Below, in pieces: positions 1 to 62,350 of a stretch of 62,350 nucleotides of DNA. Positions within the stretch are counted from its first letter, which is position 1. Each line of letters begins with the position of its first letter. The notes beneath the pieces were generated by a model. The model saw only the letters and a list, made by a program, of their open reading frames with translations, had not been told where the DNA came from and ran no database searches. The position numbers were made by a program, and so were the translations under genes. Source of the stretch: a bacterium (GTDB lineage: Bacteria; Verrucomicrobiota; Kiritimatiellia; RFP12; UBA1067); the NCBI GenBank assembly GCA_025360845.1, contig JANYBJ010000239.1, positions 1 to 62,350 on the forward strand. Direction: 5' to 3'.

Positions 1-1644
1 CACGCCGTTCACCGTGGCACCGCTGTTGTTGCCGAAATCGAGCAACTGAACGTAGTTCCTCCCTGCGGAAATCTTGGACGCACCGGCGGCTCCCGTGGAA
101 ACAACCGAGTCACTGTCCGCCACAGTCGTGATGTTCCCGGCGCCGGAAAGGCCGGCGATCGTCTGATTGGCGCCGCTCCAGATTTCCCACGTCGCACCGG
201 GAGCGATGGAGACCGTGCCGGGGCCCGTCGCATGGCTCGCGACCGACTTCAGGGTGCCGCCATTGATGATTGTGCCGCCGCTATAGGTGTTCGTCCCGAA
301 AAGCGTCTGCGTGCCAGGCCCCTTTTTGACCAAGGCGATATCGCCGTCGATCGAGCCCTCGAACCGGTGATTTTGGGCATCGCCGGTGGTGATGGCGGTG
401 AGCGTCGCACTGTAGATGCTGGCACTAGGGGACGCATCAGTGAGGTCTTCAAGGGTCGCCCCATACCAGTGAAAGGTGTTCCCGGCGTTCAGAGGGTACA
501 TCGCGATCGACGCCGTCGCGGCGGTGGCTTTGAACCTATAGGCGTAATACCCTAAGTGCCCCGGATCAGTGTCGTACATCGCCTGACTTTCCGCGCCGTT
601 GGTGAAAATCGCTTTTTCCTCACGCATGCCCCAGCCTGGATCACTGAAAATCACGGCTTCATAAATTCTTCCAACGGTGAGGTTGCTGAACGTAAGAACG
701 CCTGGGTTACCGTTGTAATAAAAATATTTCAAAAGAAGACCGTACCCACTGTCACCGCTGCTGCCGCCGCCGGCATGATCTAAAGTGACGCCGGTGAGCG
801 ACCATCCCACGCTGGCGGGCGCGGGTCCCGTTCCGGTGAGTCCCGCGGCGGTGAAGTAAACGCCGTTCACCATTGCAGCTTCGCCAGGATTATCGAAGTC
901 GAGCTTAAGGACATAGTTTTTGCTCGCGGAAATCTGGGCCGCGCCATCTGTTCCGGTGTAGACGGTGCCTCCGCTCTCGTTCCGAATCTGCCCCGTACCG
1001 TTAAGGCCGGCAACGGCCTGTCTGTCGGCTCCGAGCAGCCATGTGGTGCCGGAAGCGAGGCACAGCAGGCCAGAGCCGACCGCATCGACAGTCTTCGATC
1101 TCAAGGTCCCTCCGTTGAGATACGTTGCGCCGTTGTATTGACCGGACTGTGCCATCACGACCGTGCCGGCACCGTTGATGGTGACGCTGGCGCCCGAGAA
1201 GGTGTTGTCGTCCTGGTTGATCCGCCCGTTGAAAGTCAGCGTCTTGCCCGCCGCAACGACAAAGGTTTGGTTATTCCAAGCGTTCAAATCGGCGTTGAAA
1301 GTGAGGTTCGCTCCGATCACCGTGATGGGGGCTTCGTTCTTAGGCAATTTGATGCCCGAGATGGCGATGTCGGTGGCGCAACTGCCGTCCACGGTGAATG
1401 CGTTGTGCCCTTGGTAGCTGTTGTTATTAACGCTGCCGTTGACAATGCCGGAGCTGAAGAAAGCGCTGTTCCAGTTGCCCGCGACTAAGCCGGTCACCCA
1501 ATTGGCGGCATTCAACCAGTTGTTGTCCGTGCCGCCACCGGTCCATGTGCCATCCTGCTGCGCAAGGGCCGATCCGACGAAACCGGCTGTCAGCGCGACC
1601 GCCAGTGTGCATGTCCGAGTGATTCCTTGACTGCTTTGTTTCAT
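1..1644 (-). CDS. Autotransporter-associated beta-strand repeat surface protein; 3' end lies outside the window; paralog of 1671..4547
   Basis: Not in the ORF track because it has no stop in the window. Manual translation from ATG at 1644 (AAGGAG upstream) is open to base 1: MKQSSQGITRTCTLAVALTAGFVGSALAQQDGTWTGGGTDNNW..., with repeats LVKKGPGTQTLFGTNTYSGGTIINGGTL. Confidence 0.9.
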   Translation of the reverse strand, partial: MKQSSQGITRTCTLAVALTAGFVGSALAQQDGTWTGGGTDNNWLNAANWVTGLVAGNWNSAFFSSGIVNGSVNNNSYQGHNAFTVDGSCATDIAISGIKLPKNEAPITVIGANLTFNADLNAWNNQTFVVAAGKTLTFNGRINQDDNTFSGASVTINGAGTVVMAQSGQYNGATYLNGGTLRSKTVDAVGSGLLCLASGTTWLLGADRQAVAGLNGTGQIRNESGGTVYTGTDGAAQISASKNYVLKLDFDNPGEAAMVNGVYFTAAGLTGTGPAPASVGWSLTGVTLDHAGGGSSGDSGYGLLLKYFYYNGNPGVLTFSNLTVGRIYEAVIFSDPGWGMREEKAIFTNGAESQAMYDTDPGHLGYYAYRFKATAATASIAMYPLNAGNTFHWYGATLEDLTDASPSASIYSATLTAITTGDAQNHRFEGSIDGDIALVKKGPGTQTLFGTNTYSGGTIINGGTLKSVASHATGPGTVSIAPGATWEIWSGANQTIAGLSGAGNITTVADSDSVVSTGAAGASKISAGRNYVQLLDFGNNSGATVNGV

Positions 1645-1670
1645 ATACAGGATCTCCTTCCAATCGAGTT

Positions 1671-4547
1671 CTACAAGAGTATAATCATCGTGCCGGAAAA
1701 CTTTCCGTTCAACACATTCAGCATACCTGTTCCGGTAAACCAGTTGGCATGCGGATACATGGCGCCGCTGCCGACTGCGCCGTGTGTTCCAGGTTGTTTT
1801 TCGTTTCCGTCGAAATACAGCCGGGAAACGGTTTGCGTCGTGCCCCCGAGGTCCAGCCAGGCGCCGAACGCGATCGACACCGTCGAGTTGGTAGACAGGC
1901 TGCCCCCGATTCCGCTGAGGGATGAGATGCCGTCAACGGCGGTGGCCGAATCGCCCCCTACCTTATCACCTGCAAAGGCCAGCGTGTGGGTTCCGGCATT
2001 GATTTTGGCGAACGCGGTAAACGTCTGGAACATCCCTTGCGAATTGAACGCGCTGGCCGGGAAGCTGCTGCTGATCACACCGTCAACCATGAGATTGAGG
2101 CCCGAGGCTGAAAAGCCCGGACGGTTGGCCGCCTTGAACGTCAGCTTGTACGTCCCTGAAGCCGCCACCGTGACCGCCTGCGAAATGACGCCGTAGTTCT
2201 GAATATAGGCGGCATAAGAGCCGTCAAGGGCAGCGCCGGTGGCCACCCAGGGCGTGCCAGGGGCGGCAATGCCGGAGGTCGTGTCGAACGTCCACGTCGC
2301 GCCGGTCGGATTGTAGCCCCAGGTCCCGTTGGCCAGGGCGTCGTGCGTCTCGAACGACGCGTTGTCAAGGGTGACCGTGCCCTCCGGCGGCGAAGGCAAC
2401 TCCAGTTTCAGCGTTCCGTCGTTGACGGTGGTGGAACCGGTGTACGCGACCGGCCCGGCGAGCGTTTGCGTGCCGCTTCCCTGCTTCACCAACGAGACGG
2501 CGCCGTTGATCGCGCCCTCGAACCGGCGGTTTTGGGCATCGCCGAGGGTGAGCGTCACGCCGTTGGTGAACAGGTTGACCGCGGCGGGCGGAAGCGCTTC
2601 CAGGCTGGCGGCGAACCAGTGGAACGAGTTCCCGGGGTTAATCGGGACCATGGTGACCGTCGCCGTTTCGGCTTTCGCCTCGAACTGATAAGAGTAATAC
2701 CCGACGGTCCCCGGATCGGTGTTGATCAGTTGGATGCTGTCAGGGCCATTGGCGAACGTCGCATTCTGCCAGCGGTAACCCCAGACGCCTATTTTGGTAT
2801 AGAGCACGATGTCGTAGCACTTGCCGATGGTGAGGTTGTAGAACGTGAGCACGCCGGGGTTGCCTCCATAGAGGAAGTCCGACATCAGTTGATCGTACCC
2901 GCTGCCGCCATCGGCGAAGTAGGGCGCGGTCGCTCCTCCGAGCAACCAGCCCGTGCCGCTGTTGTTGCTCACGTTGTCGAACGTCACTCCGTTCACCTCT
3001 GCGCCTGCGCCATTACCGAAGTCGAGCTTTTGGATGTAGTTCTTGCCGATGGAAATCTGGGCCGCCCCGTCAGCGCCGGTGGACACAGCGCCGCTGAACG
3101 CCTCAACCGTACCGGCGCCGGAAAGGCCGGCAACGGTCTGATGGGCGCCGTCCCAGATTTTCCACGTCGCACCGGAAGCGACGTCGACCGCGCCGGCGCC
3201 GACCGCGCCGGACGCGGTTGTCGTCAAGGTGCCGGCCTTGACCGCAGTGCCGCCGGCGTAGGGGTTCGCCGCGGCGAGCGTCTGCACACCGGAGCCCTGT
3301 TTGACCAGCGAGGTGTCGCCGTCGATCAGCCCCTCGAAGCGGTAGTCATTGGCATTGCCGACGGTCAGCGGAGGCGACAGTTCCAGCGTCGCCCCGTACC
3401 AGTGATACGTGGCCGCAGTGAGAGGGGCCATGGTGACCGTCACCGTAGGGTCGGTCGCCAGGAACGCGTACGCGTAATAGCCGTTGTCCCCCGGATTGGT
3501 GTTGAGCATCTGGTGGCTGTCCGAGCCGTTGGTGAAGGTCGCATTCTGCGGGCGATAGCCCCAGCCGGGACTCGAAAAAACCACGACCTCGTACGTCCTG
3601 CCGACAATGAGGCCGTTGAACGTGAGCGTGCCCGTGCCTCCGTAATAGAAGCCTGACAGCAGCCGTCCGTAACCTGTTTGGCCGGGATCTTCGTTGAAAA
3701 TATTCGCCGTGCCGGTCAGCGACCAGCCCGGACCGCTGGTGCCGACTCCGGAGAACTTAACTCCGTTGACGGTGGCGCCGCCGCCGCCGTTGGGTTCGAA
3801 GTCGAGGGCGTAGACATAGTTCTTGCTGGCGGAAATCTGGGTCGAACCGTCAGGACCGGTGGACAGTACTCCATTGCTGATGCGTGTCACGTGACCCGCA
3901 CCGGCCAGCCCGCCGACGGTCTGGCGGGCTGGGCTGCGATCCCATGTCGTGCCGGCGCCGACGGTCATCGGGCCGGGGCCGATCCCGTTGGCCGTAAGGG
4001 TCTTCAAGGTGCCGCCGTTGAGGATGGTTCCGCCTGTGTAGAGGCCGGCTCTCGTCATCACGACCGTTCCTTCACCGTTCATGGTGACGCTGGAACCGGT
4101 GGCGTTGCCTTCATCCTGGTTAATCCGCGCGTTGAAGGTCAGCGTCTTGCCGGCTGCCACGACAAACGTTTGAGGACTCCACGCGTTCAAATCCGTGTTG
4201 AACGTGAGATTCGCCCCTGTCACCGTGATGGGGGCTTCGTCCTTGGGAATTTTAATTCCGCCGATCGCGATGTCCATCGGGCAACTGGCGTCCACCGTGA
4301 TCGCACGGTGCCCTTGGTAGCTGTTGTTATTAACGCTGCCGTTGACAACGCCGGAGCTAAACAAAGCGCTGTTCCAGTTGCCCGCGACTACGCCGTCCAC
4401 CCAGTTGGCGGCATTCAACCAGTTGTTGTCCGTGCCGCCACCGGTCCATGTGCCATCCTGCTGCGCGAGGGCCGACCCGACGAAACCGGCTGTCAGCGCG
4501 ACCGCCAGTGTGCCTATCCGATTGATGCCTTGACCGATCTGTTTCAT
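1671..4547 (-). CDS. Secreted autotransporter-associated beta-strand repeat protein (958 aa) with no C-terminal beta-barrel
   Basis: Signal peptide ending SALA. Three passenger-associated repeats (GEGTVVMTRAGLYTGGTILNGGTL, LVKQGSGVQTLAAANPYAGGTAVKAGTL, LVKQGSGTQTLAGPVAYTGSTTVNDGTL). AAGGAG RBS upstream. Confidence 0.88.
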   Translation of the reverse strand: MKQIGQGINRIGTLAVALTAGFVGSALAQQDGTWTGGGTDNNWLNAANWVDGVVAGNWNSALFSSGVVNGSVNNNSYQGHRAITVDASCPMDIAIGGIKIPKDEAPITVTGANLTFNTDLNAWSPQTFVVAAGKTLTFNARINQDEGNATGSSVTMNGEGTVVMTRAGLYTGGTILNGGTLKTLTANGIGPGPMTVGAGTTWDRSPARQTVGGLAGAGHVTRISNGVLSTGPDGSTQISASKNYVYALDFEPNGGGGATVNGVKFSGVGTSGPGWSLTGTANIFNEDPGQTGYGRLLSGFYYGGTGTLTFNGLIVGRTYEVVVFSSPGWGYRPQNATFTNGSDSHQMLNTNPGDNGYYAYAFLATDPTVTVTMAPLTAATYHWYGATLELSPPLTVGNANDYRFEGLIDGDTSLVKQGSGVQTLAAANPYAGGTAVKAGTLTTTASGAVGAGAVDVASGATWKIWDGAHQTVAGLSGAGTVEAFSGAVSTGADGAAQISIGKNYIQKLDFGNGAGAEVNGVTFDNVSNNSGTGWLLGGATAPYFADGGSGYDQLMSDFLYGGNPGVLTFYNLTIGKCYDIVLYTKIGVWGYRWQNATFANGPDSIQLINTDPGTVGYYSYQFEAKAETATVTMVPINPGNSFHWFAASLEALPPAAVNLFTNGVTLTLGDAQNRRFEGAINGAVSLVKQGSGTQTLAGPVAYTGSTTVNDGTLKLELPSPPEGTVTLDNASFETHDALANGTWGYNPTGATWTFDTTSGIAAPGTPWVATGAALDGSYAAYIQNYGVISQAVTVAASGTYKLTFKAANRPGFSASGLNLMVDGVISSSFPASAFNSQGMFQTFTAFAKINAGTHTLAFAGDKVGGDSATAVDGISSLSGIGGSLSTNSTVSIAFGAWLDLGGTTQTVSRLYFDGNEKQPGTHGAVGSGAMYPHANWFTGTGMLNVLNGKFSGTMIILL

Positions 4548-4570
4548 ATGCAGACTCTCCTTGCAACGTG

Positions 4571-4576
4571 ATTATA
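4571..4576 (-). promoter_or_regulatory. Candidate -10 box (TATAAT) for the surface-protein genes
   Basis: ATTATA on + strand reads TATAAT on -, ~25 nt upstream of the 4547 ATG. No good -35 box. Confidence 0.45.
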
Positions 4577-4651
4577 CGCACTCCAAACAGGAAACACTCC
4601 TATCCATTTATTAACCACGACTATAACGCTATAGTCACTGAAAAGTCGATG

Positions 4652-4685
4652 CACTTTTTGACCAAACTTTTACACTTTTTGACCA
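4652..4685. repeat. Perfect 13-bp direct repeat CACTTTTTGACCA x2 with 21-bp period; candidate operator
   Basis: Copies at 4652-4664 and 4673-4685 in an AT-rich intergenic region. Confidence 0.75.
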
Positions 4686-4836
4686 GCATCTGACGGGAAT
4701 ATATAAATATTCTTATGTAGCGACGTTATCAGATCAATTATTATAGGGCACAAAAAAAGCAGATACTGCCTGATTTCCCCGGCAATATGACCAAAGTTTT
4801 GCCACGAACATCAGAGCATTATAAATGAACGGCCCC

Positions 4837-6024
4837 TCACCACGCCCGGCACAGCAACCCTTTGAGATAGAGCCCTTCGGGGAAGCACAGCCCTTCAGGG
4901 TGGTCCTCGGCCTGCTGCAGACGCGTGGTCACCTGAATGTCGCGCTTGGCGTCGACCGCCGCGTCCGCGACCACTTTGTGGAACAGCGCGGGCGTCATCA
5001 GCCCCGAGCACGAGAACGTCGCCAGCAGCCCTCCGGGCCGCAGCAGCTTGATGCCCAGCAGGTTGATGTCCTTGTAGCCGCGCGCGGCTTTCATGAGGCT
5101 GCCCTTGGACTCGGCGAACTTGGGCGGATCCAAGATCACCAGATCGAAGGAACGGCCCTCGTCACGAAACTTGCGCAGCACCTCGAAAACATTGCCTTGG
5201 ATGAAACTCGACTCTTCCACATGGCAGGTGTTCAGCCCGGTGTTGGTTTTGGCCAACTCCAGCGAAGGGGCCGACAAATCCACGTGGGTCACCGAAGCCG
5301 CGGCGGCGGCCACCGCCGCGATGCCGAAACCGCCCGTATAGGAAAAGGCGTTGAGCACGTCGCAACCGTTCGCATAGCGTTTGACCAGATTGCGGTTGTC
5401 GCGCTGGTCAAGGTAGAAGCCCGTCTTGTGGCCCTCGCGCACATCCACCAGATAGCGGCAGCCGTTCTCGACGATCTCGATCCGCTCCGGCGGAGGCTCG
5501 CCCGCCAGCACGCCGGTCACCGGCGGGAGTCCCTCGTGCTCGCGCACGTCCACGTCGGAGCGCTCGTACACGCCGCGGCAAGGCGAGAAGCACTGCAAGG
5601 CCGCCACGATCTCGCGTTTCCACCTCTCTGTCCCCGCCGCCGTGAACTGACAAACGATCCATTCGCCATACCTGTCCGCGACCAGCCCCGGGACGCCGTC
5701 CGCCTCGGCGTTCACCAGGCGGAACGCGTTGGTCGCGCCCTCGGCCAAAAACACTGCCCGAGCGCCGACCGCACGTCCGATCCGGTCCGCCACAAACCCC
5801 TCGTCCACGACCGCCGACGGATCGAACGTCCACATGCGGACACGGATCTGTGAGGTCGGCGAATAGGCCCCGTAACCCAGCACCGTGCCGTCGGACGACA
5901 GCACGCGCACGGAGTCGCCCTGGGCCGGCGTGCCGTCCACCTTGGCGACGGCTCCCGAAAAGATCCACGGGTGGCGCCGCAACACGGAAAAATCGCGCTT
6001 GGGATGCAGGATAAGATCAGTCAT
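4837..6024 (-). CDS. rlmI: 23S rRNA m5C1962 methyltransferase RlmI-like (class I SAM-dependent)
   Basis: PUA-type N-terminus HPWIFSGA, then HKTGFYLDQRDNR, LNAFSYTGGF, DPPKF and EGLYLKG. Start may be 6024 or 6030. Confidence 0.88.
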   Translation of the reverse strand: MTDLILHPKRDFSVLRRHPWIFSGAVAKVDGTPAQGDSVRVLSSDGTVLGYGAYSPTSQIRVRMWTFDPSAVVDEGFVADRIGRAVGARAVFLAEGATNAFRLVNAEADGVPGLVADRYGEWIVCQFTAAGTERWKREIVAALQCFSPCRGVYERSDVDVREHEGLPPVTGVLAGEPPPERIEIVENGCRYLVDVREGHKTGFYLDQRDNRNLVKRYANGCDVLNAFSYTGGFGIAAVAAAAASVTHVDLSAPSLELAKTNTGLNTCHVEESSFIQGNVFEVLRKFRDEGRSFDLVILDPPKFAESKGSLMKAARGYKDINLLGIKLLRPGGLLATFSCSGLMTPALFHKVVADAAVDAKRDIQVTTRLQQAEDHPEGLCFPEGLYLKGLLCRAW

Positions 6025-6095
6025 GCACATTATTTAACCACACTTCCCCCTGCCGCAAAAGCAGGAATGAACAACGTGCGACCCACGTTTTCCGT

Positions 6096-7349
6096 TCAGC
6101 GGCGCGTCGGCAGGACATCGGGGAACGGCTGGCGCGACCGGAACAGGCGGGTCGCCTCGCCGGTCAGCCACAGGTAGTGGTCGGACGGCAAGGTTCCGTA
6201 ACTCAGATAGGTGAAGCCATCACCCTTGGGCGGCGCGTTGTTGATCTTGAAGATCTGCGTGCCCTCGTCCACCTCGTCAAACATCGCCACATAGACGCAA
6301 CCAACACCCGCACGCTTGGCGGCCGCGAACTGCGACCACAGGAACACGCCGTCGCGGCGCGGGATGCCATTGCTCGCGCCCATCAAATTGCCCCAACTGA
6401 AGCCCGGAAAGACCACCGGCATGAAGGTCAGCCCGTTCTCGCGACACCACTCCGCATCCTCGCGCCAGACCGCCTCGGCACGCTGCACGCCCGCCTCGTC
6501 GCCGAACCGCCCGACGCTCCACGAGTGGATGATGTCGGCCTTGCGCAGGACCGCGTGCAGACGCTCGTCCGCCACCGTGTCGGTTTTCAGCGAGCGCCAA
6601 TAGAAAGGCACGCCCAACAGCACCGCATAGCCCTCTCCTTTGAAGAAATTGACCAGCCGTTCGCAGGCATCGAGCCCGTATTGGCGGTTGTCGTTGAACC
6701 CCATGCCCCAAAGCGCGATGATGGGCTTGCCTTTGTGACACTGCCACGCCACATCATTCGTTACGCACACCACGCCCGTTCCGACCAGATGCCGCCAGTC
6801 GGCCATCACCACCGCGTCGGCGTTGCTACCGAGGCCGGAGAGATCGTACAGCAGCGAATAGGAGCGCCCGCTCTCGGCCGCCGCCTCGCGGCAATAGCCC
6901 AGCACGCGGTCGCCCGAAGCGCGGAACGGCGCGGGCGCGAGGTCGCGGCCATAGAAGTCGGTCGGGAAGCGCTGCACGAACACGCCGTCGATCCCGTACT
7001 GCCGCATCCAGGCGAAGTGGCGGTTGACGGTGTTGCGGTTGTCGGAAGAGACGACCTCGGCGACGCCGCCATCCGCGCACGCCAGCGGCAGGCGGCAACG
7101 CTCCTCCGCTTTGACTTCGGAGACGTCGGGGAGGTAGTCGTTGACCGGCAGCCACGCGCCGCCGCGCTGGCGCAGGTAGTGGCGCCAGCCCGCCTTGGCC
7201 TGATCGTCGGGCGTGCGGAACCAGCCCTGATAGCCGCACAGCACACGCCCGTCGAGCGAGGGGTAAAGCGGAGGCGCCCCCGTCGCGGCCTGCGTTGCCG
7301 CAGTGCTGAAAACAAAGACGAGTGCTGCCCATATCGTTGTCTGAACCAT
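6096..7349 (-). CDS. Secreted glycoside hydrolase, GH71/99-like
   Basis: Signal peptide; motifs VLCGYQGWF, WMRQYGIDGVFVQRF, PVVFPGFSW.NL and YVAMFDEVDEGT. Confidence 0.75.
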   Translation of the reverse strand: MVQTTIWAALVFVFSTAATQAATGAPPLYPSLDGRVLCGYQGWFRTPDDQAKAGWRHYLRQRGGAWLPVNDYLPDVSEVKAEERCRLPLACADGGVAEVVSSDNRNTVNRHFAWMRQYGIDGVFVQRFPTDFYGRDLAPAPFRASGDRVLGYCREAAAESGRSYSLLYDLSGLGSNADAVVMADWRHLVGTGVVCVTNDVAWQCHKGKPIIALWGMGFNDNRQYGLDACERLVNFFKGEGYAVLLGVPFYWRSLKTDTVADERLHAVLRKADIIHSWSVGRFGDEAGVQRAEAVWREDAEWCRENGLTFMPVVFPGFSWGNLMGASNGIPRRDGVFLWSQFAAAKRAGVGCVYVAMFDEVDEGTQIFKINNAPPKGDGFTYLSYGTLPSDHYLWLTGEATRLFRSRQPFPDVLPTRR

Positions 7350-7552
7350 AGGTGACTTTCCCGCCTAACCGGCGTGTTACTTTCAGATACTTTAGCGGAT
7401 TTTCGTTACGAAGTCCGCCGGAATATAAATGAGGGCCGCCAGTCCCCCTTCAGTCAGGAAACAGGCGACCCCAAGGTCGTGATTGCGGAACAGACTCTGC
7501 CGCGAGGCAATATGATGGACTATCTGGTTATAAAAGGCCGTGCTCCCACGCT

Positions 7553-9577
7553 TCAGTAAACCTGAATCAACGTGCCCTTGTGGTCTTCCCACCCGTAGAG
7601 TTCGAGTTCCGTGATGTTGCCGTAGAAGTCGCCCGAATCCTTCGTCACGAAAATGTAGCGGAAGGCTTCCGAGCTGGTGGTCGACACCGTCGCGTAGACG
7701 CCAGCCACGCCGCCGCTGAAGGTGGCCAATGTCGTGTAAGGCGAGAGTGTCGCGCTGTTCGAGCCGCGCAATTCCGCGCCATTCGCGCGATATTCGAGTC
7801 CTGCGCGGGCACTGAACCTCACATGCCCGATGCAGTAGCGCTTGCCCAAGTCAACGCCGACCGAACTGTTACCAGGAGACACATCAGGGAAGGAGCTGAG
7901 GTCGCCGTCGAACATACGGTCGACTCCCAAGCCGAAATTGACAGTCCCGGCCGTGATCAGGCTCATGCCCGGCTTGACCGCAGTCCGATTGTCCCAACTC
8001 CGCTCAAGCCATTCGCAGCGGCGGTAGGAGACCGCATCCGAGAGCGGCCCCTCGCTGCCGTCACGGGAGTCGAGCGCGCACACTTTGTAGTAGTTCAGTT
8101 TGCCGACCTGTGCGCCGGTGTCGGTCCAGGTGCGACCGCTGACGCCGGACGCGACCGCGGTGTAAGGGCCGCCGGGGGAGGTGGCGCGATACACCCGGCC
8201 GACATCGAGGTTCAGCGAGGCGAACGTCCAGGTCAGGACAGGATAGTCATTTGTCAGGAGAGGATTGTAATTTGGAGAGAGCGCCGAGGTGATCGTCAGG
8301 CTGCTCGGAGCGAGCGGGGCTTCCGGAGCAAGGTCATACTCAAGTTCCCCTGCGTTGCCCCAGCCGCCAGGCGGCGAAACATAACGGACGTACCGGTAAG
8401 GTCCTACAGGAGATGCTAATGCGTATTCGGCCATGCCCGCGAAGCCGGGAGCCGAGGGAATGGTGTAAAGGGTGACGGCCCCGGTAAAGTCGGCGTTGTC
8501 TGCGGCTTCGAACCGTCCTCCGACCATACGCCCAGGCCCTCCATCCCAACCCTCCGGTATTCTTCGCGGCGTGTAACGGACGCCGGTGATGGTGCGTGGT
8601 GTGCCAAGGTCCAGCGCGGCCCAAGGCGCGTCGCCAGACCCTATGCCCCAATAGGTGTCAAGGAAAGTCTCGCAATCCGAATCGTACAACTTGTCGCTGG
8701 TGTACGGCGTATAACCCGACGCGCCAAAAGGTGTGCCGACTGCGGCGTTACGTGCGGAGGCCGTAAAGGTGTACCACTCCGAAGCGCCGACGTTGTTGAG
8801 CGCCCGCACGCGATACCTCGTGTCTGCGAGAAGCGTCTGCGTGTCGCGCCAGTTGGCGATGCCGGTGTTTTTGTAGAAGTCGGTCAAGAGCGTCGTGTAC
8901 TCGGACTCGTCCGACCGTTTGCGCTGAACCTCATACGCCAGCGCATCCGCCGCGACTGTCCAGAGCAGATTGGCATGCCAGTTCGGGCTTCCCGTGAACG
9001 TCATCACCGGTGTCGTCGGCGCACTGGCCAGGGGGTCGATGCCGTAGAACTCGACCTCTCCGGCATTCCCGCCATAAGAGCCCCAAGCCGTGGCGATAAA
9101 GCGCAGGTAGGTAAAGGCCCTGAGTGCGTTTGTCGTGGTTAGCGTGACGTCAATCCAGGTGGTGCCGTTCCAACCGGGAGGCGTCACATGCGAATAGAGT
9201 GTCACCGCGTCGCTGAAATCCGCCGTGTTCGCACCCTGGAAGAGCACACCGATGAAGCGGTCGGAAACCTGTCCGTCGGGTCGGCCGATGTAACGGATGC
9301 GGGTGACGATCTTGGGGGTCTGAAGCCCGTAGCCGGCCCAGGCGTTCTGATGGACCGGCCATGTGTCATTGAAGGTAGCCGTGTCCCCGTCAAAGGGTTT
9401 GTCAGGGTTGTGCGCGGCATCAAACCCCGGTGTGCCGAGTGCGACCAGCGCACCGGAGGCGTTGGTCACCGCAAACTGGGTCAGCTTCGTGGCTGTCCAG
9501 TTCTGTGCCCGGACCGCTGTGAACGGTATCAGGCTGAAACAGGCTGCCAGCGCAGCCATAATCCGATAGTTTCTCAT
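7553..9577 (-). CDS. Secreted multidomain protein with discoidin (F5/8 type C)-like and FN3-like modules
   Basis: Likely start MRNYRIMAALAACF at 9577 (the track extends to 9721). Repeated FDGD.....D...LDLG....RY..R....G..F.G.N pattern and FN3-type W...YEVQR / YYKV segments. Confidence 0.75.
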   Translation of the reverse strand: MRNYRIMAALAACFSLIPFTAVRAQNWTATKLTQFAVTNASGALVALGTPGFDAAHNPDKPFDGDTATFNDTWPVHQNAWAGYGLQTPKIVTRIRYIGRPDGQVSDRFIGVLFQGANTADFSDAVTLYSHVTPPGWNGTTWIDVTLTTTNALRAFTYLRFIATAWGSYGGNAGEVEFYGIDPLASAPTTPVMTFTGSPNWHANLLWTVAADALAYEVQRKRSDESEYTTLLTDFYKNTGIANWRDTQTLLADTRYRVRALNNVGASEWYTFTASARNAAVGTPFGASGYTPYTSDKLYDSDCETFLDTYWGIGSGDAPWAALDLGTPRTITGVRYTPRRIPEGWDGGPGRMVGGRFEAADNADFTGAVTLYTIPSAPGFAGMAEYALASPVGPYRYVRYVSPPGGWGNAGELEYDLAPEAPLAPSSLTITSALSPNYNPLLTNDYPVLTWTFASLNLDVGRVYRATSPGGPYTAVASGVSGRTWTDTGAQVGKLNYYKVCALDSRDGSEGPLSDAVSYRRCEWLERSWDNRTAVKPGMSLITAGTVNFGLGVDRMFDGDLSSFPDVSPGNSSVGVDLGKRYCIGHVRFSARAGLEYRANGAELRGSNSATLSPYTTLATFSGGVAGVYATVSTTSSEAFRYIFVTKDSGDFYGNITELELYGWEDHKGTLIQVY

Positions 9578-9647
9578 TTTTTGTTCCTTTTTTTCATAGG
9601 CAGTGCCCACACGGGCACTAACCAACAGGGTTCGCACGGAAGGCCGG

Positions 9648-12600
9648 TCACTTGGTGACGAAGCCCGCGTTACACCAGTCCGCATGGTCGCATTCAATCC
9701 CGTTTCCGGCATCGGTGACATGCAGCCTTAACCGCTTGACGCCCTCGGGAATGGCGACATCCACACCGACAGCCATTTCCGGAGACATCACGTCGGATTG
9801 GAACAGCAGGCTCTCGCCCGCAATCGCCTCCGCGGCGGCGGTTCCATCCCGGACATCGACGTAAACCTGAAAGACAACGCTGGGTTGCCTGTAATTCCGC
9901 ATGCAGTCGTCAACTCCGACGTACGCGACAAACCGTTTATAATCCGGTTTGACTTCGTAGACCAGGTCCGATGCCGCATGCACGCCCATGCCTTTTTGGA
10001 ACTTTGTCCCCAGCATCGAGAGCGGAGTCTTATTCCAAGCCAGATCGTTCTGGGCTATCGTGCCTGGAACGCCCACAGTCGCCTTGAGAGCCTTCAAATC
10101 CGAAAGATAAATATCGGGAAGCTGCGGGGCCGGCAAACCCGCACGGAAAGTGGCCGCCGACACGCCGCTTGCCTCACCGTTCAGGTAGACTCTGGCCCGG
10201 ACCATCCCCTGCTGGTTCAGTTTAAGCGGTTCTGAATAGCGGAGAGACGTTTCAGTCGGCACCGATCCGTCCAGCGTGTAACGCACCGTGGCGTTCGTCA
10301 TCCAGCCCGGCGCCCGGATCTCGACCGTCTTCTCGTTGAAGATCATGCCCTTGTCAGGGATGATGGCCGGGCTCGGCGGCAAGCACCTCACCCATTCGTT
10401 TTCAAACACGCCCTGCGGAATCAGCCGCCCTTCAGGGTCACACACCTTGAACTGAACATGCGCTGTTTCTTTCAATGACACCGGAGCCTTGAGTTCCTCG
10501 AAGTCCGTCCAAACGCCCTTTACTTTTTCTCGCTTGTAGATTTTGGCCGAGGTAAGCGCGCTCTCGACTTTCAGCGTCGCCTCTTTCAAAAAAGCTTTGG
10601 AGGCTGGCGACACCTTCGTATGGACGATGCGCACCATGGCGCAACCGTGTTTCAACGGCACGCTCACTTCCTCACCCGCTTTCAAAGGCTGCTCCCGCAG
10701 CGGCTTCCACTCGGCGTCCCCCACGTGAAGCGTCTCAACAAAACGAGCACCCTTCATCACGGTGTTTTGTGAGTTCACCGTAAGCCGGGCCTCCTGGTTT
10801 TGTCCCCCCAGCATGAGCGCAATGAGCAAGCCCCCGGGAACCTCGAAACAGTTGCCTTTCGCGCCCTTCACCTCGATCGGGAACGCCTCCAGATTCCACT
10901 TGCGGAACCGGAGGGCTTCAAACAGCAGACCGTAGTCGAGATACAACTGGTCTGCCTCGGCGTTCCCCGGCTTGATCGTATGATTGTTATAGGGCATCGG
11001 CGCGGTCATGTACGCGCCGAGGTAGAGATAACGCTGAAAGAAGTCGTGAAGGGGCACGTTTGAAGGAAGTCCCCAAGTCCAGCCCACATACGGCTTGTCC
11101 AGCGCCATGAAAGAACAAACCGAGATGCTGTGGCAATCCGACTGTCCGAACTCGTCATAAAAACCGTCGATGTTTTCGTAGAGATCCAAACGGCGATAGA
11201 GGGGATTACAGTAGATGACCTTCTCCTTCTCATGAAACAGGGGGCCGATCTTGCTCATGTATTCAACCCATCCCAAGGCCAGCGAGCCGCAGGCGGCACC
11301 CGTAACCCACGAGAGCCCGTCATCCCGTTTCCAGTTGAAGAAACGGAGATAATCGGTCCGGTCAAAGCAGACGCCGGAACTCTCCGGCAGGGCGTCCAGA
11401 TGCTTCTTGGCTTGTGCGATCAGATGGTTCTGAAAGGAGGGCACCCCGATATCCATGAGCACGCCCCGCTCCCACGCCCTGTACGGCTCGGCCTGGTCCT
11501 TCGGGAAAAGAACCGCGTCGCGCAGCTTATAAAAGACAAAGTCGTTGGCGTCTTTCCACAGGTCCTCGTCGCGGGCCGCCTTCCGCGCGGGAGGCGTCGC
11601 AAAGCTCTGGATCTTCAGGCCCAGCTCGGCCGGATTCATGTAGTTCATGACATGAAGGCCACACTCCCTCATCCTCTTGGAGTAGTTCGCCAGATTACGC
11701 AGTGACGTTGGATAAGGAGGAGCCTCCGCTCCCTCAAACCGGGCATTCGTCCACGCGTAGTCGAGATCGTTGGTGTAGGGAAGGAACATTCCCATGTAGA
11801 CATAGTCGTAGCTGGCCTTCCAGTTGAATTGCAGACCGGAGCGCAGCAGCTGATAGGCATCAACCTCCCCCTCGTATTCGGAGTAGGCCCCGTTTCCCGC
11901 GACTAGCCAGGTCGCGTCTGTTTTGGGCGAGAAAAATTGAACGTATCGCTTATGATACCAACCCAGCGCAGGCCTCCAGTCGGTGGCTTGCGAACGCAGG
12001 TACAGCACATATGAAAAGGGCTTCCCTTTTTCGATCCGGTGATTGAAGCGGTTGAACTGGACGGCGCCCGTCGGGTCCACCTGAGCAGACATGCTGATGA
12101 TCGTTCCCTCGAGCCCGTGGGCCACCATGACCGCCCGCTTCGTGTCGGCTTCACCCACCACGAAGAGGGGGACGGAAATCGCGTCACGCTGCTCGTGGGA
12201 CGTGCCGCCGAAATCAAATGTCCTCGAATTCAATTTGGCAAACTGGAGCGGGTCATCCCAGTAGTTGCGCCCGTCTCCGATGAGACTCTTAATCTCCGGA
12301 TCAGAAGCGGCCGTGCCCCAGGTGGTCCAGTAGACAGACGCTGGCGACGTGGGGATAACAACCTTGGACGAAACCTCGCAGGAGAACGGCGCTCCCGCGC
12401 CTTCGACCGTCACCTCCCAACGGATCGCGTCCCCCTCCACGGAAAAACGGTCTCTGACCGCGCAGGAATCTCCACCGCCTTCACGCTTCATCAGCCGCTT
12501 AAACTGCGCAACGCCTGCTTTTGAGAGATCAGACTCGACACCGCCAGCCGTCTTCAAGCCGGACAGGTCACTGAGCCCGGAAAATACGGACTGACCCGCG

Positions 12601-12770
12601 CCGGACTGAAAAGTCGCCTGCCCTTGGGCGTCCATTTGAAGGACCAGGTCGCCTGACCGCAGCGTCAGCGTTGCCACGGAGGCTTGCTTAACCGGTTCGG
12701 CGGCGCCCGCTGCGAAGAGCACGCCGAACAGGACCATCGTTATGACAGGTGAAAACCGCTTGATCATCAA
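9648..12770 (-). CDS. Secreted putative glycoside hydrolase with Fn3-associated and NPCBM/NEW2 C-terminal domains
   Basis: Signal peptide; VRYTLDGSVPTETS.RY (Fn3-associated); YLSDL...KGMGVHA.S.L.Y...F.A.VGVDD...DHADWCNA (NPCBM). The catalytic family was not recognised. Confidence 0.7.
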   Translation of the reverse strand: MMIKRFSPVITMVLFGVLFAAGAAEPVKQASVATLTLRSGDLVLQMDAQGQATFQSGAGQSVFSGLSDLSGLKTAGGVESDLSKAGVAQFKRLMKREGGGDSCAVRDRFSVEGDAIRWEVTVEGAGAPFSCEVSSKVVIPTSPASVYWTTWGTAASDPEIKSLIGDGRNYWDDPLQFAKLNSRTFDFGGTSHEQRDAISVPLFVVGEADTKRAVMVAHGLEGTIISMSAQVDPTGAVQFNRFNHRIEKGKPFSYVLYLRSQATDWRPALGWYHKRYVQFFSPKTDATWLVAGNGAYSEYEGEVDAYQLLRSGLQFNWKASYDYVYMGMFLPYTNDLDYAWTNARFEGAEAPPYPTSLRNLANYSKRMRECGLHVMNYMNPAELGLKIQSFATPPARKAARDEDLWKDANDFVFYKLRDAVLFPKDQAEPYRAWERGVLMDIGVPSFQNHLIAQAKKHLDALPESSGVCFDRTDYLRFFNWKRDDGLSWVTGAACGSLALGWVEYMSKIGPLFHEKEKVIYCNPLYRRLDLYENIDGFYDEFGQSDCHSISVCSFMALDKPYVGWTWGLPSNVPLHDFFQRYLYLGAYMTAPMPYNNHTIKPGNAEADQLYLDYGLLFEALRFRKWNLEAFPIEVKGAKGNCFEVPGGLLIALMLGGQNQEARLTVNSQNTVMKGARFVETLHVGDAEWKPLREQPLKAGEEVSVPLKHGCAMVRIVHTKVSPASKAFLKEATLKVESALTSAKIYKREKVKGVWTDFEELKAPVSLKETAHVQFKVCDPEGRLIPQGVFENEWVRCLPPSPAIIPDKGMIFNEKTVEIRAPGWMTNATVRYTLDGSVPTETSLRYSEPLKLNQQGMVRARVYLNGEASGVSAATFRAGLPAPQLPDIYLSDLKALKATVGVPGTIAQNDLAWNKTPLSMLGTKFQKGMGVHAASDLVYEVKPDYKRFVAYVGVDDCMRNYRQPSVVFQVYVDVRDGTAAAEAIAGESLLFQSDVMSPEMAVGVDVAIPEGVKRLRLHVTDAGNGIECDHADWCNAGFVTK

Positions 12771-12795
12771 CTACGCTCCAATCTATGAAGTGCCG

Positions 12796-13860
12796 CTACC
12801 ATTTCTCCAACCGTTTCAGGATGTCCGGCTGTACGGCTTCCGGCGCAGCTAGACACACGTACAAACCCTCTGGTTCCATCTCGGCAATGAACGGCTCCAA
12901 CTCGGCGAGCTGGAGATCCACGACAACGCCCTTGCCCGCGGCCTGTATCCGCTTGATCACCGGCAGCCACTGCATGATCGGCAGATCGTCGCCCACCCCC
13001 TGCACGAACTGAACAGCGTGTATCTCCGGCAGCGCCAGAATACTGTCCAAGTGCCGGATCATGCCTTTGCCGTCGAGATGGAACACAGTGTGGGTCATGT
13101 GCCGGACTTCCGCCTTCAGCGAAGGCAGATAAAACGCATCAAAATCCTCTGTCGACAGCATGGAGGTAAAATCGCAACTTGGGATATGCATCTTTCCCCG
13201 GCTCGGTATGCACATCCATGTGACCGAAAGCTGCCCGTGCTTTTTAAGGACAGCGTCGTACTGATCAAACACGGAGAGAAAACTCTTATCCGCCAAGGCG
13301 ACGGCCTCATGAACCTTTTCAGGGCAATCAAGCAGATCCATGCAAAGCACCTGCGGGTCACGCCAGTCCGCCACACAGTCGAGGCTGCCGTGCAGGTCCG
13401 TGTACCCGACCATGAAGCGTCCCTCGCATTTGTCAAGCGCGAGGCGGGTCAGCTCCCCGATCTTTTTGAAGTAGGCGTTCTCGGCGCAGAAGGCCAGCCT
13501 GTTCAAATCGTCCCAGTCGTGGATGCAATGCCGGACCCACGAGGTCACTTCGCCGAAGTCCAGCTCCGCGCCATGAAAGGCCGCAAAAACGTTAGGTCCG
13601 AGATTTGGGGAAAACACCGGGAAGGTCTCGCCGTAAAACCGCCGTCCCTCGATGGAGGCGGCGAATTGGTCCACCTGATGCTCGGCGTCGAACCAGCGCT
13701 CTTTGAGGCTCTGCCATCTTCCGTCTGCACCGGGGCCTTGGCTATACTCCGCGTTGTGGAGGGCAAACCTCACGGGCGGACGGTCAAGCATCTCCTGGCT
13801 GAACCAGGCCTCCACACGCGCCATCGCCCGCTCGAAATCCGGTTTGTTAATGAGTTCCAT
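12796..13860 (-). CDS. UroD/MetE-fold (uroporphyrinogen decarboxylase family) protein
   Basis: Likely start MELINKPDFE at 13860, overlapping the transporter stop. Motifs VGYTDLHGSLD, SCDFTSMLS.E.F..FYLP and VFHLDG. Confidence 0.7.
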   Translation of the reverse strand: MELINKPDFERAMARVEAWFSQEMLDRPPVRFALHNAEYSQGPGADGRWQSLKERWFDAEHQVDQFAASIEGRRFYGETFPVFSPNLGPNVFAAFHGAELDFGEVTSWVRHCIHDWDDLNRLAFCAENAYFKKIGELTRLALDKCEGRFMVGYTDLHGSLDCVADWRDPQVLCMDLLDCPEKVHEAVALADKSFLSVFDQYDAVLKKHGQLSVTWMCIPSRGKMHIPSCDFTSMLSTEDFDAFYLPSLKAEVRHMTHTVFHLDGKGMIRHLDSILALPEIHAVQFVQGVGDDLPIMQWLPVIKRIQAAGKGVVVDLQLAELEPFIAEMEPEGLYVCLAAPEAVQPDILKRLEKW

Positions 13861-15232
13861 AGCAATGCTCTTCCGCTCCCTCGTTCTCCGGCAAGCCGAC
13901 CAACTGGATCTCGATCTCCTCCAGCGACTTCCCTTTTGTCTCGGGGATGTATTTCCAGACAAAGACCAGAATGACAAAACAGATGACCGCATAGGCGCCG
14001 AAGGCTGAGGTGATCCCGAACCTGGCCTCGATCATCGGGAACGTCTGCAGGAGAATATAGTTCGCAGCCCACAGGCAGAGGTTCGCGATAGACATGGCTA
14101 CCCCGCGGATGCGGTTGGGAAAGATCTCGGAAAGAATGACCCAGGTCAGGCAGGCGATTGAACTGCAATAGGCCGCGATGTAGGCAAGCACGGCGATCAG
14201 AACCGGCAGTCCGGTGGCATGAACATGGAAAAGCCAAGTCAATGCGCACATGACAACCGCCATCACAGACACGCCGGTTATCAGCAGCGGCCGTCGCCCG
14301 ACCCTCTCAACCAGCAGGATCGGAATGAAGGTGCAGATGAAGTTGATCAGACCGATCAGAGACGTCTGAAAAAGCGAATCGTGTAAGCCTGCGCCGGCCT
14401 GTGAGAAAATCTTTGGAGCATACAGGAACACGGCGTTCGCACCTGATATTTGCGAGAACACTCCCAATAAGGAGCCGATGACCACAATCCTGAGCGTCCG
14501 CGGTTTGAGGATGTCTGACAGCCTGCCTTCGCACACGTGCAGGGTTTGCCCGATCACGGCCATCTCGGCCCTCGCATACGCCTCGCCGTCGATACGCGTC
14601 AGGACACGCAGCGCTTCGGCCTCCCGCCCGCTTTTGACCAGCCAGCGCGGCGTTTCCGGGACAAGGAAGAGCAGCCCGAAAAACAGGCCAGCCGGAACAA
14701 CTCCGGCAATGAACATCCACCTCCAGGCGTCATCGCCTATCCCCAGCAGAAAGTAGTTGGAATAATAGGAGGTCAAAATGCCCACGACGATCGCCAACTG
14801 ATAGAAAGACACGAACCTTCCGCGGAACCTCGTGGGTGCCGTCTCGGCCACGTAGACAGGGGCCACGCCCGACGCGGCCCCGATCGCAAGCCCGCCGAGC
14901 AGACGACACAGGATAAACGCATTGAAGGAACCTGCCCATCCCGCGCCGACGGCGGAGAGGGCGAAGAGAACCGCGGTGACAACGAGGACTTTCTTGCGGC
15001 CAAACACATCGGCCAGTTTGCCGGCAAACCCGGCACCGACGATGCAGGCAAGGATGCAACTGCTGACAGCCCAGCCGAGGCCTGCGCCGCTGAGACTGAA
15101 TACTTTCTCAAGAAACGGCAGCGTCCCCGAAACCACCGTCATGTCAAAACCAAACAGGAACCCGCCGAGAGCCGCTATCAGGCTGATGCCGATGATATAC
15201 AACAGGCTGCCAGATTTTTCAGTAAGATTCAT
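13847..15232 (-). CDS. Sugar porter family MFS transporter (XylE/AraE/GalP-like)
   Basis: ALGGFLFGFD, D.FGRK, PVYVAETAP...RG, PETPRWL, ERVGRR and PETKGKSLEEI sugar-porter signatures. Confidence 0.93.
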   Translation of the reverse strand: MNLTEKSGSLLYIIGISLIAALGGFLFGFDMTVVSGTLPFLEKVFSLSGAGLGWAVSSCILACIVGAGFAGKLADVFGRKKVLVVTAVLFALSAVGAGWAGSFNAFILCRLLGGLAIGAASGVAPVYVAETAPTRFRGRFVSFYQLAIVVGILTSYYSNYFLLGIGDDAWRWMFIAGVVPAGLFFGLLFLVPETPRWLVKSGREAEALRVLTRIDGEAYARAEMAVIGQTLHVCEGRLSDILKPRTLRIVVIGSLLGVFSQISGANAVFLYAPKIFSQAGAGLHDSLFQTSLIGLINFICTFIPILLVERVGRRPLLITGVSVMAVVMCALTWLFHVHATGLPVLIAVLAYIAAYCSSIACLTWVILSEIFPNRIRGVAMSIANLCLWAANYILLQTFPMIEARFGITSAFGAYAVICFVILVFVWKYIPETKGKSLEEIEIQLVGLPENEGAEEHCYGTH

Positions 15233-15351
15233 AGCATTCTCGATCCGTGCTGACAGGATAGCTCATCAAGGATGCCTTTAGCAATGGACACGCTTGCTTT
15301 TTGGTGGATTTTCTTGCTAAAATCATTTGATGGTGTTAACGTAATGAAATT

Positions 15352-16326
15352 ATGAAAGCGACAAAAAAAATCACGCTTCCTTACGAAAAGGCCGGAGAGA
15401 AATGGAAGGAATATACCCGCTCGTACAAAGCGACCGTGCACCATGCTCTGAGTCTTAAGGACCGCGAACAATGGGTTCGGGCGAAAGAACTGTCTGACTT
15501 CAGGATTTTCGCCTGTGGCTGCTACACTCAGGCCTGGGGCCATTTCTGGAAGCGACGTCATCTGGAAGAGGGCGTTTACATCTATTGCGTGGCTGGGAAA
15601 GGTTACTATAAGCAGGGGAACAAAACGTGGAGCATCAGGCCGGGCGAACTTCTCTATTGCCAGCCCGGCACGCAACACGAATACGGGGCCGACGCCGCTG
15701 ACCCGTGGACCCTTTACTGGCTGCACGTCTCCGGACGGCGGAGCGGCGTGTTTGAAGAGCATCTGGGGTTGACGCGAGCGAGCCCTGTCATCCAAGTCGG
15801 AATTGTTCCAGATATCGTCGAACTGTTCATGCTGCTGTTCTCCTTGTTCACCACAGCAAGCAACAACACGAACAAGCTTGCCATCCAGTCCTGTGCCGCC
15901 GCGACTCTCAGCGCGATGGCTGTCGCAGCTCAGTCAAGCCGTGCGGCTCAAGACTATACGCAGGAGGTCACCGCCGCTTTAAAGTTCATGGAAGACTCGG
16001 TTTCCTTGCCTTTGGACGTTGCGGCAATGGCCCGTCACGCCGGCGTTTCCACGTTTCACTTCTGCCGTATTTTTAAGAAGGCCACCGGCCAGTCTCCCAT
16101 GAAGCATTTTAACCATCTCAAGGTTCGCAGGGCCTGCGGCCTTCTTGCAGGCTCGCCACTGAAAATCAAAGAGATCGCCTTTCAGCTTGGGTTTGAGGAC
16201 ACGCACTACTTTTCCAGGTTCTTCAAAAAAATCATGGGGTTCCCCCCTGAACAATATAGGCCACAAACAATCCCGAAGCCCCCAAGTAGTTTAGGGGGAC
16301 GGGGTCGGGACATGCGGTTGCGCTGA
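15352..16326 (+). CDS. AraC family transcriptional regulator
   Basis: Cupin ligand domain (IYCVAGKGYY, HEYGAD..DPWTLYWLH) plus double HTH (IKEIAFQLGFEDTHYFSRFFKK). Divergent from the transporter. Confidence 0.93.
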   Translation: MKATKKITLPYEKAGEKWKEYTRSYKATVHHALSLKDREQWVRAKELSDFRIFACGCYTQAWGHFWKRRHLEEGVYIYCVAGKGYYKQGNKTWSIRPGELLYCQPGTQHEYGADAADPWTLYWLHVSGRRSGVFEEHLGLTRASPVIQVGIVPDIVELFMLLFSLFTTASNNTNKLAIQSCAAATLSAMAVAAQSSRAAQDYTQEVTAALKFMEDSVSLPLDVAAMARHAGVSTFHFCRIFKKATGQSPMKHFNHLKVRRACGLLAGSPLKIKEIAFQLGFEDTHYFSRFFKKIMGFPPEQYRPQTIPKPPSSLGGRGRDMRLR

Positions 16327-16457
16327 GAAAGCCGGCGGGCGTTGCAAAAATCAGAGATGCCTTCCCCACAGCCGCCACACGCACAGGCCTGCCGCCAGGC
16401 AAACCAAGCCCGGACGGGCACCTTCGAATATTCCGGTGCCGGGCCTTTAGCTTGCGG

Positions 16458-16486
16458 TTGACACCACACCTGTTTTTCACTAACGT
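16458..16486 (+). promoter_or_regulatory. Sigma70-type promoter TTGACA-N17-TAACGT
   Basis: TTGACA 16458-16463, 17-nt spacer, TAACGT 16481-16486; 30 nt upstream of the ATG at 16516. Confidence 0.6.
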
Positions 16487-16515
16487 TCAAAGCAAACAAC
16501 CCTTTTCGTCAAGTC

Positions 16516-18066
16516 ATGTTTCAGACACATATCCCAGTTGATTACTTGCGGGACGAATCGCGCACATCCGGCACGGCGGTGGCCATCACCTTCCCGCAGA
16601 CCGTTGCCGAACTGGCCGACAGCCTGCGCGAGGCTGCCGTGCGGGAACTGCCGGTTACCGTTCAAGGCGCGCGCACAGGCATCTCGGCCGGGTCTGTTCC
16701 CGATGGCGGCGTGATCGTCAGCCTGACGAAAATGGATCGCCTCCTCGGCACACGCACCGGAAGTGACGGCTCCTGTTTCATCCGCGTCCAACCCGGCCTG
16801 CCGCTCGCCGCCCTCCGCCGCCATCTCTCCTCCGACCTCCGGCCTCCGACCTCTGGCCTCTTCTTCCCCCCCGACCCAACCGAATCCTCGGCCAGTGTGG
16901 GCGGCATGGCAGCCTGCAACGCCTCGGGCGCGTGCTCCTTCGCTTACGGCCCCACGCGCGACCACATTGAAGGCCTGACCGTGGTGCTCGCCGACGGCGA
17001 CACGCTCACGCTTCGGCGCGGACAGGCGCGTGCGGAAGGACTCCGTTTCTCGCTGGTCACCGACAGCGGCCGCCTACTCACGGGCCTGCTGCCAGACTAC
17101 CGGATGCCCCGGGTCAAGAACGCGGCCGGATACTGGGTCAAGCCAGACATGGATCTTCTCGACCTGTTTATCGGCAGCGAGGGCACTCTGGGCGTCATCG
17201 CGGAACTCGAGTTGCGGTTGCGCAAGAAACCAGCAGCGACGCTGGGCGTCCTCTGCTATCTCGCCGACGAAGCGCGCGCCTTGACGCTTGTGGAAAGGCT
17301 GCGTGCCGAGGCCCCGTCCTGCACGCCCCACCTTCTCGCCGCGCTCGAGTATTTCGACGAAGGCTCCCTGCGCCTGATCCGCTCCGGCGCGCCTCAGTCG
17401 GGGTTGTTGCTGCCTCCCGCCCGACCGCACTGGAACGTCGCGCTCTACGTCGAATGTGCCCTTCAGCCGGACAACGCGGACAAGCCGCTGAGCCTGCTGT
17501 GTTCGCTGCTTGACGTGTGCGGCGGTCAGGCCGACGACACCTGGGTGGCGACTGACGCGCCGGCTCTGGAAAAAATGCGGGGCTTCCGCCACGCGGTGCC
17601 GGAACAAGTGAACGCGACCATCGCCGAGCGCAAACTCAGAAACCCGCAGCTCACCAAACTCGGCACCGACCTCTCGGTGCCGGACGACCGGCTGAGGTCC
17701 GTCATGCGGTTTTATCGTGCGGATCTGGAGGCCACCCGGTTGGAGCACGTGATTTTCGGTCATATCGGCAACAACCATGTCCACGTCAACATCCTGCCCC
17801 GCGACATGGACGAGTACGCCGCAGGCAAGCTCCTTTACCGGAAATGGGCCGAACAGGTGGTCGCCTGGGGAGGCAGCATCTCGGCCGAACACGGCGTCGG
17901 CAGACTCAAGAAAGAGCTGCTCGCCATCCTGTATGGACCGGAAGGCATCGTTTCCATGCGCCGCCTGAAAGCCCTTTTCGACCCCGCCTGCCGGCTCAAT
18001 CCCGACCGCTTGTTCCAAGCGGAACCGTCCGCCGAGTGTATACACGACCACACAATCCGGACCTGA
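16516..18066 (+). CDS. FAD-binding oxidoreductase (GlcD / D-lactate dehydrogenase family)
   Basis: FPPDPT..SA.VGGM.A.NASG, KNAAGY, DLFIGSEGTLGVI, FGHIGNNHVHVN and SAEHGVG. Confidence 0.88.
   Translation: MFQTHIPVDYLRDESRTSGTAVAITFPQTVAELADSLREAAVRELPVTVQGARTGISAGSVPDGGVIVSLTKMDRLLGTRTGSDGSCFIRVQPGLPLAALRRHLSSDLRPPTSGLFFPPDPTESSASVGGMAACNASGACSFAYGPTRDHIEGLTVVLADGDTLTLRRGQARAEGLRFSLVTDSGRLLTGLLPDYRMPRVKNAAGYWVKPDMDLLDLFIGSEGTLGVIAELELRLRKKPAATLGVLCYLADEARALTLVERLRAEAPSCTPHLLAALEYFDEGSLRLIRSGAPQSGLLLPPARPHWNVALYVECALQPDNADKPLSLLCSLLDVCGGQADDTWVATDAPALEKMRGFRHAVPEQVNATIAERKLRNPQLTKLGTDLSVPDDRLRSVMRFYRADLEATRLEHVIFGHIGNNHVHVNILPRDMDEYAAGKLLYRKWAEQVVAWGGSISAEHGVGRLKKELLAILYGPEGIVSMRRLKALFDPACRLNPDRLFQAEPSAECIHDHTIRT
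16830..16857 (+). repeat. Four tandem heptamers within the CDS (CTCCGAC CTCCGGC CTCCGAC CTCTGGC)
   Basis: Read directly from the sequence; encodes part of SSDLRPPTSG. Confidence 0.7.
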
Positions 18067-18206
18067 CAGCCGAACGCTGGAACACACCCCCGGCACAATT
18101 ATCGGTAACCGCGCAATAACCGATCCTGTCTGCCGTTCTTACGCAAGTGAAACCACAACCAAATACCCTCTTATCCTTAGGCACAAAACCTGCTATTCTA
18201 ACGCGC

Positions 18207-21200
18207 GTGAAACACATATTTTTTCTTCTGTCGGGGGGACTTCTCTTTTTGTGCGGTTCGCTATGTGCCGCCGAGGTTCCGCAAGACTGGACCAACCGCG
18301 TCGAGGTGGCGGACCGTAACATGCTGGCCGCGATGAGCCTGAAGCCCGATAACGGCGAGCTGCGCATCCGCCTTCTGAACCCCGAAAACAACAGTCAGGC
18401 GGAACTGACGCTGAACACGGGCAGCACCCGCTGCCGGCTGCTCCCGTCCGCCTGCTTCCCGAAAGAGTATTCGAAGCAGCTCACGTCGCGTCCTTGCCCG
18501 GCCCTGACCAACGACCTCTGCCTGTTCACCCTCAAGCGCACCGAGGACGCCTGGCTCGCGTATGTCGACGACCAGCCGGTCCTGCGTTTGCCGGAACTCT
18601 GGTCCGGTAAGCTCGAACTCCAGCACGCCCCCGTTTCCCTGCCTGCCGGAGCCGCCAAAGACGACTACACGCAACGCCTCGGCGCGTTCAAGTTCGAGGA
18701 CAATTTTCTTGTGCCCGCAGGCTCGGAGTTCCCTCCCACGTGGGAAATCATGAGCGGCATCTGGAAACTGCACTCCGTGACCGGCTCCTTGAGCGGCGCG
18801 TCGGGCGGCTACCAGCTCGCGCGCCAGCCCAAACCCGAAAAGAGCCCGAACTTCTATTCACTCGAAGGCTACGGCACCAACGCCGTCGTGCTCACGGGCG
18901 AACCGTTTTACAGCCGCTACTCCTACCGTGCCGCGGTCCAGCACAACAGCGGCACCAACGGCATCGTCTTTCTGGCGGGCGAGCATGGCGGGTACTTCGC
19001 CTTCACGGCACGCACCGATCCGGCCTCGGACCGCCTGATCCTGGAGCTGTGGCAGCAGCCCGCCGCGACGAACGCGCCGCGCCTTCCGATCGACGCGGTG
19101 CAGACCGAGCTGCCTGCAGGCCAGTGGCTCCTGCTCGAAGTCCAAACCTTCGATGACCGCATCATTTGCCGCGCGGACAACATCGAAGTCATCCGCCGCC
19201 GCATGGGACTCCCTCCCGGCGGACGTTTCGGCTTCTATGCGAACGTGCCGGCCGGCGAGGCTACGCGTTTCGACGACGTGTCGGCGGGGTCCCACGAGGA
19301 CCGCCTTTTCGAATCGCCCGAAGACCTCGCCTTCGCGACGCGCAGCCAGACTCCCGGCGTGCAGTCGCTGCTGCGCAAAGGGACGGCCTGGACCTACTTC
19401 CCGCCGTGCGGCTCCGGCACCAACCGCTGGGAGTTCGGCGCGCAGGACTCCGGCCCGCTGCGGCAGGAGATTCAAGTGGTCGCCACCTCCGAGGCTTTCC
19501 TCTGCGGGCTCACCACCGGCGCCGCCACCTCCAATGCGCCCTCCTACCGCTTCTCCTGCGCCCAATCAAAAGACGGGCGCTCTTACACGCTGGAACAGGT
19601 CGGCGCCACCAACACGGTCACGCTCGACGCCTTCACGACCCCGAGCGGCAGCAACCGCGTCACCCTCGCCCTCGACGCGCTGCGCCCCAATGAGCTGCGC
19701 TGTTTTGCGGATGGCCGCATGGTCTGCTTCCACCGTCCCGAGAAACAGCCGGGCGGCCTCCAAAGTGTCTTCGCGGCCAACCCTTCGGATCTCTTTTTCA
19801 CCGCGCCTGTCGTCACCTCGAAAGACGCCACCATGAGCGAGCGTTTCGAAAAAAACCCGCTCTATGTGAATGATCCCTTCATGCGCCACTGGGCCTCGCC
19901 AGAAGGCCAGTGGGTGACCTTTAAGGACGGCATGACCTGGTTCAAAGGCGACATCACCGGGCCGATCAAAGTGCGTCTGCCGGTGGTCAACGGCATGGAG
20001 CTGCACCTCTGTGTCGAGGAGGGGTCCACCAACGGTTTCTGCCGTGTCGCGGTCAAAGACGATCAGATCAGCGTTTTCACGCCGGACTCCGGAACAAACG
20101 CCGCCTTCACGGTGCCCGCCGCGCAAGTCCCCGAAATCGCGTTCGACAAAACTCAGGTGCGCCTCTACACGCTTGGCATCGAAGGCTCCCTCGTGTGGCT
20201 GGGCGGAGACGATATCCTGCTGGCCAAAGCCCACGTGTCCGCTCCCTTGCGCGGCCGCAGAATGCGCATCATGGGCATGACACTCGAAAACCTCGGACGC
20301 ACCCTCGTCAAACGCGACAACGTCTTCGACACGCTCTTCACCGAATCCCTCTATAACTGGACCATCAACGGCGGCCGCTGGGAAGTCATCAACCGCTTCT
20401 TCTGTGAGCCCACCTGGTCGCACATGAACGGAGAAAGCTCCGACTCGCTCGCCGCGCTCTGGTCCAACTATATTTTCAGCGGCGACTTCAGCATCGAGTT
20501 TTACGCGGGCATGCGCATGGGCTGGTACGAACGCCCCGGCGACCTGAACTTGACGGTCATGAGCCGTTCAAACGCCACCGGCGACGGCTATACCGCCATT
20601 GCCACAGGTTGGGATCCGGATCATTCGCAGCTCTATTCGCGCCTGCTCCGCAACGGCGAGCTCATGGACATCTCCACCAAGTACCTGGTGCCGCGCGCCC
20701 GCGCCGGTAATGCCCGCCAAGGCTATCAGCCGCTGGTCGCCGCCGGGCGCGACATCCACGGCGCCTGGTACGGCATGCAGCTCCGCCGCGTCGGCAACCG
20801 GCTCCATTACATCTACGACAACGAAGAGGTTTTCGACGTCGAGGACAAAGACCCGCTGCAAAACGGCTCGCTCGGCATCTGGACCTTCTGCAATTCGATG
20901 ATGGTCGCACGCATCAAGATCGCGGCCGAGTCGATCAAGCCGCGCCCCTTCGCCTTCAAGACCATCCCCGCCGGCGTTCCGGCCGCACCCGAACCGCCTC
21001 CCGTCGCCGACTCCGGCGTCCGCATCAACGGGCGCGTGGCCCAGCCCCTCGCTCCCGATTACTGGCAGGCCTTCGACACCGTGAGCCATCCGAGTATCCG
21101 CTTCCGCCATCTCGACACGGCCCACCCCGAAATGCGCGTCACCTCCATTCTCGGCGGCGGCACCTTCCTCGTGCGCTGCGACCTGCCGCCCGCCCAGCCT

Positions 21201-23960
21201 GACAAACTGCTCGGCTGGCGCTTCGAGATCGCGCGTCATCCCAAAGGCCTCGTCAATTTCGAGTTTTCCACGGTCAAAGACGACGGCAAAGGCGGCTTCA
21301 TTCCGCTCCAAGGCTGGACCTACGTGCTGTCCGGTTCGGGTGAAACGCGCGGCCCGCGCAAGATCGCCGGCACCCTCGAAGCCTTCCCGCCTTCTGATCC
21401 TGAAGGCACCAACACCGTCTGGACGCCGGTCGAGGTCTGGGTGCCCTCCGAAATCATCCGCGCCAACCAGTCCGTGCAGATCGAAGGTTTCGGCAACCTT
21501 CAGCCCAGCGACGTACAGCAGGGCCTCAAAGGCAACCCGCCCCACGCGTGGTACGCGATCCGGAACTTCCGCGAGATCCACCGCGGCGTTCCGGTGCTCA
21601 CGGCCCCGCCGGAAAAACGCAACGAGATCGCGGCTCTCGCGCAGATCGTCAACAGCCTGCGCCCCGGCGAGCTGCAAATGGTCGAAACGCCCGAGAACCT
21701 GGATCCGCGCAAGCCCGTCATCGAATGGGCCGTGCCCGAGCTCGCCAACTTCGGTCTGCGCGCGCAGGCCGACTCCTCGATCCCCGGCTCGATCCTCGTC
21801 ACGCCCACCCACCCCTGGCCCTCGCCGGTGCTGCCGCCCAACCGCGTGCTCACCGACGCGCAGCCCGCGCCGTTCGTCACCGAGGGCAACAGCATCCGCG
21901 TGTTGGTGCCCTTCGAGATTCTCCAGCCCGGGCGCATGACCCTCGCGCTCGAACTTTCCGACGGACGCTTCTTCCGCCAGGTCGTCTCCATGCGCCCGCT
22001 CGAAGAGGCGAACCACCCGCCGGTCTTGCTCAAGCTCGAAATGCCCGAAGGCGGCATCCAGACCTTCGAGGCCCGCCCCGGCGACGCCGCCCCCTATCAG
22101 ACGGGCGCAAAGGCCTCCATCGATTATTCCGACCCGGTGCATGGCGGCGTGCTGAAATTCGAGAACGGCGGCGTCTACGGCCGCCGACTCGACGGCCTGC
22201 TCTGCAAACAGTTCAACCCCACGGCCACCCCGCTCATTCAGTTCCGCTACAAAGGCGACCCCATGTCCGTCGTCTCCCTCGCCTTCGGCACGTACGGCTT
22301 CACGTTCTCCGAGGTCTTCAACACCCACGTGCGTTTCGGCGGAGGCGTGGCCGCGCCCATGGACAATACGTGGCACATCTGGACCGGCATCCCCTTCGAC
22401 AGCGTCGGCACGATGCCTCTGACCCAGCGCACGACCATACCTCCGGGCGACCTCCGTTTCGCCTCGCGCAGCGACCGCGACCAGACCGGCCTGCACAGCA
22501 CCCTGCGCATCGATGATGTCGCCTGCGGCCCCGCCGTCGGCCCCAACCGCACCTTCGCCTTCAAAGCCGACTACACAGACCCCGACGGCATCGCCGAAGT
22601 GGCCTATGCGATTATCCAAGGTCCGGTCGCCTTCGACAACCGCACCGAAGCGGAGAAGCAGAAGGTCGTCTGGGTGCCCGCCAAAAACAGCGAGGTCATG
22701 CAGCCTGATCTCGCGGCCGTTCCCGATGGCATCCACCACCTCATCGTCCGCGCCCGCGACAAGCGCAACCTCTGGTCCCTGCCGGCGGACATGCCCTTTA
22801 TGCTCGACCGCGTCGCGCCCGTCGTCACCCACACCGTCAACGCCGTCGAGAAGTTCAACGGCAGCAGCCTCACGCTCACCATCGCCGATCCCGTCTCGCC
22901 TCCGGTGATCAACACGATCCGCTTCACCTGCCTCGGCGCGCCGCTCAACCTGGCCACCGACAACGGCTCTTGCGCGATCGGCCAAGGCACCGTCACCTAT
23001 GAACTGGACTGGGTCTGGCTGCTGCGCAACCAGCTCAAAGCCGCCAAAAACGGCGACGTGCTGCCGCTCACGGTCGATGGCGTCACCGACGCCGCAGGCA
23101 ACGCGATCCCGGCGATGAAGATCGACCTGTCCCTCAACCTCGAGGCCGACAAGCGCCCGCCCACCGTGCTGCCGCTGGGCAAGACCGACAACGTGCTCGT
23201 GTCCGAGCTCTCGCTCCCCGCGCTCGCGCCGTTCTTCACGGAATCGAAGAACGTCGCGGCCGCGCCGGTGGCGACTCCGGAAGGCAACGTCGTCGAAATC
23301 ACACCCAACGGCGAAGGCAACGCCTTCATCCAGCACGCCTTCGCGCCTGCCTGGGATCCGGATAAGTACCCCTATCTGGCCCTCTCGTTCCGCACCATGG
23401 ACGCCGCCGGCGGAGTCAAGCCGTTCACGCTGGCCTTTAACACCGGACCGCGCCGTCCCCGCGGCATCAAGGACGCCCACACAATGAATTTCACCGACAC
23501 CAATCACCTCGCCTTTGTGACCGGCGAAACCTCCCGCACGCCCGGAGAGTGGAACGACGTGATCATCAACGTGCGCGACTTCCTTCGCGCCGAGACCGAG
23601 GAGCACAAGGACACCCCCGACCTGACCTTCCTTTCCCTCTTCTTCTCGCCCAAGGCCAAAGGAAACAAGATCCAAATCCGTTCCCTCGCCATCCTCGCGC
23701 CGTGGAACTCCGACCACCTGATCCCCATCAAAGCCTATGACCTCAGCAGCATCAAGAGTCTCGTCTGGCAAGGCGGCGAGTCCGAGAACACCGGCCTGCG
23801 CCCGGCCAATCTGGCGTTGCCCGCAAATGATCCGAACTGGTTCCGCTTCCGCATCAGCGACCGCCGCGGCAACCTCACCGACACCTGGATGCTTCCCATT
23901 CCTCCCGGCTCCTCGAAAACCAAAGCCAACCTGCCCGCCTTTGAACCCGTAACCTTTTAA
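18207..23960 (+). CDS. Very large exported hypothetical protein (~1,920 aa) with probable concanavalin/LamG-like beta-sandwich domains
   Basis: Uninterrupted ORF with strong GC3 codon bias. GTG at 18207 gives the signal peptide MKHIFFLLSGGLLFLCGSLCA (track start 18147). Patterns such as GRFGFY...TRFDDV and GSLGIWTF....MVARIKI. Confidence 0.8.
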   Translation: MKHIFFLLSGGLLFLCGSLCAAEVPQDWTNRVEVADRNMLAAMSLKPDNGELRIRLLNPENNSQAELTLNTGSTRCRLLPSACFPKEYSKQLTSRPCPALTNDLCLFTLKRTEDAWLAYVDDQPVLRLPELWSGKLELQHAPVSLPAGAAKDDYTQRLGAFKFEDNFLVPAGSEFPPTWEIMSGIWKLHSVTGSLSGASGGYQLARQPKPEKSPNFYSLEGYGTNAVVLTGEPFYSRYSYRAAVQHNSGTNGIVFLAGEHGGYFAFTARTDPASDRLILELWQQPAATNAPRLPIDAVQTELPAGQWLLLEVQTFDDRIICRADNIEVIRRRMGLPPGGRFGFYANVPAGEATRFDDVSAGSHEDRLFESPEDLAFATRSQTPGVQSLLRKGTAWTYFPPCGSGTNRWEFGAQDSGPLRQEIQVVATSEAFLCGLTTGAATSNAPSYRFSCAQSKDGRSYTLEQVGATNTVTLDAFTTPSGSNRVTLALDALRPNELRCFADGRMVCFHRPEKQPGGLQSVFAANPSDLFFTAPVVTSKDATMSERFEKNPLYVNDPFMRHWASPEGQWVTFKDGMTWFKGDITGPIKVRLPVVNGMELHLCVEEGSTNGFCRVAVKDDQISVFTPDSGTNAAFTVPAAQVPEIAFDKTQVRLYTLGIEGSLVWLGGDDILLAKAHVSAPLRGRRMRIMGMTLENLGRTLVKRDNVFDTLFTESLYNWTINGGRWEVINRFFCEPTWSHMNGESSDSLAALWSNYIFSGDFSIEFYAGMRMGWYERPGDLNLTVMSRSNATGDGYTAIATGWDPDHSQLYSRLLRNGELMDISTKYLVPRARAGNARQGYQPLVAAGRDIHGAWYGMQLRRVGNRLHYIYDNEEVFDVEDKDPLQNGSLGIWTFCNSMMVARIKIAAESIKPRPFAFKTIPAGVPAAPEPPPVADSGVRINGRVAQPLAPDYWQAFDTVSHPSIRFRHLDTAHPEMRVTSILGGGTFLVRCDLPPAQPDKLLGWRFEIARHPKGLVNFEFSTVKDDGKGGFIPLQGWTYVLSGSGETRGPRKIAGTLEAFPPSDPEGTNTVWTPVEVWVPSEIIRANQSVQIEGFGNLQPSDVQQGLKGNPPHAWYAIRNFREIHRGVPVLTAPPEKRNEIAALAQIVNSLRPGELQMVETPENLDPRKPVIEWAVPELANFGLRAQADSSIPGSILVTPTHPWPSPVLPPNRVLTDAQPAPFVTEGNSIRVLVPFEILQPGRMTLALELSDGRFFRQVVSMRPLEEANHPPVLLKLEMPEGGIQTFEARPGDAAPYQTGAKASIDYSDPVHGGVLKFENGGVYGRRLDGLLCKQFNPTATPLIQFRYKGDPMSVVSLAFGTYGFTFSEVFNTHVRFGGGVAAPMDNTWHIWTGIPFDSVGTMPLTQRTTIPPGDLRFASRSDRDQTGLHSTLRIDDVACGPAVGPNRTFAFKADYTDPDGIAEVAYAIIQGPVAFDNRTEAEKQKVVWVPAKNSEVMQPDLAAVPDGIHHLIVRARDKRNLWSLPADMPFMLDRVAPVVTHTVNAVEKFNGSSLTLTIADPVSPPVINTIRFTCLGAPLNLATDNGSCAIGQGTVTYELDWVWLLRNQLKAAKNGDVLPLTVDGVTDAAGNAIPAMKIDLSLNLEADKRPPTVLPLGKTDNVLVSELSLPALAPFFTESKNVAAAPVATPEGNVVEITPNGEGNAFIQHAFAPAWDPDKYPYLALSFRTMDAAGGVKPFTLAFNTGPRRPRGIKDAHTMNFTDTNHLAFVTGETSRTPGEWNDVIINVRDFLRAETEEHKDTPDLTFLSLFFSPKAKGNKIQIRSLAILAPWNSDHLIPIKAYDLSSIKSLVWQGGESENTGLRPANLALPANDPNWFRFRISDRRGNLTDTWMLPIPPGSSKTKANLPAFEPVTF

Positions 23961-23966
23961 CCTCTT

Positions 23967-24425
23967 ATGACACGCATCACCATCCCCCAACTGGACGCCA
24001 ACCTGGTCGACGTCACCGTCACCCGTTGGCGTAAAGCCATCGGCGACACCGTCGCCGCAGGCGAAATACTGGCGGAGCTTACCACCGACAAGGCGGTGTA
24101 TGAACTCGAAGCGCCCGCGGCTGGCTTGCTGCTCGCCGTCTACGCCGCCGAAAAGAGCGTCGTGCCCACCGGCTTCATCGTCGGACTCATCGGCACGCCC
24201 GGCGAAGACGACCCGGAGGCCGAAGCCGCGAACGCGGATCTGATGCTCGCCTACCGCGGGCCTGCCGCCGCGCCGGCTCCTTCACGTGACCGCGGCGCAC
24301 GCGTACGGGCCACGCCCCGGGCGCGCCGCCTCGCGCAAGACAAGGGCATCGACCTCGCCAAGGTCCAGTCCGAGACCGGCGCTGAGGTCATCGACGAGGC
24401 CGTCCTTTCCGCCTATCTTAAATAG
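23967..24425 (+). CDS. Stand-alone lipoyl domain + E3-binding (PSBD) protein
   Basis: Lipoyl motif ELTTDKAVYELEAP and PSBD motif VRATPRARRLAQDKGIDL. No acyltransferase core. Confidence 0.85.
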   Translation: MTRITIPQLDANLVDVTVTRWRKAIGDTVAAGEILAELTTDKAVYELEAPAAGLLLAVYAAEKSVVPTGFIVGLIGTPGEDDPEAEAANADLMLAYRGPAAAPAPSRDRGARVRATPRARRLAQDKGIDLAKVQSETGAEVIDEAVLSAYLK

Positions 24426-24430
24426 CAAAC

Positions 24431-25684
24431 ATGTTCCAGTTAACTATGACACCCATCCTCGTTCAGTCTGAGAATAACAAAATAGCGGTGAGCTCCCTAA
24501 GCCACCCTGCCGTAGTCGGCCAAGTGCTGGCAGAACTCCACCTTCGCGCGAAAAAGCAAGGCTATTCCACTATTATTATTGACTGTTCAGAAGCCGTGAG
24601 CGCGTTTCCGAATGTCGTTGTTCCCATCTCGGCCGTTCTGGAGTTCTACCGTAGACAACAGCGCACGGATATCGAAGTTGTTGGATTGTCCAACTACGTT
24701 CAAATGACGCGGTTCAATGCACCCTTAACTGTCGCCGACGTTTCCACGCAGAATTCATTTCTCGACCGCGTATGGGCCTTCTCGGATTTTGAGCAGGTCG
24801 GACAACTGGTAAACGGAATTGTGCATGACCTCGAGGCGCGGACTCAATTCCATGACGGCGTATTAGGGGGCATCGAATGGTGCCTCAACGAAGTTATGGA
24901 CAACGTCCTCCAGCACTCAAGCCCTGGGCGTCCCCCTTTAGGCCATGTCATGGCGCAGGTGCATAGTAACCGCGTTGCCATCTGCATCAGCGATTGTGGA
25001 CACGGTCTGCTCAAATCGCTCTCGACATTCGCGCGTAGTCCCAGCACCGATGAGGCCGCAATCGTTCTTGCCGTACAAGAAGGAGTGACGCGCGACTCAG
25101 CCATCGGGCAGGGCAATGGACTGTGGGGCTTGCACAACATTGTGCATAATAACGGAGGGCGTTTGGTGATCACCTCCGGCTCCAGCACTGTGACTTGGAG
25201 CCAAGATGACTGTGAAAAGCATGGAAGCCAACTCTTTGTGGACCACGAGAGCAAAGGGGTCACAGTCGATTTTCAGCTCAATGCAAAAAAACGCATCTCC
25301 CTGCGTGAAGCCTTGAACGGCCATCAGCCCTTCCGTTGCAGCCTGATCACGCGGGAGGATGAACATGGATGCCAGCGGTTCCCCATCAAAGACCAACCCG
25401 GCAAAACGAGCACGCGTCTGGCGGGACAACATTTGTTCAACCGCATCCTCAACACCTGTCTCGACACAGACCAACGCATCATTTTGGATTATTCCGGTGT
25501 TTCGTTGGTTTCCTCATCCTATGCGGACGAAACCGTCGGAAAATTGGTGGTCAAATTCGGCTTTGCCGATTTCACGCAGCGTATTTTGCTGCGAAACATG
25601 ACCGAAACCGTCGAAGTCATTATCAACCAAGCAGTTGAAAAGCGCATCGCAGAAGCCCTGCGTGTACGGGGCGTGAAAGTATGA
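24431..25684 (+). CDS. Histidine-kinase-like ATPase (GHKL) with a C-terminal STAS-like (DUF4325-type) domain
   Basis: N box NEVMDNVLQHS, G1 ISDCGHG, G2 GQGNGLWGL; C-terminal IILDYSGVSLVSSSYADE. AT-richer codon usage than its neighbours. Confidence 0.78.
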   Translation: MFQLTMTPILVQSENNKIAVSSLSHPAVVGQVLAELHLRAKKQGYSTIIIDCSEAVSAFPNVVVPISAVLEFYRRQQRTDIEVVGLSNYVQMTRFNAPLTVADVSTQNSFLDRVWAFSDFEQVGQLVNGIVHDLEARTQFHDGVLGGIEWCLNEVMDNVLQHSSPGRPPLGHVMAQVHSNRVAICISDCGHGLLKSLSTFARSPSTDEAAIVLAVQEGVTRDSAIGQGNGLWGLHNIVHNNGGRLVITSGSSTVTWSQDDCEKHGSQLFVDHESKGVTVDFQLNAKKRISLREALNGHQPFRCSLITREDEHGCQRFPIKDQPGKTSTRLAGQHLFNRILNTCLDTDQRIILDYSGVSLVSSSYADETVGKLVVKFGFADFTQRILLRNMTETVEVIINQAVEKRIAEALRVRGVKV

Positions 25685-26418
25685 AAACCGCCCTCGTCAC
25701 AGGTGCCGCCAAAGGCATCGGCCGCGCCATCGCGTTAGCGCTGGCACGCGACGGCTTCCGCGTCGCGGTCCACTACCGCGCCTCACAGGATGCCGCAGCG
25801 GCGACCGTCGCCGCGATCCGTGCTGCGGGCGGCGAAGCCGAGGCGTTCCACGCCGACCTTGCTGATTCCGCTCAGGTCGACGCGCTCGTGAAAACGGTTG
25901 AACAGGGACTGGGCCCGATCCATACGCTCGTCAGCAACGCCGGGATCATCAAGAACCAGCTCATCGCCTTTACAAAGTTCGAAGACTGGCGCGAAGTCAT
26001 GAGCGCCAACCTCGACGCCGCTTTTCTGCTCACCAAAGCCGTGTCGCGCCCTATGGCCCGCCAGAAGGCTGGGCGCATCATCTACATTTCATCCGATGCG
26101 GGCCTGCTCGGCGACCTCATGCGGGCGGCCTACAGCGCCTCCAAGGCGGGTCTCTTCGGCCTTGCCAAAACCGCCGCCCGTGAACTCGCCGCCTCGGGCG
26201 TCACCGTCAACTGCGTCGCGCCCGGCATCATCGCCACCGACATGACCGCCGACATTCCGGAAACGCGCCGCGTCAAACAGCTCGCGGCCATTCCCATGGC
26301 CCGCTTCGGCACCCCGGAAGAGGTCGCCGGAGCCGTCCGGTTCCTCGCCTCCGGCGACGCCGCCTGGATCACCGGACAGACCCTCTGCGTCGACGGCGGC
26401 CTCTGCATGCACGGCTAG
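25681..26418 (+). CDS. fabG: 3-oxoacyl-ACP reductase FabG-like short-chain dehydrogenase
   Basis: TGAAKGIG, NAGI, YSASK and NCVAPG.I.TDM. Start overlaps the previous stop (ATGA at 25681). Confidence 0.8.
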   Translation: MKTALVTGAAKGIGRAIALALARDGFRVAVHYRASQDAAAATVAAIRAAGGEAEAFHADLADSAQVDALVKTVEQGLGPIHTLVSNAGIIKNQLIAFTKFEDWREVMSANLDAAFLLTKAVSRPMARQKAGRIIYISSDAGLLGDLMRAAYSASKAGLFGLAKTAARELAASGVTVNCVAPGIIATDMTADIPETRRVKQLAAIPMARFGTPEEVAGAVRFLASGDAAWITGQTLCVDGGLCMHG

Positions 26419-27079
26419 TCCACTTGCTTTGGCAGACGGATAGGGACACCCCTCTGAGTCGCCACTTTTACTGGCCCGCCTGGCTGATAGTCTATCTCCA
26501 CTCTTCCCGCATTCGAAGAATACAACGCGGCGCACAACGGCTTGTCCATGGGCCATGCAGGCAGCACGACGATGCCGTCATCCACATCCCTGCAAATCAT
26601 CTCGTATAGATGGCAGATATTTGCGCCCATGCCTTGCATGCTCGGATAGAGCGGCAGCGAAGGTTGTTCGGCGAATGTAGGAAGGTGCCGGTCAAAGACT
26701 TCGGCAGGCAGGAACACAGACTCTTCAGGTGGACACGAACGGTCAACGACCGGCCCCTTATCCGAGCATGTCCATCTATCTTTTGGAACCGATGGCAGCG
26801 CTCGCAGAGTCTCTGTAGCCATTTGTTCGAGCTCCTTGTCCTTGAACTCCCGCGCGATTAGAATCGTGCGCGGCAAAACCGCCTGCAGTGCGAATATCCA
26901 ACTGGCCGGATTCTTAACGTCATACCAGGTCTCTCCGGAGGATGCCGGATCGAGTGTGATGACGCCGTTTTCAACCGGGTAATGGTGCCGAAAGCGTGAG
27001 GCTGGGCAGGTTGCACCCCAGACGTTGGCGAACTTAGAACAGCCAACAGCAACAGGGCACGTACAGGATGCATACGCAT
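26415..27079 (-). pseudogene. Probable frameshifted secreted hypothetical protein
   Basis: ATG at 27079 starts a signal-like segment (MRMHPVRALLLLAVLS). The frame of track ORF 26415..26876 stays open upstream to 27080 with no ATG. Adding one base near 27031 joins the two frames. Confidence 0.5.
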
Positions 27080-27285
27080 ATTACATGGATAAGAAATCGC
27101 CCGTCGGTCGGCACCGGCACTCACATGCCGGAATCATGCCTGAACCCACAGGAAGCACCGACTTCATGGCGGGTAACTTGCCAGATGCGGGAAATGATGT
27201 CAAGCAAACCGCCCGAAAGGCGTGATGTCCCGCACGCGCACCTGACCCTCACCGGCTGAGGATTGACATCGTTCTCGTTTTTCTT

Positions 27286-27309
27286 CTTTGTGCCTTTGTG
27301 TCTTCGTGT
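27286..27309. repeat. Three tandem octamers CTTTGTGC CTTTGTGT CTTCGTGT upstream of cmk
   Basis: Read directly from the sequence. Confidence 0.6.
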
Positions 27310-27362
27310 TAAAGTTTCGCATCACTTATCACAAACCATTAACCGCCAACTTCTGTTCTACT

Positions 27363-28040
27363 ATGAATCGAGTGATCGCTATCGACGGGCCGTCCGGGGC
27401 AGGCAAATCCTCTGTTTCCAAACGCGTGGGCACGATGCTGGGCTTCCTGCACGTCGATTCCGGCGCGCTCTACCGCATCATGACGTGGCAGTGCCTGCTG
27501 AACCGCATCGATACCGCCAACCCAGCGGCCGTGGCCGCCTTCGCCCAGACGGTGAACGTCGAGTGCGTGCCGCGCAACGGCGCGATCGCCTACTTCGTGA
27601 AGGGCCAAGAACCGGGCGACGCCATCCGCACACCCGAGATCAACAAGCACGCCAGTCCCGTGGCGACCGTCAAAGAGGTGCGCGACCGCGTCACCGCCTG
27701 GCTGCGCGGCATGACGCGCTTCGGCGACCTGATCGTCGAAGGCCGCGACATCACCACCGCCGTCTTTCCCGAATCTCCCGCACGTTTCTACCTCGTGGCC
27801 AGCGCCGAGGCGCGCGCCGAGCGCCGCCGCAAGGAAGAGGTCGAGAAGGGCATCGCCAACCAGTCCGCCGAAGAGGTCAAACGCTCGCTGCTCGCACGCG
27901 ACGCCATCGACACTACGCGCAAACACGCCCCGCTGAGAAAAGCCGACGGGGCTTTGGAAATCGACAGCACAGACCTGACCCTCGACGAAGTGGTGCAGAC
28001 CGTCATCGAGGCCCTGCCTGCCGAATGGAGAAGAACATGA
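27363..28040 (+). CDS. cmk: Cytidylate kinase
   Basis: IAIDGPSGAGKSS, VDSGALYR, VEGRDI...VFP and R..RD..D. Start MNRVIAIDG at 27363. Confidence 0.95.
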   Translation: MNRVIAIDGPSGAGKSSVSKRVGTMLGFLHVDSGALYRIMTWQCLLNRIDTANPAAVAAFAQTVNVECVPRNGAIAYFVKGQEPGDAIRTPEINKHASPVATVKEVRDRVTAWLRGMTRFGDLIVEGRDITTAVFPESPARFYLVASAEARAERRRKEEVEKGIANQSAEEVKRSLLARDAIDTTRKHAPLRKADGALEIDSTDLTLDEVVQTVIEALPAEWRRT

Positions 28041-28903
28041 TCATGCAAGACCCCATCGACGACGGCAAGATCGCCCAAATCGACGCTGAACTCATCCGGA
28101 TTTTTCTTGCCGGAATGGATGACGCGCTGGCCCGCAAGCGCGACACCCTCGTCGCCAAAAGGGAAGAGTCGGAAGCGCTTTTCTACGATTCACTTGAAGC
28201 CGCGACCACGGAGGAGGAGTGGAACCTGCTCACGCAGGCGATGGATGAGGATCCGGGCAACGTGGATGTTCTCTTGTCCCTGCTGGACTTTCTTGTGGTC
28301 ACGCTCGACGAGGAGATCCTGGCTTTACGTAAAATCGTGGCCTTGGGCGAACGGCGTCTGGGCAAGAAGGGCTTTAAGGATTACGCCGGACATTTCTGGG
28401 GATCCCTCGAAACGCGGCCCTACATGCGGGCACGGGCATGGCTGGCCGATGCGCTGTATGAGGCGGGCAAGACCGACGAGGCGCTCGCCGAGCGGGAGGC
28501 GCTGTTGCTCCTGAATCCGGGCGACAACCAAGGCATACGGCACCTCCTGTTGCCGACCTATCTGGAACGGCGGCAGATGGACGACGCCGCCCGACTTCTC
28601 GACGCGTACAAAGACGAGTGCGAGTGTTGTGCGACGTTCGCTTGGTGCCGCGTGCTGGAGAGGTTTCTGTCGGGTGACGAACCCGGCGCCGCGCAGGCGC
28701 TGACCGTGGCCCGCAAGCAGAACGGCTTCACCGAGGCCCATTTGTTAGGCCACAGGAAGCAGTCCAAATATCTGCCCGAATCTTATGCGTCGGGCAGCAA
28801 GGAAGAGGCCGACTGTTTCGCGGAGTCCCTGAACAAGGCCTGGGGCGCGCACCCTGCGGCACTGAAATGGTTGGCCGCCCAGCCCAAGCCCCGCAGCCGC
28901 TAA
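28037..28903 (+). CDS. Helical TPR-like conserved hypothetical protein
   Basis: ATG overlaps the cmk stop. Motif FWGSLETRPYMRAR...LNPGDNQGIR. The track's N-terminal extension to 27263 is a shadow of cmk. Confidence 0.75.
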   Translation: MIMQDPIDDGKIAQIDAELIRIFLAGMDDALARKRDTLVAKREESEALFYDSLEAATTEEEWNLLTQAMDEDPGNVDVLLSLLDFLVVTLDEEILALRKIVALGERRLGKKGFKDYAGHFWGSLETRPYMRARAWLADALYEAGKTDEALAEREALLLLNPGDNQGIRHLLLPTYLERRQMDDAARLLDAYKDECECCATFAWCRVLERFLSGDEPGAAQALTVARKQNGFTEAHLLGHRKQSKYLPESYASGSKEEADCFAESLNKAWGAHPAALKWLAAQPKPRSR

Positions 28904-28911
28904 ACGAGATA

Positions 28912-28944
28912 GGTAGCGGCAGCGGCGGTTTTGGAAAAACCGCC
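28912..28944. repeat. GTAG-preceded palindrome (REP-like, or a bidirectional terminator) between convergent genes
   Basis: GGTAG, then a 9-bp stem GGCGGTTTT-GGA-AAAACCGCC at 28924-28944. Confidence 0.55.
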
Positions 28945-28967
28945 CGACCCCGCAAACACAGGCCGCT

Positions 28968-30320
28968 TCAGTCTGCCAACTTCCGCTCGTGGAACTTTTT
29001 CCACTCGTCCCCGAGGTCCTGCACGCTCTTGCCGGTCCAGGTTTTCCAGAGCGCCTCGTCATAGCGCCCCTCGCGTGCGGCGGCATTGAGCTTATGTAAA
29101 AGGTCCTTGTCGTATTTCTGCGTCACCCAGTTCAGGAAGTTGCCGGTGATGCGGTAACTGCCATCATATTTCGCCCCGGCGAGGTTATGCTTGGTGATCT
29201 CCGCGCCATGGGTCTGCGGCTCGTAGAGGAACCAGCGGACGTAATCCGCAATCCCTTCGACCACCCATCCCGGCGTGGGCGCGGGCTTAGGATTCGTGCG
29301 GTTCGCGCGGCCATAGTTCTGAACCACATGCACCATCTCATGCACCACCGACCCGAGCGCCTCGCGCTTCAGCTCGGCCCGGAACCAAGCGGCGTTGAGG
29401 TTGATGCCGCCCCCGCCGGCCGATGCGGGCGTACCGCCCATGTCGTTCTGAAAGCGCAACATGATTTCAGCGGGAGCGCTGTAGCCGTCGCTCGACAAGA
29501 GTGCGACGAGCTTGGGATACCACGTCTGGGCCACCGGCTTCAACTCCTTCTCAGCCCACTCCGCCAAATCCGGCGCGTCGGTCGAATCGATGATGAAACT
29601 GTATTTGCCGTTTCCGGCTTCAAACGTCGTCTGAATCGCTTTGACAGCCACAACACCCGACGTGGGGGCTGGGCCTTTAGCGTCGATCACGTCGATCTCG
29701 CTGTAGAACGTGTTGCCGAACGCGTCGCGGCTCTCCGTCTGCGAAACGTCGAACAGAAGATAGCGGAAGGTCCCGATCACCCCGCTGTCGGACGTGATGG
29801 CTACGCCGTGCTGGCCGCCACCGTCGTCGTCTTTCACCCGCGTATCGACCCGGGCGATCAACGCCCAGCCGCAGGACGAAGGATCAACGCCCCGCTTCGG
29901 ATCGGGCTTAAAATTTTTCGCCTGTCCGTCCGCGGCATACAGCGCATACACCTGCGGCCCACGCGCACCCGCATGCCACGAGTAGCTACCGACCTGTTTC
30001 ACGGAAACCTCACGGCCCAGATCGACCTGGATCCGCCCGCCGTCCGAGCCGGGCCGAAAGAAGAAATTCTTTGCCGGCTGGTCAGCCCCGGACGGCACGA
30101 GCCCATCGTGAAGCACGTCCACACTGCCGCCATTGCGGTCGCCCTCACCGTCCACAACAGTGAAGCGCGCCGCGGTCGCGGCATCGTTGTTCGCGGGCAG
30201 GGGCACCTTCTTGAAAACGAAATCCGTCCCCATCGCGCGATGCCCCGTGGCGACGTTGATCTTCGCCTGGGCACTGACAGCCAGCCCTGCAACGACATAT
30301 ACCAACAGAGAGCGTCTCAT
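28968..30320 (-). CDS. Secreted basic secretory protein (BSP) family zinc metallopeptidase-like protein
   Basis: Signal peptide; HEMVH (HExxH); PGWVVEGIADYVRW; YDGSYR.T..FL.W. Confidence 0.82.
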   Translation of the reverse strand: MRRSLLVYVVAGLAVSAQAKINVATGHRAMGTDFVFKKVPLPANNDAATAARFTVVDGEGDRNGGSVDVLHDGLVPSGADQPAKNFFFRPGSDGGRIQVDLGREVSVKQVGSYSWHAGARGPQVYALYAADGQAKNFKPDPKRGVDPSSCGWALIARVDTRVKDDDGGGQHGVAITSDSGVIGTFRYLLFDVSQTESRDAFGNTFYSEIDVIDAKGPAPTSGVVAVKAIQTTFEAGNGKYSFIIDSTDAPDLAEWAEKELKPVAQTWYPKLVALLSSDGYSAPAEIMLRFQNDMGGTPASAGGGGINLNAAWFRAELKREALGSVVHEMVHVVQNYGRANRTNPKPAPTPGWVVEGIADYVRWFLYEPQTHGAEITKHNLAGAKYDGSYRITGNFLNWVTQKYDKDLLHKLNAAAREGRYDEALWKTWTGKSVQDLGDEWKKFHERKLAD

Positions 30321-30321
30321 G

Positions 30322-31029
30322 TCACTCCTTTGCCTGACTGAGTGCGGGACAGAGATCCGGACGCTGTTTCCGGATCTCCTCTACGATCCCCGTGATCCCC
30401 GCAAAGTGCCAGCCATCTAACGTGTGGCGCTCACCCGATTTGACCTTGAGCGCCACAATCCCCTTCTCGTCCCACTTGGCCCAGTCGATCCGCACAAGGT
30501 CGCCATAAGGAATCGTCTGTCCGCCAAAGCCGCTGCCGCGCAAGCCCGCTTCGTCAGCGCAGTAACGCTTGCGTGACTTCAGCCCGACCGTGAGAAACGC
30601 CAACGCGCCCAGGGCCAGTGTGATCGCCGCCTGAACAAACTGCGTCTGCAAGTCGTGCGGGCCATAGACCGGACCCTCGAATATCTTTTGCACCCGTTTC
30701 GCCTGCATCTCGTAGAGCATCGTCTTGTCCGTAGCCGACGGGGAGATCTTCAGCTCGCCCAACTTCTTGATCAGCTTGGACGGCACGGTCAAACCTTTTT
30801 CGACAAATACAGTCTTGAGGGGGGAGCCGCCGTCATCACCGCGCGCCACCCAGGCTTCGGCCGTCATATGGGTCGCCAGCAGAGCCGGACGCACCTGCTC
30901 CAAGTTCCGGTTGAGCCGAGGCCATGCGACCATGCCGTCGTACAGCGACCACACGCACATGCCGAGCATCATCGCTCCGACGCCCAAGATCCGGAGCGCA
31001 TACTCACGATTCAGTTTCGCTTCAACCAT
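30322..31029 (-). CDS. Hypothetical membrane protein (two hydrophobic segments)
   Basis: ORF lies in a co-directional, tightly spaced run; hydrophobic stretches LGVGAMMLGMCVWSLY and AAITLALGALAFLTVGL. Confidence 0.7.
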   Translation of the reverse strand: MVEAKLNREYALRILGVGAMMLGMCVWSLYDGMVAWPRLNRNLEQVRPALLATHMTAEAWVARGDDGGSPLKTVFVEKGLTVPSKLIKKLGELKISPSATDKTMLYEMQAKRVQKIFEGPVYGPHDLQTQFVQAAITLALGALAFLTVGLKSRKRYCADEAGLRGSGFGGQTIPYGDLVRIDWAKWDEKGIVALKVKSGERHTLDGWHFAGITGIVEEIRKQRPDLCPALSQAKE

Positions 31030-31044
31030 CCTTCCGCCCTCCCC

Positions 31045-31809
31045 TTACCAAAAACCGTATTGTCTCGAAAGAATCACATAGACGCCAAGCAGAAAGTTCG
31101 TCACACCGTGCGCAATCGCCGCGGCCCAGATATCGCCCGTCCGGACCGTCAACCACCCGTAAACCACACCCGCAACCATCCCCGCGAACCAGCGGTCATG
31201 CTCAAGTCCGAACACCGCCACCACGGTCCAAAACGCCTGCGTGTCGAACGTGGTCAGCGGCACCGTCCAGAACGCGCCTTTCCTCAGCCACCGGTAGAAG
31301 AACCCGCGGAAAAAAAACTCCTCGATCACCGCGATCACGCACGCCGACCCCGCAAGCTTCAGCAGCGTCAGCGGCCACCCCGCCTCCTCCGGCGAATAGG
31401 CCAGCGACCGGTGTCCAGGCGGCAGCGCGGGAAAGAAATCGGCATCGAAATAATCGGGCAGCGTGCCCGGCATCATGATCAGCCAGCGGTTATAGAAATC
31501 CTGAAGCCCGGGCGCGACGCGTCCCGCCCACGGCGTTTCCGGCAAAATCCACACAACCGCCATCGCCACGCCCAAGCCGGTCGCCAACGGCAGGTGTCGC
31601 ATCGCGAGCGGCACATACACGCTCCAAGGCCTGAACCACAGGAAGAGCCCGGCGCACGCCACCGACTTGACCGCGTAGCTCCAGGGGATGAGCAGACGGG
31701 GACAGAGCGACGCGGATTCCAGCGCCTGCAAAAGCAAGATCACGCCCACCCACACCGCGAACGGCGCGACGTGTCCCGCCAGCACTTTTCTATCCGTTTC
31801 CATCGTCAT
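31045..31809 (-). CDS. CAAX prenyl protease-related (Abi/CPBP) intramembrane protease
   Basis: IEEFFFRG, FGLEH and AIAHGVTN motifs. The tail WFAG..AG..Y......GD...A..AHG.TN.LLG.YV resembles the PEP-CTERM-associated subfamily. Confidence 0.88.
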   Translation of the reverse strand: MTMETDRKVLAGHVAPFAVWVGVILLLQALESASLCPRLLIPWSYAVKSVACAGLFLWFRPWSVYVPLAMRHLPLATGLGVAMAVVWILPETPWAGRVAPGLQDFYNRWLIMMPGTLPDYFDADFFPALPPGHRSLAYSPEEAGWPLTLLKLAGSACVIAVIEEFFFRGFFYRWLRKGAFWTVPLTTFDTQAFWTVVAVFGLEHDRWFAGMVAGVVYGWLTVRTGDIWAAAIAHGVTNFLLGVYVILSRQYGFW

Positions 31810-31833
31810 GCCTCATCGCGCTCATGAGTCGGG

Positions 31834-33309
31834 TCACTTGGCTTTCTTCCACTCGTCCAACTGCTCCTGCGTCGGCGCGGAAACCACCTCGAACAGATGC
31901 CACTCGCCGAACTCCTCAGCATACAACAACCGCTCGGCGCCCCCCGCATAAATGTCGGGGTGCTTCCAGAAGACGCTTTCTGCGCGTACGGTCCCTGCGG
32001 GTCGCGGAACCAGCACATAGAGGTTCTGGCCTTTGTAGGCCCGCCGCAGCGATCCGACATGCAGGTCCATATTCGGCATCAGCCGCTCGCCCGCATAGCC
32101 GCGCAACAGATCCATTCCAGCATACCCGAGCACAAAGACCCGGCCGTAGGGCGTGCGCGCGTTCACATAGGCCTCGACCTCGCCGCAGATTTTTCCGGGC
32201 GCCGCCGTGGCAGCGGGCGGCTGCACTTGACCGCCGAACCAGGAGGCGCTCAGCCAGACGAAAAGGCCCAGCGACAAGGCCAGCCGGTACAGCGGCTGAC
32301 GCAACCGCGCCAACGCGATCATCAGCACAGCCAGGGCGCAGACATTCAGTGTGACGGTGTTCCATCCGAGCCCGAAGAAGCCGAGCACTTTGGCGCAAGC
32401 GCTCAGCACGCACGCAAACGAGACCAAGAGCGCCGTGGCCGCCACCGGCCCCGAGCCCGGCTTATCCGCACGCGCATCACACATCCAGGTCACAATCAAA
32501 GCGGGCGCCAGCAGAAGCCCAGGGGCAAAGACCGACGCAAGAAACAGAGACGGGTTCGGCACCAGATACCCCAGCGAACGCAAGAAGAAGAAGGCGTCCC
32601 CCAGAATCAAACGGTTCAAAAGCAGCCACACGCCCACCGTGTACACCAGCGGCAAACCGCCCAGCAGCAACCACGCCTGAAAGCGCACGCGCGTCTCGCG
32701 GTCACCGCACGCCGCGAACGGCAGGAGCATGACCGCCAATCCAGCAGGGCCGAACACGGGAAACCCGCACAGCATCAGGAACGCGCCCGACGCACCCGCC
32801 GTCACCACGTCGCGCAGCCGACGATAGGCCGCCCAGTCCGCCACCGCCGCGGCCGCCAACAGCATCAGCCCCGCCGTCAAGGCCGTGGCGATCTGCAACG
32901 CCTGCGGCTGACGCGACACCGCCATCATGCCCGCGATCGCCGACTGTGCCAACACGATGCGCCAGCCCGAATGCCCCGCGGCCTTCACCGCCTCGCGCAC
33001 CGCCCAGAACACAAACAGCCAAGCCACAAAGAAAGCCGACCACCCCGCACACGGCTCGGGCAACAGCCAGGCGAACGGCAAATAAAACAGCACGGGCAGC
33101 GGCGCCACCCAGCAGGAGCCGAACAGCGCCTGCCGCCCCTCGGTCGTGCCCGCGATCAGCTCGCGGCAGATGCCTGCTGTCTGCGCGCCGGGCTCCCACG
33201 CGCCGTCGTGCAGACGCGCGAAAACCAGCAGCGCCGCAGCCAGGACCACCGGCGTCACGCCTCCGGTCAACAGCCGCACCAGCCTATATGCTTTCCGATC
33301 CTGATCCAT
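31834..33309 (-). CDS. Polytopic membrane protein, possible GT-C-type glycosyltransferase
   Basis: About 10-12 hydrophobic segments, an early loop motif GSCWVAPLPVLFYLPF and a soluble C-terminal domain. GT-C status is inference. Confidence 0.6.
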   Translation of the reverse strand: MDQDRKAYRLVRLLTGGVTPVVLAAALLVFARLHDGAWEPGAQTAGICRELIAGTTEGRQALFGSCWVAPLPVLFYLPFAWLLPEPCAGWSAFFVAWLFVFWAVREAVKAAGHSGWRIVLAQSAIAGMMAVSRQPQALQIATALTAGLMLLAAAAVADWAAYRRLRDVVTAGASGAFLMLCGFPVFGPAGLAVMLLPFAACGDRETRVRFQAWLLLGGLPLVYTVGVWLLLNRLILGDAFFFLRSLGYLVPNPSLFLASVFAPGLLLAPALIVTWMCDARADKPGSGPVAATALLVSFACVLSACAKVLGFFGLGWNTVTLNVCALAVLMIALARLRQPLYRLALSLGLFVWLSASWFGGQVQPPAATAAPGKICGEVEAYVNARTPYGRVFVLGYAGMDLLRGYAGERLMPNMDLHVGSLRRAYKGQNLYVLVPRPAGTVRAESVFWKHPDIYAGGAERLLYAEEFGEWHLFEVVSAPTQEQLDEWKKAK

Positions 33310-33340
33310 CCCGAAACCCCTTGCCTGTAACCTGTAGCGC

Positions 33341-34810
33341 TTAGCCCTTTTTAACCAATCCGTGCTGGGTCTTCTCCCACACGAACGGGTCGCGGAAGAA
33401 TTGGATGACGGCCCGCCACCCGCTGTAGCTCATCATCATCCAGTACACCGGCGTCAGAAGCGCCCACCACATCAGACTGTCGTTCTTGCGCTTGCAGCAG
33501 CCGAGCAGGTTGATGTAGATAAACACGAAGTTGCCGAGAAAGAGACAGACCGCGCCCGCCGCGAACACCGGCCCGGGAAACATCTGCGCCGCACCCTCGG
33601 GACGGAACACGAACCACACCAGCGCCATGGCCCAGAAAACCGGATTCACCAGCACGGAGAAGGTCACCCCTCCGATCAATAACTGGTAGTGCAGAAAGTT
33701 GACGAACCCCAACTCCTTCACCAGTTTGAGCGGCTGCCGCATGTGTACGAACCACGTCTGGATATACCCCTTCTGCCAGCGCGTGCGCTGCTTGATCCAG
33801 AATTGGAAAACGCTGCACGCCTCTTCCCACGTCGTGGTCTCGAGCATCCGCGTGGTATAGCCCGCGCGCCCCAGCCGCACGCCCAGGTCGCAGTCTTCCG
33901 TCACGTTGTAGGCGTCCCAGCCCATCAGCTCCTGAAGAATCCGGGTCTTGAAGTGATTCGAGGTGCCGCCCAGCGGGATCACCGCACCCAGCGCGGCCAG
34001 CCCCGGCAACTGCAGGTCGAACCAAGCCGAGTACTCCGCGGTGAACCAGCGCGTCAGCACGTTCTGCCGCGGGTTGTAATAGTTCAGGCGCGACTGCACG
34101 CACGCCACGTTGGCGGGTGACGCCTCGAAGGCCATCACCGCCTTCTTGAGCTGGTCCTTCTCCGGCAAATCCTCGGCGTCGTAGATCACCAGATACTCGC
34201 CTGTGGCCAGATGCAGCCCGATGTTGCACGCCTTGGGCTTGGTGCGCGGGAACGACTCCGGAATCTCGGTCACGCGGAAGCCCGGCGGCATCGTCAGCGC
34301 GCGTGCGGCGGCCAGCGTCACAGAGTCGTCCGCCTCCAGCAGGATCTGCACGTCTTTCTTGTCCGCCGGGTAGTCCATCGCCGCGAGCGAAGCCACCATC
34401 TGCTTCACGGTCTCGGGCTCTTTGTACATCGGCACCAGAAGCGAGAAGAGCGGCCACGCGCGCGGCTCCTGCGCGGCGATCTCGCTGGCGGAGAATTTCA
34501 AAATGGCGGAGGGCGAGAGCGACGCGCGGATCACCACGAACTTGTAAAGGGTCATGACCACATAGAACAGCGTGCAGACCGCGATCAGGCCCTGTGCGGT
34601 CTTCAGCGGCCAAACAACAAACGCGGCCGCCAGCGCCGCCGCCAGCGACACCATGACGATCTTTTGCGTACGCGTCAGCGGCTGCGACGCGCTCCAGTCG
34701 GGGCGCCGGCGCGACAGCTCCAACGGGTCGGCCGAAGCCGCCGTTCGCTGAGAAGCCCCCTGCTGTTCGGTCACGTCACTCATTCGCTGTCCATCCCTCT
34801 CGATCCCCAT
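33341..34810 (-). CDS. Processive family 2 glycosyltransferase (cellulose-synthase-like)
   Basis: LVPMYKE, TKPKACN, IYDAED, TEDCDLG and QRTRW (QxxRW), with flanking TM helices. Start may be 34783. Confidence 0.9.
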   Translation of the reverse strand: MGIERDGQRMSDVTEQQGASQRTAASADPLELSRRRPDWSASQPLTRTQKIVMVSLAAALAAAFVVWPLKTAQGLIAVCTLFYVVMTLYKFVVIRASLSPSAILKFSASEIAAQEPRAWPLFSLLVPMYKEPETVKQMVASLAAMDYPADKKDVQILLEADDSVTLAAARALTMPPGFRVTEIPESFPRTKPKACNIGLHLATGEYLVIYDAEDLPEKDQLKKAVMAFEASPANVACVQSRLNYYNPRQNVLTRWFTAEYSAWFDLQLPGLAALGAVIPLGGTSNHFKTRILQELMGWDAYNVTEDCDLGVRLGRAGYTTRMLETTTWEEACSVFQFWIKQRTRWQKGYIQTWFVHMRQPLKLVKELGFVNFLHYQLLIGGVTFSVLVNPVFWAMALVWFVFRPEGAAQMFPGPVFAAGAVCLFLGNFVFIYINLLGCCKRKNDSLMWWALLTPVYWMMMSYSGWRAVIQFFRDPFVWEKTQHGLVKKG

Positions 34811-34934
34811 GTTTTAAATTGCTGCAACTATACCATAACTCCCTGTGCCTGACAAATGACGCCTCGCGCCAATTTTGATCACTGTGTTTTCACGGAGCTA
34901 CGATTCATCTGATTGATTTGCACGTGTAGTGATC

Positions 34935-34963
34935 TTGAACAGCCCCCCTAATGTGGCGTATAC
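34935..34963 (+). promoter_or_regulatory. Sigma70-type promoter TTGAAC-N17-TATACT for the ATPase-PIN island
   Basis: TTGAAC 34935-34940, 17-nt spacer, TATACT 34958-34963. Confidence 0.65.
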
Positions 34964-35014
34964 TCTACCCCGATTGTGAAAGGACGTCATCTCTGTGCTA
35001 GCATCAGGACACTT

Positions 35015-36331
35015 ATGAAACAACGTGATACGATTACAGGTTTAAGTGTAAGCGGTTTCAAGTCGATTGCCGATGAGCAACATCTCGACATCCGTCCCTT
35101 GACCATTTTGGCTGGCGCGAACAGTTCTGGAAAGTCTAGTTTCATGCAGCCTCTTTTGCTGCTGAAACAGACGCTGGAGGCTCCCGGCGACCCAGGCGCG
35201 TTGTGGCTTGGCGGACCAAACGTGAAGTTTACGTCTGCAGAGCAATTTCTGACACGGTTTTCGCGAGATGGTGGCGAGTTTTCGGTTGGCCTTTTTATGG
35301 GTGAAAACGACCACATAGAAATGACGTATGCTTATTCTAAGGATTCAGGATTTTCCGCCAAACAACTTGTGGTGTCTCTTGACGGAGACTCTTTTACAAT
35401 AAAAACTGACATGTCTCATGACGATATTGTTGAAATCCTACCATCGGCAATTGATGATAAGCGAAAACACATCGAGAAACAGTCGAAAGGAAGCGTCAGA
35501 TGGACCGTCAATCGTGATCGTTGCTTTCTGGAACTCGAATTGGAACAATCAAATCGCCCTCTTTATTGGTTTGGACCGGACGAAGTCATACCACTACGGT
35601 CATATTACTCGCTGATTCAAAATGTGATTCATCTTCCGGGGTTGCGTGGCAACCCTCAGCGCGATTATGCTAGGCAGGCCGTGGGACGGCGATTCCCCGG
35701 CACATTCGACACCTATGTTGCAAGCGTAATTGAACAATGGCAAAAGAGTAAATCAGAAAACTTAAAATCTTTGGGTGCCGCCCTAGAAAACATGGGGCTC
35801 ACGTGGAAAGTAAAAGCTGCCCCGCTGAATGACACCATGATGGAGCTAAAAGTGGGACGTCTTCCCCACAGTAAACGAGGTGGTGCGAGTGATCTTGTGA
35901 GTATCGCCGATGTTGGGTTCGGTGTCTCACAATCGTTGCCAGTTATCGTTGCCCTGCTAGCGGCTAAAAGAGGGCAATTGCTCTATCTGGAGCAACCAGA
36001 GATTCATTTGCATCCGCTGGCGCAGCGAAAACTGGCTCAAGAACTTGCGAGTGCTGCTAAACGTGGTGTCATTGTTATAGTGGAGACCCATAGTGCATTG
36101 TTGTTGCGAGAAATCCAGACCCTAGTGGCTAAGAATGAATTACCGTCTAAGGAAGTTGCACTTCACTGGTTCAGCCGTAATGTGGACGGCGCGACGACAA
36201 TTCAGTCGGCAGAACTGGACAAAAACGGTGCATTTGGGACATGGCCTGTGGATTTTGATGAGACCGACATGGCATCCGAAGATGCCTACTTGAACGCGGT
36301 CGAGGCACGGAGGGCGTTCCATGCCGAGTAA
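35015..36331 (+). CDS. AAA_15/AAA_21-type ABC-like ATPase with a DUF3696-like C-terminus
   Basis: GFKSI, Walker A GANSSGKS, signature GFGVSQ, Walker B LEQPE.HLHP, ETHS and GTWPVDFDE. Likely ATG at 35015 (track start 34976). Confidence 0.88.
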   Translation: MKQRDTITGLSVSGFKSIADEQHLDIRPLTILAGANSSGKSSFMQPLLLLKQTLEAPGDPGALWLGGPNVKFTSAEQFLTRFSRDGGEFSVGLFMGENDHIEMTYAYSKDSGFSAKQLVVSLDGDSFTIKTDMSHDDIVEILPSAIDDKRKHIEKQSKGSVRWTVNRDRCFLELELEQSNRPLYWFGPDEVIPLRSYYSLIQNVIHLPGLRGNPQRDYARQAVGRRFPGTFDTYVASVIEQWQKSKSENLKSLGAALENMGLTWKVKAAPLNDTMMELKVGRLPHSKRGGASDLVSIADVGFGVSQSLPVIVALLAAKRGQLLYLEQPEIHLHPLAQRKLAQELASAAKRGVIVIVETHSALLLREIQTLVAKNELPSKEVALHWFSRNVDGATTIQSAELDKNGAFGTWPVDFDETDMASEDAYLNAVEARRAFHAE

Positions 36332-36788
36332 AATACCCTCTCGGCAACTTGTGGTGGATGCGAACGTCATGCGATCTTCAGGAGAGACCGAGCATCCCAT
36401 TTCTTCGAGATGCCGACAAACGTTGAACGACATTCTTGCCATTTGCCATCATGCGATTGTTGACGCACGCTTGCAAAGCGAGTGGGGGCGTCACGCATCG
36501 CATCGTGCCACAAAATGGCTAGGCACAATGACGCGGCGAGGCAAGATCGATCAAGCATCAGGCTATGTTGCTGACATTAAGTTCACGAAAGTTCGTTCAG
36601 ACGACCGCGCCATCATCGAAAAAGACCGGATGTTGGTGGATATCGCCTATGGTTCAGATAAAATCATCATTTCCATGGATGACAAAATTCGACAGGCTCT
36701 GGAACGCACTGGCAACGGGAAATTAACGAGCGAAATTCGCTGGTTCAACCCATGTACAGCCCCTGCAAACTATCTCGAAAACTTATAG
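36321..36788 (+). CDS. PIN-like domain protein
   Basis: LVVDANV, SEW, KDRMLV and IISMDDK give the acidic quartet pattern. Overlaps the ATPase stop by 11 nt. Confidence 0.7.
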   Translation: MPSKIPSRQLVVDANVMRSSGETEHPISSRCRQTLNDILAICHHAIVDARLQSEWGRHASHRATKWLGTMTRRGKIDQASGYVADIKFTKVRSDDRAIIEKDRMLVDIAYGSDKIIISMDDKIRQALERTGNGKLTSEIRWFNPCTAPANYLENL

Positions 36789-36817
36789 TTTGATCGGAAT
36801 ATTTCTGGTTCGTCATC

Positions 36818-37372
36818 ATGAACATACGGAACGACATAATACAATCTGCGCGGACAATCCGGATCAAGCCAAATGAGGCGATGCTACCGATCAAAGTGCC
36901 TAACGCCACACCTGAAATCCTACTTGCAAATGCTTTTGATGATGAACAGGCGCTTTTGGCAAAAGTCCGCTATAACCGGCTGATCGACCTTTTCCTCGGC
37001 ATTACGACGCATTCTCTACAGAATCATCTGCGCACAACGGTTAAGGGTATCGGACAAGTCGAAATCGACGAGCTTTATGTTGGTTTGAACCGTCGGGGAA
37101 GTCAGTTCATTGTTCCGGTTCAAGCAAAGGTCGGCAAAAACCAGCTGGGCCCTGTGCAAACGCAACACGCCATCTCCCTTTGTGCAAAACGCTATCCTGA
37201 ATTGATATGCCGCCCGGTCTCTGTTCATGCGCTGAGTGGCGACCGGATCGCTCTGTTTGAACTGACGTTGAGCGAGGGCGAAATACGAATCGTCGATCAA
37301 AAGCACTATATGTTGGTGCCGGCCTCTGACATCACGGCGGACGATCTGCGCCGATACGGAATGGGAAGTTGA
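36818..37372 (+). CDS. PD-(D/E)xK restriction-endonuclease-like protein, probably N-terminally truncated
   Basis: EIDELYVG...FIVPVQAK catalytic-like motif and DEQALLAKVRYNRLID. Appears shorter than the family as I recall it. Confidence 0.6.
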   Translation: MNIRNDIIQSARTIRIKPNEAMLPIKVPNATPEILLANAFDDEQALLAKVRYNRLIDLFLGITTHSLQNHLRTTVKGIGQVEIDELYVGLNRRGSQFIVPVQAKVGKNQLGPVQTQHAISLCAKRYPELICRPVSVHALSGDRIALFELTLSEGEIRIVDQKHYMLVPASDITADDLRRYGMGS

Positions 37373-40300
37373 CGCCTCACATCACATTTCCGCCCGAGCT
37401 TCCGATCACCGCACACGCCGATGCCATCGCGGCGGCGCTGCGCAACCACCAGGTCGTCATCGTCTGCGGCGACACCGGCTCGGGCAAGACCACGCAGCTT
37501 CCCAAGATCGCGCTCAAAGCGGGCCGCGGCCGCCGCGGCCTGATCGGCTGCACCCAGCCTCGCCGCCTCGCCGCCCTCGCCATGGCGCGCCGCGTGTCCG
37601 AGGAGTTCGGCCAGGAGCCCGGCGGCTTCGTCGGCTACCAGCACCGCTTCGACAAAAAGCTCTCTCCCGAAACCGTGGTCAAGTTCATGACCGACGGCAT
37701 CCTGCTCGCCGAGACGCGCCGAGACCGCCTCTTCCGCGCCTACGACACGCTCATCATCGACGAGGCCCACGAGCGCTCGCTCAACATCGACTTTCTTCTC
37801 GGCATCCTCAAACGCGTGCTGCCCCGCCGCCTGGACCTCAAGCTCATCATCAGCTCAGCAACCCTCGATGTGGAGCGCTTCTCCGCCTTCTTTGACCGCG
37901 CCCCCATCGTCTCCGTGCCCGGCCGGCTCCACCCCATCGAAACGCGCTGGCGTCCCGCCGAGGAGGACGACGACCCCGACCTGCCGCGCCAGATCGCCAA
38001 CGCCTGCGACGAACTCATCTCCGAAGGCCCCGGCGACATCCTCGTCTTCCTGCCCGGCGAGCGCGACATCCGCGACGCCACCGAAACCCTCACCGGCCGC
38101 CGCCTGCCACACACCGAAATCATTCCCCTGCTCGCCTCGCTGCCCGCAGGCGAACAACAGCGCGCCTTCAAGCTCTCCTCCAACCGACGCATCATCCTTT
38201 CCACCAACGTCGCAGAAACCTCGGTTACCCTGCCCGGCATCCGCTACGTGATCGATTCCGGCCTCGTGCGGCTCAGCCGCTACAACCCGCGCACGCAGGT
38301 GCAGCGCCTCCAGATCGAGCCGGTCTCGCAGGCCAGCGCCAACCAGCGTAAAGGCCGCTGCGGCCGCATCGCGCCCGGCATCTGCATCCGGCTCTACGGC
38401 GAGGACGACTTCAAGAAGCGCGACGACTATACGCCACCCGAGATCCTGCGCGCCAGCCTCGCGGGCGTGATCCTGACCATGCTCGACCTCAAGCTCGGCG
38501 AGATCGAAACCTTCCCCTTCATCGACCCGCCCTCCTCGACCATGATCCGCGAGGGCTACCGCGAGCTCGACATGATCGGCGCGATCGAAATGGGACACCC
38601 GACGCTCGACACTCGACGCTCGGAGACGGATGCATCCCGCGAGTCGAGCGTCGAAGGTCGACCCTCCCTCACCCACCTCGGCCGCCAGCTCGCGCGCCTG
38701 CCGCTCGAGCCCGCGCTGGCCCGCATCCTCTTCGCCGCGCATCACGAGAAATCCCTTGCCGACACGCTCATCGTCGTGGCCGCGCTGGAGTGCGACGACC
38801 CGCGCCGCCGCCCAATCGAGAAACAGGCCGAGGCCGATAAGCTGCACGCCCGCTTTCTCTCTCCCGTCTCCGACTTCGCCGCGATCATCCGCCTCTGGCG
38901 CTGGTACCGCGACCAGACCGCAAAAGCCTCGCAGTCGGCCCTGCGCCGCCTCTGCAAGGACAACTTCCTCTCCTATCCGCGCATCCGCGACTGGACCGAC
39001 CTGCGCGACCAGCTCGAACGCCTCTGCAAGGAACTTCAGCTCGATGTCACATCCGCCGCAGGCGGCGACGCGGGCCTTCACCGCGCACTGCTCACCGGCC
39101 TGCTCGGCAACATCGGCAAACGCGACCCCGAGACCAGCGAATACCGCGGCGCACGCGGCATCCGCTTCGCGCTCTTCCCCGGCTCCGGCCTCGCCAAACT
39201 CAAAGAGCAGAAGCCTGACCCCGCCGCGCCGCGCCATGGCCAAAAGACGATCTCGCGAGAATGGATCATGACCGGTGAGCTGGTCGAGACCTCCCGTCTC
39301 TTCGCCCGTACCGCCGCCTGCATCGACCCCGAGTGGATCGAGCCCGCCGCCAAACGCCTCTGCAAATACAGCTACCACTCGGCCTGGTGGGACCCCGACC
39401 GCGGCTTTGTGCGCGTGAAAGAAAAGGTCACGCTCTTCGGACTCGTGCTGGTCGAGGCCCGCACGCGCGACTACAGCCGCATCAACCCCGTCGAGGCGCG
39501 CGCCATCTTCATCCGCGAAGGCCTTGTCGCGGGAGCCTTCCCAGCGCCCCAGCCGCCCTTCCTGTGTGCGAACCTGACGCGCATCCGCGCCTTGCTCGAT
39601 GCCGAAGAGAAGACGCGGCAGCACGGCATGCTCTTCGATCCGGAAACAGCCAGCGCCTTCTACGACACGCGTTTGCCGCAGACGGTCAGCAACGCTTCTG
39701 ACTTGCGCGAGTGGCTCAAGGGGGCGGAAGTCAGAAGTCAGAAGTCAGAGGTCGGCGATCGGCAATCCGCAATCGCTGCGAATCATCCGTCCTCTGACCT
39801 CTCGCTCTTCATGGTGGACGCCGATTTGCCGCCCGTGCGCGATCTGGCGCAGGATTTCCCGGACGCGATCACGCTCAGCGGCAACCGCCTCGCCCTCACC
39901 TATCGTCACGCACAAGGCGAGCCGGACGACGGCGTCACCTGCACGGTTCCCGCGCCGCTCTTGCCGCTTGCCGCGGCCTGGCGCAGCGACTGGCTCGTGC
40001 CCGGCATGCTGGACGAGAAACTGCGCTGGATGGTCAACGTGCTGCCGACCAAGTTCCGCCGCCTGCTCCAACCGATCGACGAAACCCTCGCGATGTGCCG
40101 CTCCAAAATGACGCCCGGACGCGGCGTACTCACCGACGCCTTCTCAGACGCGCTCTACTCCGTTCGTGGCGTGCGCGTGCCGCCGGAGACGTGGAAAGAA
40201 GAGGCCTACCCCGACCATCTGCGCATGCGTTTCGCCGCCGTGAACGAGGACGGACGTGAGCTGGGCAGCGGACGCAACATCGCGCCGCTGGTCAAGATTT

Positions 40301-41235
40301 TAGCCGCATGCGTCGCGGCGGCAGCCGCCTCCGAACGCGCCGCCAGTCCGTACCACAAGGACGGCCTCACGCGCTGGGACTTCGGCCCGCTGCCTCCGCA
40401 GGTGGATGTGGGCAAGGCGGGCTGGCCGATCATCAACTATCCCGCGCTCGTCGACGCCAAGACCTCGGTGTCGCTGCGCCTCTTTACCGACGCTTCCGCG
40501 GCGGCCGCCTCGCACGAGAAGGGGGTCTGCCGACTCTTCGCGCTGGCCCTCGGCAAGGATTGGAAGCGCTGCGTGCAGCCGCCCTCCCTGCCGCGCAACG
40601 TGGCGCTTCACGTCAAACAGCTTGAGATGACCGCCGAAGCGCTGGGAGAGGAAATCGGCGCGGCCACGCTGCGTGAAACCTTCACCGATGACAAACCCGT
40701 CATCCGCGATGAGAAGAGTTTTCAAGAACGGTTGGTTTCCGAACGCATCCGCATCAACAGTGTCCACACCGACCGCACGCGACTGGTGGTCGCGGTCCTG
40801 CATGCGGCGAGCGAACTGGAGCGCCTCTTGCTGAGCACGCCCCTGCCGCAACCGACGGTCGATGACCTGTCCGAGCAGCTCGCGTGGATGATCTTCCCCG
40901 GCTTCGCCGAAGCGGTGACGACGATTCAGCTCCAGCATATCCCGCGCTATTTGGAGGCCTGCCGCATCCGCATCCAGCGTGCCCAGACCAATCCGGCGGG
41001 CGACCTGCGCAAGCTCGCCGAACTCCAGCCGCTGTGGCAGCGCTACGTGCTGCACACCGCACTGGCCGAACCGCCGCGCCACGACAAGGCGCTCCTTGCC
41101 CAGTACCGGTGGCTGATGGAAGAGTATCGCGTCTCGCTCTTCGCGCAAGAGCTGCGCACGCCCGCGCCGGTCTCCGCCAAGCGCCTCGACGCCCTGTGGT
41201 CACAGATCTTCTCCCCTGCGAACCACGCCCGTTGA
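37369..41235 (+). CDS. hrpA: ATP-dependent RNA helicase HrpA
   Basis: GDTGSGKTTQLP, DEAH, SAT and QRKGRCGR motifs; C-terminal WLMEEYRVSLFAQEL.T..PVS.KRL. Confidence 0.96.
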   Translation: MTPHITFPPELPITAHADAIAAALRNHQVVIVCGDTGSGKTTQLPKIALKAGRGRRGLIGCTQPRRLAALAMARRVSEEFGQEPGGFVGYQHRFDKKLSPETVVKFMTDGILLAETRRDRLFRAYDTLIIDEAHERSLNIDFLLGILKRVLPRRLDLKLIISSATLDVERFSAFFDRAPIVSVPGRLHPIETRWRPAEEDDDPDLPRQIANACDELISEGPGDILVFLPGERDIRDATETLTGRRLPHTEIIPLLASLPAGEQQRAFKLSSNRRIILSTNVAETSVTLPGIRYVIDSGLVRLSRYNPRTQVQRLQIEPVSQASANQRKGRCGRIAPGICIRLYGEDDFKKRDDYTPPEILRASLAGVILTMLDLKLGEIETFPFIDPPSSTMIREGYRELDMIGAIEMGHPTLDTRRSETDASRESSVEGRPSLTHLGRQLARLPLEPALARILFAAHHEKSLADTLIVVAALECDDPRRRPIEKQAEADKLHARFLSPVSDFAAIIRLWRWYRDQTAKASQSALRRLCKDNFLSYPRIRDWTDLRDQLERLCKELQLDVTSAAGGDAGLHRALLTGLLGNIGKRDPETSEYRGARGIRFALFPGSGLAKLKEQKPDPAAPRHGQKTISREWIMTGELVETSRLFARTAACIDPEWIEPAAKRLCKYSYHSAWWDPDRGFVRVKEKVTLFGLVLVEARTRDYSRINPVEARAIFIREGLVAGAFPAPQPPFLCANLTRIRALLDAEEKTRQHGMLFDPETASAFYDTRLPQTVSNASDLREWLKGAEVRSQKSEVGDRQSAIAANHPSSDLSLFMVDADLPPVRDLAQDFPDAITLSGNRLALTYRHAQGEPDDGVTCTVPAPLLPLAAAWRSDWLVPGMLDEKLRWMVNVLPTKFRRLLQPIDETLAMCRSKMTPGRGVLTDAFSDALYSVRGVRVPPETWKEEAYPDHLRMRFAAVNEDGRELGSGRNIAPLVKILAACVAAAAASERAASPYHKDGLTRWDFGPLPPQVDVGKAGWPIINYPALVDAKTSVSLRLFTDASAAAASHEKGVCRLFALALGKDWKRCVQPPSLPRNVALHVKQLEMTAEALGEEIGAATLRETFTDDKPVIRDEKSFQERLVSERIRINSVHTDRTRLVVAVLHAASELERLLLSTPLPQPTVDDLSEQLAWMIFPGFAEAVTTIQLQHIPRYLEACRIRIQRAQTNPAGDLRKLAELQPLWQRYVLHTALAEPPRHDKALLAQYRWLMEEYRVSLFAQELRTPAPVSAKRLDALWSQIFSPANHAR
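38598..38663. repeat. Inverted heptamer repeat (hairpin) in frame within hrpA
   Basis: CCCGACG CTCGACA CTCGACG ... GTCGAGC GTCGAAG GTCGACC; 38600-38610 is the exact reverse complement of 38643-38653. Confidence 0.75.
39726..39804. repeat. Seven tandem heptamers plus a partial inverted arm in frame within hrpA
   Basis: GGAAGTC AGAAGTC AGAAGTC AGAGGTC GGCGATC GGCAATC CGCAATC (39726-39774), then CCTCTGAC (39791-39798), the reverse complement of GTCAGAGG. Confidence 0.8.
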
Positions 41236-41266
41236 CGCGATTGCCTTCAGGGAGCTAAGCGTTCGT

Positions 41267-42298
41267 TCAGGCCAGTTGCGCGAGCAGCGCGTCCGTCTGC
41301 TCTTCTGTGCCGATCGTGATGCGGAGGTATTCGCCCGTGGCCGGACCCGGAAAGTAGCGCACGAAGATTTTGGCCGCCTTCAGCGCATCGAACACCCGTT
41401 TCGCATTCCCGTCCGGCGGACGCGCGAAGAGAAAGTTCGTCTGTGAAACGCAGACCGTCCAGCCGCGCCGCCGCAGTTCAGTGGTCAGCCGTTCGCGCGT
41501 CGCGCGGATCTTGCGCACGTTCTCGCGCATATACGGCAGGTCGCTGAGCGCCGCCAAACCCACCACCTGAGCGAGCATGTCCATGTTGTAGGAGTCTTTG
41601 ATCTTATAGAGCGCGCCGATCAGGTCCTCGGGGCCGATCACATAGCCGAACCGCATGCCCGCCAGCGAGAACGATTTCGAGAAGGTGCGCATCACCAGTG
41701 TGTTCGCGTTACCCGACGCCAAGGCGAGATCCATGCAGTTCGAGTCCGCGAAATCGCCGTAGGCCTCGTCGATCAGCACCACGCCGTCGAACGCCGTGCA
41801 GAACGCCGTGACCACCGCCTTGTCGTGCATCATGCTGGTCGGCGCGTTCGGATTGGTCATGAAGAAGAGCGAAGCGCAATAATCTTCCGGCATGCGCCAG
41901 GTGAAATCCGCGTTGAGCTTCACCGGGCGCAGTTCGACACCGCGGCTCTCAGTCAGCACCGGATAGAGCGAATAGGAAGGCAGGAAATAGCCGACGCTGC
42001 CGTCGTTCTCCACAAACGCCCGCGTGCAGAGCGCAAGGATTTCATCCGAGCCGTTGCCGATGAAGATCTGCTGGACCGGGCACCCGTGGATCTCAGCGAT
42101 GCGCTGGCGCAAGGCCATAAAGACAGGATCGGGATAGAGACGCAGCCGCGCGTAGTCGAACGTCTTCAGCGCCTCGGCCACCTTCGGGCTCGGCGGATAA
42201 GGGTTCTCGTTGGTGTTGAGTTTGATGATGCCCGGATCTTTCGGCTGCTCGCCGGGCGTGTAGGCTTCAAGTGCTTGAACGTTTTTGCAGATGTACAT
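41267..42298 (-). CDS. hisC: Histidinol-phosphate aminotransferase
   Basis: YTPGEQP, IKLNTNENPY, GNGSDE, NPNAP, DEAY and RTFSKSFSLAGMRFGY (PLP lysine). Confidence 0.95.
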   Translation of the reverse strand: MYICKNVQALEAYTPGEQPKDPGIIKLNTNENPYPPSPKVAEALKTFDYARLRLYPDPVFMALRQRIAEIHGCPVQQIFIGNGSDEILALCTRAFVENDGSVGYFLPSYSLYPVLTESRGVELRPVKLNADFTWRMPEDYCASLFFMTNPNAPTSMMHDKAVVTAFCTAFDGVVLIDEAYGDFADSNCMDLALASGNANTLVMRTFSKSFSLAGMRFGYVIGPEDLIGALYKIKDSYNMDMLAQVVGLAALSDLPYMRENVRKIRATRERLTTELRRRGWTVCVSQTNFLFARPPDGNAKRVFDALKAAKIFVRYFPGPATGEYLRITIGTEEQTDALLAQLA

Positions 42299-42375
42299 AG
42301 CGCGTGAACTATATCACACCGCGGCGTGTTTAGCACCCCGCCGCGTGCCTTTTTTAAAAAACTTGTTTTGTCCCC

Positions 42376-42405
42376 TTGCCAGACCGTGATCCGGTTTGCT
42401 ATTGT
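42376..42405 (+). promoter_or_regulatory. Probable tRNA promoter (TTGCCA ... TGCTATTGT extended -10)
   Basis: TTGCCA, an 18-nt spacer and TATTGT, ending ~15 nt before the tRNA. Confidence 0.5.
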
Positions 42406-42420
42406 GTGGCTCACTTTTTC

Positions 42421-42495
42421 GCGCCCATCGTCTATCGGTTAGGACACAAGGTTTTCATCCTTGGAAGCGGAGTTCGACTCTCCGTGGGCGCGCCA
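42421..42495 (+). tRNA. tRNA-Glu (anticodon TTC)
   Basis: Acceptor GCGCCCA/TGGGCGC, discriminator G, encoded CCA; anticodon arm CAAGG-TTTTCAT-CCTTG; T arm GCGGAG-TTCGA-CTCTCCGT region. Confidence 0.97.
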
Positions 42496-42504
42496 GTCCG
42501 ACAC

Positions 42505-42536
42505 CCGCAAGCCGTTTCTGTCTTGCGGATTTTTTG
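42505..42536 (+). terminator. Rho-independent terminator after tRNA-Glu
   Basis: Stem CCGCAAG / CTTGCGG followed by ATTTTTTG. Confidence 0.75.
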
Positions 42537-42563
42537 TTTCGGGATCAGTCTGCGGGGCCGACT

Positions 42564-44387
42564 ATGAAAATCCTGCTGATCACGCCGCCGCTCGTCCAAC
42601 TCAACACGCCCTATCCGGCGATGCCCACGTTGGCCGGCTTCCTGCGCGACCAAGGCGTGGAGGTGGCGCAGGCGGACCTTTCGCTTGAACTTGTCCTGCG
42701 GCTCTTCTCCCGCGACGGGCTCCGCCAAGTCGCCGAAGCCTGCCGCGCGCGAGCCAAGCCGACACCGCATGTCCGCTTCTTCCTCGACCACCTGGATTCC
42801 TATCTGAACACGGTCGAAACCGCCGTCGGCTTTCTCCAAGGCCGCGACGAGGCCGCCGGCTGGCTCATCGCCCGTCGCGGGCTCCTGCCTGAAGGCCCTC
42901 GCTTCTCCGCGCTCTCGCCCGACGGCACTGGCGGCGACGAGGAGGCGACACTCGCGGAACTCTTCGGGACCTTGGGCGTCACCGACCGCGCCAAACATCT
43001 CGCCTCGCTCTATCTCGACGACCTCGCCGACATCATTCGCGAGGGGGCCGATCCCGACTTCGGCTTCGCGCGTTACGCCGAGCGGATCGCCGTCGCCGCG
43101 CCGATCTTCGACCCGCTCCTGCAACGGCTCGCCGCGCCGCCCACGCTGATCGACCGCCTCATCGACAACCTCACGGAAGAGACGCTGCGGCGGCACGCGC
43201 CCGAGATCGTCGGCCTCACTCTCCCTTTTCCAGGGACCGTCTACGCCACGTTCCGGATCGCCGCGGCGGTGCGCCGCCTCGCGCCTGCCACACGCATCGT
43301 CATGGGCGGCGGCTACGTCAACACCGAGCTGCGCAGCCTGACCGACCCGCGCGTGTTCGACCTCGCCGACTTCCTCTGTTTCGATGAGGGCTTCGCCCCT
43401 TGGCTCGGGATCGTCGGCAAAGCACCCTTCACCCGCACGATGACCGTCGACCTTCGTCTCCCGCTCGTCTGTACGGGCGACCGGCCGGTCGCCCCTACCC
43501 CCTCTTATACGGGCCTCGACCTCTCGCGCTACATCAGCCTGGTCGAGATGGCCAACCCCATGCACCGCATCTGGTCGGACGGCAAGTGGATCAAGCTGCA
43601 GCTGGCCAACGGCTGCTACTGGCACAAGTGCGCCTTCTGCGACGTGGCCTTGGACTACATCGGACGATACGAGGCTCCGGACGCGAAGTCGCTCGCAGAC
43701 AAGCTGGCACGCCTGAAACGCGAGACCGGCCAAACCGGCTTCCACTTCACAGACGAGGCGCTGGCTCCCGCGCTGATCCGACAACTCTGCGAGGAACTTC
43801 TGGCGCGCGGCGAAACGCTCACCTGGTGGGGCAATGTCCGTTTCGACAAACACGTCACACCGGCCCTCGCCCGCCTCATGGCGCAAGCCGGCTGCATCGC
43901 CGTCACGGGCGGGCTCGAGTGCGCCCATGACCGGCTGCTGAAGCTGATGAACAAGGGCATCACGCTGGCCAGCGCGGCCCAGGCGTGCCAAGCCTTCTCC
44001 GACGCGGGCATCCTCGTCCACGCGTACCTCATGTACGGCTTCCCCACGCAGACCGAAGCAGAGACGCTCGACGCGCTGGAGTACGTGCGGCAACGCTTTG
44101 AGGCAGGCCACATCCAGTCCGCCTACTGGCACCGTTTCGCGCTCACCGCACACAGCCCCATCGCAAAGCACCCGGAGACCTTCGGCATCCGGTTGACACC
44201 GCCGGCCGAACCGCCGCGGCGCTTCGCGCTCAATGAAATCCCCTATGCGGAACCCGGCGCACCTGATCACGACCGACTGGGCGAAGGCCTCCGTCGCGCG
44301 CTTTACAACTACATGCTTGGGCTCGGCCTTGACCTCCCTGTCCGAAAGTGGTTTGTCCTGCCCAAGCGGAATGTAATTAACGGTTGA
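42564..44387 (+). CDS. B12-binding-domain radical SAM protein
   Basis: Start MKILLITPP at 42564; TPYPA motif; RIVMGGGYVNTELR; CxxxCxxC = GCYWHKCAFCD. Confidence 0.9.
   Translation: MKILLITPPLVQLNTPYPAMPTLAGFLRDQGVEVAQADLSLELVLRLFSRDGLRQVAEACRARAKPTPHVRFFLDHLDSYLNTVETAVGFLQGRDEAAGWLIARRGLLPEGPRFSALSPDGTGGDEEATLAELFGTLGVTDRAKHLASLYLDDLADIIREGADPDFGFARYAERIAVAAPIFDPLLQRLAAPPTLIDRLIDNLTEETLRRHAPEIVGLTLPFPGTVYATFRIAAAVRRLAPATRIVMGGGYVNTELRSLTDPRVFDLADFLCFDEGFAPWLGIVGKAPFTRTMTVDLRLPLVCTGDRPVAPTPSYTGLDLSRYISLVEMANPMHRIWSDGKWIKLQLANGCYWHKCAFCDVALDYIGRYEAPDAKSLADKLARLKRETGQTGFHFTDEALAPALIRQLCEELLARGETLTWWGNVRFDKHVTPALARLMAQAGCIAVTGGLECAHDRLLKLMNKGITLASAAQACQAFSDAGILVHAYLMYGFPTQTEAETLDALEYVRQRFEAGHIQSAYWHRFALTAHSPIAKHPETFGIRLTPPAEPPRRFALNEIPYAEPGAPDHDRLGEGLRRALYNYMLGLGLDLPVRKWFVLPKRNVING
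43471..43498 (-). repeat. REP-like palindrome inside the radical SAM CDS
   Basis: Minus strand reads GTAGGGGCGACCGGCCGGTCGCCCGTAC; perfect 20-bp palindrome at 43475-43494. Confidence 0.75.
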
Positions 44388-44444
44388 AGCAAGCCACCCA
44401 TTTAGGCTATTTTAAAAAGTCAAAGGTAAGCGTTTTCTAAAAGT

Positions 44445-45365
44445 ATGAACTGGCGCGGAAAAATGATAGGCGGCAGCATAGGCTCGTTCCTCGGGCCGTG
44501 GGGCGCACTGGCCGGTGCGGCCGCCGGCCATGTCTTTGTCGACCGCAAGGAAGCCGCGACCGCCGAGAAGCAATCCTTGCGTCTCTTGGCCGTCACGGCG
44601 GGCGCTCTGTATGAGCTGGCAGGCGCTGACGGGCGCTACACGGTCACCGAGGACAAGGTGATCCGTTCGATCCTGGCGGAGATCAACCGGAACGTGGGAA
44701 CCGCGCTCGCGCCGCACGAACTCGCCTATCTGATCGACGACGCCGCGCGCATCGACCGCAGCCTGGCGCGCCTCGCGACGACCGTGCGCGGCAATCCGCA
44801 TCTTGCCCGCGCCGCCGTCTCCTGGCTCTGGCGCGTGGCCGTGAGCGACAGTGACGAAAACAGCCGGGAAGCCGCCTGCATTGGCTCCTTTGCGCAGCAC
44901 GTCGGCCTCTCGGAAGAAGAGCTGCGCCACTCGGCGCTCCTCTACACGCGCTCCGCCGCGTCGGCCTCGGACAAAGACCGTCACGAGGCCTGTTCCGTGC
45001 TCGGCGTTCTCTACCATGCCGACGCTGCCCTGATCAAGACCGCCTACCGGGGCCTGAGCCAGAAATACCATCCCGATAAACACGCCGGCCTTGACCCCGA
45101 CATCCGGGCGTTGACCGCAGAAAAATTCGCTCAGGTCAAAGCCGCGTACGACACGTTGACTGTCGAAACGGCGCATGCCTGGTTCGCGAAACAGGCGGAC
45201 TCTGGAAGGCTCGCGCCTGCGGCAGCCGAGTCGGCCGTGTGCTGTTTCGCCTGCGGCCAAAAGAGCCGTCTGCCGTCACTCGAACGCATCGTCTCGGCGC
45301 GGTGCCCGACCTGCCAGACGCTGCTCGCGTTCGAACGCGACCTTGCCGAAGCCCTGTGGACGTGA
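44445..45365 (+). CDS. DjlA-like co-chaperone (TM anchor, TerB-like domain, J domain) with a C-terminal Cys4 zinc ribbon
   Basis: N-terminal GKMIGG..G..LGPWGALAGAAAGH; J-domain YRGLSQKYHPD; CFAC...CPTC. Confidence 0.82.
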   Translation: MNWRGKMIGGSIGSFLGPWGALAGAAAGHVFVDRKEAATAEKQSLRLLAVTAGALYELAGADGRYTVTEDKVIRSILAEINRNVGTALAPHELAYLIDDAARIDRSLARLATTVRGNPHLARAAVSWLWRVAVSDSDENSREAACIGSFAQHVGLSEEELRHSALLYTRSAASASDKDRHEACSVLGVLYHADAALIKTAYRGLSQKYHPDKHAGLDPDIRALTAEKFAQVKAAYDTLTVETAHAWFAKQADSGRLAPAAAESAVCCFACGQKSRLPSLERIVSARCPTCQTLLAFERDLAEALWT

Positions 45366-45390
45366 CCGCGACACGCGCGCTTGAACGGCT

Positions 45391-46350
45391 TCATCCAACA
45401 TCCGCGACCGCTGGAAGGCTGTTCTTTTCATGCGCCCGCCGGATCTGACGCCACAGCAGCAGCAAGATCAAGGCGTCAACGCAGGCCGCCACGGCCGCCA
45501 CCGGCGGATTGCTCAAGCGCAAAAGAACGGACACACCCGCGTTTTGCAGATACCATCCGACGCCAAAGCACAAGAAAGCCGGAAGCGACAGCCAGCCGAA
45601 CCGTTTCAGCAGCCAGCCGTATAAACAGATAACCCCGGCAAGGGCGATAAAATAGAGAAGCGGACTGGCCTTGGCTCCGGCGATCGTCGAGAGCAGCGTA
45701 AAGGGAAGAAGAATGCTCATCCCGAAAAACATCGGCTTGAGCGAGGGGACGCCGACGTTTGTCAGCAAGCCCCCTTTGAAAAGAAATCCCAAGCTGAAAA
45801 GGGCGGCCATCATCGAGAGGATGAGCGCATGCTGCAGCGGCGTGCCTTTAACGCCTTTCTCTGATGCGCCTAGAAACACAAGGCTCGCAAACAGGATGAC
45901 AAAAAAACCGAGAGCCGTCGCGACCTTGGCTTTGAGCCACGGTTTATGGGCCGCTTGAGGAAAGAAATAATGGGTCAGAGAGACGGGAAAGACAACCGAT
46001 GCAAAGGCGTGCCAGACGCCAATCCCCGCAGCCCAGGGAAAACTGATTCCCAGCCAGCAGCCGTAGTCGTCATATTGGTTGACCGGCAAGGCGCTGTGGA
46101 TGATGACGGTCTTCGCGAGCAGACCCTCGTTCAACAGGCTATAGGCCACCCCGAAAAAGATCAGTCCGCTCAACCCGATGCTGTGGCGGACCGCCAGTTC
46201 CCGGATCAAGAGAATCGCCAGCCCATATCCCAGGCTGAGGAACAGAACCAGGCCCAAGTTCAGAAAACCCGTCAACGGCGTGCTTCCGGTGAACAGTTCG
46301 GGAAGGACGGTCGCAAACAGAAAGAGCGTGAGTATGGGTAAACCTCGCAT
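45391..46350 (-). CDS. Hypothetical integral membrane protein
   Basis: About 9 hydrophobic segments; conserved-looking PELFTGSTP and YSLLNEGLLAKT. Confidence 0.75.
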   Translation of the reverse strand: MRGLPILTLFLFATVLPELFTGSTPLTGFLNLGLVLFLSLGYGLAILLIRELAVRHSIGLSGLIFFGVAYSLLNEGLLAKTVIIHSALPVNQYDDYGCWLGISFPWAAGIGVWHAFASVVFPVSLTHYFFPQAAHKPWLKAKVATALGFFVILFASLVFLGASEKGVKGTPLQHALILSMMAALFSLGFLFKGGLLTNVGVPSLKPMFFGMSILLPFTLLSTIAGAKASPLLYFIALAGVICLYGWLLKRFGWLSLPAFLCFGVGWYLQNAGVSVLLRLSNPPVAAVAACVDALILLLLWRQIRRAHEKNSLPAVADVG

Positions 46351-46554
46351 ACGGTGATGAGATTATTGCATTTACTTCACCTTCTGCCTACCCTGAACCG
46401 ACACTTGATTTGAAAAGGTACCTGTTTTAGGGGTTTCAGGGAATCACCTTGCATAGATGTACCGGTGGTGCTACCTTGTCCATAATTAGTTAATACTTTT
46501 ATTAAAAAGGTGTTTACTTATGCAACGTGTGATAATGATCGGAAAAGCAGCCCC

Positions 46555-46965
46555 TTGAAACGGACTGCCCTCTGTTTGGTGGCGTGTGCAGCCGTGGTTT
46601 GCGGCTTGGGGTTTTCCGCGCACGCCGAGCTGATCGGCCACTGGGTCGCGGGCGCGCCGAGCCGCAGCGAATCTTCCGGATATCGTCCTGCTGGCACGCA
46701 TGACGGCTTGGTGATTGGCAATGCCGAGGCGCTCTCCTACGTGGGCAGGAAGGCCTACACGCTTGAAGTGATTAACGCCGACAGCGGCGGGTGGGGCTGG
46801 ATGACCATGGATAACGTTGGTGCCGGGTCCTTTGCCGGCAAAGGCACCGCAGCCTTGAAGAAATCCGCATTCAGCGCCTCCGCCCAAAGCCTCGCGGCCT
46901 TGATTTCGCCGGCTTTATTGAGGTGGACTTTGTCTGTCGTATCCTCCTCGGCCAGGGTGTCGTAG
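46555..46965 (+). pseudogene. Deletion remnant of a secreted protein gene
   Basis: Signal peptide from TTG at 46555 (MKRTALCLVACAAVVCGLGFSAHA), a short N-terminal piece, then an unrelated-looking piece (EVINADSGGWGWMTMDNV), then antisense overlap with the convergent gene. Confidence 0.5.
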
Positions 46966-49376
46966 TCCGCGCCGGGGAAGCAGTGAGGGTACTCTTTGAC
47001 CATGCGCTCCTGCACCCGGCGGATCTGGCCGAAGCCATCCGGGGGCGACTGGCGGTTGACCACCACCGCCAGGCCAGGGAAGCCGACGTCTTTGCGGGCC
47101 TGTTCGATCCAAGCCTTGTAGTTCGCGATAATCTTGTCCTCGTCCTTCTCGGGCCAATCGTTCTGGCCCTGGTCGGCGAGGATCGCGCGCAGACCCGTGA
47201 CCGCGCAATACTTCGTCAGCGCGTGTTCAAGTTGGATGTAAGGCATTCGGATCGACGAAATCACGAACGGGTGCTCGAACGGTTCTCCGCGCGCGGATTT
47301 GGCCCAGTGTTCCAGGCTGGTGCCGCCAAAGGCCGCATTCAGCAGCAGCACCGGCACGTTCTGCGCCTTGGCGACGTGCTCCGCGAAGGCCGCCCAGAAG
47401 TACGTGCCTCGCCCGACTGGAGCAGGCTGGACGTTGGCCTCAAAATGCGTTCCGACCGCCTCCGGCAAATAACGCGGGTCGCCGGTAAATTTGTATCGGC
47501 GCTGCGCTTCCATATCGCCCGCAGGAAGCGCGATGGTGCTGACGCGGTCATCCTCCGCACCGGGAAGATTGATCTGTCCGCCGTGCGCGACCGAATGGCC
47601 CACAACCACAAATACCTCGCCGACGCCGAAGCGCTCGACCGCGGCGGCGGCCGAAGTTCCCTCTCCACGGGCGCGAACCTCCAGCGCGTACCAGCCCGCC
47701 GCGACCGTGAGCTTGCCTCGGTATCCGTAATCCGGCTGCACCGTTCCCAGCGAGGTCCACTCGCCGGCCTTGCCCGTGGCGGCGTCAACGATCCGCGCCT
47801 CGACCGGCGCTCCCGGCCACGCGCAGCTTCCGGCGACATGAATCGTCGCGTCTCCGGTCTGGCCGCGCTGAAAAACCAGCCGGTTCGCGGGCGCGGCGAC
47901 TGAGAGCGCCACTCGCGCCGTCGCGCCGCCGGTCGGCCGCAGGCGGATCAGCGCAAGGGCCGGAGCCTTCAGCGTCAGGCGCAGCGCGGCGCTCTTGCCC
48001 GTGACCGGCTCGCTCCGCGCATTCGCGAAATCGCTTCCGGCATCGACGGTGCGGATCTCCGCCGTCACGCCGCCGGTCCAGGCGAAGCCTTTCCAGCTCA
48101 GCGCGATCTCCGAGCGCGCGTCGTCGAAGTTGCTCACCAGAATGGATGCCTCGCGCCCGTCGGCACTCAAGCCGGCGCAGCAAGCCAATTTTCCGGCCAC
48201 GGCGCCGCGGGTTGTGACGCGCCGCGGCGTTTCCGCGAGACCCTGGAACGCGCGCAGGGCCTGGTAGGCCTTCAGCGGCGCGCCCTGCTCGGTGAAAATG
48301 CCGAATCCGCCCAGTTCGCCGTGGTAGAAATTGCAGACGTCAACCGGCGCATCCTGCAGTTCCAACAGCGAAGCCGCGACGAACGCGGCTCCCGGCGCGC
48401 CGGCCATTTGATCGTAGCAGCGCTGGCGCGTGGCCGGGGCACTCGAGCGATCGAGCGCTGCCCAGGAGTTGCCGGGAAGATAGTTCCACTCGTTGAGATG
48501 GCTCTCGGTCTCGGTGAAGCCCTTGGAGTCCAGCAGCCGCCGGATCGCCCGGGAGCGCGCGGAAAGTTCGGCGGGGTCAGCCGTGTAGCAGTGCCAGGAG
48601 AAGAAATTCAGCGGCACGTTGTCTTTCCGGCACATGGCCAAAAAGTTCGCGGCAAAGTCCGTCGGACGAAATTCGCCATCGACAAAACTGCCGCTGGCGC
48701 CGAGCGCCGGTCCGCCGACCTTCAGGGCGGGGAACTGCTTTTTGATGGCTGTCGCGGCGGTGCGGTAGAGCCGCAGGTAGTCGTCGTCCGTCCCGCTCCA
48801 CATGGCCGGGCGGTTCTCGGGCTCATTCCAAATTTCCCAGTAACGGATGTTGTGATGGAATCCGTTCGCCCATCCTTCGTTGTAATGACGGATAATGCCG
48901 AGGCAGACCGCCGACCACTTTTCCATGTCGGCAGGCGGATGGGCATATCGCTTGACACGCGTGTGCTCGATGCTCTCGCCCAGGCGGTAGATCGGTTCCG
49001 CGCCGGTCTTGCGCACCGCCTCGATGTATTCGTCGGTGAGCCTGAAATCATAGCTCTCCGGCAGTGCGGGATCGGCGTTCGGGTTGGGGAAAACCGCATG
49101 GTGATCGACGACATAAGGATTAGGCCAGCCGCAGTCGTGCAGGCGCGTGAACGGAATCCCCAGTTCTTTCTGCTCCTTGATCACGTCGAAGATTCCTCCC
49201 GGCGACAGCGGCCCCTTGTTGATGCCGTGGAGCGGGCGGATGGCGCCGGTGTGAACCGAGAAGTCTGCGCTCAGAACAGCCTCCTCGGCTCTGAGCGGAG
49301 AGGAGGAGAGGAAGACGGCGGTGAACCCCAGAAAACACAGGGTCGAAATCGAGCGGTGAGTATTCATAGGTGTCAT
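46755..49376 (-). CDS. GH39-like glycoside hydrolase fused to a sialate O-acetylesterase (SASA/SGNH)-like domain
   Basis: Clan GH-A motifs WEIWNEPEN and HLNEWN. Esterase motifs GEVFVVVGHS, DQGQND and DKVH. Confidence 0.82.
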   Translation of the reverse strand: MTPMNTHRSISTLCFLGFTAVFLSSSPLRAEEAVLSADFSVHTGAIRPLHGINKGPLSPGGIFDVIKEQKELGIPFTRLHDCGWPNPYVVDHHAVFPNPNADPALPESYDFRLTDEYIEAVRKTGAEPIYRLGESIEHTRVKRYAHPPADMEKWSAVCLGIIRHYNEGWANGFHHNIRYWEIWNEPENRPAMWSGTDDDYLRLYRTAATAIKKQFPALKVGGPALGASGSFVDGEFRPTDFAANFLAMCRKDNVPLNFFSWHCYTADPAELSARSRAIRRLLDSKGFTETESHLNEWNYLPGNSWAALDRSSAPATRQRCYDQMAGAPGAAFVAASLLELQDAPVDVCNFYHGELGGFGIFTEQGAPLKAYQALRAFQGLAETPRRVTTRGAVAGKLACCAGLSADGREASILVSNFDDARSEIALSWKGFAWTGGVTAEIRTVDAGSDFANARSEPVTGKSAALRLTLKAPALALIRLRPTGGATARVALSVAAPANRLVFQRGQTGDATIHVAGSCAWPGAPVEARIVDAATGKAGEWTSLGTVQPDYGYRGKLTVAAGWYALEVRARGEGTSAAAAVERFGVGEVFVVVGHSVAHGGQINLPGAEDDRVSTIALPAGDMEAQRRYKFTGDPRYLPEAVGTHFEANVQPAPVGRGTYFWAAFAEHVAKAQNVPVLLLNAAFGGTSLEHWAKSARGEPFEHPFVISSIRMPYIQLEHALTKYCAVTGLRAILADQGQNDWPEKDEDKIIANYKAWIEQARKDVGFPGLAVVVNRQSPPDGFGQIRRVQERMVKEYPHCFPGADYDTLAEEDTTDKVHLNKAGEIKAARLWAEALNADFFKAAVPLPAKDPAPTLSMVIQPHPPLSALITSSV

Positions 49377-49397
49377 CGTTTAGTCATGTGTTGAAAA

Positions 49398-51383
49398 CTA
49401 TTTTGCGTCCTTCTCGGTGGGGCTCGGGGCGACGGCTTTTTGCACGGTTACGTCGGCGTTCCGGTAAAGTCTCCCCTCCCACCAAGCCTCGCTGGCTTTC
49501 CATCCGCGTTGCATGATCCAGACCTCCTGCACGGATTTCGCACGATTGGCCATGGCGTAGAAGGGAATCGCGACAAACCCTTTTCCCTCGGCATCGTCGC
49601 CGGTTACGACCCGGACGCCACCGAGCAGATCGGGCCGGGCCTCAACCCGAAGCTGCGGTTGCTCCCCCAGTTCGATCGCTGCCTTTCCGCCGTTGTCGAC
49701 GCCCTCGAATCCATAGACCAGCGGACCGCGCTGAAGGGCCACCTTGCCCACGCAGTCCTTGATCATCGGGTGGGCCTCGATGCGCTGCACCGGCATTTCC
49801 ATAACGAACCCGATGACATCGTTATCGCGCCACTCGCGCTCCAAGCGGATGTAGCCGCGGTCGGTCTTGGTCAGGGGATTGACCGCCGAACCGTTGATCG
49901 CGAGCGTCGCGCGCTCGCACCAGCCCGGCCAGCGCAGATTGATAGCGAAGCGGGACACGTTACCGGGCGTCACGCTGATGTCCACCCGTCCTTCCCACGG
50001 ATACTCCGTCTTGATTTTCAGTCCGACCGGGCCGCCCTCCATCGGCAGCTGCACGGTTCCGGCCACGAATAAATTCAGGTACGCATCCCGGCCGCCAGAA
50101 GCATAGGCGTAACGCCCGACCTGAAAAAGGGTGCGTGACAGATTCGGAGGGCAACAAACCCACGAATTGTAGCGCTCGCGATTCATGTCGCTAAGGGGGT
50201 TTTGATAGTAGGAATGGGTGCCGTCCAGCGAGATGCCGTGCAAGACCGCATTGTATAGAACGCGCTCAAGCACATCGCCGGAATCGGACCCGCCTTCCAG
50301 AAGGAACATCCGCTGCGCGAAATCCGCCAGTCCGCAGGCCCCGCACGACTCGTAATAGCCGTTGTTGGGAAGCTCGTAATCCTCTCCCAACGCCTCATGC
50401 TCATGGCGAGGCCCGGTGCTGCCCGTGATCGTCATTCGCCGCAGCGTGACACTGTCCCAGAACCGGTTCGCCGCGAGACGATAGTCCGGCTCGCCGGCGG
50501 CCAAGGCCAAGTCCGCCACCCCGGTCGCAAAGAACGTGGACCGGACAGCGTGCCCGTCCAGATTCCGCTGCTGGCGAAGCGGAACCGAATCTTGAAAATA
50601 GGACCGAGGGGTTGCACCGTAGGGCCGCACCACCCCTCGCCCGCGCCACTCGACGAACGCGCGGGACAGCTCGACATACCGCGTGCGCCCGGTGGCGCGC
50701 GCCAATTCCACCAGCGCCATTTCCAGTTCAGCATGTCCGCAAAAACCGGGCACGCCCTTTGGCCCCAGAAAATGCTCGCACGCCTCGTCAGCCGCTTTGC
50801 AGGCAATGTCGAGAAAAGCGCGTTTGCCCGTGTTCGCATGATACTCGAGGGCGGCCTCGATCATGTGGCCCAGCACATAACCGTCGTGGGAGCCGTCGAG
50901 AAAGGCGGGGTCCCACTCCGGCTTGCCCTCATTGATGATAAAGACATGGGCATATCCGTTCGCGCGTTGCGCCCGCCCGAGCAGGTCCACGATCTCGTCC
51001 ACCTTCTGCTCCAGCGCGGCATCCGGAAACATCCCGAGGGAGTGGGCGATGGTTTCGAGGAGCTTATACAGGTTCGCCTCGTCCCAGGTGCCGTTGAACG
51101 GGCCGTCTATTTTTTCACCCGCCGCTTTGCGCAGCGCGCGCAGGTTGCCATCCATGTATTGCCACGAATGGGGGATGGAACGCTCTTGGTAAACCCGAAT
51201 TTTCGGCCCCCAAAAACCGCCTTCCAAGCGCACGTTGCGCACCGGCACAGGCGAGATCTTCCCCTCTCTCCCCGCCCAATGGCCCGCGCCTTCCGGAACA
51301 CCCGGCACCCCCGCCGCCGTGGCTAAACAGCCTCCGCCCGCACAGGCCATAAGGAACAGAGCGAAACGTTTGAACATCTTCAT
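49398..51383 (-). CDS. Beta-L-arabinofuranosidase-like glycoside hydrolase, GH127 family
   Basis: GHAELEMALVELAR.TG, GHAVR, YYESC..C, ERVLYNAV and CCPPN; ALQRGPLVY C-terminus. Confidence 0.88.
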   Translation of the reverse strand: MKMFKRFALFLMACAGGGCLATAAGVPGVPEGAGHWAGREGKISPVPVRNVRLEGGFWGPKIRVYQERSIPHSWQYMDGNLRALRKAAGEKIDGPFNGTWDEANLYKLLETIAHSLGMFPDAALEQKVDEIVDLLGRAQRANGYAHVFIINEGKPEWDPAFLDGSHDGYVLGHMIEAALEYHANTGKRAFLDIACKAADEACEHFLGPKGVPGFCGHAELEMALVELARATGRTRYVELSRAFVEWRGRGVVRPYGATPRSYFQDSVPLRQQRNLDGHAVRSTFFATGVADLALAAGEPDYRLAANRFWDSVTLRRMTITGSTGPRHEHEALGEDYELPNNGYYESCGACGLADFAQRMFLLEGGSDSGDVLERVLYNAVLHGISLDGTHSYYQNPLSDMNRERYNSWVCCPPNLSRTLFQVGRYAYASGGRDAYLNLFVAGTVQLPMEGGPVGLKIKTEYPWEGRVDISVTPGNVSRFAINLRWPGWCERATLAINGSAVNPLTKTDRGYIRLEREWRDNDVIGFVMEMPVQRIEAHPMIKDCVGKVALQRGPLVYGFEGVDNGGKAAIELGEQPQLRVEARPDLLGGVRVVTGDDAEGKGFVAIPFYAMANRAKSVQEVWIMQRGWKASEAWWEGRLYRNADVTVQKAVAPSPTEKDAK

Positions 51384-51412
51384 AAGCGCAGATTCCTAGT
51401 CAAAAACGCCGT

Positions 51413-53341
51413 TCATTTGGGTGATGCCGAGAGTCCGTATTTCGGGGTGCTCTTGCTGAAGACGCGGAGCATCGGCCACTGGCGATGCATCTTCACGTCG
51501 CGCTCCTGACCGGGTGCGATTTTCAACCTTACGTTCCACTCGGGAGTGTCGGCAAAGGGCCAGACAAGGAAGATCATCACCAGGTCGCCGCCGTTGTCCC
51601 ATTTGAAACAGAGCGGCTGTTTTTTTTCGGCCTTTTCGAGAATGTCGCGGCGCTCGTTACCCACAGGGCTCACCCACGATTTGCCGGCGTCCAAGCTGTA
51701 CTCCACAACGCTGCGAGGCATGGTGAGGAACCTTTCGTACTGTTTGAGGCGATACTCGGCCAACTTGGTATAGGCGAGGTTGTAGCGCGGCTCGCGGGGG
51801 TAAAGCGGCCCCTTGGGCACGACGCCCTCACCGCCATCGCTCGGAGCCCCCAGCACCAGCGGCGCCTTGGCCGGGCCGTCCGAGTCGGGTTCCCAGATGT
51901 ACGGCCCCATCCCATAATCATCGGGACGCCTGCTGCGGTCGCTGCCTTCCGGGCCGTTGTCATGCCACCAGTGAAACCCGTCGCCAAACAGGTGGCCGAT
52001 GTAGGTCGCGGTCATCACCCACCAGGGGGCGGGCACGATGCGGTTGTAATAGCCGAGCCACCCGCCTTCCATGCGGATGTACTGGCGGTAGGGCAGATCG
52101 TTGTCCGTGCCGAACCAAGCGAAACCGAGAATGGTGGAGTCAGCCGGGGTGATGAGCTTCGCGTTGATGGTGTCGAACAGATTGCAGTAGATCTGATAGA
52201 TCGCGGTGCGGCGACGATCCGGAAAGATATTCGATTTGAGATACCAGTCGATGGTGTAAACCCGGCAGACCTCGCGCATCGAATGCCGGGTGCCGTCGCG
52301 GTAGGTGAACGACCGGAAGGCGGGTCCGGTGTTCTTCTCGGGGTCTTCGGTCTGTTCAATGAACTGCGGACGCAGCGGATAAGCCTCGCCCTGGTCATAG
52401 AACGAGTTGTTCCATTTAAGGGCACGGTAGTAGTCGCCGCTCTTCCGGGCGGGATTCAACCGGTTCATTTCGGAAATGAAATCGTAATAATTCTGGAGCA
52501 CCTTTTCGTCCGGCAGATCGATGCTCCAGTACGTCGGGGTGTTATGCCAGCCGGGCTGCTTTTCCCAGTCGGTGAGATAAAAAGCGAGCGGCGGGACCTT
52601 CGACGCGTAGCTGGCGAGTTCCTCCTTGCTCAGCGCGGCGAAACCCTGTTCGCCCATGGCATCGAGAGGGTCGCCGACCGTCAACAGCATGTTTTCGTGT
52701 CCGCCCGGGCCCACGCCGCTGGCGGTGTGGCTTGCGCCGTGCCGGAGGATATCCTCCCACGTCTGATCTGCGTTATATCGATAGGAGGGCGAGGTTTTGC
52801 CCAGAATCGGCGCAAAAGGCGGGATGGCCTTAAGCTCCTGATCGCGCCAGTCCTCGGTATCGATGGCAAAGGTCGGAGGAATGAACAACTCGCCCTCCAC
52901 GCCGAGCGGACCGGGCTTGATCACCCACTCCATGGCCGTTTCCGCGTCCTTCAAGTCCCACATGTCTTTGCCCTCCCGCCAGCGTTTGCACTGGATCTGA
53001 CAGATGCCGCCACGCTCCGGCAGAGGATATCCCTTCTCGAGCGAGGGCCCGATGTTCTCCATGTCCACGTAGTAGGCGCGGCGCGGACGGGAGTCCTTGT
53101 AGTCGGCATTCTTGATTCTGTCACGGACGAAGCAGCGCCCGCCTTCCCGATAAATCTCGATGTCCATGAAGCCCGGAAAAGCCTTCGAATAGATGACCTT
53201 CGCCTCGACGTTCCAGGCCGGAATCTTGGTGTTCATCGGCTCGGGCGGCACGCCCCCGGCTTTAACCATTGTTTCTGCGGCGGTGGCTACGTTCGACACA
53301 AAGATGAGAATAATGATCGAGCGGATAGCTAAGTTAATCAT
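51413..53341 (-). CDS. Secreted hypothetical protein (~642 aa)
   Basis: Likely start MINLAIRSIIILIFVSNVATA at 53341; the track's extension to 53614 overlaps the regulator. Aromatic-rich; family not recognised. Confidence 0.75.
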   Translation of the reverse strand: MINLAIRSIIILIFVSNVATAAETMVKAGGVPPEPMNTKIPAWNVEAKVIYSKAFPGFMDIEIYREGGRCFVRDRIKNADYKDSRPRRAYYVDMENIGPSLEKGYPLPERGGICQIQCKRWREGKDMWDLKDAETAMEWVIKPGPLGVEGELFIPPTFAIDTEDWRDQELKAIPPFAPILGKTSPSYRYNADQTWEDILRHGASHTASGVGPGGHENMLLTVGDPLDAMGEQGFAALSKEELASYASKVPPLAFYLTDWEKQPGWHNTPTYWSIDLPDEKVLQNYYDFISEMNRLNPARKSGDYYRALKWNNSFYDQGEAYPLRPQFIEQTEDPEKNTGPAFRSFTYRDGTRHSMREVCRVYTIDWYLKSNIFPDRRRTAIYQIYCNLFDTINAKLITPADSTILGFAWFGTDNDLPYRQYIRMEGGWLGYYNRIVPAPWWVMTATYIGHLFGDGFHWWHDNGPEGSDRSRRPDDYGMGPYIWEPDSDGPAKAPLVLGAPSDGGEGVVPKGPLYPREPRYNLAYTKLAEYRLKQYERFLTMPRSVVEYSLDAGKSWVSPVGNERRDILEKAEKKQPLCFKWDNGGDLVMIFLVWPFADTPEWNVRLKIAPGQERDVKMHRQWPMLRVFSKSTPKYGLSASPK

Positions 53342-53390
53342 GGGCGTCTCTTTGATTGGAGTTAATACGGGTTGCGGACTTATCCTTCTT

Positions 53391-54287
53391 CTAAACGCGC
53401 GGTTCCGCCCGTTGCGCCGCACGGTAGTCGCGCGGCGAGAGTCCCGTTTTCTTCTTGAAGACCGTCGAGAAATGCGCGGCAGACGGAAAGCCGGTCTGTT
53501 CGGCGACCTTTGACAACGACGCAGTGGATGCCTCGAGGCTGCGGCAGGCGGCGGCCAAACGACGGGTGATCCGGTACTGCGCCGGACTGGTGCCGACCTG
53601 CGCCTTGAAGGCATGCCGGAACGCGGAGTAACTCATGCCCAAGCCGCACGCCACCGTTTCAAGATCCGGGCTCTCGTTCAGCGGTGCCGCATCCAACAGC
53701 GCCCGCGCCCGCTTGATCTTTTCCATGGTCTGAGCAGCCCCGTCCTTCTCCCTGAGCTGAGCATGACATGCGCGTTGCGCGGCATCGACGAGCGCGCGCA
53801 GCTCGGGATAGGCGGCGCCCAAGGTGTCCAGCGGCAAGCGGCTCGACGGCCCCGTGAACCAGATGCCGGCAACCGGCACTCCTGCGGGATCGAACACCGG
53901 CACGGCCAGGCAGTGGCACCCCTCTACCTCCTCGGCCCGGTCCAGCGCATAGCCGCACGCCCGGATCGCGGCCAACTCTTTGCGGAACGCCTGCCGCGTC
54001 GTCAGCGTGTTCTTTGTGAAACGCCGGAACACCATCCGCTTGAAGAGCGCCTCGACCCGCTCACGGGGAAGAAACGCCAGCATCGCTTTCGCCGGCGCGC
54101 CGGTGTGGAGCGGAAAACGGTGCCCCGCACACAGGGTGAAACCGAAACGCCCCGTCTCCTGAACCGCCGCGACGATCACCCCGACCGCTGCCGGCTCGTC
54201 CAATACCGCCAGTCCGACCGTCTCGTGGAAACGCTCGCGGATCTTCTTCAGGCAAGGCAACATCATGTCCGACCAATCAATTTTCAT
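53391..54287 (-). CDS. Hybrid regulator: IclR-type effector-binding domain + C-terminal AraC HTH
   Basis: ETVGLAVL, G.RFPLHTGAPAKAMLA, FTKNT and IRACGYALDRAE..EG..CLAVPV (IclR effector domain); MSYSAFRHAFK..VG.SP..Y and FSTVFKKKTGLSPRDYR (AraC). Likely ATG at 54287. Confidence 0.85.
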   Translation of the reverse strand: MKIDWSDMMLPCLKKIRERFHETVGLAVLDEPAAVGVIVAAVQETGRFGFTLCAGHRFPLHTGAPAKAMLAFLPRERVEALFKRMVFRRFTKNTLTTRQAFRKELAAIRACGYALDRAEEVEGCHCLAVPVFDPAGVPVAGIWFTGPSSRLPLDTLGAAYPELRALVDAAQRACHAQLREKDGAAQTMEKIKRARALLDAAPLNESPDLETVACGLGMSYSAFRHAFKAQVGTSPAQYRITRRLAAACRSLEASTASLSKVAEQTGFPSAAHFSTVFKKKTGLSPRDYRAAQRAEPRV

Positions 54288-54425
54288 GCCCCAGTATAAA
54301 CCCATCGGAAACCGACGTAAACAAACCTTTGCCAAAAAACGAAACTTTTTTGCAAAAATGCCAGAAGAGGGATTTTATTCCGCACAGGGAACGTGCATAC
54401 TAATAACAACTCAGGGGAACAGGTT

Positions 54426-56963
54426 ATGAAATGCAGCGTGCGAGGGATTCTTCTAGGTACACTATGGGTATGCGCGTCGACGTTCGGCGCGTCGGAGTGG
54501 CTCTCACCGGCAGCGCCGGGCGCAGCCTATCCCGACGGCGAGGCCGACCGCCAGTGGGCCTTCCTCGCATACGACCTGACGCAGAAGCCGCGCTTCGCGA
54601 GCTTCGCTGGCGAGACCTGCTGCGCCGACGCTCTGGTCAACGACGCCGACCGCGATCCGCTCGATGTCCTGCTCCGCCGCACCGCGGCGTTGCTGGCCGA
54701 TGTGCGCGCCCTGCCCGGCACGCGCGCCCTCGCAGCGGAACAGCGCGACCTCGACACCCTGCAAGCCGAGTCCGCCGCCGTCGCCACCGATAACGCTGCC
54801 GCACGCCGCGCCCTCTTCAACCGCCTGCTCGTTGTGCGCCGCCGGGTCGCCTTCGCCAATCCCCTGCTCGACTTCAACGGTTTGCTCTTCATCAAGCGCG
54901 AGGTGCGCGGCGTGATGGAGCACTGCTGCGACCAGTTTTACGGACAGCAGCAGCGATCAGGCGGCGGCCTGTTCGTGCTCTCCGACCCCTTTGGCGCAAA
55001 GCCCGGACTGCGTGACCTGCTGGCGGACGCGCGCGTGGCCAACGGGCGCATGAAAGACCAGCCGCTCACGTTCGGCACCCGTGCGACACAGGGCAAAGAC
55101 GGCGGTTCGCTGCTCTCGCCCGCGGTTTCGTATGACGGCAAAGCCATCGCCTTCGCCTACGTCGAAGGTGTCGGTTCGCGTCGCCACATCAGTCACCTGA
55201 ACCACGCGCAGGACGGACACTGGGAACAAGGTTTCTGCTACCACCTCTTTTCGGTCGGCGCGGACGGCAAACAACTCACGATGCTGACGGACGGAACGTG
55301 GAACGACTTCCAGCCCTGTTTCACGCCGGCGGGCCGCCTCGCCTTCATCTCCGAACGGCGCGGCGGGTACCTGAGATGCGGACGCGCCTGCCCGACCTTT
55401 ACGCTTTTCGACATGCTTCCCGACGGTTCGGACATCCGCTGCCTGAGCTTCCACGAGACCAACGAGTGGTCGCCCGCCGTAACGCACGACGGCATGTTGC
55501 TCTGGACGCGCTGGGACTACGTGGACCGCCACGGCTGCACGGCACACCACCCGTGGACGACCACCCCCGACGGACGCAACCCGCGCCCGGTCCACGGCAA
55601 CTATTCGTTCCGCTACAAGCGCGCCGACATGGAACTCGACTCCCGCGCGATCCCCGACTCGCATCGCTTCGTCGCTACGGGCGCGCCGCACCACGGACAG
55701 GCGTTCGGATCGCTGGTCGTGATCGACCCGCGCGTGGCTGACGACGACGCCATGGCGCCGGTGCGGCGACTCACCCCCGACGCAGGCTTTCCTGAGAGCC
55801 AGGGCGGGGCGCAGACGTACGGGACCGCTTGGCCGCTGAGCGAAAAGTACTTCCTGTGCGCGTACGAACCGGCCGAGGTCCAAGGCGTGGCGCAGCAGCA
55901 TGTGTTCGGCCTCTACCTGCTGGACAAGTTCGGCAACAAAGAGCTGATCTACCGCGATCCCGGCATCGCGTGCCTGAGTCCCATGCCGCTGCGCGCGACG
56001 CCCGTTCCGCCGGTGATTCCTGAACAGCGCAAGCCGCTCAAAGCCGGCGGGCGCGGCGAAGCCACCGTGACCGTCGCGGACGTCTACAAGAGCCAGCAGC
56101 CTTGGCCTGCGGGGACCACCATCACCGCCTTGCGTGTGTGGCAGATCTTTCCCCTCTCCGTGGCCTCCGAAGAGGTCCCGCACAATATCGGCCTCCAGCT
56201 ACCCGAAGGCTTCGACTCGATCAACCTCGCACGCGTGGTGCTCGGCACGGTCCCCGTCGAGAAGGACGGCAGCGCGTATTTCAAGGTGCCTGCGGGCGTG
56301 GAGGTCTTCTTTCAGGCGCTCGATGCCAATGGCTGCGCCGTCCAGTCCATGCGGTCCTCCACCGCCTTCATGCCGGGCGAGCAGATGTCCTGTCAGGGCT
56401 GCCATGAGTCCAAAACCGGCGCGCCTGAGCCGACTCCGGCCGCCACGCCTCTGGCCATGAAGCGCGCGCCGTCGATCCTGCGGCCCGGACCCGAAGGCTC
56501 CAACCCCTTCAGTTACCCGCGCCTGGTGCAGCCGGTTCTGGACGCGCGCTGCGTGACCTGCCACGCGGAGAAGATCAAGGCCGCACAGGCCGGGCAGAAG
56601 CTGCCGCCGCGGCTGGACCGGGAACAGATGGAGCTGCCGGTGCAGGGGTGGATGAATAAAACATCTTTATATTATGCCTCTTTTTTGAGTCTCGCCCAGC
56701 CCTACGGCTTCACCACCTACGGCTCGAACCGCGACTGGAACTCGCCGAAGTTCTACCGCACCACGCCCGGCGAGTTCGGCGCCCGAGCCTCCAAGCTCTA
56801 CGCGCTGCTCAAAAAGGGGCACCACGACGTCAAGCTGACCGAGGATGAAATGAACCGTATTGTCACCTGGCTTGACTCGGTCTGCCAGTTCTACGGCGTT
56901 TATGAAAAAGCGGGCGGCGTGGCCCAACTCGCAGGCGAACTCGCCCAGCCCACGCTGCAATAA
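54426..56963 (+). CDS. HzsA-related exported beta-propeller protein with two c-type haem motifs
   Basis: Signal peptide from 54426; FANPLLDF, RWDYVDR, GTVPVEKDGSAYF.VPA...FFQALD and QSMRS; CxxCH at CQGCH and CVTCH. Confidence 0.85.
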   Translation: MKCSVRGILLGTLWVCASTFGASEWLSPAAPGAAYPDGEADRQWAFLAYDLTQKPRFASFAGETCCADALVNDADRDPLDVLLRRTAALLADVRALPGTRALAAEQRDLDTLQAESAAVATDNAAARRALFNRLLVVRRRVAFANPLLDFNGLLFIKREVRGVMEHCCDQFYGQQQRSGGGLFVLSDPFGAKPGLRDLLADARVANGRMKDQPLTFGTRATQGKDGGSLLSPAVSYDGKAIAFAYVEGVGSRRHISHLNHAQDGHWEQGFCYHLFSVGADGKQLTMLTDGTWNDFQPCFTPAGRLAFISERRGGYLRCGRACPTFTLFDMLPDGSDIRCLSFHETNEWSPAVTHDGMLLWTRWDYVDRHGCTAHHPWTTTPDGRNPRPVHGNYSFRYKRADMELDSRAIPDSHRFVATGAPHHGQAFGSLVVIDPRVADDDAMAPVRRLTPDAGFPESQGGAQTYGTAWPLSEKYFLCAYEPAEVQGVAQQHVFGLYLLDKFGNKELIYRDPGIACLSPMPLRATPVPPVIPEQRKPLKAGGRGEATVTVADVYKSQQPWPAGTTITALRVWQIFPLSVASEEVPHNIGLQLPEGFDSINLARVVLGTVPVEKDGSAYFKVPAGVEVFFQALDANGCAVQSMRSSTAFMPGEQMSCQGCHESKTGAPEPTPAATPLAMKRAPSILRPGPEGSNPFSYPRLVQPVLDARCVTCHAEKIKAAQAGQKLPPRLDREQMELPVQGWMNKTSLYYASFLSLAQPYGFTTYGSNRDWNSPKFYRTTPGEFGARASKLYALLKKGHHDVKLTEDEMNRIVTWLDSVCQFYGVYEKAGGVAQLAGELAQPTLQ

Positions 56964-56987
56964 CAATTGGACAAAAAGTAAATGAAG

Positions 56988-57041
56988 GGTAGGGACGGTT
57001 CCCCGAACCGTCCGCGGACGCCTCGGGGAGGCGTCCCTACC
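56988..57041. repeat. REP doublet (GTAG class) forming a composite hairpin
   Basis: Terminal GGTAGGGACG / CGTCCCTACC inverted repeat enclosing two internal hairpins, GGACGGTTCCCCGAACCGTCC and GGACGCCTCGGGGAGGCGTCC. Confidence 0.8.
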
Positions 57042-57068
57042 AGAAAGACCTGTTCCTATTTGGGGAGA

Positions 57069-58082
57069 ATGATGAATGCAACTGAACGCATGTGTGCCGC
57101 GATCCGGCGTGAGACGCCCGACCGGATTCCGACGTTTGAGTGGTTTATCGATGTCCGTGTCGGCCAGGCGCTGACCGGCTCCGATGATCCGCTGGACGTG
57201 GTGGAGCGTCTGGACATCGACGGCATCAACATCCGGCCCGACTACGCGAAACGTTTCATCGACGTCCAGACCTTCGAGGACGAATGGGGCAACCGCCGCC
57301 AGCTCACCGGCGACTGCATCCCCGCCGTCATCGCGCAACCGCTCTCGGACGTCACCCGCCACGCGGAGTTCACGTTTCCAGACCCGTGCGCGGACCACCG
57401 TCTCGCCACGCTGCGGCGTGCCGTCGAGCGTTTCGGCGACACGCGTGCGGTGGTGCTCAACCTGCGCGACGGGTTCTCTGACCTGCGCGACCTGCTGGGC
57501 TACGAAGAGGCGCTGATGGCCCCGCTGGTCGAGCCTGAGGCCTGCGCCGAGTTCCTCGACCGGATCGTCACCTACAACCTGGCGATCGCCGGGCATGCGG
57601 TCCGCACCTTCGGCGTGAGGATCATCGCCACCACCGACGACGTCGCCATGACTGCGGGTCCCCTCTTCTCTCCCGATGTTTACCGTGAACAGCTTCTGCC
57701 CTCGTTCCGCCGGGCGATCCAAGGCTTTAAGGCGCTGGGCTGCCTGACCGTGAAGCACTGCGACGGCAACGTGCTCCCGCTGGTGGATCAATGGATCGAA
57801 GCCGGTATCGACTGCCTCGACCCGATCGATCCGGGCGCCGGGCTGACCATGTCCGATATGAAGGCTAAGTACGGCAGCCGGATCGCGCTCAAGGGCAACA
57901 TCGACTGCGTACACACCCTGTGTGCCGGCACGCCCGACGAGGTGCGCGAAGAGGTGCGCCGCTGCATCGCCGACGCCGGTCCCGGCGGGTTGATCGTCTC
58001 GTCCAGCAACACGATTCACCGCGGCGTGAGACCCGCGAACTACCGCGCCATGCTGGAGGCGCTGCGGAGGTACGGTGCGTAG
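57069..58082 (+). CDS. UroD/MetE-fold (uroporphyrinogen decarboxylase family) protein
   Basis: DEWG, TTDDVA....PLFSPD.Y, KHCDGN, ID.L.PID, LKGNID and SSSNTIH. Likely start 57069 or 57072; the track's 5' extension is the REP. Confidence 0.8.
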   Translation: MMNATERMCAAIRRETPDRIPTFEWFIDVRVGQALTGSDDPLDVVERLDIDGINIRPDYAKRFIDVQTFEDEWGNRRQLTGDCIPAVIAQPLSDVTRHAEFTFPDPCADHRLATLRRAVERFGDTRAVVLNLRDGFSDLRDLLGYEEALMAPLVEPEACAEFLDRIVTYNLAIAGHAVRTFGVRIIATTDDVAMTAGPLFSPDVYREQLLPSFRRAIQGFKALGCLTVKHCDGNVLPLVDQWIEAGIDCLDPIDPGAGLTMSDMKAKYGSRIALKGNIDCVHTLCAGTPDEVREEVRRCIADAGPGGLIVSSSNTIHRGVRPANYRAMLEALRRYGA

Positions 58083-58101
58083 AACAAGGGCCTTTGGTTT
58101 C

Positions 58102-58170
58102 CGTTTGTAGTGTGCCCGTAAGGGCATTCCGTCGGCTCGTGAGACACGCCTTACGGCGTCACTACAAACG
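58102..58170. repeat. Inverted REP doublet (GTAGTG type)
   Basis: 11-bp terminal inverted repeat CGTTTGTAGTG / CACTACAAACG, with related inner palindromes TGCCCGTAAGGGCA and ACGCCTTACGGCGT. Confidence 0.8.
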
Positions 58171-58211
58171 AAAGGAACGCTCTTTCAGACAGAATAACAC
58201 GGAGGCGAAAG

Positions 58212-59222
58212 ATGACGACTGGATTGATGCTGATTGTACTGGGCGCGTTGTGTGGCGGATCCTTCGGTCTGCCCAGTAAATTCGTGCGTAAGGGGACGCC
58301 GTGGGAAACGCTCTGGGGTCCCTTCTTTTTCTTCGCCACGATCCTTCTGCCGCTGCTGGCGGGGCCCGCGCTGGTAAAGGATTTGTTCGGCCTTTGCGGT
58401 TCGCTCACGCCCAGCCAGTGGATCGGTCCGGTGGTTTTCGGCTTCCTGTGGGGACTGGGGTCGATGACGCTGGGACTCAGCTTCGCTTTCGTGGGACTCT
58501 CGCTGGCCTACGCGATCAACTACGGCGTGCAGATCGCCTTCGGCATGATCGTTCCGGCGCTGATCTTTACCCCGAGCGTCTTCGGCACGGCCAAAGGCGC
58601 GATGATGCTGGGAGGCGCGGCGGTCTGCATTTTGGGCGTCGTGGCGTCCGGCAAGGCAGCGCTTCTCAAAGAGCTGAGCGGCAGCGCAGCCCAAGCGCCG
58701 CGCAAGCTCGGCAAGGGGATTGCCGTGGCCGTGATCTCCGGCGTGCTCTGCGCCTGTTACGCGCTGGCCTTCGGCTTCGGCGGCGACGTCATGAAACAGG
58801 CCTCCGCCGCGCCGTTCGACAATCCGGGGTGGCGGGCGAGCTTCGCGGTGACCGCGCTGGCGCTCTGGGGCGGGTCGCTCTCCGCCTGCGGCTACTGCGC
58901 CCAGCAACTGACCGCGAACAAGACCTGGTGTACGCTGGTGGGTCCGGGCGTGCTGCCGGTCTACGCCATCGCCTTCGCGATGGCCCTGCTGCACGACGGC
59001 GCCATCGCCTGCTTCGGCGTCGGCTCGCCGATGCTGGGCGCGCTCGGCGTCTCGGTCGGCTACGCCATCTTCATGTCGCTCGCGATTTTCACGGGGACCG
59101 TCAACGGCTTTCTGACCGGCGAGTGGCGCGGTGCCGACACCCGCGCCGTACACGGCATCCGGCTCGCCTTGGCGATTCTGGTGGTCGGCGTCTGCATCCT
59201 GGCCTGCGCCAATGCGATGTAA
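58212..59222 (+). CDS. L-rhamnose/proton symporter RhaT-family transporter
   Basis: GGSFGLP.K......WET.W, FGFLWGLGSMT.GL, GLSLAYAI..G and NG...GEWR motifs; ~10 TM segments. Confidence 0.85.
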   Translation: MTTGLMLIVLGALCGGSFGLPSKFVRKGTPWETLWGPFFFFATILLPLLAGPALVKDLFGLCGSLTPSQWIGPVVFGFLWGLGSMTLGLSFAFVGLSLAYAINYGVQIAFGMIVPALIFTPSVFGTAKGAMMLGGAAVCILGVVASGKAALLKELSGSAAQAPRKLGKGIAVAVISGVLCACYALAFGFGGDVMKQASAAPFDNPGWRASFAVTALALWGGSLSACGYCAQQLTANKTWCTLVGPGVLPVYAIAFAMALLHDGAIACFGVGSPMLGALGVSVGYAIFMSLAIFTGTVNGFLTGEWRGADTRAVHGIRLALAILVVGVCILACANAM

Positions 59223-59273
59223 CGACAGGCTTGCCGTCGGGGTGGAAACTGTCGTATATTTCTATCGCTCGGC

Positions 59274-60053
59274 ATGAGTACAATCAGATCCATAGACTTT
59301 TTCCTGCGCGGCAAAGTGTCCGGCGTCGATTTGACGCCGCGCACAATTGGTTTGTCCCAGTTTAACGAGTTTAACCAACAGGTGGAGGCTTTCCTTGCCG
59401 GTTCTCAGAAGGGAAAACAGAACGAGACGCATGTAGAGATCGGGGAAGGCTCCTACAAGCTACGGGTCATCCTTACCGCCGCGACCTCTTTGGCATTGGA
59501 GACTGACCTTGCCGTGCTGACCCGGGAAGATTCTTTGGGAGAGATTGATCCAAAACGAGCGGAAGTGGTTGCCAAGTGGCAGGCGAACGCCCGCAAGGAC
59601 GGCGGGTTGGAATACGACATCAAGCCCGACCGGGAAGATTTGCCCACCGTGCGACTGACACACTCTTCAGACTTCCGTGTGGGAGCCGTCGTTCCTTGGG
59701 TGACGGTAGAGAAGTATTTGTTCGGCATAATCGAGAACATGGGCGGAGCTCAAAAGGCCAATGTTCACTTGCGGTTGCGGGATACAGGGCAGACGGTCAT
59801 CGTCAATACGTCTCAGGACTACATCCGTGATGAACCTCAAAACCGCGTGTACCGCGACGCACTTTTGCGGGTGCGTGCTGAACAACACTTTCGGACAGGC
59901 CAGTTGCGGAACGTGCATTTGATCGCTTTCGAGGACTACGAGCCTACCTACGATGAGGAGGCACTCAATCGATTTACCGAGCAGGGCGCGGAAGCATGGC
60001 GCGACGTCCCGGACGCCGTGGCGTGGGTTCGCGAACAACGGGGAGGAACGTGA
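59274..60053 (+). CDS. Hypothetical protein translationally coupled to a PIN gene
   Basis: 259-aa ORF with AT-richer codon usage; its TGA overlaps the next ATG (TGATG, 60051-60055). Confidence 0.8.
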   Translation: MSTIRSIDFFLRGKVSGVDLTPRTIGLSQFNEFNQQVEAFLAGSQKGKQNETHVEIGEGSYKLRVILTAATSLALETDLAVLTREDSLGEIDPKRAEVVAKWQANARKDGGLEYDIKPDREDLPTVRLTHSSDFRVGAVVPWVTVEKYLFGIIENMGGAQKANVHLRLRDTGQTVIVNTSQDYIRDEPQNRVYRDALLRVRAEQHFRTGQLRNVHLIAFEDYEPTYDEEALNRFTEQGAEAWRDVPDAVAWVREQRGGT

Positions 60054-60565
60054 TGGGCGCCGGTATCGTACTCGACACGTCTTTTCTCATCACGTTGGCT
60101 GACCCGGCTCGAAACCACCACGAGATCGCCCTTCGTTATTGGAGACATTTCATAGAAGATCGTATACCCGTGTTCCTGCCGACTATCGTAGTCAGTGAAT
60201 TCTGTGTCCGGCAACCGATCCCGCCCGAAATCCTTAGATCTTGCATTGTTCTACCCTTCAACTGGGATGATGCCATCAAAACGGCGGAGTTGGATTTTAA
60301 GCCGTTCAAGGCAGATGGCGAGAGTAGTCCGGCGATCAAAGATGACATGAAGATCATCGCGCAAGCCGCTATTTGCGATGCGCGGCATGTCATTTCTGAA
60401 GACGCTGATACGCCCTTACGCTATGTGATGCAACTCAACGAGACCGGCAAGATCCGCGTACAGGCGATCTGCCTGCGGGACGGCTTCGACAGGTCTTTTT
60501 CCGACGTGAACGGCCAATGCGATTTCCACGACGCGCTCGATGCGGCTGACGCCGATGCGGAGTAG
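60053..60565 (+). CDS. PIN domain protein (putative RNase)
   Basis: Start MGAGIVLDTSFLI; acidic residues in VLDTS, VVSEF, IKDD.KIIA and ISED. Confidence 0.85.
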   Translation: MGAGIVLDTSFLITLADPARNHHEIALRYWRHFIEDRIPVFLPTIVVSEFCVRQPIPPEILRSCIVLPFNWDDAIKTAELDFKPFKADGESSPAIKDDMKIIAQAAICDARHVISEDADTPLRYVMQLNETGKIRVQAICLRDGFDRSFSDVNGQCDFHDALDAADADAE

Positions 60566-60735
60566 CTGCAGGCTTGGCGAATCGACACGCCTAGCAGCAC
60601 GATCATAGATCGGGTTAACCTCAACTCCCGTCTGCACTGTGATTCATAGCCGTATGGGTCAGTATATGACGCGATCTCTGAGGCGATCTGGTGCGTCAGG
60701 AGTCCACCAGAAGCCCTTCAGTGTCAGTTCTACGG

Positions 60736-62350
60736 TCATAGTTTAGAAACTTCCACGATGGCGATCTCTTCGGGGGTGAGCGCGTAGAGCTGATAGACCA
60801 GCGCGTCGATCTGGCGGTCCGTCGCGTGAAGCTGACGCTGGACCGCCTCTTTCTCGTCTGGAGATCGAGCGGCGTTTACCCGCGCGTGCAAGGCAGTCAT
60901 CCTTTCCGCTGCCTGCCGCAATACGACCGCCACCTCTTCGCCTGGAAGCGCGACCGGAAGCTGCTCGATATACTGGCGGTTGAGGGCGATATACCCGCCG
61001 CGGAACGGCGTGCTGGTCGCCCGCAGATACCGGCTGATCAGTGTCGAGTTGAGAATCCCGAGGAGGCTTCCGTAACCGATCGCGGCCGGCTCCCGGAGAA
61101 TGACGCCGTACCCGCCACCGCCCCCGCCGCCACTGCCGACAAAGGTGTACATTCCATCAAGGTCGGGCGCAAAGCAGCTCCCCGTCGCAAGGGAGGGGAC
61201 AAGCAGCTTGGGAAGCGCCATCCGGGTGTGGTTTTTCTTGTAAACATAACCGTGCCAGTCCGCGCCCATCCGCCCCTTGTTGCGCGCCGACAGGCGGGGC
61301 TGGCATTCGCTGAGATAAGCCCACGTCAGGGGAAAACGCGCCGCGTATTCGGCGGGCGGAATCAGAACGGATTTCCCGTCGCGCATCTCATACGGGAAGA
61401 CCAGAAGCTTGGAAACGTCGGAAAAGTGATAGCGCCGGATATTGAGCGAACCTTTGAGGAAAGGCTTCAGGTGCTCGGCCTCCAACCAGTGCTCGCGGCC
61501 CGTATGCCGGGAGCGGCAGAGTACCCGGTTCTTCGTCCGCCGGGCTTCCTCCAGGATATAGACGTCGTCGGCGTCCGTCTGGATGCCGACGAACAAATCG
61601 GCGATGTCGCCCAGCTTCAGCGGCCATTTGCCGAGACGCTCGAACAGCCCCGCATCGGGGCCGACCGCGAAATTCCATTCGTCTGCGGTGATGCTCCGGG
61701 CTGGGACGATTCCCTCGGTTTGCAGAGCATCGCGCGTCTGCCTCCTGACCCGATAGACGGCAGCAGCCTCACTAACTGACACCGCTTCCGCTCCGACATC
61801 ACCGGTGTCATCGGATTGCGACAATTTGCGCAGCCAAGCCTGTAAGTCATGTACCTTGATGAAACGGCACGCATCGGCTCCTGCCTTGTCGAGAAACATC
61901 AGGCATGTGTAGGTTGTCGCTTGCGCGAAAACCTGCTGATCACCGAAATGCACGACGTGGGAAAGGTGCCGCCCCTTGGCGATGATCTCGCGCAAAGCAG
62001 AGCCGTATTGCGCGTTAAAGAACTTGTGCGGCAGGATAAATCCGGTCCGTCCGGTTGGATTCAACAGGCCGAGGGCCTTTTCCACAAAGATCACGTAGAT
62101 GTCATAATTACCCGAAGCCGCCGAGCGGTAAAGCGTCTTGTAGAGTTCTACTTCGATCGGTGACCCTTCCTTCAGAACCTGGATGCGGATATACGGCGGG
62201 TTGCCGATGACGCAATCGAAACCGCCGCGTTTCATGATGGAGGGGAAGCCCTTGCTCCAGTCGAAGACGTTGATGCGGTACTGGGTGTCATCGTCGAGCA
62301 GGAGCATCTGCTCTTGCGCGTAGAAGTCGGGACCGATGAGGGAGTTGCCG
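60736..62350 (-). CDS. Type IIG (Eco57I/TaqI-like) restriction-modification enzyme, 3' part; 5' end lies outside the window
   Basis: GGFDCVIGNPPY adenine-methyltransferase motif IV, YDIYVIFVEK, a TaqI-C-like target recognition domain (KLLVPSLA) and the tail QIDALVYQLYALTPEEI. The frame is open to the window end. Confidence 0.9.
   Translation of the reverse strand, partial: GNSLIGPDFYAQEQMLLLDDDTQYRINVFDWSKGFPSIMKRGGFDCVIGNPPYIRIQVLKEGSPIEVELYKTLYRSAASGNYDIYVIFVEKALGLLNPTGRTGFILPHKFFNAQYGSALREIIAKGRHLSHVVHFGDQQVFAQATTYTCLMFLDKAGADACRFIKVHDLQAWLRKLSQSDDTGDVGAEAVSVSEAAAVYRVRRQTRDALQTEGIVPARSITADEWNFAVGPDAGLFERLGKWPLKLGDIADLFVGIQTDADDVYILEEARRTKNRVLCRSRHTGREHWLEAEHLKPFLKGSLNIRRYHFSDVSKLLVFPYEMRDGKSVLIPPAEYAARFPLTWAYLSECQPRLSARNKGRMGADWHGYVYKKNHTRMALPKLLVPSLATGSCFAPDLDGMYTFVGSGGGGGGGYGVILREPAAIGYGSLLGILNSTLISRYLRATSTPFRGGYIALNRQYIEQLPVALPGEEVAVVLRQAAERMTALHARVNAARSPDEKEAVQRQLHATDRQIDALVYQLYALTPEEIAIVEVSKL

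What the first reader, a model, noticed from the sequence alone, without database searches (positions are those of the whole stretch)
1671..7576. Shared C-terminal G-T-hydrophobic tail on unrelated secreted proteins: candidate protein-sorting signal
Seen: the 958-aa beta-helix protein ends ...NGKFSGTMIILL* (1671-1694) and the unrelated discoidin/FN3 protein ends ...WEDHKGTLIQVY* (7553-7576). Both have signal peptides, and both end in G-T-[LM]-I-x-[LV]-x exactly at the stop, after the last folded domain. Established: Verrucomicrobial proteins with these passenger repeats often end in PEP-CTERM, and this one has neither PEP-CTERM nor an autotransporter barrel. Inference: the short terminal beta-strand is a lineage-specific export or anchoring signal. 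Only two examples are visible, and I cannot confirm whether it has been described.
Basis: partly seen in the sequence, partly recalled or inferred. Interest (0 to 1): 0.62.

Follow-up and report, generated by a model that had tools for sequence, protein, structure and literature searches.

The report
Seven-residue C-terminal tag, Kiritimatiellia exoproteins
About 55 otherwise unrelated exported proteins of this Kiritimatiellia bacterium end in the same seven residues (Gly-Thr, then a short hydrophobic strand), which sit where relatives in other bacteria carry known surface-sorting signals, so this is probably an undescribed, very short address or docking tag whose reading machinery is unknown.

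Summary
Both window proteins end in G-T-[LM]-I-x-[LV]-x-stop. In the whole 5.17-Mb genome, 36 genes fit the strict motif at the exact C-terminus, against 0.32 expected (P ~3e-60), and a profile finds 53. They have 31 non-homologous C-terminal contexts, and nearly all are large signal-peptide proteins in glycan-utilisation loci.

Information lies only in the last 7 residues, with Gly always at -7. Homologues keep the tail. Where homologues from other lineages share the same last module, they carry PEP-CTERM, an autotransporter barrel, a T9SS-type end or an 'FYR' domain at that position.

A DNA-pattern census of 301 genomes confines the Gly-Thr tail to part of the class Kiritimatiellia. Each lineage has its own flavour. 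AlphaFold2 leaves the tail unpacked and low-confidence next to a confident last domain.

Most likely it is a free C-terminal strand read by one shared envelope receptor, for outer-membrane passage or surface retention. I could not identify that receptor: there was no linked gene, no second Omp85, and no outer-membrane or pilus candidate that follows the tail's distribution.

It is not in Pfam or NCBIfam, and I found no paper describing it. Earlier notes of this scan report the same kind of tail in other Kiritimatiellia genomes.

The parts
1671..1694 (-). Stop codon plus the seven-residue tail GTMIILL of the 958-aa protein
   Evidence: translation. Profile score 18.7 bits, against at most 8.1 for non-members.
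1671..4547 (-). Cargo 1: 958-aa signal-peptide protein with PATR (autotransporter-associated beta-strand) repeats, a weak DUF642-like domain and the end-module '...WFTGTGMLNVL' before the tail
   Evidence: Homologues keep the tail or carry PEP-CTERM or an autotransporter barrel.
7553..7576 (-). Stop codon plus the seven-residue tail GTLIQVY of the discoidin/FN3 protein
   Evidence: Profile score 17.5 bits. G669 and T670 are invariant in a 15-sequence alignment.
7553..9580 (-). Cargo 2: 675-aa signal-peptide protein with three F5/8-type-C (discoidin) domains and FN3-like domains. The ORF runs upstream to 9721, but the signal peptide starts at the Met at 9580.
   Evidence: AlphaFold2 mean pLDDT is 90.7; the last domain strand ends at residue 665, and the tail residues 666-675 are coil, with pLDDT 53 for residues 671-675.
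1..1644 (-). N-terminal 548 aa of a paralogue of cargo 1. It is cut by the contig end, so its C-terminus is not visible.
   Evidence: 3'-open ORF, near-identical N-terminus.

Best explanation
The tail [P]-x-G-T-[LM]-[IL]-x-[LVI]-x-COOH is most likely a portable sorting or docking tag of part of the class Kiritimatiellia. It is unusually short and has no membrane-spanning segment.

Proposed course, with each step marked:
1. The cargo crosses the inner membrane by Sec. This is shown only by the signal peptides.
2. The cargo folds, and the last 7-10 residues stay exposed. This is supported by the AlphaFold2 model.
3. One shared envelope receptor per genome binds the tail as an added beta-strand and reads the fixed distance from Gly(-7) to the free carboxylate. 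This is inferred from the exact end register, the pattern T(-6)/hydrophobic(-4)/hydrophobic(-2) on one face, and the lineage-specific flavours.
4. Binding either hands the cargo to the outer-membrane export route or holds it on the cell surface. This is inferred because the tail stands where homologues carry PEP-CTERM, an autotransporter barrel, a T9SS-type C-terminal domain or the 'FYR' domain. The export route is probably one of the several secretin/type-II-like systems present.

The receptor is not identified.
For: 1. There are 36 strict (53 profile) members at the exact C-terminus against 0.32 expected, and essentially none at other offsets.
2. Information content lies only at positions -7 to -1 (13.8 bits), with a weak Pro at -9. 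The 53 carriers have 31 non-homologous C-terminal contexts: LamG-like, discoidin, PATR end-modules, SGNH-like and others.
3. Carriers are enriched in signal peptides and have a median length of 1043 aa.
4. Homologues keep the tail through domain gain and loss. The 675-aa window protein and its 1100-aa relatives, which carry extra PA14 and LamG-like domains, both end in G-T-x-x-x-x-x.
5. There is a natural swap. Of 90 representative proteins worldwide that share the last 110 aa of cargo 1, the strand '...F-x-G-x-G-x-L-x-V' is followed by the tail in 45 (plus about 10 degenerate forms) and by VPEP-helix-RRR (PEP-CTERM) in 14. Relatives of cargo 2 end in the tail in Kiritimatiellia MAGs, in an FYR/YFKL module in Pontiella and Verrucomicrobiae, and in T9SS-CTD-like ends in Bacteroidota.
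6. In the DNA-pattern census of 301 genomes of the phylum, the own genome scores 52 hits against 13 in the control and the same genus 94 against 14. Most of the family and three other families of the class are enriched. The roughly 200 genomes of other classes are not. The one apparent exception consists of terminator-like sequences.
7. Genomes of the class that are poor in the tail put PEP-CTERM on their PATR proteins. The own genome has only one PEP-CTERM protein.
8. The flavour is lineage-specific. F at -4 is 8/8 in G296 against 2/53 here (P = 2e-8), and R at -1 is 11/12 in G269 against 13/53 here (P = 3e-5).
9. AlphaFold2 places the tail outside the confidently folded last domain.
Against: 1. 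No receptor or enzyme was found. Neighbours of tail genes are regulators and sugar-catabolic genes, in this genome and in two distant tail-rich genomes.
2. The genome has a single Omp85.
3. Nine outer-membrane-protein-like candidates, the exosortase and a giant GspK-like pilus protein do not follow the tail's distribution.
4. There is no localisation, proteomic or genetic evidence.
5. AlphaFold2 shows coil, not a strand. The second model was too poor to use.
6. Part of the lineage flavour could reflect base composition: F and I are favoured in the AT-richer G296.
7. My gene calls and signal-peptide predictor are home-made.
Confidence: 0.55

Rival explanations
1. Pilus-tip docking. The tail works like the extreme C-terminal strand of the PilC/PilY1, MshQ and CpaL tip adhesins. 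It would complete the small beta-sheet of a PilK/GspK-type minor pilin, so that many different glycan-binding proteins are mounted on, or loaded onto, a type IV filament or type II pseudopilus.
For: Published mechanism: the last 6-10 residues of PilC/PilY1 are necessary and partly sufficient, and they dock by strand complementation (PMC12918778; PMC13711793). The tail here is likewise terminal, hydrophobic and about 7 aa long, on large Sec-exported adhesin-like proteins. The genome has at least three type-IV-filament loci and five secretin-like genes.
Against: None of 53 tail genes lies within 3 genes of a prepilin gene. The PilY-type W-R-E motif is absent. Fifty-odd tip proteins for a few filaments is unlike any known system. 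The giant GspK-like proteins that follow the pilin clusters have their own C-termini, and one of them occurs in 31 of 35 genomes of the class, including tail-poor and PEP-CTERM lineages.
Confidence: 0.12
2. Cleaved sorting signal. A periplasmic or outer-membrane peptidase or transpeptidase cuts at or near Gly-Thr, releases the 6-residue peptide and perhaps links the new C-terminus to a glycan or lipid. This would be a sortase/PorU-like reaction without a membrane helix. The tail may descend from a truncated PEP-CTERM (P-E-P-S/T-hydrophobic compared with P-x-G-T-hydrophobic).
For: Gly and Thr are the most conserved positions (2.8 bits each). The tail begins where VPEP begins in homologues. Some tails look like shortened PEP-CTERM, for example 'VPVPEATLMMLK'. 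An exosortase/EpsI gene is kept although only one classical PEP-CTERM protein was found.
Against: Every known sortase-type signal needs a transmembrane helix and a basic cluster to hold the substrate at the enzyme, and both are absent here. The exosortase is present in 34 of 35 genomes of the class whether or not they are rich in the tail, so it gives no specific association. No candidate enzyme is linked to cargo genes.
Confidence: 0.12
3. Beta-signal mimic. The tail (G-x-x-hydrophobic-x-hydrophobic plus one residue) imitates the outer-membrane-protein beta-signal. It would be bound by BamA/BamD or by a partner barrel, which then passes or anchors the barrel-less passenger.
For: The core G(-7)-x-x-hydrophobic(-4)-x-hydrophobic(-2) matches the polar-x-G-x-x-hydrophobic-x-hydrophobic beta-signal shifted by one residue (established knowledge). 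Species-specific C-terminal motifs read by Omp85 are known (title and abstract of PMC1634882 as listed; not read in full). In homologues an autotransporter barrel occupies the same place.
Against: The genome's own barrel proteins end in the classical ...x-F signal, with an aromatic last residue, for example WEINARF and GLSFRF. The last residue of the tail is variable (R, Q, F, L, K). Six residues cannot span the outer membrane. There is only one Omp85 gene. None of the nine barrel-like candidates tested tracks the tail.
Confidence: 0.1
4. C-terminal processing or quality-control tag. The tail is a propeptide or degron read by a PDZ-domain protease (Ctp/Prc or HtrA type) in the periplasm.
For: PDZ domains read free C-termini as an added strand, and C-terminal processing peptidases remove short extensions (established knowledge). 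The exact end register fits this.
Against: PDZ ligands need a hydrophobic last residue, whereas here the last residue is the least constrained and is often Arg, Lys or Gln. This reading does not explain the swap with PEP-CTERM, T9SS or autotransporter signals. Not tested further.
Confidence: 0.06
5. No external reader. The tail is an edge strand of each cargo's own last domain, or an aggregation-prone 'velcro' that makes the exoproteins stick to each other.
For: The sequence T-L-I-I-L-L is strongly beta-prone and aggregation-prone, and it is flanked by Pro, Lys and Gly and by a terminal Arg, Lys or Gln, like gatekeeper residues. A weakly hydrophobic stretch at -13/-14 could pair with it.
Against: The same 7 residues follow 31 unrelated folds. 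AlphaFold2 does not pack the tail on the discoidin domain. The near-invariant Gly-Thr and the fixed register argue for specific recognition.
Confidence: 0.05

Closest known systems
PEP-CTERM / exosortase sorting signal (TIGR02595; Haft et al.)
   Same: It sits at the extreme C-terminus of many unrelated Sec-exported proteins in one genome. It occupies exactly the same position after the same last module in homologues. It has a Pro-rich lead-in, then a small residue, then hydrophobic residues, and often a basic end.
   Different: There is no PEP motif, no roughly 20-residue helix and no Arg cluster: only 7 residues in all. The exosortase is present throughout the class regardless of the tail.
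Extreme C-terminal beta-strand of PilC/PilY1, MshQ and CpaL tip adhesins (PMC12918778; PMC13711793)
   Same: It is a short (6-10 aa) hydrophobic peptide at the very end of a large exported adhesin, read through strand complementation. This is the only well-supported precedent for so short a C-terminal docking element.
   Different: That system has one to three adhesins per pilus, encoded beside the minor pilins, with a W-R-E-hydrophobic motif. Here about 55 cargos are scattered in sugar-utilisation loci, none next to pilin genes, and the motif is G-T-hydrophobic.
Outer-membrane-protein beta-signal read by BamA/BamD
   Same: It has a G-x-x-hydrophobic-x-hydrophobic core near a free C-terminus, and such signals show lineage-specific flavour.
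   Different: The register is shifted by one residue and the last residue is not aromatic. The tail is not part of a barrel. The genome's own barrel proteins use the classical ...x-F ending.
T9SS C-terminal domain (Por_Secre_tail, TIGR04183/PF18962) of Bacteroidota
   Same: It marks dozens of glycan-active surface proteins. Bacteroidota homologues of cargo 2 carry T9SS-CTD-like ends where this lineage has the tail. The last strand is of the type T-x-K-hydrophobic-hydrophobic-K-x.
   Different: The CTD is a folded domain of 70-100 aa that is cleaved by PorU. Here only 7 residues are conserved. By established knowledge T9SS is a Bacteroidota-group system.

Membership tests
PEP-CTERM / exosortase | Pro-Glu-Pro motif | tested here: not met
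   Position counts of the 53 tails give P at -9 in 18 and G at -7 in 49, with no PEP. A regular-expression search for PEP-CTERM finds one other protein in the genome.
PEP-CTERM / exosortase | Transmembrane helix followed by a basic cluster | tested here: not met
   Only 6 residues follow the Gly. The last residue is R or K in 18 of 53.
PEP-CTERM / exosortase | Exosortase gene whose presence goes with the signal | tested here: inconclusive
   An exosortase/EpsI gene is present (C252:18724-20400). The family occurs in 34 of 35 genomes of the class, both tail-rich and PEP-CTERM-rich.
T9SS C-terminal domain | Folded 70-100-aa beta-sandwich shared by the cargos | tested here: not met
   There are 31 non-homologous contexts upstream of the tail. 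Information lies only at -7 to -1. There are no Pfam or NCBIfam hits.
T9SS C-terminal domain | T9SS machinery (SprA/Sov and others) in the genome | tested here: inconclusive
   SprA_N gave no hit, but it also gave none in the control genomes.
Type V autotransporter | C-terminal beta-barrel (PF03797) | tested here: not met
   Pfam finds PATR repeats only. The Brucella homologues have the barrel.
OMP beta-signal / BAM substrate | Aromatic C-terminal residue that closes a beta-barrel | tested here: not met
   The last residue counts are R13, Q10, F10, L6, K5. The last domains are LamG-like, discoidin and similar. The genome's own barrel proteins end in ...x-F.
PilC/PilY1-type tip-adhesin tail | Short hydrophobic peptide at the extreme C-terminus | tested here: met
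PilC/PilY1-type tip-adhesin tail | Gene in or next to a minor-pilin operon, and a W-R-E lead-in | tested here: not met
   None of 53 tail genes is near a prepilin gene. The lead-in is P-x-G-T.
PilC/PilY1-type tip-adhesin tail | Strand insertion into a PilK/GspK-type minor pilin | not testable with these tools
   Only single-chain prediction was available.
PDZ / C-terminal processing peptidase ligand | Hydrophobic last residue and hydrophobic residue at P-2 | tested here: not met
   The conserved face is -6/-4/-2, and the last residue is variable and often charged.

The most novel reading that the evidence does not exclude
The tail defines a so far unrecognised protein-sorting or surface-display route of Kiritimatiellia. 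In part of the class it has replaced PEP-CTERM on the bulk of surface proteins. A 7-residue tag without a membrane helix would be read through its free C-terminus by a single co-evolving envelope receptor, which has no obvious homologue among known sorting enzymes. That receptor would take folded giant adhesins and glycan-active proteins across the outer membrane or fix them on it. If the receptor belongs to a type II secretion system, this would be the first linear secretion signal for that system.
Probability: 0.3. Interest if true: 0.85.

Novelty: new variant of a known kind. Interest (0 to 1): 0.7.

Why it matters
How diderm bacteria outside the Proteobacteria and Bacteroidota bring huge adhesins and polysaccharide-active proteins to their surface is largely unknown. 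Kiritimatiellia are major degraders of sulfated and complex glycans in guts, sediments and the sea. A seven-residue tag that marks about 1.5% of a proteome would have several uses. It gives a direct handle on that route, through peptide pull-downs, tail swaps and reporter fusions. It provides a simple rule for predicting the surface proteome of a whole class from sequence. It is a possible minimal display tag for engineering. The natural swap with PEP-CTERM on the same end-module also offers a way to ask what PEP-CTERM itself does.

Tried and rejected
1. Repeated DNA element, read-through or frameshift. Rejected: all three stop codons are used, synonymous sites vary, and nothing is conserved or open downstream.
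2. A larger shared C-terminal domain, like the FN3-like/'FYR' tails noted elsewhere in the scan. Rejected: no similarity beyond about 10 residues. The genome does have about 30 proteins with that other domain, never combined with the tail.
3. A partner gene next to the cargo genes. None found in the own genome or in the distant tail-rich genomes G269 and G296. Only AraC/LacI-type regulators, UroD-like genes, Gfo/Idh/MocA oxidoreductases and glycoside hydrolases recur.
4. A dedicated Omp85 paralogue. Only one Omp85 gene is present.
5. Nine barrel-like candidates searched as one concatenated 2949-aa query over 25 genomes. None follows the tail.
6. Short versus long exosortase as a marker. This turned out to be the same exosortase+EpsI pair, fused or split, and it does not discriminate.
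7. The giant GspK-like protein. It is present almost everywhere in the class.
8. Adjacency to prepilin genes: 0 of 53.
9. SprA_N search for T9SS. Uninformative, because the controls were silent.
10. The second AlphaFold2 model, of the last 319 aa of cargo 1. Too poor to use: pLDDT 65.8, and the last 40 residues below 45.
11. The first alignment was too divergent for the genome-contig scan, so a closer one was used.
12. An apparent pattern excess in one genome of another class (G276). It consists of terminator-like GGAACGCTTTTTT sequences.
13. Literature. No paper in the held library mentions both Kiritimatiell* and PEP-CTERM. Searches for a sorting signal or secretome of this group found nothing relevant.
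Full report
THE OBSERVATION

The window is contig C186 of a 5.17-Mb, 61.7% G+C draft genome with 326 contigs, estimated 92% complete. On the minus strand, 1671-4547 encodes a 958-aa protein ending ...NGKFSGTMIILL. The ORF 7553-9721 encodes a discoidin/FN3 protein ending ...WEDHKGTLIQVY. Its signal peptide begins at the Met at 9580, which gives 675 aa. Both proteins start with a typical signal peptide. Pfam and NCBIfam recognise only PATR/TIGR02601 repeats and a weak DUF642 in the first protein, and F5/8-type-C domains in the second. They match nothing at the C-termini.

IS IT MORE THAN CHANCE?

I laid the whole genome in the Python box and called genes with a simple codon-usage model, which gave 3397 genes covering 85% of the DNA. 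The pattern GT[LMVFI][ILVM]x[ILVFM]x ends 36 genes. Its internal frequency (135 hits in 1.43 million positions) predicts 0.32. Shifted 1-11 residues from the end, it occurs 0, 0, 0, 1, 0, 0... times. Poisson P is 3e-60.

An iterated 12-residue profile converges on 53 members, which score 11.8-27.6 bits. The next best score is 8.1, and several of those near-misses are obvious degenerate tails. The consensus is [P]-x-G-T-[LM]-[IL]-x-[LVI]-[R/Q/F/L/K]-COOH. Gly is at -7 in 49 of 53 and Thr at -6 in 44 of 53. Information content is confined to positions -7 to -1 (13.8 bits), plus a weak Pro at -9 and a weakly hydrophobic -13/-14.

TAA, TAG and TGA are all used. Gly and Thr codons vary synonymously. 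The downstream DNA is unrelated and not open. The conservation is therefore at the protein level and the C-terminus is genuine.

WHO CARRIES IT

The carriers are large, with a median of 1043 aa against 337 for all genes. A crude signal-peptide predictor is positive for 28 of the 39 strict members, against 31% genome-wide (odds ratio 5.9, P = 1e-7). Three more have clear signal peptides by eye. The remainder are cut by contig ends or have uncertain starts, and none looks cytoplasmic.

With the tail removed, the 53 proteins fall into 15 homology groups. The stretch just before the tail falls into 31 groups without detectable similarity to one another: PATR end-modules of two kinds, LamG-like domains, discoidin domains, SGNH-like domains and others.

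The genes lie in sugar-utilisation-type neighbourhoods. The families that recur within four genes are AraC/LacI-type regulators (next to 16 tail genes), UroD-like proteins, Gfo/Idh/MocA oxidoreductases, fucosidase-like proteins and other glycoside hydrolases. The same families recur next to tail genes in two distant tail-rich genomes. No membrane or outer-membrane protein recurs.

HOMOLOGUES AND THE NATURAL SWAP

In the 5.8-billion-protein collection, the relatives of both window proteins that carry a taxon name are labelled Kiritimatiellae or Kiritimatiellaeota. Most keep G-[T/S]-hydrophobic-hydrophobic-x-hydrophobic-x with Gly at -7. More distant relatives have G-hydrophobic-x-hydrophobic-x-hydrophobic-[R/K/Q].

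The 675-aa window protein and its 1100-aa relatives, which have additional PA14 and LamG-like domains, align end to end at the tail. G669 and T670 are invariant. The tag therefore survives domain gain and loss.

Relatives from other lineages carry something else in the same place:
- PEP-CTERM in proteins labelled Burkholderiales and in several unlabelled ones.
- An autotransporter barrel in Brucella.
- An '...FYRL...' module.

The sharpest test was a phmmer search of 1.84 billion representatives with the last 110 residues of cargo 1. It gave 90 hits. The shared last strand '...F-x-G-x-G-x-L-x-V' is followed by the tail in 45 (plus about 10 degenerate forms) and directly by VPEP-helix-RRR in 14.

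For cargo 2, loci from named genome records show the tail in Kiritimatiellia MAGs (GTILLLQ, GTLLRVK, GSILLLK, GTVLMVR...). They show a YFKL/FYR module in Pontiella, Pontiellaceae and Verrucomicrobiae, T9SS-CTD-like ends in Bacteroidota (Niastella, Terrimonas, Arcicella), and nothing in Paenibacillus.

DISTRIBUTION

The back-translated pattern GGNACNNTNNTNNNNNTNNNNTRR separates signal from noise well in the own genome, with 52 hits against about 10 for control codons. I ran it over 301 genomes of the phylum, using the tool's reversed-pattern control. Hits against control were:
- Own genome: 52 against 13.
- Same genus: 94 against 14.
- Most of the family: for example 59/5, 43/1, 38/5 and 88/33.
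- A second family of the order: 57/7.
- Members of three other families of the class: 39/8, 49/9, and 21/15. The last is an AT-rich genome, and I confirmed its tails by eye.

A large family of about 2.2-Mb genomes in the same order and most other families of the class show no Gly-Thr excess. None of the roughly 200 genomes from other classes does either. The single apparent exception (21/6) consists of terminator-like GGAACGCTTTTTT sequences.

In the Gly-Thr-poor genomes of the class that I sampled, PATR proteins end in PEP-CTERM (five genomes) or an FYR module. Two same-order genomes show variant or rare tails, PGMIFTIF and RGTVILLR. The own genome has a single PEP-CTERM protein. It also has about 30 proteins with the ~70-aa FYR-type module, never combined with the tail.

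Each tail-rich lineage has its own flavour:
- This genome: G-T-[LM]-I-x-[LVI]-x.
- G269: G-T-V-x-x-[IV]-R. R is at -1 in 11/12 against 13/53 here (P = 3e-5).
- G296: G-T-I-F-x-L-x. F is at -4 in 8/8 against 2/53 here (P = 2e-8).

Uniformity within a genome combined with drift between lineages is what a single co-evolving reader would produce. Base composition may contribute to it as well.

STRUCTURE

AlphaFold2 with a 47-sequence alignment gives a confident model of cargo 2 (mean pLDDT 90.7). The last discoidin strand ends at residue 665. Residues 666-675 are coil, with pLDDT 53 for residues 671-675, although this is the best-conserved stretch of the alignment. The tail is thus not part of the cargo's own fold. 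A second model, of the end of cargo 1, was too poor to use.

All results were negative or non-discriminating.
- The genome has one Omp85 gene. Its barrel proteins end in the classical ...x-F signal.
- It has secretin, PilM-like, T2SS-E/F and pseudopilin genes in at least three loci, and five secretin-like genes in all. A type-II-like route is therefore available.
- No tail gene lies near a prepilin gene.
- A giant GspK-like protein that follows one pilin cluster occurs in 31 of 35 genomes of the class, whatever their tail status.
- Exosortase/EpsI occurs in 34 of 35. It is fused in this family and split elsewhere.
- Nine barrel-like candidates, searched together, are either universal or genus-specific.

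WHAT IT MOST LIKELY IS

The fixed distance to the free carboxylate, the one-sided hydrophobic pattern, the unpacked state, the portability across 31 contexts, the swap with four kinds of established C-terminal export or anchoring signals, and the lineage-specific flavour all point the same way. The tail is probably a short docking or sorting tag, read as an added strand by one shared envelope component. It would serve outer-membrane passage or surface retention of glycan-binding and glycan-degrading proteins (confidence 0.55).

The closest experimentally supported precedent for so short a C-terminal element is the terminal strand of the PilC/PilY1 tip adhesins, which completes a minor pilin (PMC12918778, PMC13711793). 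The gene context and motif here do not fit membership of that family. A cleaved, sortase-like signal, a beta-signal mimic, a PDZ or processing tag, and a purely intramolecular or aggregative role remain as rivals.

NOVELTY

There is no Pfam or NCBIfam model. I found no paper in the held library describing it. Earlier AI notes of this scan describe the same kind of tail in other Kiritimatiellia windows. I treat these as leads, not as evidence.

- the whole-genome statistics;
- the 301-genome census;
- the quantified swap with PEP-CTERM on one end-module;
- the lineage flavours;
- the structure model;
- the negative tests of Omp85, barrel, exosortase and pilus candidates.

Noticed in passing
L002:13365-14288 (G000 C298:57365-58288); also C298:34716-40358 and C310:26949-33704: A second class of C-terminal ending. 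About 30 signal-peptide proteins of this genome end in a ~70-aa module closing with [F/Y][F/Y]R[LVI]xxx(P). It is never combined with the Gly-Thr tail. One such 2251-aa protein directly follows a secretin gene on C310. Earlier notes of the scan describe this module in Verrucomicrobia.
   Followed up: partly
L002:9297-12182 and L003:13520-17425: Each of two pseudopilin clusters is followed by a giant protein (961 and 1301 aa). Both have a GspK-like hydrophobic N-terminus and no Pfam match. The 961-aa one has relatives in 31 of 35 genomes of the class. They may be tip proteins of the CpaL/TadG kind.
   Followed up: partly
L002:15165-15656 and L002:15753-19067: The only PEP-CTERM protein found in the genome (163 aa) is followed by a 1104-aa TMEM260-like (protein O-mannosyltransferase-like) membrane protein with TPR repeats. 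By eye its N-terminus resembles that of a 1125-aa protein (C252:7133-10510) that lies near the exosortase gene.
   Followed up: no
G000 C252:18724-20400 (L004): Exosortase and an EpsI-like domain are fused into one 558-aa protein in this family. In most other families of the class they are two adjacent genes. The gene sits in a polysaccharide-synthesis cluster.
   Followed up: partly
window 9648-12770 (-): A 1040-aa signal-peptide protein has two paralogues (C174:29224-32352 and C174:32380-35520). The window protein and at least one of these lie within four genes of tail-bearing genes. Its function was not examined.
   Followed up: no
L001 (G000 C257:2831-5335): The single BamA ends ...FSFAIGFE, one residue beyond the usual terminal Phe. 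Like the tail, it therefore has a hydrophobic residue at -2 followed by one extra residue.
   Followed up: no
G000 C49:42740-46261, C233:7554-9935, C275:18440-20074, C69:7094-7930: Four tails have Cys at -3 (GTMICIF, GTLICIF twice, GTLMCVQ). The significance is unknown.
   Followed up: no
G000, all genes: The last residue of predicted signal-peptide proteins is Lys in 19% and Pro in 12%, against 10% and 7% in the other proteins. The Pro excess is probably due to the FYR module. The Lys excess is unexplained.
   Followed up: no

Follow-up and report, generated by a model that had tools for sequence, protein, structure and literature searches.

A candidate substrate-specific methyltransferase of a corrinoid-dependent sugar O-demethylase encoded beside a sugar porter in a Kiritimatiellia genome

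Results

A UroD-fold protein paired with a sugar porter

We examined a 62,350-nucleotide stretch of DNA from a bacterium of the Kiritimatiellia (the window) and propose a role for one of its proteins, referred to here as P0001 (354 aa; 12796..13860, minus strand). In a corrinoid-dependent O-demethylase, it would act as the substrate-specific methyltransferase I (MT I), the substrate being a methylated sugar or a compound resembling one. We give this reading roughly even odds (probability about 0.5); that P0001 depends on a corrinoid, of some kind, is considerably more probable. O-methyl-galactose is our leading guess for the substrate, chosen solely because the genes found around the family lean to galactose. 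P0001 has the UroD/MtaA fold and belongs to a family without a name.

The first gene of the unit in which P0001 lies encodes an MFS sugar porter (461 aa; 13847..15232, minus strand), which matched PF00083 (E 4e-101) and TIGR00879 (above the cut-off). Both ORFs were found where a previous sequence-only reading of the window had placed them, the porter stop at 13847 overlapping the P0001 start at 13860 by 14 nt, and the ATG at 13860 is backed by more than 100 relatives (68–82% identity) that align from residue 1. In the relatives L001, L002, L003, L009, L047 and L091, too, the family gene immediately follows a porter gene, and the porter of L002 is 87% identical to that of the window. In L001, L002 and L003, which are the nearest, the two genes overlap by 1, 10 and 1 nt, respectively, whereas gaps of 22, 15 and 84 nt separate them in L009, L091 and L047. 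Thus, the porter-enzyme gene pair is conserved, while the overlap itself is kept only in the nearest clade. Translational coupling of the porter and P0001 is plausible but ordinary.

Divergent from the porter is the gene of an AraC-family regulator with a sugar-binding (AraC_binding) domain (15352..16326, plus strand), which is probably the regulator of the porter-P0001 unit; in the relatives L008 and L069, AraC genes related to it lie beside the family gene. Scans for promoters and terminators returned signals at chance level only.

The next gene, starting 25 nt downstream of P0001, encodes a 1040-aa protein (9648..12770, minus strand) with an N-terminal signal-like segment, a glycoside-hydrolase-like part, an Fn3 domain and a C-terminal NPCBM domain (CBM51-type). 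DUF6259 and GH123-like clusters are the nearest to its N-terminal part in the Atlas, and it is probably a glycan-releasing enzyme. A paralog with 39% identity to it adjoins a paralog of P0001 on another contig of the genome (C174). Two more carbohydrate-related genes on the minus strand, co-directional with P0001 and encoding an F5/8-domain protein (7553-9721) and a GH99-like protein (6096-7349), possibly share its locus.

Fold, motifs and family of P0001

The AlphaFold model of P0001 (pLDDT 95.8) is a UroD-type (beta/alpha)8 barrel. Its comparison with solved structures gave VIA Z-scores of 20.1 to HemE and 20.0 to MtaA, with the next family at 11.7, and its Foldseek match had an E-value of 5e-10; HemE structures were the top fold matches. 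The fold is shared with MtaA/MtbA (PDB 4AY7; TIGR01463) over 298 residues at an rmsd of 3.5 Å.

In sequence, P0001 had no match to any Pfam model at E 0.01, to any NCBIfam model, including TIGR01464 and TIGR01463, or to any PDB sequence. Its membership in PF01208, as assumed in the sequence-only reading, was therefore not borne out; since P0001 misses this model, its assignment to UroD rests on the fold and on profile-profile comparison. Among 134 family members, PF01208 was matched by 9 at E 0.01, the best at 1e-6. The other URO-D proteins of the genome match TIGR01463 below the cut-off, unlike P0001.

Residues H261-L-D263-G264 of P0001 align with the H-x-C-G motif of the URO-D/MtaA-like proteins of the same genome (HH-suite hhalign, probability 98.7, E 1.7e-16), and H-x-D-G is present in all 134 family members, which agrees with the earlier remark that HLDG (H-x-D) stands in place of the H-x-C of MtaA. 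The H-x-[C/D]-G motif thus has the same place in P0001 and in MtaA/MtbA, with Asp in P0001 for the first Cys ligand. The C-terminal Cys ligand of MtaA is absent as well, a G-C/G-H motif near strand 8 being detected in just 3 of the 134 members. The lack of RQAGR, also noticed before, extends from P0001 to every relative fetched. Lacking both RQAGR and the C-terminal Cys that serves MtaA as a ligand, P0001 is neither HemE nor MtaA. D230, H261, D263 and G264 are invariant in the family, and W108, D155, D161, H270 and Q284 almost so (P0001 numbering). We infer that P0001 may depend on a metal.

The family is large, with 1,244 clusters at 50% identity (E up to 1e-10) and up to 8 copies per genome, and has no Pfam model. 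In the Atlas, P0001 sits with clusters named either 'hypothetical' or 'trimethylamine corrinoid protein 2 family'. We rejected the second label for P0001, as a B12-binding domain is missing from it, and the phrase 'trimethylamine corrinoid protein 2' was not found in the open literature searched. Longer, fused forms of the family were searched for and none was found, which is weak evidence; in the relative P0262, the fusion partner is a metallo-beta-lactamase-fold domain and not a corrinoid domain. A profile search with the family gave CFA/I fimbrial fusions as top PDB matches, which were discarded as spurious repeats. CdmB was the only characterised MT I within reach of the family profile, and it was barely reached (E 0.9).

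Gene neighbourhoods of the relatives

Sugar porters, TonB-type receptors, LacI/AraC regulators and other URO-D genes are the neighbours of most of the close relatives, together with hydrolase genes of the melibiase-type, GH2, GH31, GH59, GH95 and GH127 families. Four relatives (L011, L012, L089 and L200) are close but have no clear sugar context. The previous suggestion of a cytoplasmic enzyme acting on the imported sugar gains support from these neighbourhoods; of the chemistries offered with it, demethylation is favoured, while hydrolysis and lyase chemistry found no positive support.

Two relatives were found in corrinoid operons, both known from gene tables only. In order, the locus of P0054, which is 71% identical to P0001, holds a porter, a RACo fragment, AraC, a corrinoid protein, MtaB, P0054 itself, PhyH, URO-D, GalK and GalM; that of P0137, which is 39% identical, holds a corrinoid protein, DUF1638, URO-D, RACo, a further URO-D and P0137. 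On the other hand, no corrinoid gene was detected near the family in the 86 loci with DNA, which are partly redundant, and the scarcity of such genes counts against an MT I. Forty loci from the Clostridia class had a second UroD-type gene in 14 cases and a corrinoid gene in none, and the neighbours there include class II aldolases, isomerase-type barrels, ThuA and Gfo/Idh/MocA enzymes.

Corrinoid partners on other contigs

That the window has neither a corrinoid protein gene nor an activator gene, as observed in the sequence-only reading, was confirmed; both are encoded on other contigs of the genome. A stand-alone corrinoid protein is present in a single copy (C205:6020-6646), followed downstream by the gene of an MtaA-like/thioredoxin-like fusion and then by a CobW-like gene. 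The RACo activator is likewise a single-copy gene (C301:137-1810), a stand-alone pterin-binding methyltransferase is encoded beside FolD (C301:40875-41729), and a stand-alone homocysteine methyltransferase is found on contig C223. The sequence-only reading had named co-regulated corrinoid partners elsewhere as evidence that would speak against it, and one half of this, the presence of partners on other contigs, was found.

The genome encodes 19 PF01208 proteins, all of them lacking RQAGR, in addition to P0001 and its paralog on C174 (50% identity). Four of its 7 sugar porters abut a UroD-fold gene (rough chance 3e-7). The assembly, which is 92% complete, was searched for MtaB, Fhs and acetyl-CoA synthase, and none of them turned up. 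The absence of Fhs and acetyl-CoA synthase counts against an MT I, as it leaves no evident sink for a large methyl flux.

Co-occurrence of the family with corrinoid genes

RACo was present in 57 of the 58 family-bearing genomes of four lineage samples, against background rates of 6–68%. The sample of 41 relatives had it in 12/12 family-bearing genomes (background 28/41), the class of a Terracidiphilus genome in 9/9 (background 65/201), the class of a Mageeibacillus genome in 34/35 (background 113/300; Fisher p 3e-15, overstated by kinship), and the class of a Pirellulales genome in 2/2 (background 12/201), with the RACo match of one genome, G049, in three pieces. In a separate set of genomes picked by protein, RACo was found in 13 of 15. 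As related genomes do not count as independent cases and the majority of the genomes are incomplete bins, p-values for this co-occurrence overstate it.

All three RACo-negative genomes have the stand-alone corrinoid protein. Two genomes titled Akkermansia lack RACo, yet they were not counted as counter-examples, since they carry the same corrinoid-protein locus as the studied genome. Among the 41 relatives, a free corrinoid protein was found in 27 of the 29 genomes with any URO-D protein and in none of the 12 without; in those 12, weaker corrinoid matches were mostly located in long, methionine-synthase-sized frames.

Genomes with UxaE, a sugar enzyme, served as a control for the 'anaerobic glycan specialist'. 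The family co-occurs with UxaE too (11/35 vs 11/265), but UxaE-bearing genomes without the family had RACo in 4 of 11, which is the background rate.

Predicted complex with the corrinoid protein

The predicted complex of P0001 with the corrinoid protein of C205 scored 0.85, while the best of 3 controls scored 0.00; of 80 solved complexes, 58 come up to the mark set for this score, as do 2 of 110 mismatched pairs. At least 83% of the contacts were common to the runs, and the partner had a pLDDT of at least 88. On the side of P0001, the predicted interface comprises residues 108, 169-178, 234-239, 269 and 288-292, adjacent to the conserved positions; the carrier contributes its cap and the cobalt-binding D-x-H-x-x-G region. 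The score expresses the confidence of a model. It could stem from a fit that UroD-type barrels have to corrinoid proteins in general, or from a resemblance to other pairs of methyltransferase and corrinoid protein, and such a docking model gives no direction of methyl transfer.

Discussion

Comparison with known systems

The UroD superfamily already includes several MT I proteins, namely OdmB, VdmB (Acetobacterium dehalogenans), MtvB (Moorella), MtoB and CdmB (PDB 9RUI), and CdmB has no metal (zinc) site (PMC13222342). P0001 resembles them in being a barrel of this superfamily without the zinc triad of MtaA. Since CdmB does without zinc, the missing H-x-C is compatible with corrinoid chemistry. 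The corrinoid independence that the sequence-only reading had drawn from the missing H-x-C and the missing neighbours therefore does not follow, given the metal-free CdmB, the partners encoded elsewhere in the genome and the co-occurrence in four lineages. As in the characterised MT I systems, a corrinoid protein, an activating enzyme and a pterin-type methyltransferase are encoded in the genome of P0001, and docking is predicted. However, P0001 is very distant from those proteins in sequence; their genes usually cluster with partner genes (PMC10989822), whereas the family of P0001 seldom does, and they act on aryl methyl ethers and haloalkanes, whereas P0001 is encoded in a sugar import and hydrolysis locus.

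The corrinoid parts listed above are those of a split methionine synthase. Such a synthase with a RamA-like activator has been described in Phaeobacter (PMC5764234), and the Ruegeria system also serves glycine betaine demethylation through MtgB, MtgC and MtgD (PMC12478193). Both resemble the studied genome in its separate corrinoid protein, pterin methyltransferase, homocysteine methyltransferase and RACo, and Ruegeria provides a precedent for a donor-specific methyltransferase that plugs into the corrinoid protein of methionine synthase. MtgB has an N-methyl donor, unlike the case considered here, with a UroD-fold protein, a sugar locus and about 20 paralogs. As all parts of a split methionine synthase are present, they have a housekeeping role without P0001. 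This lowers the weight of the co-occurrence but leaves the two corrinoid operons, the UxaE control and the docking score unexplained.

For methylated sugars, a cytochrome P450 that demethylates 6-O-methyl-galactose is known from marine Bacteroidetes; it needs oxygen and releases formaldehyde (PMC6292453). The job proposed for P0001, the unblocking of a methylated sugar for catabolism, would be the same, although the folds are unrelated and the proposed reaction is free of oxygen.

A proposed route for the methyl group

We propose that the secreted product of the neighbouring glycoside-hydrolase-like gene sets the sugar free and that the porter imports it, as the gene context suggests. P0001 would then bind the sugar inside its barrel, in a cavity whose lining includes D230, H261, D263, H270 and Q284. 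There, a hard O/N metal or an acid site, both the metal and the chemistry being conjectural, would activate the ether oxygen rather than a thiol. The single free corrinoid protein of C205 would dock on the barrel face, as predicted, and its Co(I) would take the methyl group. The stand-alone homocysteine and pterin methyltransferases could hand the methyl on to homocysteine or tetrahydrofolate, while the cobalt would be re-reduced by RACo; the genes for these steps are present, and the flux through them is presumed. The freed sugar would enter ordinary catabolism, and one corrinoid hub would be common to about 20 UroD-fold paralogs.

The direction of transfer proposed for P0001 is opposite to that of MtaA/MtbA. 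In MtaA, a zinc site rich in thiolates serves to activate a thiol acceptor, and an Asp/His site would suit the activation of a leaving oxygen.

Alternative explanations

It is possible, although unlikely, that P0001 is a corrinoid-dependent MT I with another substrate, such as an N- or S-methylated sugar derivative, a glycan-derived methoxylated aromatic or another small alkyl ether that arrives through the porter or by another route. All the corrinoid evidence fits such an enzyme equally well, every characterised MT I of the superfamily acts on aromatics or haloalkanes (PMC13222342), and some close relatives lie outside sugar loci. Speaking for a sugar are the recurrent placement of family genes beside those of sugar porters, galactosidase-like hydrolases and GalK/GalM, and the polar character of the conserved residues (D, H, Q and R), compared with the aromatic, metal-free cavity of CdmB. 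The similarity of the structure to MtaA, equal to that to HemE, and the order corrinoid protein-MtaB-P0054, which resembles mtaC-mtaB plus MtaA, would also suit a transfer in the MtaA direction (MT II), from the methylated corrinoid protein to a thiol or a sugar hydroxyl, and on direction the predicted docking is silent. We consider this improbable: P0001 lacks the two thiolates that bind zinc in MtaA, with Asp in place of one Cys and the strand-8 motif found in few family members, other acceptor-side enzymes are present in a genome in which no MtaB was found, and the locus, with its import and hydrolysis functions, is catabolic.

P0001 could instead be a corrinoid-independent metal enzyme of sugar catabolism, i.e. 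a decarboxylase, epimerase, lyase or hydrolase, in which case the family and the corrinoid genes would co-occur only because each is a marker of anaerobic glycan degraders whose methionine synthase is split. Most family members do lack corrinoid genes nearby, UroD itself is a cofactor-free decarboxylase, and the sugar-enzyme neighbours in Clostridia and the association with UxaE point the same way. Yet RACo accompanies the family almost without exception over four lineages, one of them with a background of 6%, the UxaE control does not reproduce this pattern, and the two corrinoid operons and the complex score of 0.85 against 0.00 would be left aside; such an enzyme thus appears rather unlikely. 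A haem-pathway uroporphyrinogen decarboxylase (HemE) has hardly any chance in spite of the top fold matches, as the identity is 10–14%, RQAGR and matches to PF01208 and TIGR01464 are lacking, the gene context is that of an unrelated sugar locus and a genome may carry as many as 8 copies of the family.

Implications

The architecture that we propose for the corrinoid-dependent sugar O-demethylase, with an MT I, a corrinoid protein, an activator and a second methyltransferase, is already known, and it is the sugar substrate class that would be new. No B12-dependent sugar demethylase was found in searches of the open literature. More tentatively, and with somewhat less than even confidence, we suggest that anaerobic glycan degraders of several phyla use a hub-and-spoke arrangement, in which one free B12 carrier and its activator, shared with methionine synthesis, serve many UroD-fold methyltransferases, each encoded beside a sugar importer, the family of P0001 being one spoke, which would cleave the alkyl methyl ether in a sugar of the O-methyl-galactose type.

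In the gut and in the sea, methylated sugars are hard for microbes to break down, and the demethylating enzyme described for them is an oxygen-dependent P450 (PMC6292453). The present proposal bears on the anaerobes of peat, sediments, digesters and guts. All the proposed components can be named from one genome and are amenable to a standard UV-visible corrinoid assay. If the proposal is true, P0001, from a large family now labelled hypothetical or, wrongly, corrinoid protein, would be the first oxygen-free sugar O-demethylase, and the 10-38 'uroporphyrinogen decarboxylase' paralogs in such genomes would be explained.

Duplicated module and other genes of the window

The module of P0001, the 354-aa UroD/MtaA-fold protein, is duplicated on another contig of the same genome (G000:C174:26836-35520, locus L052), at which the 50%-identical counterpart of P0001 has as its neighbours a PF01208 gene and a second copy of the gene for the 1040-aa hydrolase-like protein (a paralog), with a GH31 gene and a sodium:solute symporter gene beyond them. 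A further transporter/UroD pairing is present within the window itself, where a second UroD-fold gene (56982-58082, +; PF01208, E 6e-23), encoding a protein with an H-C-D-G motif, is preceded by a gene for a di-haem hydrazine-synthase-alpha-like protein and followed by a RhaT-type symporter gene.

Elsewhere in the window, two tandem autotransporter-repeat proteins with near-identical N-termini are encoded at 1-4547 (-). A 1937-aa protein, for which Pfam gave no confident match, is encoded at 18147-24425 (+) together with a following 152-aa protein that resembles a lipoyl domain and an E3-binding domain alone.

Neighbours of family members and the corrinoid-protein locus

Across distant phyla, genes for PF12831 FAD-dependent oxidoreductases repeatedly adjoin P0001-family members (L069, L157, L158, L159, L161 and the locus of the relative P0137). 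The corrinoid/galactose locus of P0054, another relative, also holds two PhyH genes (2-oxoglutarate/Fe dioxygenase family), and this pair could be an oxygen-dependent counterpart doing the same job.

Two genomes titled Akkermansia (G041, locus L001, and G046, locus L006) carry the same porter-enzyme pair as G000 and share its corrinoid-protein locus; thus, both records seem to be bins from the group of G000 that were given the wrong title or are mixed. In G049, the match to RACo, the corrinoid activator, is split into three pieces (G049:C16:153357-154161), perhaps through a frameshift or long-read error.

The corrinoid-protein locus of G000 (C205:3529-6646, equal to L051 530-3647) encodes, in an order conserved in several relatives, the corrinoid protein, a 455-aa MtaA-like protein and a CobW-like GTPase. 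The MtaA-like protein, which has the H-x-C motif without its His and ends in a C-terminal thioredoxin-like domain with C-x-x-C, could be a methyl sink, methylating a thiol or sulfide.

What the first reader, a model, noticed from the sequence alone, without database searches (positions are those of the whole stretch)
34935..36788. ABC-type ATPase + PIN nuclease pair with its own strong promoter: candidate anti-phage system
Seen: a compositionally foreign (AT-richer) island with a near-consensus promoter, an intact AAA_15/21-type ATPase and an overlapping 155-aa PIN-like gene with its acidic residues retained. Established: this ATPase class is the sensor in two-gene defence systems with nuclease effectors (PARIS AriA/AriB TOPRIM, Septu PtuA/PtuB HNH, retron and Gabija-related ATPases). 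Inference: the same logic with a PIN RNase effector, a pairing I do not recognise as a named system. It sits beside a restriction-like nuclease remnant.
Basis: partly seen in the sequence, partly recalled or inferred. Interest (0 to 1): 0.72.

Follow-up and report, generated by a model that had tools for sequence, protein, structure and literature searches.

The report
Divergent HEC-03-type ATPase–PIN defence pair
A 2.5-kb foreign, AT-richer insert carries an ABC-type ATPase gene overlapping a small PIN-fold RNA-cutting enzyme gene; the pair is real and widely conserved, but it is a distant branch of HEC-03, a two-gene anti-phage system already named and tested.

Summary
A low-GC island (34857-37369; GC about 0.47-0.51 against about 0.65) carries an intact AAA_15/AAA_21 ABC ATPase (35015-36331), a 155-aa gene overlapping it by 11 nt (36321-36788), and a 5'-truncated type II restriction endonuclease.

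The 155-aa protein matches no Pfam, NCBIfam, PHROG or PADLOC model. It still folds confidently (pLDDT 96) as a PIN-like nuclease, and D13, E54, D102 and D120 are conserved across 102 diverse relatives.

An ATPase homologue lies directly upstream of the PIN gene in 67 of 67 related loci from many phyla, usually with overlapping stop and start codons. No third gene is conserved.

The pairing is not unnamed. HEC-03 (Payne et al., bioRxiv 2024; in PADLOC) is an ABC-ATPase(DUF3696)+PIN pair with the same gene order. It was shown to defend E. coli, and both genes were needed.

The window's ATPase is homologous to the HEC-03 ATPase (BLASTP 1e-21, same EQPE/GFGVSQ/THS motifs). Its PIN family matches the HEC-03 PIN family only profile-to-profile (86.9%, E 4e-6).

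- The promoter is a 9/12 match, not near-consensus.
- The Walker B motif is a conserved non-canonical E-Q.

Verdict: a new, currently undetected member of a known kind. Interest is modest.

The parts
34857..37369 (.). Low-GC island of 2513 bp inserted between a GT2 glycosyltransferase gene (minus strand, start 34810) and hrpA
   Evidence: GC is 0.46-0.52 against 0.64-0.68 in the flanks. The island is bounded by the direct repeat TGACGCCTC. One independent contig covers both junctions.
34857..34865 (+). Left copy of the junction direct repeat TGACGCCTC (15/20 identical over 34857-34876); preceded by A, so it reads ATGACGCCTC
   Evidence: (family D4)
37370..37378 (+). Right copy of the junction direct repeat; it overlaps the restriction-remnant stop codon and the TTG start of hrpA (37369)
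   Evidence: (family D4)
34935..34964 (+). Sigma-70-like promoter candidate TTGAAC-18-TATACT (9/12)
   Evidence: It is untested because no RNA runs are available.
35015..36331 (+). ABC ATPase of the NsnB/HEC-03 clade, 438 aa (alternative GTG start at 34976 gives 451 aa). Walker A is at 35114-35140, the non-canonical Walker B E326-Q327 at 35990-35995, the H-loop H359 at 36089-36091, and the DUF3696-like tail at 36143-36256.
36321..36788 (+). 155-aa PIN-like nuclease, translationally coupled to the ATPase by an 11-nt overlap. Conserved acidic residues are D13 (36357-36359), E54 (36480-36482), D102 (36624-36626) and D120 (36678-36680).
36818..37372 (+). 5'-truncated type II restriction endonuclease (184 aa of about 262) with no methyltransferase beside it. 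It is a passenger or relic, not part of the conserved pair.
   Evidence: (absent from all related loci)

Best explanation
The island carries a divergent member of the HEC-03 class of two-gene conflict systems: a DUF3696-tailed ABC ATPase and, translationally coupled to it, a small catalytically competent PIN-like ribonuclease.

Shown here:
- Both genes are intact.
- They are inherited as a unit across many phyla.
- The ATPase belongs to the NsnB/HEC-03 clade.
- The small protein has a PIN fold with a conserved D-E-D-D set.
- Its family is remotely homologous to the HEC-03 PIN.

Inferred from HEC-03, Menshen, PARIS and Septu:
- An ATPase oligomer holds the PIN nuclease inactive through its C-terminal DUF3696 helices.
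- A phage-derived cue is sensed by the variable inserts of the ATPase.
- ATP-dependent rearrangement then releases or activates the PIN, which cuts host or phage RNA and stops the infection (abortive-infection type).
- The conserved natural E-Q in place of the Walker B D-E suggests that ATP binding, with slow or no hydrolysis, sets the switch.
For: - Strict linkage: an ATPase homologue lies immediately upstream on the same strand in 67 of 67 loci that hold a relative of the 155-aa protein (61 are from different species' genomes).
- Coupling: the stop and start codons overlap by 4 nt in 31 loci, 14 nt in 10 and 11 nt in 8.
- Co-inheritance: ATPase and PIN similarity scores co-vary (Spearman 0.67, n=51).
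- ATPase clade: PADLOC NsnB 5.6e-56, HEC-03 ATPase model 1.4e-41, PDC-M55A 1.7e-28.
- Direct comparison with the tested HEC-03 ATPase: BLASTP 1e-21, 33% identity, with shared DVGFGVSQ, EQPEIHLHP and E(T/S)HS motifs. The HEC-03 ATPase itself scores 2.3e-52 on NsnB, so these are sister families.
- DUF3696 tail: detected in 37 of 56 family ATPases.
- PIN: pLDDT 96.3; best PDB matches are PIN-like nucleases; the D13/E54/D102/D120 set is conserved; the profile hits the ZC3H12 PIN over the DR..D motif.
- PIN homology with HEC-03: hhalign against the HEC-03 PIN family gives probability 86.9%, E 4.2e-6 over 110 columns, aligning D13, E54 and D102.
- HEC-03 itself has the same gene order and a 14-nt overlap. 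It defends E. coli, needs both genes, and is toxic on induction.
- The Menshen analysis predicts that NsnB DUF3696 pairs clamp the PIN-like domain of NsnC.
- The window copy is a compositionally foreign insert beside a restriction relic. The closest relatives sit beside NB-ARC/SLFN and Mrr_N genes.
Against: - There is no functional data for this family.
- The PADLOC HEC-03 PIN model misses it (0 of 81 members), and the PIN-to-PIN link rests on one profile-profile score below 90%.
- Most related loci lie among housekeeping genes, and few have defence neighbours.
- Within Thermoanaerobaculia (9 genomes) and Planctomycetota (7 genomes) the pair keeps the same chromosomal neighbours, which is unusual for a mobile defence gene.
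- No relatives were found on plasmids or phages, and only one in 2.9 million viral contigs.
- The sequestration-and-release mechanism is by analogy only.
Confidence: 0.7

Rival explanations
1. A toxin-antitoxin-like addiction or stress module. The PIN is a toxin and the ATPase its protein antitoxin or regulator. The pair stabilises itself in the chromosome or responds to stress, without a dedicated anti-phage role.
For: A PIN fold with conserved catalytic residues. Tight translational coupling. HEC-03 is toxic on induction. Most related loci lie among housekeeping genes.
Against: The upstream partner is a 440-aa ABC ATPase with no antitoxin-like DNA-binding domain. Its tested homologue protects against phages and needs both genes. 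TA function and abortive-infection defence are not mutually exclusive.
Confidence: 0.13
2. A degenerate Menshen system: an NsnB-NsnC core that has lost NsnA and the C-terminal effector domain of NsnC.
For: The best PADLOC hit of the ATPase is NsnB (5.6e-56). In Menshen, NsnB is followed by a protein with an N-terminal PIN-like domain that the DUF3696 tail is predicted to bind.
Against: No ParB-DUF262 gene lies in the island, and none appears among the upstream-neighbour families shared by two or more of 59 related loci. The PIN keeps the D-E-D-D set that all Menshen inPIN families lack. The 150-190 aa length and the two-gene layout are conserved across more than 1000 sequence clusters, which is not what decay produces. 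The HEC-03 ATPase scores equally well on the NsnB model.
Confidence: 0.05
3. A housekeeping RNA-processing enzyme (a HARP/Nob1-like endonuclease acting on tRNA or rRNA precursors) with an ATPase cofactor.
For: The top structural matches are protein-only RNase P (HARP) and Nob1. The pair keeps a position next to a class II aminoacyl-tRNA synthetase in seven Planctomycetota genomes. There are few defence neighbours.
Against: TM-scores are only about 0.5, and VapC and ZC3H12 match similarly. Distribution across phyla is patchy, one species here and there. The window copy is a recent foreign insert. Both partners are homologous to a validated defence pair.
Confidence: 0.07
4. In this genome the cassette is an inactive relic, like the truncated restriction gene beside it.
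For: It sits next to a decayed R-M gene. Expression could not be tested.
Against: Both ORFs are full length relative to homologues. Every invariant family residue is present in the window copy. A ribosome-binding site and the coupling overlap are intact.
Confidence: 0.05

Closest known systems
HEC-03 (Hma-embedded candidate 03; Payne et al., bioRxiv 10.1101/2024.01.29.577857; PADLOC-DB v2 models PDLC04147 for the PIN and PDLC04148 for the ATPase; tested pair from Pseudomonas cichorii, WP_025259138 + WP_025259137)
   Same: Both are two-gene cassettes with a roughly 440-460 aa ABC ATPase carrying a DUF3696 tail, followed by an overlapping gene for a roughly 155-aa stand-alone PIN protein. The ATPases share the EQPEIHLHP, DVGFGVSQ and THS motifs. 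The PIN families align profile-to-profile across the catalytic D, E and D.
   Different: The ATPases are only 33% identical over their C-terminal halves. The window ATPase scores 141 bits on the HEC-03 ATPase model, against 765 bits for the true member. The PIN is not detected by the HEC-03 PIN model, so PADLOC would not call the system. This clade is found in environmental phyla (Planctomycetota, Acidobacteriota, Chloroflexota, Kiritimatiellia and others) rather than in Pseudomonadota embedded in Hma systems. It is untested.
Menshen (NsnABC; Millman et al. 2022; domain analysis in PMC12065111)
   Same: The ATPase belongs to the same clade as NsnB, with an ABC fold, a DUF3696 tail, a GxG signature and a non-canonical Walker B (EN in NsnB, EQ here). 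In both, the downstream partner begins with a PIN-fold domain.
   Different: There is no NsnA (ParB-DUF262) sensor. The partner is a stand-alone PIN with its catalytic residues conserved, rather than an inactive PIN fused to a C-terminal toxin domain.
PARIS (AriA/AriB) and Septu (PtuA/PtuB)
   Same: Both follow the same logic: an ABC ATPase of the AAA_15/AAA_21 type paired with a small nuclease that it binds and controls. AriA models hit the window ATPase at 1e-23.
   Different: Their effectors are TOPRIM (AriB) or HNH (PtuB), not PIN. Their ATPases lack the DUF3696 tail and score far lower here.
VapBC toxin-antitoxin systems
   Same: A small PIN-fold metallonuclease with a D-E-D-D active site; VapC structures are among the fold matches.
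   Different: There is no VapB-type antitoxin; the partner is a 440-aa ABC ATPase encoded upstream. The window protein has no hit to the Pfam PIN models.

Membership tests
HEC-03 | ABC ATPase with a C-terminal DUF3696 tail, homologous to the HEC-03 ATPase | tested here: met
   PADLOC HEC-03 ATPase model 1.4e-41. BLASTP against the tested protein 1e-21 with shared motifs. DUF3696 scores 0.0014 in the window protein and is detected in 37 of 56 family members. The score is far below that of a core member (141 against 765 bits).
HEC-03 | PIN-domain partner homologous to the HEC-03 PIN | tested here: inconclusive
   The PADLOC PIN model PDLC04147 hits the tested PIN at 9.4e-86 but 0 of 81 members of this family. 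Profile-profile hhalign gives probability 86.9%, E 4.2e-6 over 110 columns, with the catalytic D, E and D aligned.
HEC-03 | Gene order ATPase then PIN, adjacent and overlapping, with no other obligatory gene | tested here: met
   The window has an 11-nt overlap; HEC-03 has a 14-nt overlap. The order holds in 67 of 67 related loci. No third gene is conserved.
HEC-03 | Phage defence that requires both genes | not testable with these tools
   Known only for the Pseudomonas cichorii pair expressed in E. coli.
Menshen (NsnABC) | NsnA with ParB-DUF262 and ParBDB domains encoded upstream of the ATPase | tested here: not met
   The island holds only the ATPase, the PIN and the restriction relic. DUF262 is not among the families shared by two or more of 59 upstream neighbours.
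Menshen (NsnABC) | NsnB-type ABC ATPase with a DUF3696 tail | tested here: met
   PADLOC NsnB 5.6e-56 over profile positions 2-331 of 345. The model is broad, however: the HEC-03 ATPase scores 2.3e-52 on it.
Menshen (NsnABC) | NsnC: an inactive PIN-like N-terminal domain fused to a C-terminal nuclease or toxin domain | tested here: not met
   The 155 aa are filled by the PIN fold alone. The D-E-D-D set is conserved. No PADLOC NsnC hit.
PIN-like nuclease superfamily | Rossmann-like alpha/beta/alpha PIN fold | tested here: met
   The model has pLDDT 96.3. Foldseek probabilities are 0.9-1.0 to HARP, Nob1, ZC3H12C and VapC, with TM about 0.5.
PIN-like nuclease superfamily | Conserved acidic residues (D, E, D, D) of the metal-binding active site | tested here: met
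   D13 and D102 are invariant; E54 and D120 are at least 90% conserved in 102 relatives. KDRMLVD...IISxDD aligns with the DDR...SND motif of the ZC3H12 PIN. The three-dimensional clustering was not checked.
PIN-like nuclease superfamily | Match to a curated PIN sequence model | tested here: not met
   The window protein has no Pfam hit. Only 4 of 102 relatives touch PIN_3, at 3e-4 or weaker.
VapBC toxin-antitoxin | A small DNA-binding antitoxin gene immediately upstream of the PIN toxin | tested here: not met
   The upstream gene is the 438-aa ABC ATPase.

The most novel reading that the evidence does not exclude
This clade would be the NsnA-independent branch, with a catalytically active PIN, of one 'DUF3696 ABC ATPase plus PIN' superfamily that also contains HEC-03 and the NsnB-NsnC core of Menshen. 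On this reading Menshen arose from such a two-gene module by inactivating the PIN into a docking domain, fusing new toxins to it and adding NsnA.

The conserved natural Walker B E-Q would mean that these ATPases act as ATP-binding latches rather than motors.

The branch is large: more than 1100 clusters at 50% identity. It is chromosomally stable in several environmental phyla and invisible to current defence finders.
Probability: 0.35. Interest if true: 0.45.

Novelty: new member of a known kind. Interest (0 to 1): 0.27.

Why it matters
The finding does not reveal a new kind of immune system. The ABC-ATPase plus PIN pairing has been named (HEC-03) and shown to work.

Its value is practical and evolutionary.

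- A large, phylogenetically broad branch of this class escapes PADLOC because the PIN model is too narrow. It comprises 1119 clusters at E<=1e-3 and spans Planctomycetota, Acidobacteriota, Chloroflexota, Actinomycetota, Kiritimatiellia and others. Gene callers also often truncate the PIN gene to 86 aa.
- The family alignment made here could seed a better model.
- The active-PIN two-gene form, the shared DUF3696 tail and the conserved E-Q Walker B give testable links between HEC-03 and Menshen, both of which still lack a mechanism.

Tried and rejected
1. Sequence-model searches for the 155-aa protein in Pfam, NCBIfam, PADLOC and PHROGs gave nothing usable.
2. AlphaFold2 with only 12 close homologues gave a poor model (pLDDT 57), which I discarded. 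The 102-sequence alignment was needed.
3. The search for related loci with the 102-sequence alignment failed for lack of a conserved stretch. A 22-sequence alignment worked.
4. The single HEC-03 PIN sequence against the family profile was uninformative (probability 1.1%). A profile of the HEC-03 PIN family was needed.
5. A search for a conserved third gene (NsnA/DUF262, an RNA ligase or anything else) found only lineage-specific housekeeping synteny: glycosyltransferase and NUDIX genes, and a class II aaRS. I therefore rejected a three-gene system.
6. There were no plasmid or phage relatives of the PIN and one viral contig.
7. No RNA-seq runs hold the region, so the promoter and expression remain untested.
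8. Laying the contigs of four DNA runs (X1, X2, X5, X6) on the region showed no island-free variant.
I could not search the rest of the genome for NsnA, a cognate methyltransferase or empty sites in relatives.
10. The Krishnan et al. 2020 ABC ATPase classification could not be read.
11. The restriction remnant has no solved-structure relative.
Full report
WHAT IS THERE

Between a GT2 glycosyltransferase gene (minus strand, start 34810) and hrpA (start 37369), the GC content drops from about 0.65 to 0.46-0.52. The low-GC stretch holds three co-directional ORFs:
- an ATPase at 34976/35015..36331;
- a 155-aa ORF at 36321..36788;
- a 184-aa ORF at 36818..37372.

The ATG at 35015 has AGGA 5 nt upstream and is the more likely ATPase start.

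The 155-aa ORF starts inside the last codons of the ATPase gene (ATGCCGAGTAA, an 11-nt overlap) and has GGAGG upstream.

An independent assembly of the source sediment metagenome covers 33800-37503 in one contig, with no differences and even depth. The island and both junctions are therefore real.

THE ATPase

Pfam gives AAA_21 (1.9e-23), AAA_15 (2.3e-20) and a sub-threshold DUF3696 tail (0.0014). PADLOC gives NsnB of Menshen (5.6e-56), the HEC-03 ATPase model (1.4e-41) and PDC-M55A (1.7e-28). AriA, HEC-01A, OLD and GajA score much lower.

In an alignment of 59 family ATPases:
- Walker A (G-x-N-S-S-G-K-S) is invariant.
- The signature-like D-V-G-F-G-V-S-Q is conserved.
- The H-loop E-T-H-S is invariant.
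- The Walker B position reads E(59/59)-Q(53/59)-P-E instead of the canonical D-E.

The tested HEC-03 ATPase has the same MEQPEIHLHP, and Menshen NsnB has E-N. The ATPase is therefore intact, but of a clade with a deliberately non-canonical catalytic dyad. In ABC ATPases an E-to-Q change at this position classically permits ATP binding but not hydrolysis; that is established knowledge, and applying it here is inference.

DUF3696 is detected in 37 of 56 family members.

THE 155-aa PROTEIN

No curated model recognises it. It has about a dozen close homologues of exactly 155 aa. An exhaustive search found 1119 cluster representatives at E<=1e-3 and 399 at E<=1e-10, nearly all of 150-190 aa.

In 102 relatives of 28-62% identity, D13, W66 and D102 are invariant. 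E54 and D120 are at least 90% conserved, as are R32, C42, H43, W55, H58, S60, K75 and K101.

A profile of the close homologues weakly hits the ZC3H12 (Regnase) PIN domain. The match aligns KDRMLVD...IISxDD with DDRFIV...VSND (E 0.07).

AlphaFold2 with the shallow alignment failed (pLDDT 57). With the deep alignment it gave pLDDT 96.3 and pTM 0.89. The best PDB matches of that model are all PIN-like nucleases: HARP protein-only RNase P (7og5, E 2.9e-4), archaeal and planctomycete HARPs, Nob1, ZC3H12C, several VapC toxins and SMG6.

IS THE PAIR A UNIT?

Every locus that holds a relative of the small protein has an ATPase homologue (37-64% identity) immediately upstream on the same strand. This covers six metagenome contigs and 61 species-representative genomes, 67 of 67 in all.

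The stop and start codons overlap by 4 nt in 31 loci, 14 nt in 10 and 11 nt in 8. The two proteins' similarity scores to the window copies co-vary (Spearman 0.67, n=51).

The hosts span Kiritimatiellia, Verrucomicrobia, Planctomycetota, Acidobacteriota, Chloroflexota, Actinomycetota, Myxococcota, Desulfobacterota, Armatimonadota, Hydrogenedentes, Poribacteria, Nitrospinota, Cyanobacteria, Chlorobi and some Proteobacteria.

IS THERE A THIRD GENE?

Clustering all flanking ORFs found no family in more than 9 loci. The recurrent ones are lineage-specific housekeeping neighbours:
- glycosyltransferase and NUDIX genes in nine Thermoanaerobaculia genomes;
- a class II aminoacyl-tRNA synthetase in seven Planctomycetota genomes.

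Pfam scans of 59 upstream and 57 downstream neighbours are heterogeneous. They include a few R-M genes but no recurrent DUF262 or RNA ligase. The restriction relic of the window is absent from all related loci. The conserved unit is the two genes.

WHAT IS IT RELATED TO?

The preprint by Payne et al. (10.1101/2024.01.29.577857) describes HEC-03 as an ABC ATPase with an associated PIN protein. It reduced plaquing of phages in E. coli, needed both genes and was toxic when induced.

Its Table S2 gives the tested pair from Pseudomonas cichorii: a 'DUF3696 domain-containing protein' followed by a 157-aa protein that overlaps it by 14 nt.

The window ATPase aligns to that ATPase at 1e-21 (33% identity over the C-terminal half, 44% around the P-loop), with the same motifs. 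The HEC-03 ATPase itself scores 2.3e-52 on the NsnB model and 765 bits on its own narrow model. The window family scores 167-194 bits on NsnB and 127-141 bits on the HEC-03 model. The three are therefore sister groups in one DUF3696-tailed clade.

The PADLOC PIN model (named HEC-03A in PADLOC) recognises the tested PIN at 9.4e-86, but none of 81 members of the window's PIN family. A profile of the HEC-03 PIN family does match the profile of the window's family, with probability 86.9% and E 4.2e-6 over 110 columns. The match aligns VVD-x-x-V, G-x-x-T-H, E-[WY]-x-x-H-x-S and the K/S-D-R motif, which correspond to D13, E54 and D102.

Same architecture, homologous ATPases and remotely homologous PINs together make this a divergent branch of the HEC-03 class.

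RELATION TO MENSHEN

The domain study of Menshen (PMC12065111) shows three components:
- NsnA is ParB-DUF262.
- NsnB is an ABC ATPase with a DUF3696 tail.
- NsnC is an inactive PIN-like N-terminal domain fused to a C-terminal toxin. Paired DUF3696 tails are predicted to clamp the inactive PIN.

That study mined genomes starting from NsnA, so NsnA-less pairs were outside its scope.

The window's system lacks NsnA and has a stand-alone PIN with its catalytic residues. It is not Menshen, but it probably shares the ATPase-PIN docking principle.

HOW IT MOST LIKELY WORKS

Shown: a conserved, co-translated ATPase-PIN pair, a catalytically competent-looking PIN, a DUF3696 tail and a Walker B E-Q.

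Inferred by analogy with HEC-03, Menshen, PARIS and Septu:
- The ATPase oligomer binds the PIN through the DUF3696 tails and silences it.
- A phage cue acts on the variable ATPase inserts.
- ATP-dependent rearrangement frees or activates the PIN.
- The PIN cleaves RNA and aborts the infection.

The trigger and the RNA target are unknown.

CAVEATS

- Defence-island association is weak outside the closest relatives, which sit beside NB-ARC/SLFN and Mrr_N genes.
- The pair is syntenic within two lineages.
- It is absent from plasmid and phage records and nearly absent from viral contigs.
- A TA-like or housekeeping RNA-processing role therefore cannot be excluded. Homology to a validated defence pair and the foreign composition of the window copy make defence the better reading.

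THE PROMOTER

TTGAAC-18-TATACT (34935-34964) matches 9 of 12 positions and has no extended -10. It is a reasonable candidate in the AT-rich leader, not a near-consensus promoter, and no RNA data exist to test it.

THE ISLAND'S EDGES

The 9-mer TGACGCCTC occurs at 34857 and at 37370, exactly at the two compositional boundaries, and is 15/20 identical when extended. A 9-mer shared between two 40-nt boundary windows is expected about 0.006 times by chance; that is my post hoc estimate.

The left copy reads ATGACGCCTC. The right copy reads TTGACGCCTC and is the present hrpA start, which overlaps the stop of the restriction relic. The block seems to have landed in the first codons of hrpA, with a short target duplication or microhomology and no mobility gene.

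VERDICT

The pairing is a known, named and tested kind (HEC-03), of which this is a divergent, currently undetected member. Earlier notes of this scan, read after I had reached this result, report the same conclusion for similar cassettes in other genomes.

Noticed in passing
window 34856-34876 and 37369-37389: The island is flanked by the direct repeat TGACGCCTC (15/20 identical when extended). The left copy reads ATGACGCCTC, which looks like the original hrpA start. hrpA now begins with TTG at 37369, overlapping the stop codon of the restriction relic. The insertion may therefore have changed the hrpA start codon and cut the gene off from its promoter. No integrase or transposase lies in the island.
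   Followed up: partly
window 36818-37372: The truncated restriction endonuclease has full-length relatives of 262-269 aa. One is on a Paracoccus plasmid directly after a DNA cytosine methyltransferase and a Vsr nickase gene. Others are on 4.3-kb ColE1-type plasmids of Klebsiella and Salmonella, where they are annotated as hypothetical. The window copy has no methyltransferase beside it.
   Followed up: partly
L012, L013, L014, L018, L019, L039, L049 (Planctomycetota); L030, L038, L041, L044, L045, L046, L053, L054, L065 (Thermoanaerobaculia): Within these two lineages the ATPase-PIN pair keeps the same chromosomal neighbours across species. In Planctomycetota the neighbour is a class II aminoacyl-tRNA synthetase just upstream; in Thermoanaerobaculia it is glycosyltransferase and NUDIX genes. 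This suggests vertical inheritance or a fixed insertion hotspot, which is unusual for a defence cassette.
   Followed up: partly
window 36321-36788; P0012, P0013, P0014: Gene callers often call only the C-terminal 86 aa of the PIN gene, starting at M70. This happened in the window's own record. The call removes D13 and E54 and hides the family from domain searches.
   Followed up: no
window 36393-36497 (residues H25, C31, C42, H43, H58 of the PIN): The PIN family has a conserved set of His and Cys residues (TxHP...C-R...I-C-H...E-W-x-x-H-x-S), and the HEC-03 PIN family has a comparable T-H...C...C pattern. This could be a structural metal site or part of the ATPase-docking surface. It was not tested.
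   Followed up: no
L001 / L007 (Kiritimatiellia MAG), 1-4580: The closest relatives of the pair (PIN 75% identical) sit directly after an NB-ARC/SLFN-AlbA_2 NTPase gene (Avs-like), two unassigned genes and an Mrr_N protein gene. This is a typical defence island.
   Followed up: no
window 34827-34855, minus strand: The best promoter-like site in the region (TTGTCA-17-TATAGT with TG, 10/12) faces the other way, towards the GT2 glycosyltransferase gene. Its -35 element lies against the island's left edge.
   Followed up: no

Follow-up and report, generated by a model that had tools for sequence, protein, structure and literature searches.

An exported HzsA-related di-haem protein encoded with a UroD-fold enzyme and a RhaT-family symporter: a candidate sugar-utilisation operon of Kiritimatiellia and related phyla

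Why should a gene for an exported haem protein stand beside the genes for a UroD-fold enzyme and a sugar symporter in a sugar-degrading bacterium? The question is raised by a locus of a Kiritimatiellia genome, found in the 62,350-nt stretch of DNA analysed here in its entirety (the window; contig JANYBJ010000239.1). In the literature surveyed (PMC12758564), no function has been assigned to HzsA homologues beyond the anammox bacteria, as a first-pass annotation of this DNA had stated. The same annotation had proposed that a haem protein outside the cytoplasm, an inner-membrane symporter and a cytoplasmic barrel enzyme work together, and this topology agrees with the features described below.

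The locus and its gene products

Three co-directional ORFs occupy the plus strand (54393/54426–56963, 56982/57069–58082 and 58212–59222 in the ORF list of the window). The first (54426–56963) encodes an exported HzsA-related di-haem beta-propeller protein of 845 amino acids, the second (57069–58082) a cytoplasmic UroD-fold enzyme of 337 amino acids with a K-H-x-D-G motif, hereafter URO, and the third (58212–59222) a RhaT-family (DMT) sugar:H+ symporter of 336 amino acids. The start of URO at 57069 (MMNATERM...) is given by a codon-usage gene caller and by homologue alignments; the alternative ATG at 56982 falls within a REP element. Just as first described, the genes are separated by REP-like hairpin doublets, each comprising two hairpins within an outer stem. 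Doublet 1 (56988–57041; inverted repeats I1, I14 and I16) has two 9-bp stems inside an outer GGTAGG/CCTACC stem, and doublet 2 (58099–58173; inverted repeat I2) gives 71 blastn matches genome-wide. Exact copies of the hairpin arms number 40 and 49 (doublet 1) and 37 and 11 (doublet 2) in the genome. No terminator-like site was found between the three genes, and in relative L003 doublet 1 is missing, such that the HzsA-like and UroD-fold genes are only 6 nt apart.

The first-pass annotation had missed two members of the unit. Upstream and divergent lies a regulator gene (53391–54335, minus strand), whose product fuses an IclR-type ligand-binding domain to an AraC-type HTH (Pfam IclR_C, E 1.1e-32, with HTH_18 and HTH_AraC). 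Its orthologues are likewise divergent and upstream of the HzsA-like gene in L003, L006, L009 and L010, and in the own genome three of the six IclR_C-AraC regulators directly adjoin HzsA-like genes, two more being 2–4 genes off. This regulator belongs to the gene unit. Downstream of RhaT comes an operon-splitting island, made up of a 259-aa gene and a PIN gene (59274–60565, plus strand) followed by a type IIG (MmeI/Eco57I-like) restriction-modification gene (60736–62350, minus strand), of which the contig end leaves the C-terminal half. The N-terminal half of the latter (HSDR_N, N6_Mtase, MmeI_Mtase, Eco57I) is the first ORF of contig C107, and the same contig carries the FGGY kinase orthologue (C107:1886–3445), 94% identical to the kinase of L003, where FGGY follows RhaT after 181 nt. 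The 259-aa/PIN pair also follows RhaT in L011 and L012; in L012 it alone separates RhaT from FGGY. In the own genome, insertion of the defence island has displaced the kinase gene by about 5 kb, and through the contig break it is now on the next contig. Specificity models for FGGY kinases (xylulokinase, fuculokinase, glycerol kinase) all scored below their cut-offs.

The exported protein matches Pfam PF18582 (HZS_alpha; E 1.9e-22) and begins with MKCSVRGILLGTLWVCASTFGA-SEW, which reads as a Sec signal. It contains exactly two CxxCH motifs, CQGCH and CVTCH, in keeping with the first description; their residues C656/C659/H660 and C709/C712/H713 are invariant among 30 homologues, and both motifs align with the two haem motifs of Kuenenia stuttgartiensis HzsA (PDB 5C2V_A). 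The structure model (pLDDT 84) likewise has 5C2V_A as its best PDB match (Foldseek E 2.5e-28 over 842 columns, TM 0.56/0.61), and the propeller, middle domain (the part matching PF18582) and C-terminal domain of HzsA are found along its whole length. More than 3800 homologues were collected at E<=1e-5, one of them named 'HzsA-related protein', and homologues 55–91% identical align over 97–100% of the length. Full-length homology, a signal peptide and two conserved CxxCH motifs thus mark the protein, as judged from its sequence, as a member of the HzsA-related family. It resembles the uncharacterised PVC proteins named 'HzsA-related' or assigned an HZS_alpha domain, which are exported, carry two haems and are encoded among glycan-degradation genes. 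With HzsA itself, however, its identity is 16%, the NCBIfam model hydrazine_alpha (NF052339) gives 27.6 against a cut-off of 800, no HzsB/HzsC-like (beta/gamma) partner is present among eight annotated neighbouring ORFs, and the gene lies in a sugar-catabolic operon of a non-anammox sugar degrader with 36 paralogues. The annotated neighbours of the HzsA-like gene are the regulator, the UroD-fold and RhaT genes, GH127, GH39 and one unknown protein. Haem-c maturation genes are present in the own genome.

URO matches PF01208 with 81.9 bits (cut-off 23.9, E 5.7e-23), and its AlphaFold model (pLDDT 94) shows the (beta/alpha)8 UroD fold, with MtaA (4AY7, TM 0.78) as the best PDB match followed by UroD (about 0.75). 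The motifs noticed earlier, HCDG (residue 230) and SSSNT (residue 311), are there, and RQAGR was not found in the URO sequence; however, HCDG is better read as H-x-D-G, since in the PDB sequence alignment KHCDG pairs with LHICG of MtaA, placing H, x and D at the positions of the H-x-C-G motif. SSSNT, located where the second Cys ligand of MtaA had been put, pairs with NLGHG when URO is aligned with E. coli-type UroD (3CYV). Among orthologues from the PVC phyla (54–93% identical), PTFEWF, NLRDGFSD, ATTDD, KHCDG, LDPIDP, LKGN and SSSNT are invariant. The own genome has 19 PF01208 paralogues; 13 keep H-x-C-G, and only two of the 19 have K-H-x-D-G, both abutting FGGY kinases. Identification of URO as HemE was rejected because RQAGR is absent, NCBIfam returns MtaA-type models only, all below cut-off, and PDB UroD sequences match at E 0.0015 or worse. 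Identification as MtaA/CmuA was rejected as well, given H-x-D instead of the zinc ligands H-x-C, the invariant SSSNT, and a TIGR01463 score of 79.3 bits against a cut-off of 235.4. All equivalog scores are far below their cut-offs, and URO is partnered with a sugar kinase instead of corrinoid or haem-synthesis genes; no corrinoid/B12-binding family occurs among the annotated recurrent neighbour families of the URO loci. On these sequence features, URO appears to be neither HemE nor a corrinoid-dependent methyltransferase of the MtaA type.

The transporter is indeed of the RhaT family (PF06379, 62.4 bits against a cut-off of 27, residues 2–330 covered), and the best NCBIfam RhaT equivalog gives 185.7 against 369, so that the level of rhamnose specificity is not reached. 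Canonical RhaA and FucI are encoded elsewhere in the own genome (rhaA on another contig), and the substrate is therefore probably something other than plain L-rhamnose or L-fucose. A neutral sugar is what RhaT points to; an acidic one would suit the sensor of IclR type, the neighbouring 2-hydroxyacid dehydrogenases and the abundance of conserved Arg/Lys residues.

Linkage across four phyla

The genome-neighbourhood survey covered 82 loci with a URO orthologue from Kiritimatiellia, Verrucomicrobiota, Planctomycetota and Lentisphaerota, with genes in foreign loci called by a crude ORF picker. Partners were counted at 40% identity or more for FGGY and at 45% or more to the window copy for the HzsA-like protein. 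FGGY was found in 45 loci, RhaT in 24 and the HzsA-like gene in 23, the corresponding numbers being 25, 12 and 17 when only the 38 loci flanked by 5 kb or more on each side are counted; in 19 of the 82, a RhaT orthologue at least 50% identical lay no more than 400 nt from URO. Of the partners of the UroD-fold gene, the FGGY kinase is thus the most constant. Close relatives (proteins 75–93% identical) show the order HZS-URO-(RhaT)-FGGY, mostly with the divergent regulator. The order varies between Kiritimatiellia, the Verrucomicrobiota/Victivallales group and Planctomycetota, and the genes remain together. Across 76 loci, the families that recur as neighbours are those of sugar catabolism, namely SDR, GldA-type Fe-ADH, Zn-ADH and aldolases of class II and of the DeoC type, along with a GFO oxidoreductase bearing a Tat signal and an SMP-30 propeller that is exported. 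The conserved linkage of the three genes, whose absence would have spoken against the original proposal, is present both in these loci and among 61 relatives. As for the idea of a recurrent design, the second UroD/sugar-transporter pair claimed for the window is not supported: in its supposed UroD member (12796–13860), neither Pfam and NCBIfam nor a PDB sequence search or profile comparison detected a UroD signal. The design itself recurs elsewhere, in one UroD-family/RhaT-family pair on contig C207 of the own genome and twice in tandem in the Bacteroidota locus L064.

In the tree, the window HzsA-like protein falls in clade A (support 1.0), where eight of nine tips are within 110 nt of a UroD-fold gene; clade B is its sister (joint support 1.0). 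Clade A has lost the lectin head, unlike clade B, which carries an NPCBM head, and unlike the URO-linked proteins of other phyla, which carry NPCBM or F5/8 heads. The two clades supply 22 of the 34 HzsA-like genes near URO vs. 2 of the 36 own paralogues (binomial 7e-20). Among the 61 relatives, all nine URO-bearing genomes also have a clade-A-like HZS (Fisher 2.8e-6), directly adjacent to URO in six and 6.7 kb apart in one. We found no earlier description of a tie between clade A and a defined cytoplasmic pathway.

It may be argued that the functional unit is URO-RhaT-FGGY only, and that the HzsA-like gene is a frequent, co-inherited but functionally unrelated neighbour drawn from a huge family of glycan-locus genes. 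Only one of the 36 own paralogues adjoins a PF01208 gene, about 0.3 such adjacencies being expected by chance (estimated as 36 x 2 x 19 / 3756). Nine of the 18 related genomes that have clade A lack URO, among them one of the same genus in which the clade-A gene lies between a response regulator and panB, and the gene upstream of URO varies within Kiritimatiellia (HZS, GH127, a CotH giant protein or an AMP-ligase). Against this stand a clade-specific linkage that spans four phyla and outlasts operon rearrangement, the clade-A-like HZS in every URO-bearing relative, and the 6-nt gap in L003, such that we regard the explanation as rather doubtful.

Possible roles of the haem protein and URO

We give a probability of about 0.55 to the joint reading that the three genes represent, in this window, a conserved operon for sugar utilisation in PVC bacteria under regulator control (divergent IclR_C-AraC regulator, HzsA-related di-haem protein, URO, RhaT, FGGY kinase) working by the following mechanism, in which the gene order and linkage are observed and the chemistry is what we infer. 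The exported haem protein, whose sister clade carries a lectin head, would act on a glycan or sugar outside the cytoplasm, and RhaT would import the resulting small, probably deoxyhexose-like, sugar. URO and the kinase would then carry out two consecutive cytoplasmic steps committing the sugar to central metabolism, and in other phyla the aldolases, the short-chain and Zn dehydrogenases and the GldA-type aldehyde/polyol dehydrogenase may take it further. Since Asp replaces a zinc-thiolate ligand in H-x-D, a metal-assisted His/Asp chemistry is expected of URO, possibly an isomerisation, epimerisation or decarboxylation making or processing the kinase substrate. That no sugar-converting UroD-fold enzyme is known counts against this role. 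The joint reading is also weakened by the own clade-B copy (contig C258), which does not adjoin URO, and by the mixed signs of a neutral or an acidic substrate described above. The haem-dependent modification of a sugar, as suggested at the outset, is purely conjectural.

A bolder version can be offered only tentatively: the HzsA-related clade would be a non-hydrolytic, haem-dependent extracytoplasmic enzyme, which may free a particular sugar, probably of deoxyhexose type, from a complex glycan or modify it, and the K-H-x-D-G URO would catalyse a new sugar conversion with a dedicated FGGY kinase, together an undescribed pathway of Kiritimatiellia, Verrucomicrobiota, Planctomycetota and Lentisphaerota. 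A GH127 hydrolase takes the place of HZS in L012.

Alternatively, the HzsA-like protein might not itself act on glycans, but serve in electron transfer, as a cytochrome reoxidising sugar dehydrogenases of the periplasm (Tat-exported, GFO/ThuAB-like), in which case the cell would import an oxidised sugar (e.g., a keto-sugar or aldonate). Periplasmic 3-ketoglycoside dehydrogenases depending on cytochrome c do exist (PMC8121099). The GFO oxidoreductases and SMP-30/lactonase-like propellers that recur in URO loci, together with a ThuA-like protein, are consistent with such a role, as is the own clade-B copy, which lies beside GFO and a xylose-isomerase-like barrel. However, there is no GFO gene in the window or in the other Kiritimatiellia operons, nor are GFO genes enriched near the own HzsA-like genes (2 observed vs. 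2.6 expected). No haem-copper oxidase that could take electrons from cytochrome c was found in the own genome, which makes a simple periplasmic oxidation feeding respiration unlikely, and the large, highly conserved propeller, with clusters of His, Cys, Arg and Asp invariant in 30 homologues, exceeds the needs of an electron carrier. We therefore consider this role improbable. Least probable of all is that URO is an MtaA-like methyltransferase stripping O-methyl groups from methylated deoxy-sugars (e.g., 2-O-methyl-fucose) before phosphorylation: MtaA is its best match in sequence and fold, and one of the H-x-C-G paralogues has a RhaT paralogue as its partner, next to fucosidase-like genes, but in URO itself the zinc-thiolate Cys is replaced by Asp and the distal Cys region by SSSNT, the MtaA/CmuA model is far from its cut-off, and corrinoid proteins are missing from the annotated recurrent neighbour families.

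Relation to deoxyhexose operons and significance

In E. coli, deoxyhexoses are handled by rhaT with rhaBAD and by fucPIK. The operon proposed here resembles these in outline, with a proton symporter, a sugar-preparing barrel enzyme, an FGGY kinase, then an aldolase, and an AraC-type regulator; it differs from them in that a UroD-fold protein fills the isomerase slot and the unit includes an exported haem protein, and its substrate should differ too, given the canonical RhaA and FucI elsewhere in the genome. Transporter, converting enzyme and kinase are co-located and conserved at the frequencies given above for FGGY and RhaT, as in catabolic operons centred on an FGGY kinase, and the whole is an uncharacterised variant of a sugar-catabolic operon.

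To our knowledge, the UroD fold is known only for porphyrinogen decarboxylation and methyl transfer, and the proposed role of URO, if true, would add a third chemistry. It would also describe a catabolic route of abundant, poorly cultured polysaccharide degraders. A compact conserved pathway with an importer, a converting enzyme, a kinase and a ligand-sensing regulator makes the function of one HzsA-related clade tractable: if the sugar recognised by the kinase, URO or the regulator is identified, the product of the haem protein follows. In other words, the operon is a useful entry point to a very large orphan family of haem proteins.

The three genes, their spacers and a displaced kinase gene

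The genome from which the window derives is a 5.17-Mb draft in 326 contigs, with the window as contig C186, and the named homologues closest to the window's proteins come from Kiritimatiellia MAGs. Three co-directional genes were followed here. The first (54426-56963) encodes an HzsA-like protein of 845 aa (PF18582, HZS_alpha, E 1.9e-22), whose N-terminus, MKCSVRGILLGTLWVCASTFGA-SEW, reads as a Sec signal. The second (57069-58082) encodes a UroD-fold protein of 337 aa (PF01208), hereafter URO; a start at 56982 was discarded, as this ORF begins within a repeat element and both codon statistics and homologues speak against it. The third (58212-59222) encodes a RhaT-family symporter. The HzsA-like protein bears exactly two CxxCH motifs, which are invariant across 30 homologues and pair in the alignment with both haem motifs in HzsA.

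Hairpin doublets occupy both spacers, one between the HzsA-like gene and URO (56988-57041), and the other between URO and RhaT (58099-58173). The first-pass annotation had called them REP doublets, and the term is accurate because their arms recur in tens of copies genome-wide. In the closest relative (locus L003), the HzsA-like gene and URO are 6 nt apart and the first doublet is absent, so this element is a recent insertion into the operon. A scan for sigma-70 promoters and terminators revealed nothing resembling a terminator in either spacer, which is weak evidence only. On the other side of the divergent regulator, between it and a GH127 gene, lies a gene for an exported protein of 642-733 aa (51413-53341, minus strand) that has no Pfam or NCBIfam match; it is 93% conserved at the same position in L003.

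Downstream of RhaT, the window carries genes for a 259-aa protein and a PIN protein, then a convergent restriction-modification gene cut short by the end of the contig. Contig C107 opens with an ORF for the N-terminal half of that same type IIG enzyme (HSDR_N, N6_Mtase, MmeI_Mtase, Eco57I), and the next gene (C107:1886-3445) encodes an FGGY kinase that shares 94% identity with the kinase of the L003 operon. The 259-aa/PIN pair is also found 3′ of RhaT in two relatives (L011 and L012), and in L012 it directly separates RhaT from FGGY. The two halves of the restriction-modification gene lead us to infer a C186-C107 join, such that the operon would be split between RhaT and the FGGY kinase by an island of about 5 kb (window 59274-62350 plus C107:1-1576) comprising the 259-aa gene, the PIN gene and an MmeI/Eco57I-like type IIG enzyme encoded across the two contigs.

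Conservation of the linkage

Seen from the HzsA-like side, the case for linkage at first seemed weak. The own genome contains 35-36 HzsA-like genes (35 by PF18582 matches, 36 by blastp) and 19 PF01208 genes, and a single HzsA-like gene adjoins a PF01208 gene, with about 0.3 expected by chance. In a genome of the same genus devoid of a URO orthologue, an 86%-identical HzsA-like orthologue lies between a response regulator gene and panB. The picture changes when URO is taken as the starting point: three relatives maintain the order HzsA-like-URO-(RhaT)-FGGY, with proteins 75-93% identical and, in two of the three, the divergent regulator ahead.

Conservation among URO orthologues is unusually high (about 60% identity between Kiritimatiellia and Pirellulales), and scanning representative genomes for them yielded 80 further loci, in Kiritimatiellia, Verrucomicrobiota, Planctomycetota and Lentisphaerota as well as one Bacteroidota and one spirochaete; genes in these foreign loci were called with a simple ORF picker. 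URO was accompanied by an FGGY kinase orthologue in 45 of 82 loci (25 of the 38 flanked by 5 kb or more on either side), by a RhaT orthologue in 24 (12 of 38), and by an HzsA-like protein at least 45% identical to that of the window in 23 (17 of 38). The gene order varies by phylum, yet the operon genes remain together: HzsA-like-URO-RhaT-FGGY in Kiritimatiellia, and URO-HzsA-like-RhaT-FGGY-SGL-SDR-DeoC-ZnADH in Verrucomicrobiota and Victivallales, where SGL is an SMP-30/lactonase-like propeller. In Planctomycetota, the HzsA-like gene stands at the end of a divergent arrangement, SGL-GldA-2HADH-aldolase-SDR / SDR-FGGY-URO-GFO (GldA, an Fe-ADH-type dehydrogenase; GFO, a GFO_IDH_MocA oxidoreductase).

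A tree was built from the own paralogues and every HzsA-like gene of the URO loci. The window's gene falls into a clade (A, support 1.0) in which eight of the nine tips are no more than 110 nt away from URO. Its sister is clade B, with support of 0.95 and a joint support of 1.0 for the two, and this clade contains the URO-linked copies from the other phyla. Together, the two clades account for only 2 of the 36 own paralogues but for 22 of the 34 HzsA-like genes near URO (binomial 7e-20, with kinship ignored). Among 61 relatives, all nine genomes bearing URO also bear a clade-A-like HzsA-like gene (adjacent in six, 6.7 kb apart in one), whereas nine further genomes have the HzsA-like gene without URO (Fisher 2.8e-6, with phylogeny ignored). 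The coupling is therefore real but asymmetric: in these relatives, the HzsA-like gene accompanies every URO and also occurs on its own. Taken together, the relatives' operons, the 82 loci and the clade-specific tree show that the linkage of the three genes is conserved.

Both orphan families are already catalogued, as PF18582 or NCBI "HzsA-related protein" and as "uroporphyrinogen decarboxylase family protein". In the literature searched, we found no published work that pairs URO with FGGY or connects this pairing to one HzsA-like clade; a search for UroD-like enzymes encoded in sugar operons and a 2026 preprint on Kiritimatiellia synteny likewise turned up nothing on these genes. A tblastn search of plasmids with URO, in which annotated contexts from cultured organisms were sought, gave only uninformative matches of 26-31% identity.

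The HzsA-like protein

The predicted structure of the HzsA-like protein (pLDDT 84) matches the hydrazine synthase alpha subunit 5C2V_A over its whole length (E 2.5e-28, 842 columns, TM 0.56/0.61), and the matches that follow are bare TolB propellers. It is not itself a hydrazine synthase, as it scores 27.6 vs. 800 with the equivalog model; no ORF resembling the beta or gamma subunit was seen among the annotated neighbours of its gene.

NPCBM or F5/8 lectin domains form the head of other URO-linked HzsA-like copies, and clade A has lost this head; in L012 a GH127 hydrolase occupies the HzsA-like position. By the logic of polysaccharide utilisation loci, these features point to an extracytoplasmic step that would yield the imported sugar. 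Alternatively, the protein may serve as an electron partner of Tat-exported GFO dehydrogenases, a reading that loci of other phyla and the own clade-B locus favour to some extent. The window's operon offers nothing for it, nor does the genome as a whole, where no enrichment of GFO oxidoreductases beside HzsA-like genes was detected. Simple respiratory oxidation is disfavoured, because the genome, although equipped with genes for haem-c maturation and cytochrome-c assembly, lacks a haem-copper oxidase.

The HzsA-like family is greatly expanded for a genome of 5.17 Mb, with exactly two CxxCH motifs in 28 copies. The NPCBM-headed clade-B copy (C258:2215-12791) lies beside a xylose-isomerase-like TIM barrel, a GFO_IDH_MocA protein and a 1151-aa FG-GAP/HEAT/F5-8 protein, a gene set that recalls oxidative (3-keto) glycoside cleavage systems. 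Among the control genomes, that of Bacteroides thetaiotaomicron gave one PF18582 match above the cut-off; its identification with BT2160 of the 3-keto-glycoside cluster was dropped, BT2160 being a SusR regulator. Hybrid regulators combining IclR_C with an AraC HTH, in which no IclR wHTH was detected, occur in the window (53391-54335, minus strand) and on contigs C117, C227, C326 and C72; three of the six adjoin HzsA-like genes, and two more lie within four genes of one.

URO and its substrate

The URO model (pLDDT 94) is nearest to the methyltransferase MtaA (4AY7, TM 0.78), followed by uroporphyrinogen decarboxylases (TM about 0.75). The zinc motif of MtaA, H-x-C-G, is retained in 13 of the 19 own PF01208 paralogues and aligns in URO with K-H-C-D-G, that is, H-x-D. 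The K-H-x-D-G form is found in only two of the 19, namely URO and its paralogue on C83 (37% identity), both of which, alone among the 19, abut FGGY kinases. The C83 operon (5967-12641), which follows a GH29 alpha-L-fucosidase gene, reads GldA, a GlpD-like gene, the paralogue (KHTDG), its own FGGY kinase and a class II aldolase; its genes also adjoin the URO operon in Verrucomicrobiota loci L081-L085.

URO would thus act immediately before or after phosphorylation, through a His/Asp and probably metal site, with isomerisation, epimerisation and decarboxylation as candidate reactions. No corrinoid protein was found among the annotated recurrent neighbours of URO. The FGGY kinase is no closer to any one of xylulokinase, fuculokinase and glycerol kinase than to the others (NCBIfam, PDB). 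The hints as to the substrate are weak and partly conflicting. The RhaT family, the fuculokinase-like kinase, the GldA-type aldehyde reductase, the NPCBM heads and the fucosidase-like genes beside the paralogous modules suggest a deoxyhexose-like compound. The IclR-type sensor, the 2-hydroxyacid dehydrogenases and the decarboxylase fold would be consistent with an acidic sugar. Plain rhamnose or fucose, with URO in place of RhaA or FucI, was rejected because RhaA and two FucI-type genes are present elsewhere in the genome.

For a fermentative glycan degrader, the 13 paralogues with H-x-C-G make up a surprisingly large set of barrels with a putative role in Zn-dependent alkyl transfer, and none of those examined had an evident corrinoid partner nearby. 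One of them forms a pair with a RhaT-family gene (C207:6847-15565) next to a divergent AraC regulator and adjoins DUF5703/GH95-like and GHL6/fucosidase-like proteins. The second UroD-transporter pair suspected within the window fell away, since Pfam (even with E ≤ 10 allowed), NCBIfam, sequence comparison with the PDB and hhalign (probability 0.3%) all failed to detect UroD similarity in the protein at 12796-13860 (minus strand); a paralogue of it on C174, at 50% identity, lies directly beside a genuine PF01208 gene.

We rate the operon as sugar-catabolic, with two uncharacterised enzyme types, and its value lies in making a large orphan family of haem proteins accessible to testing.
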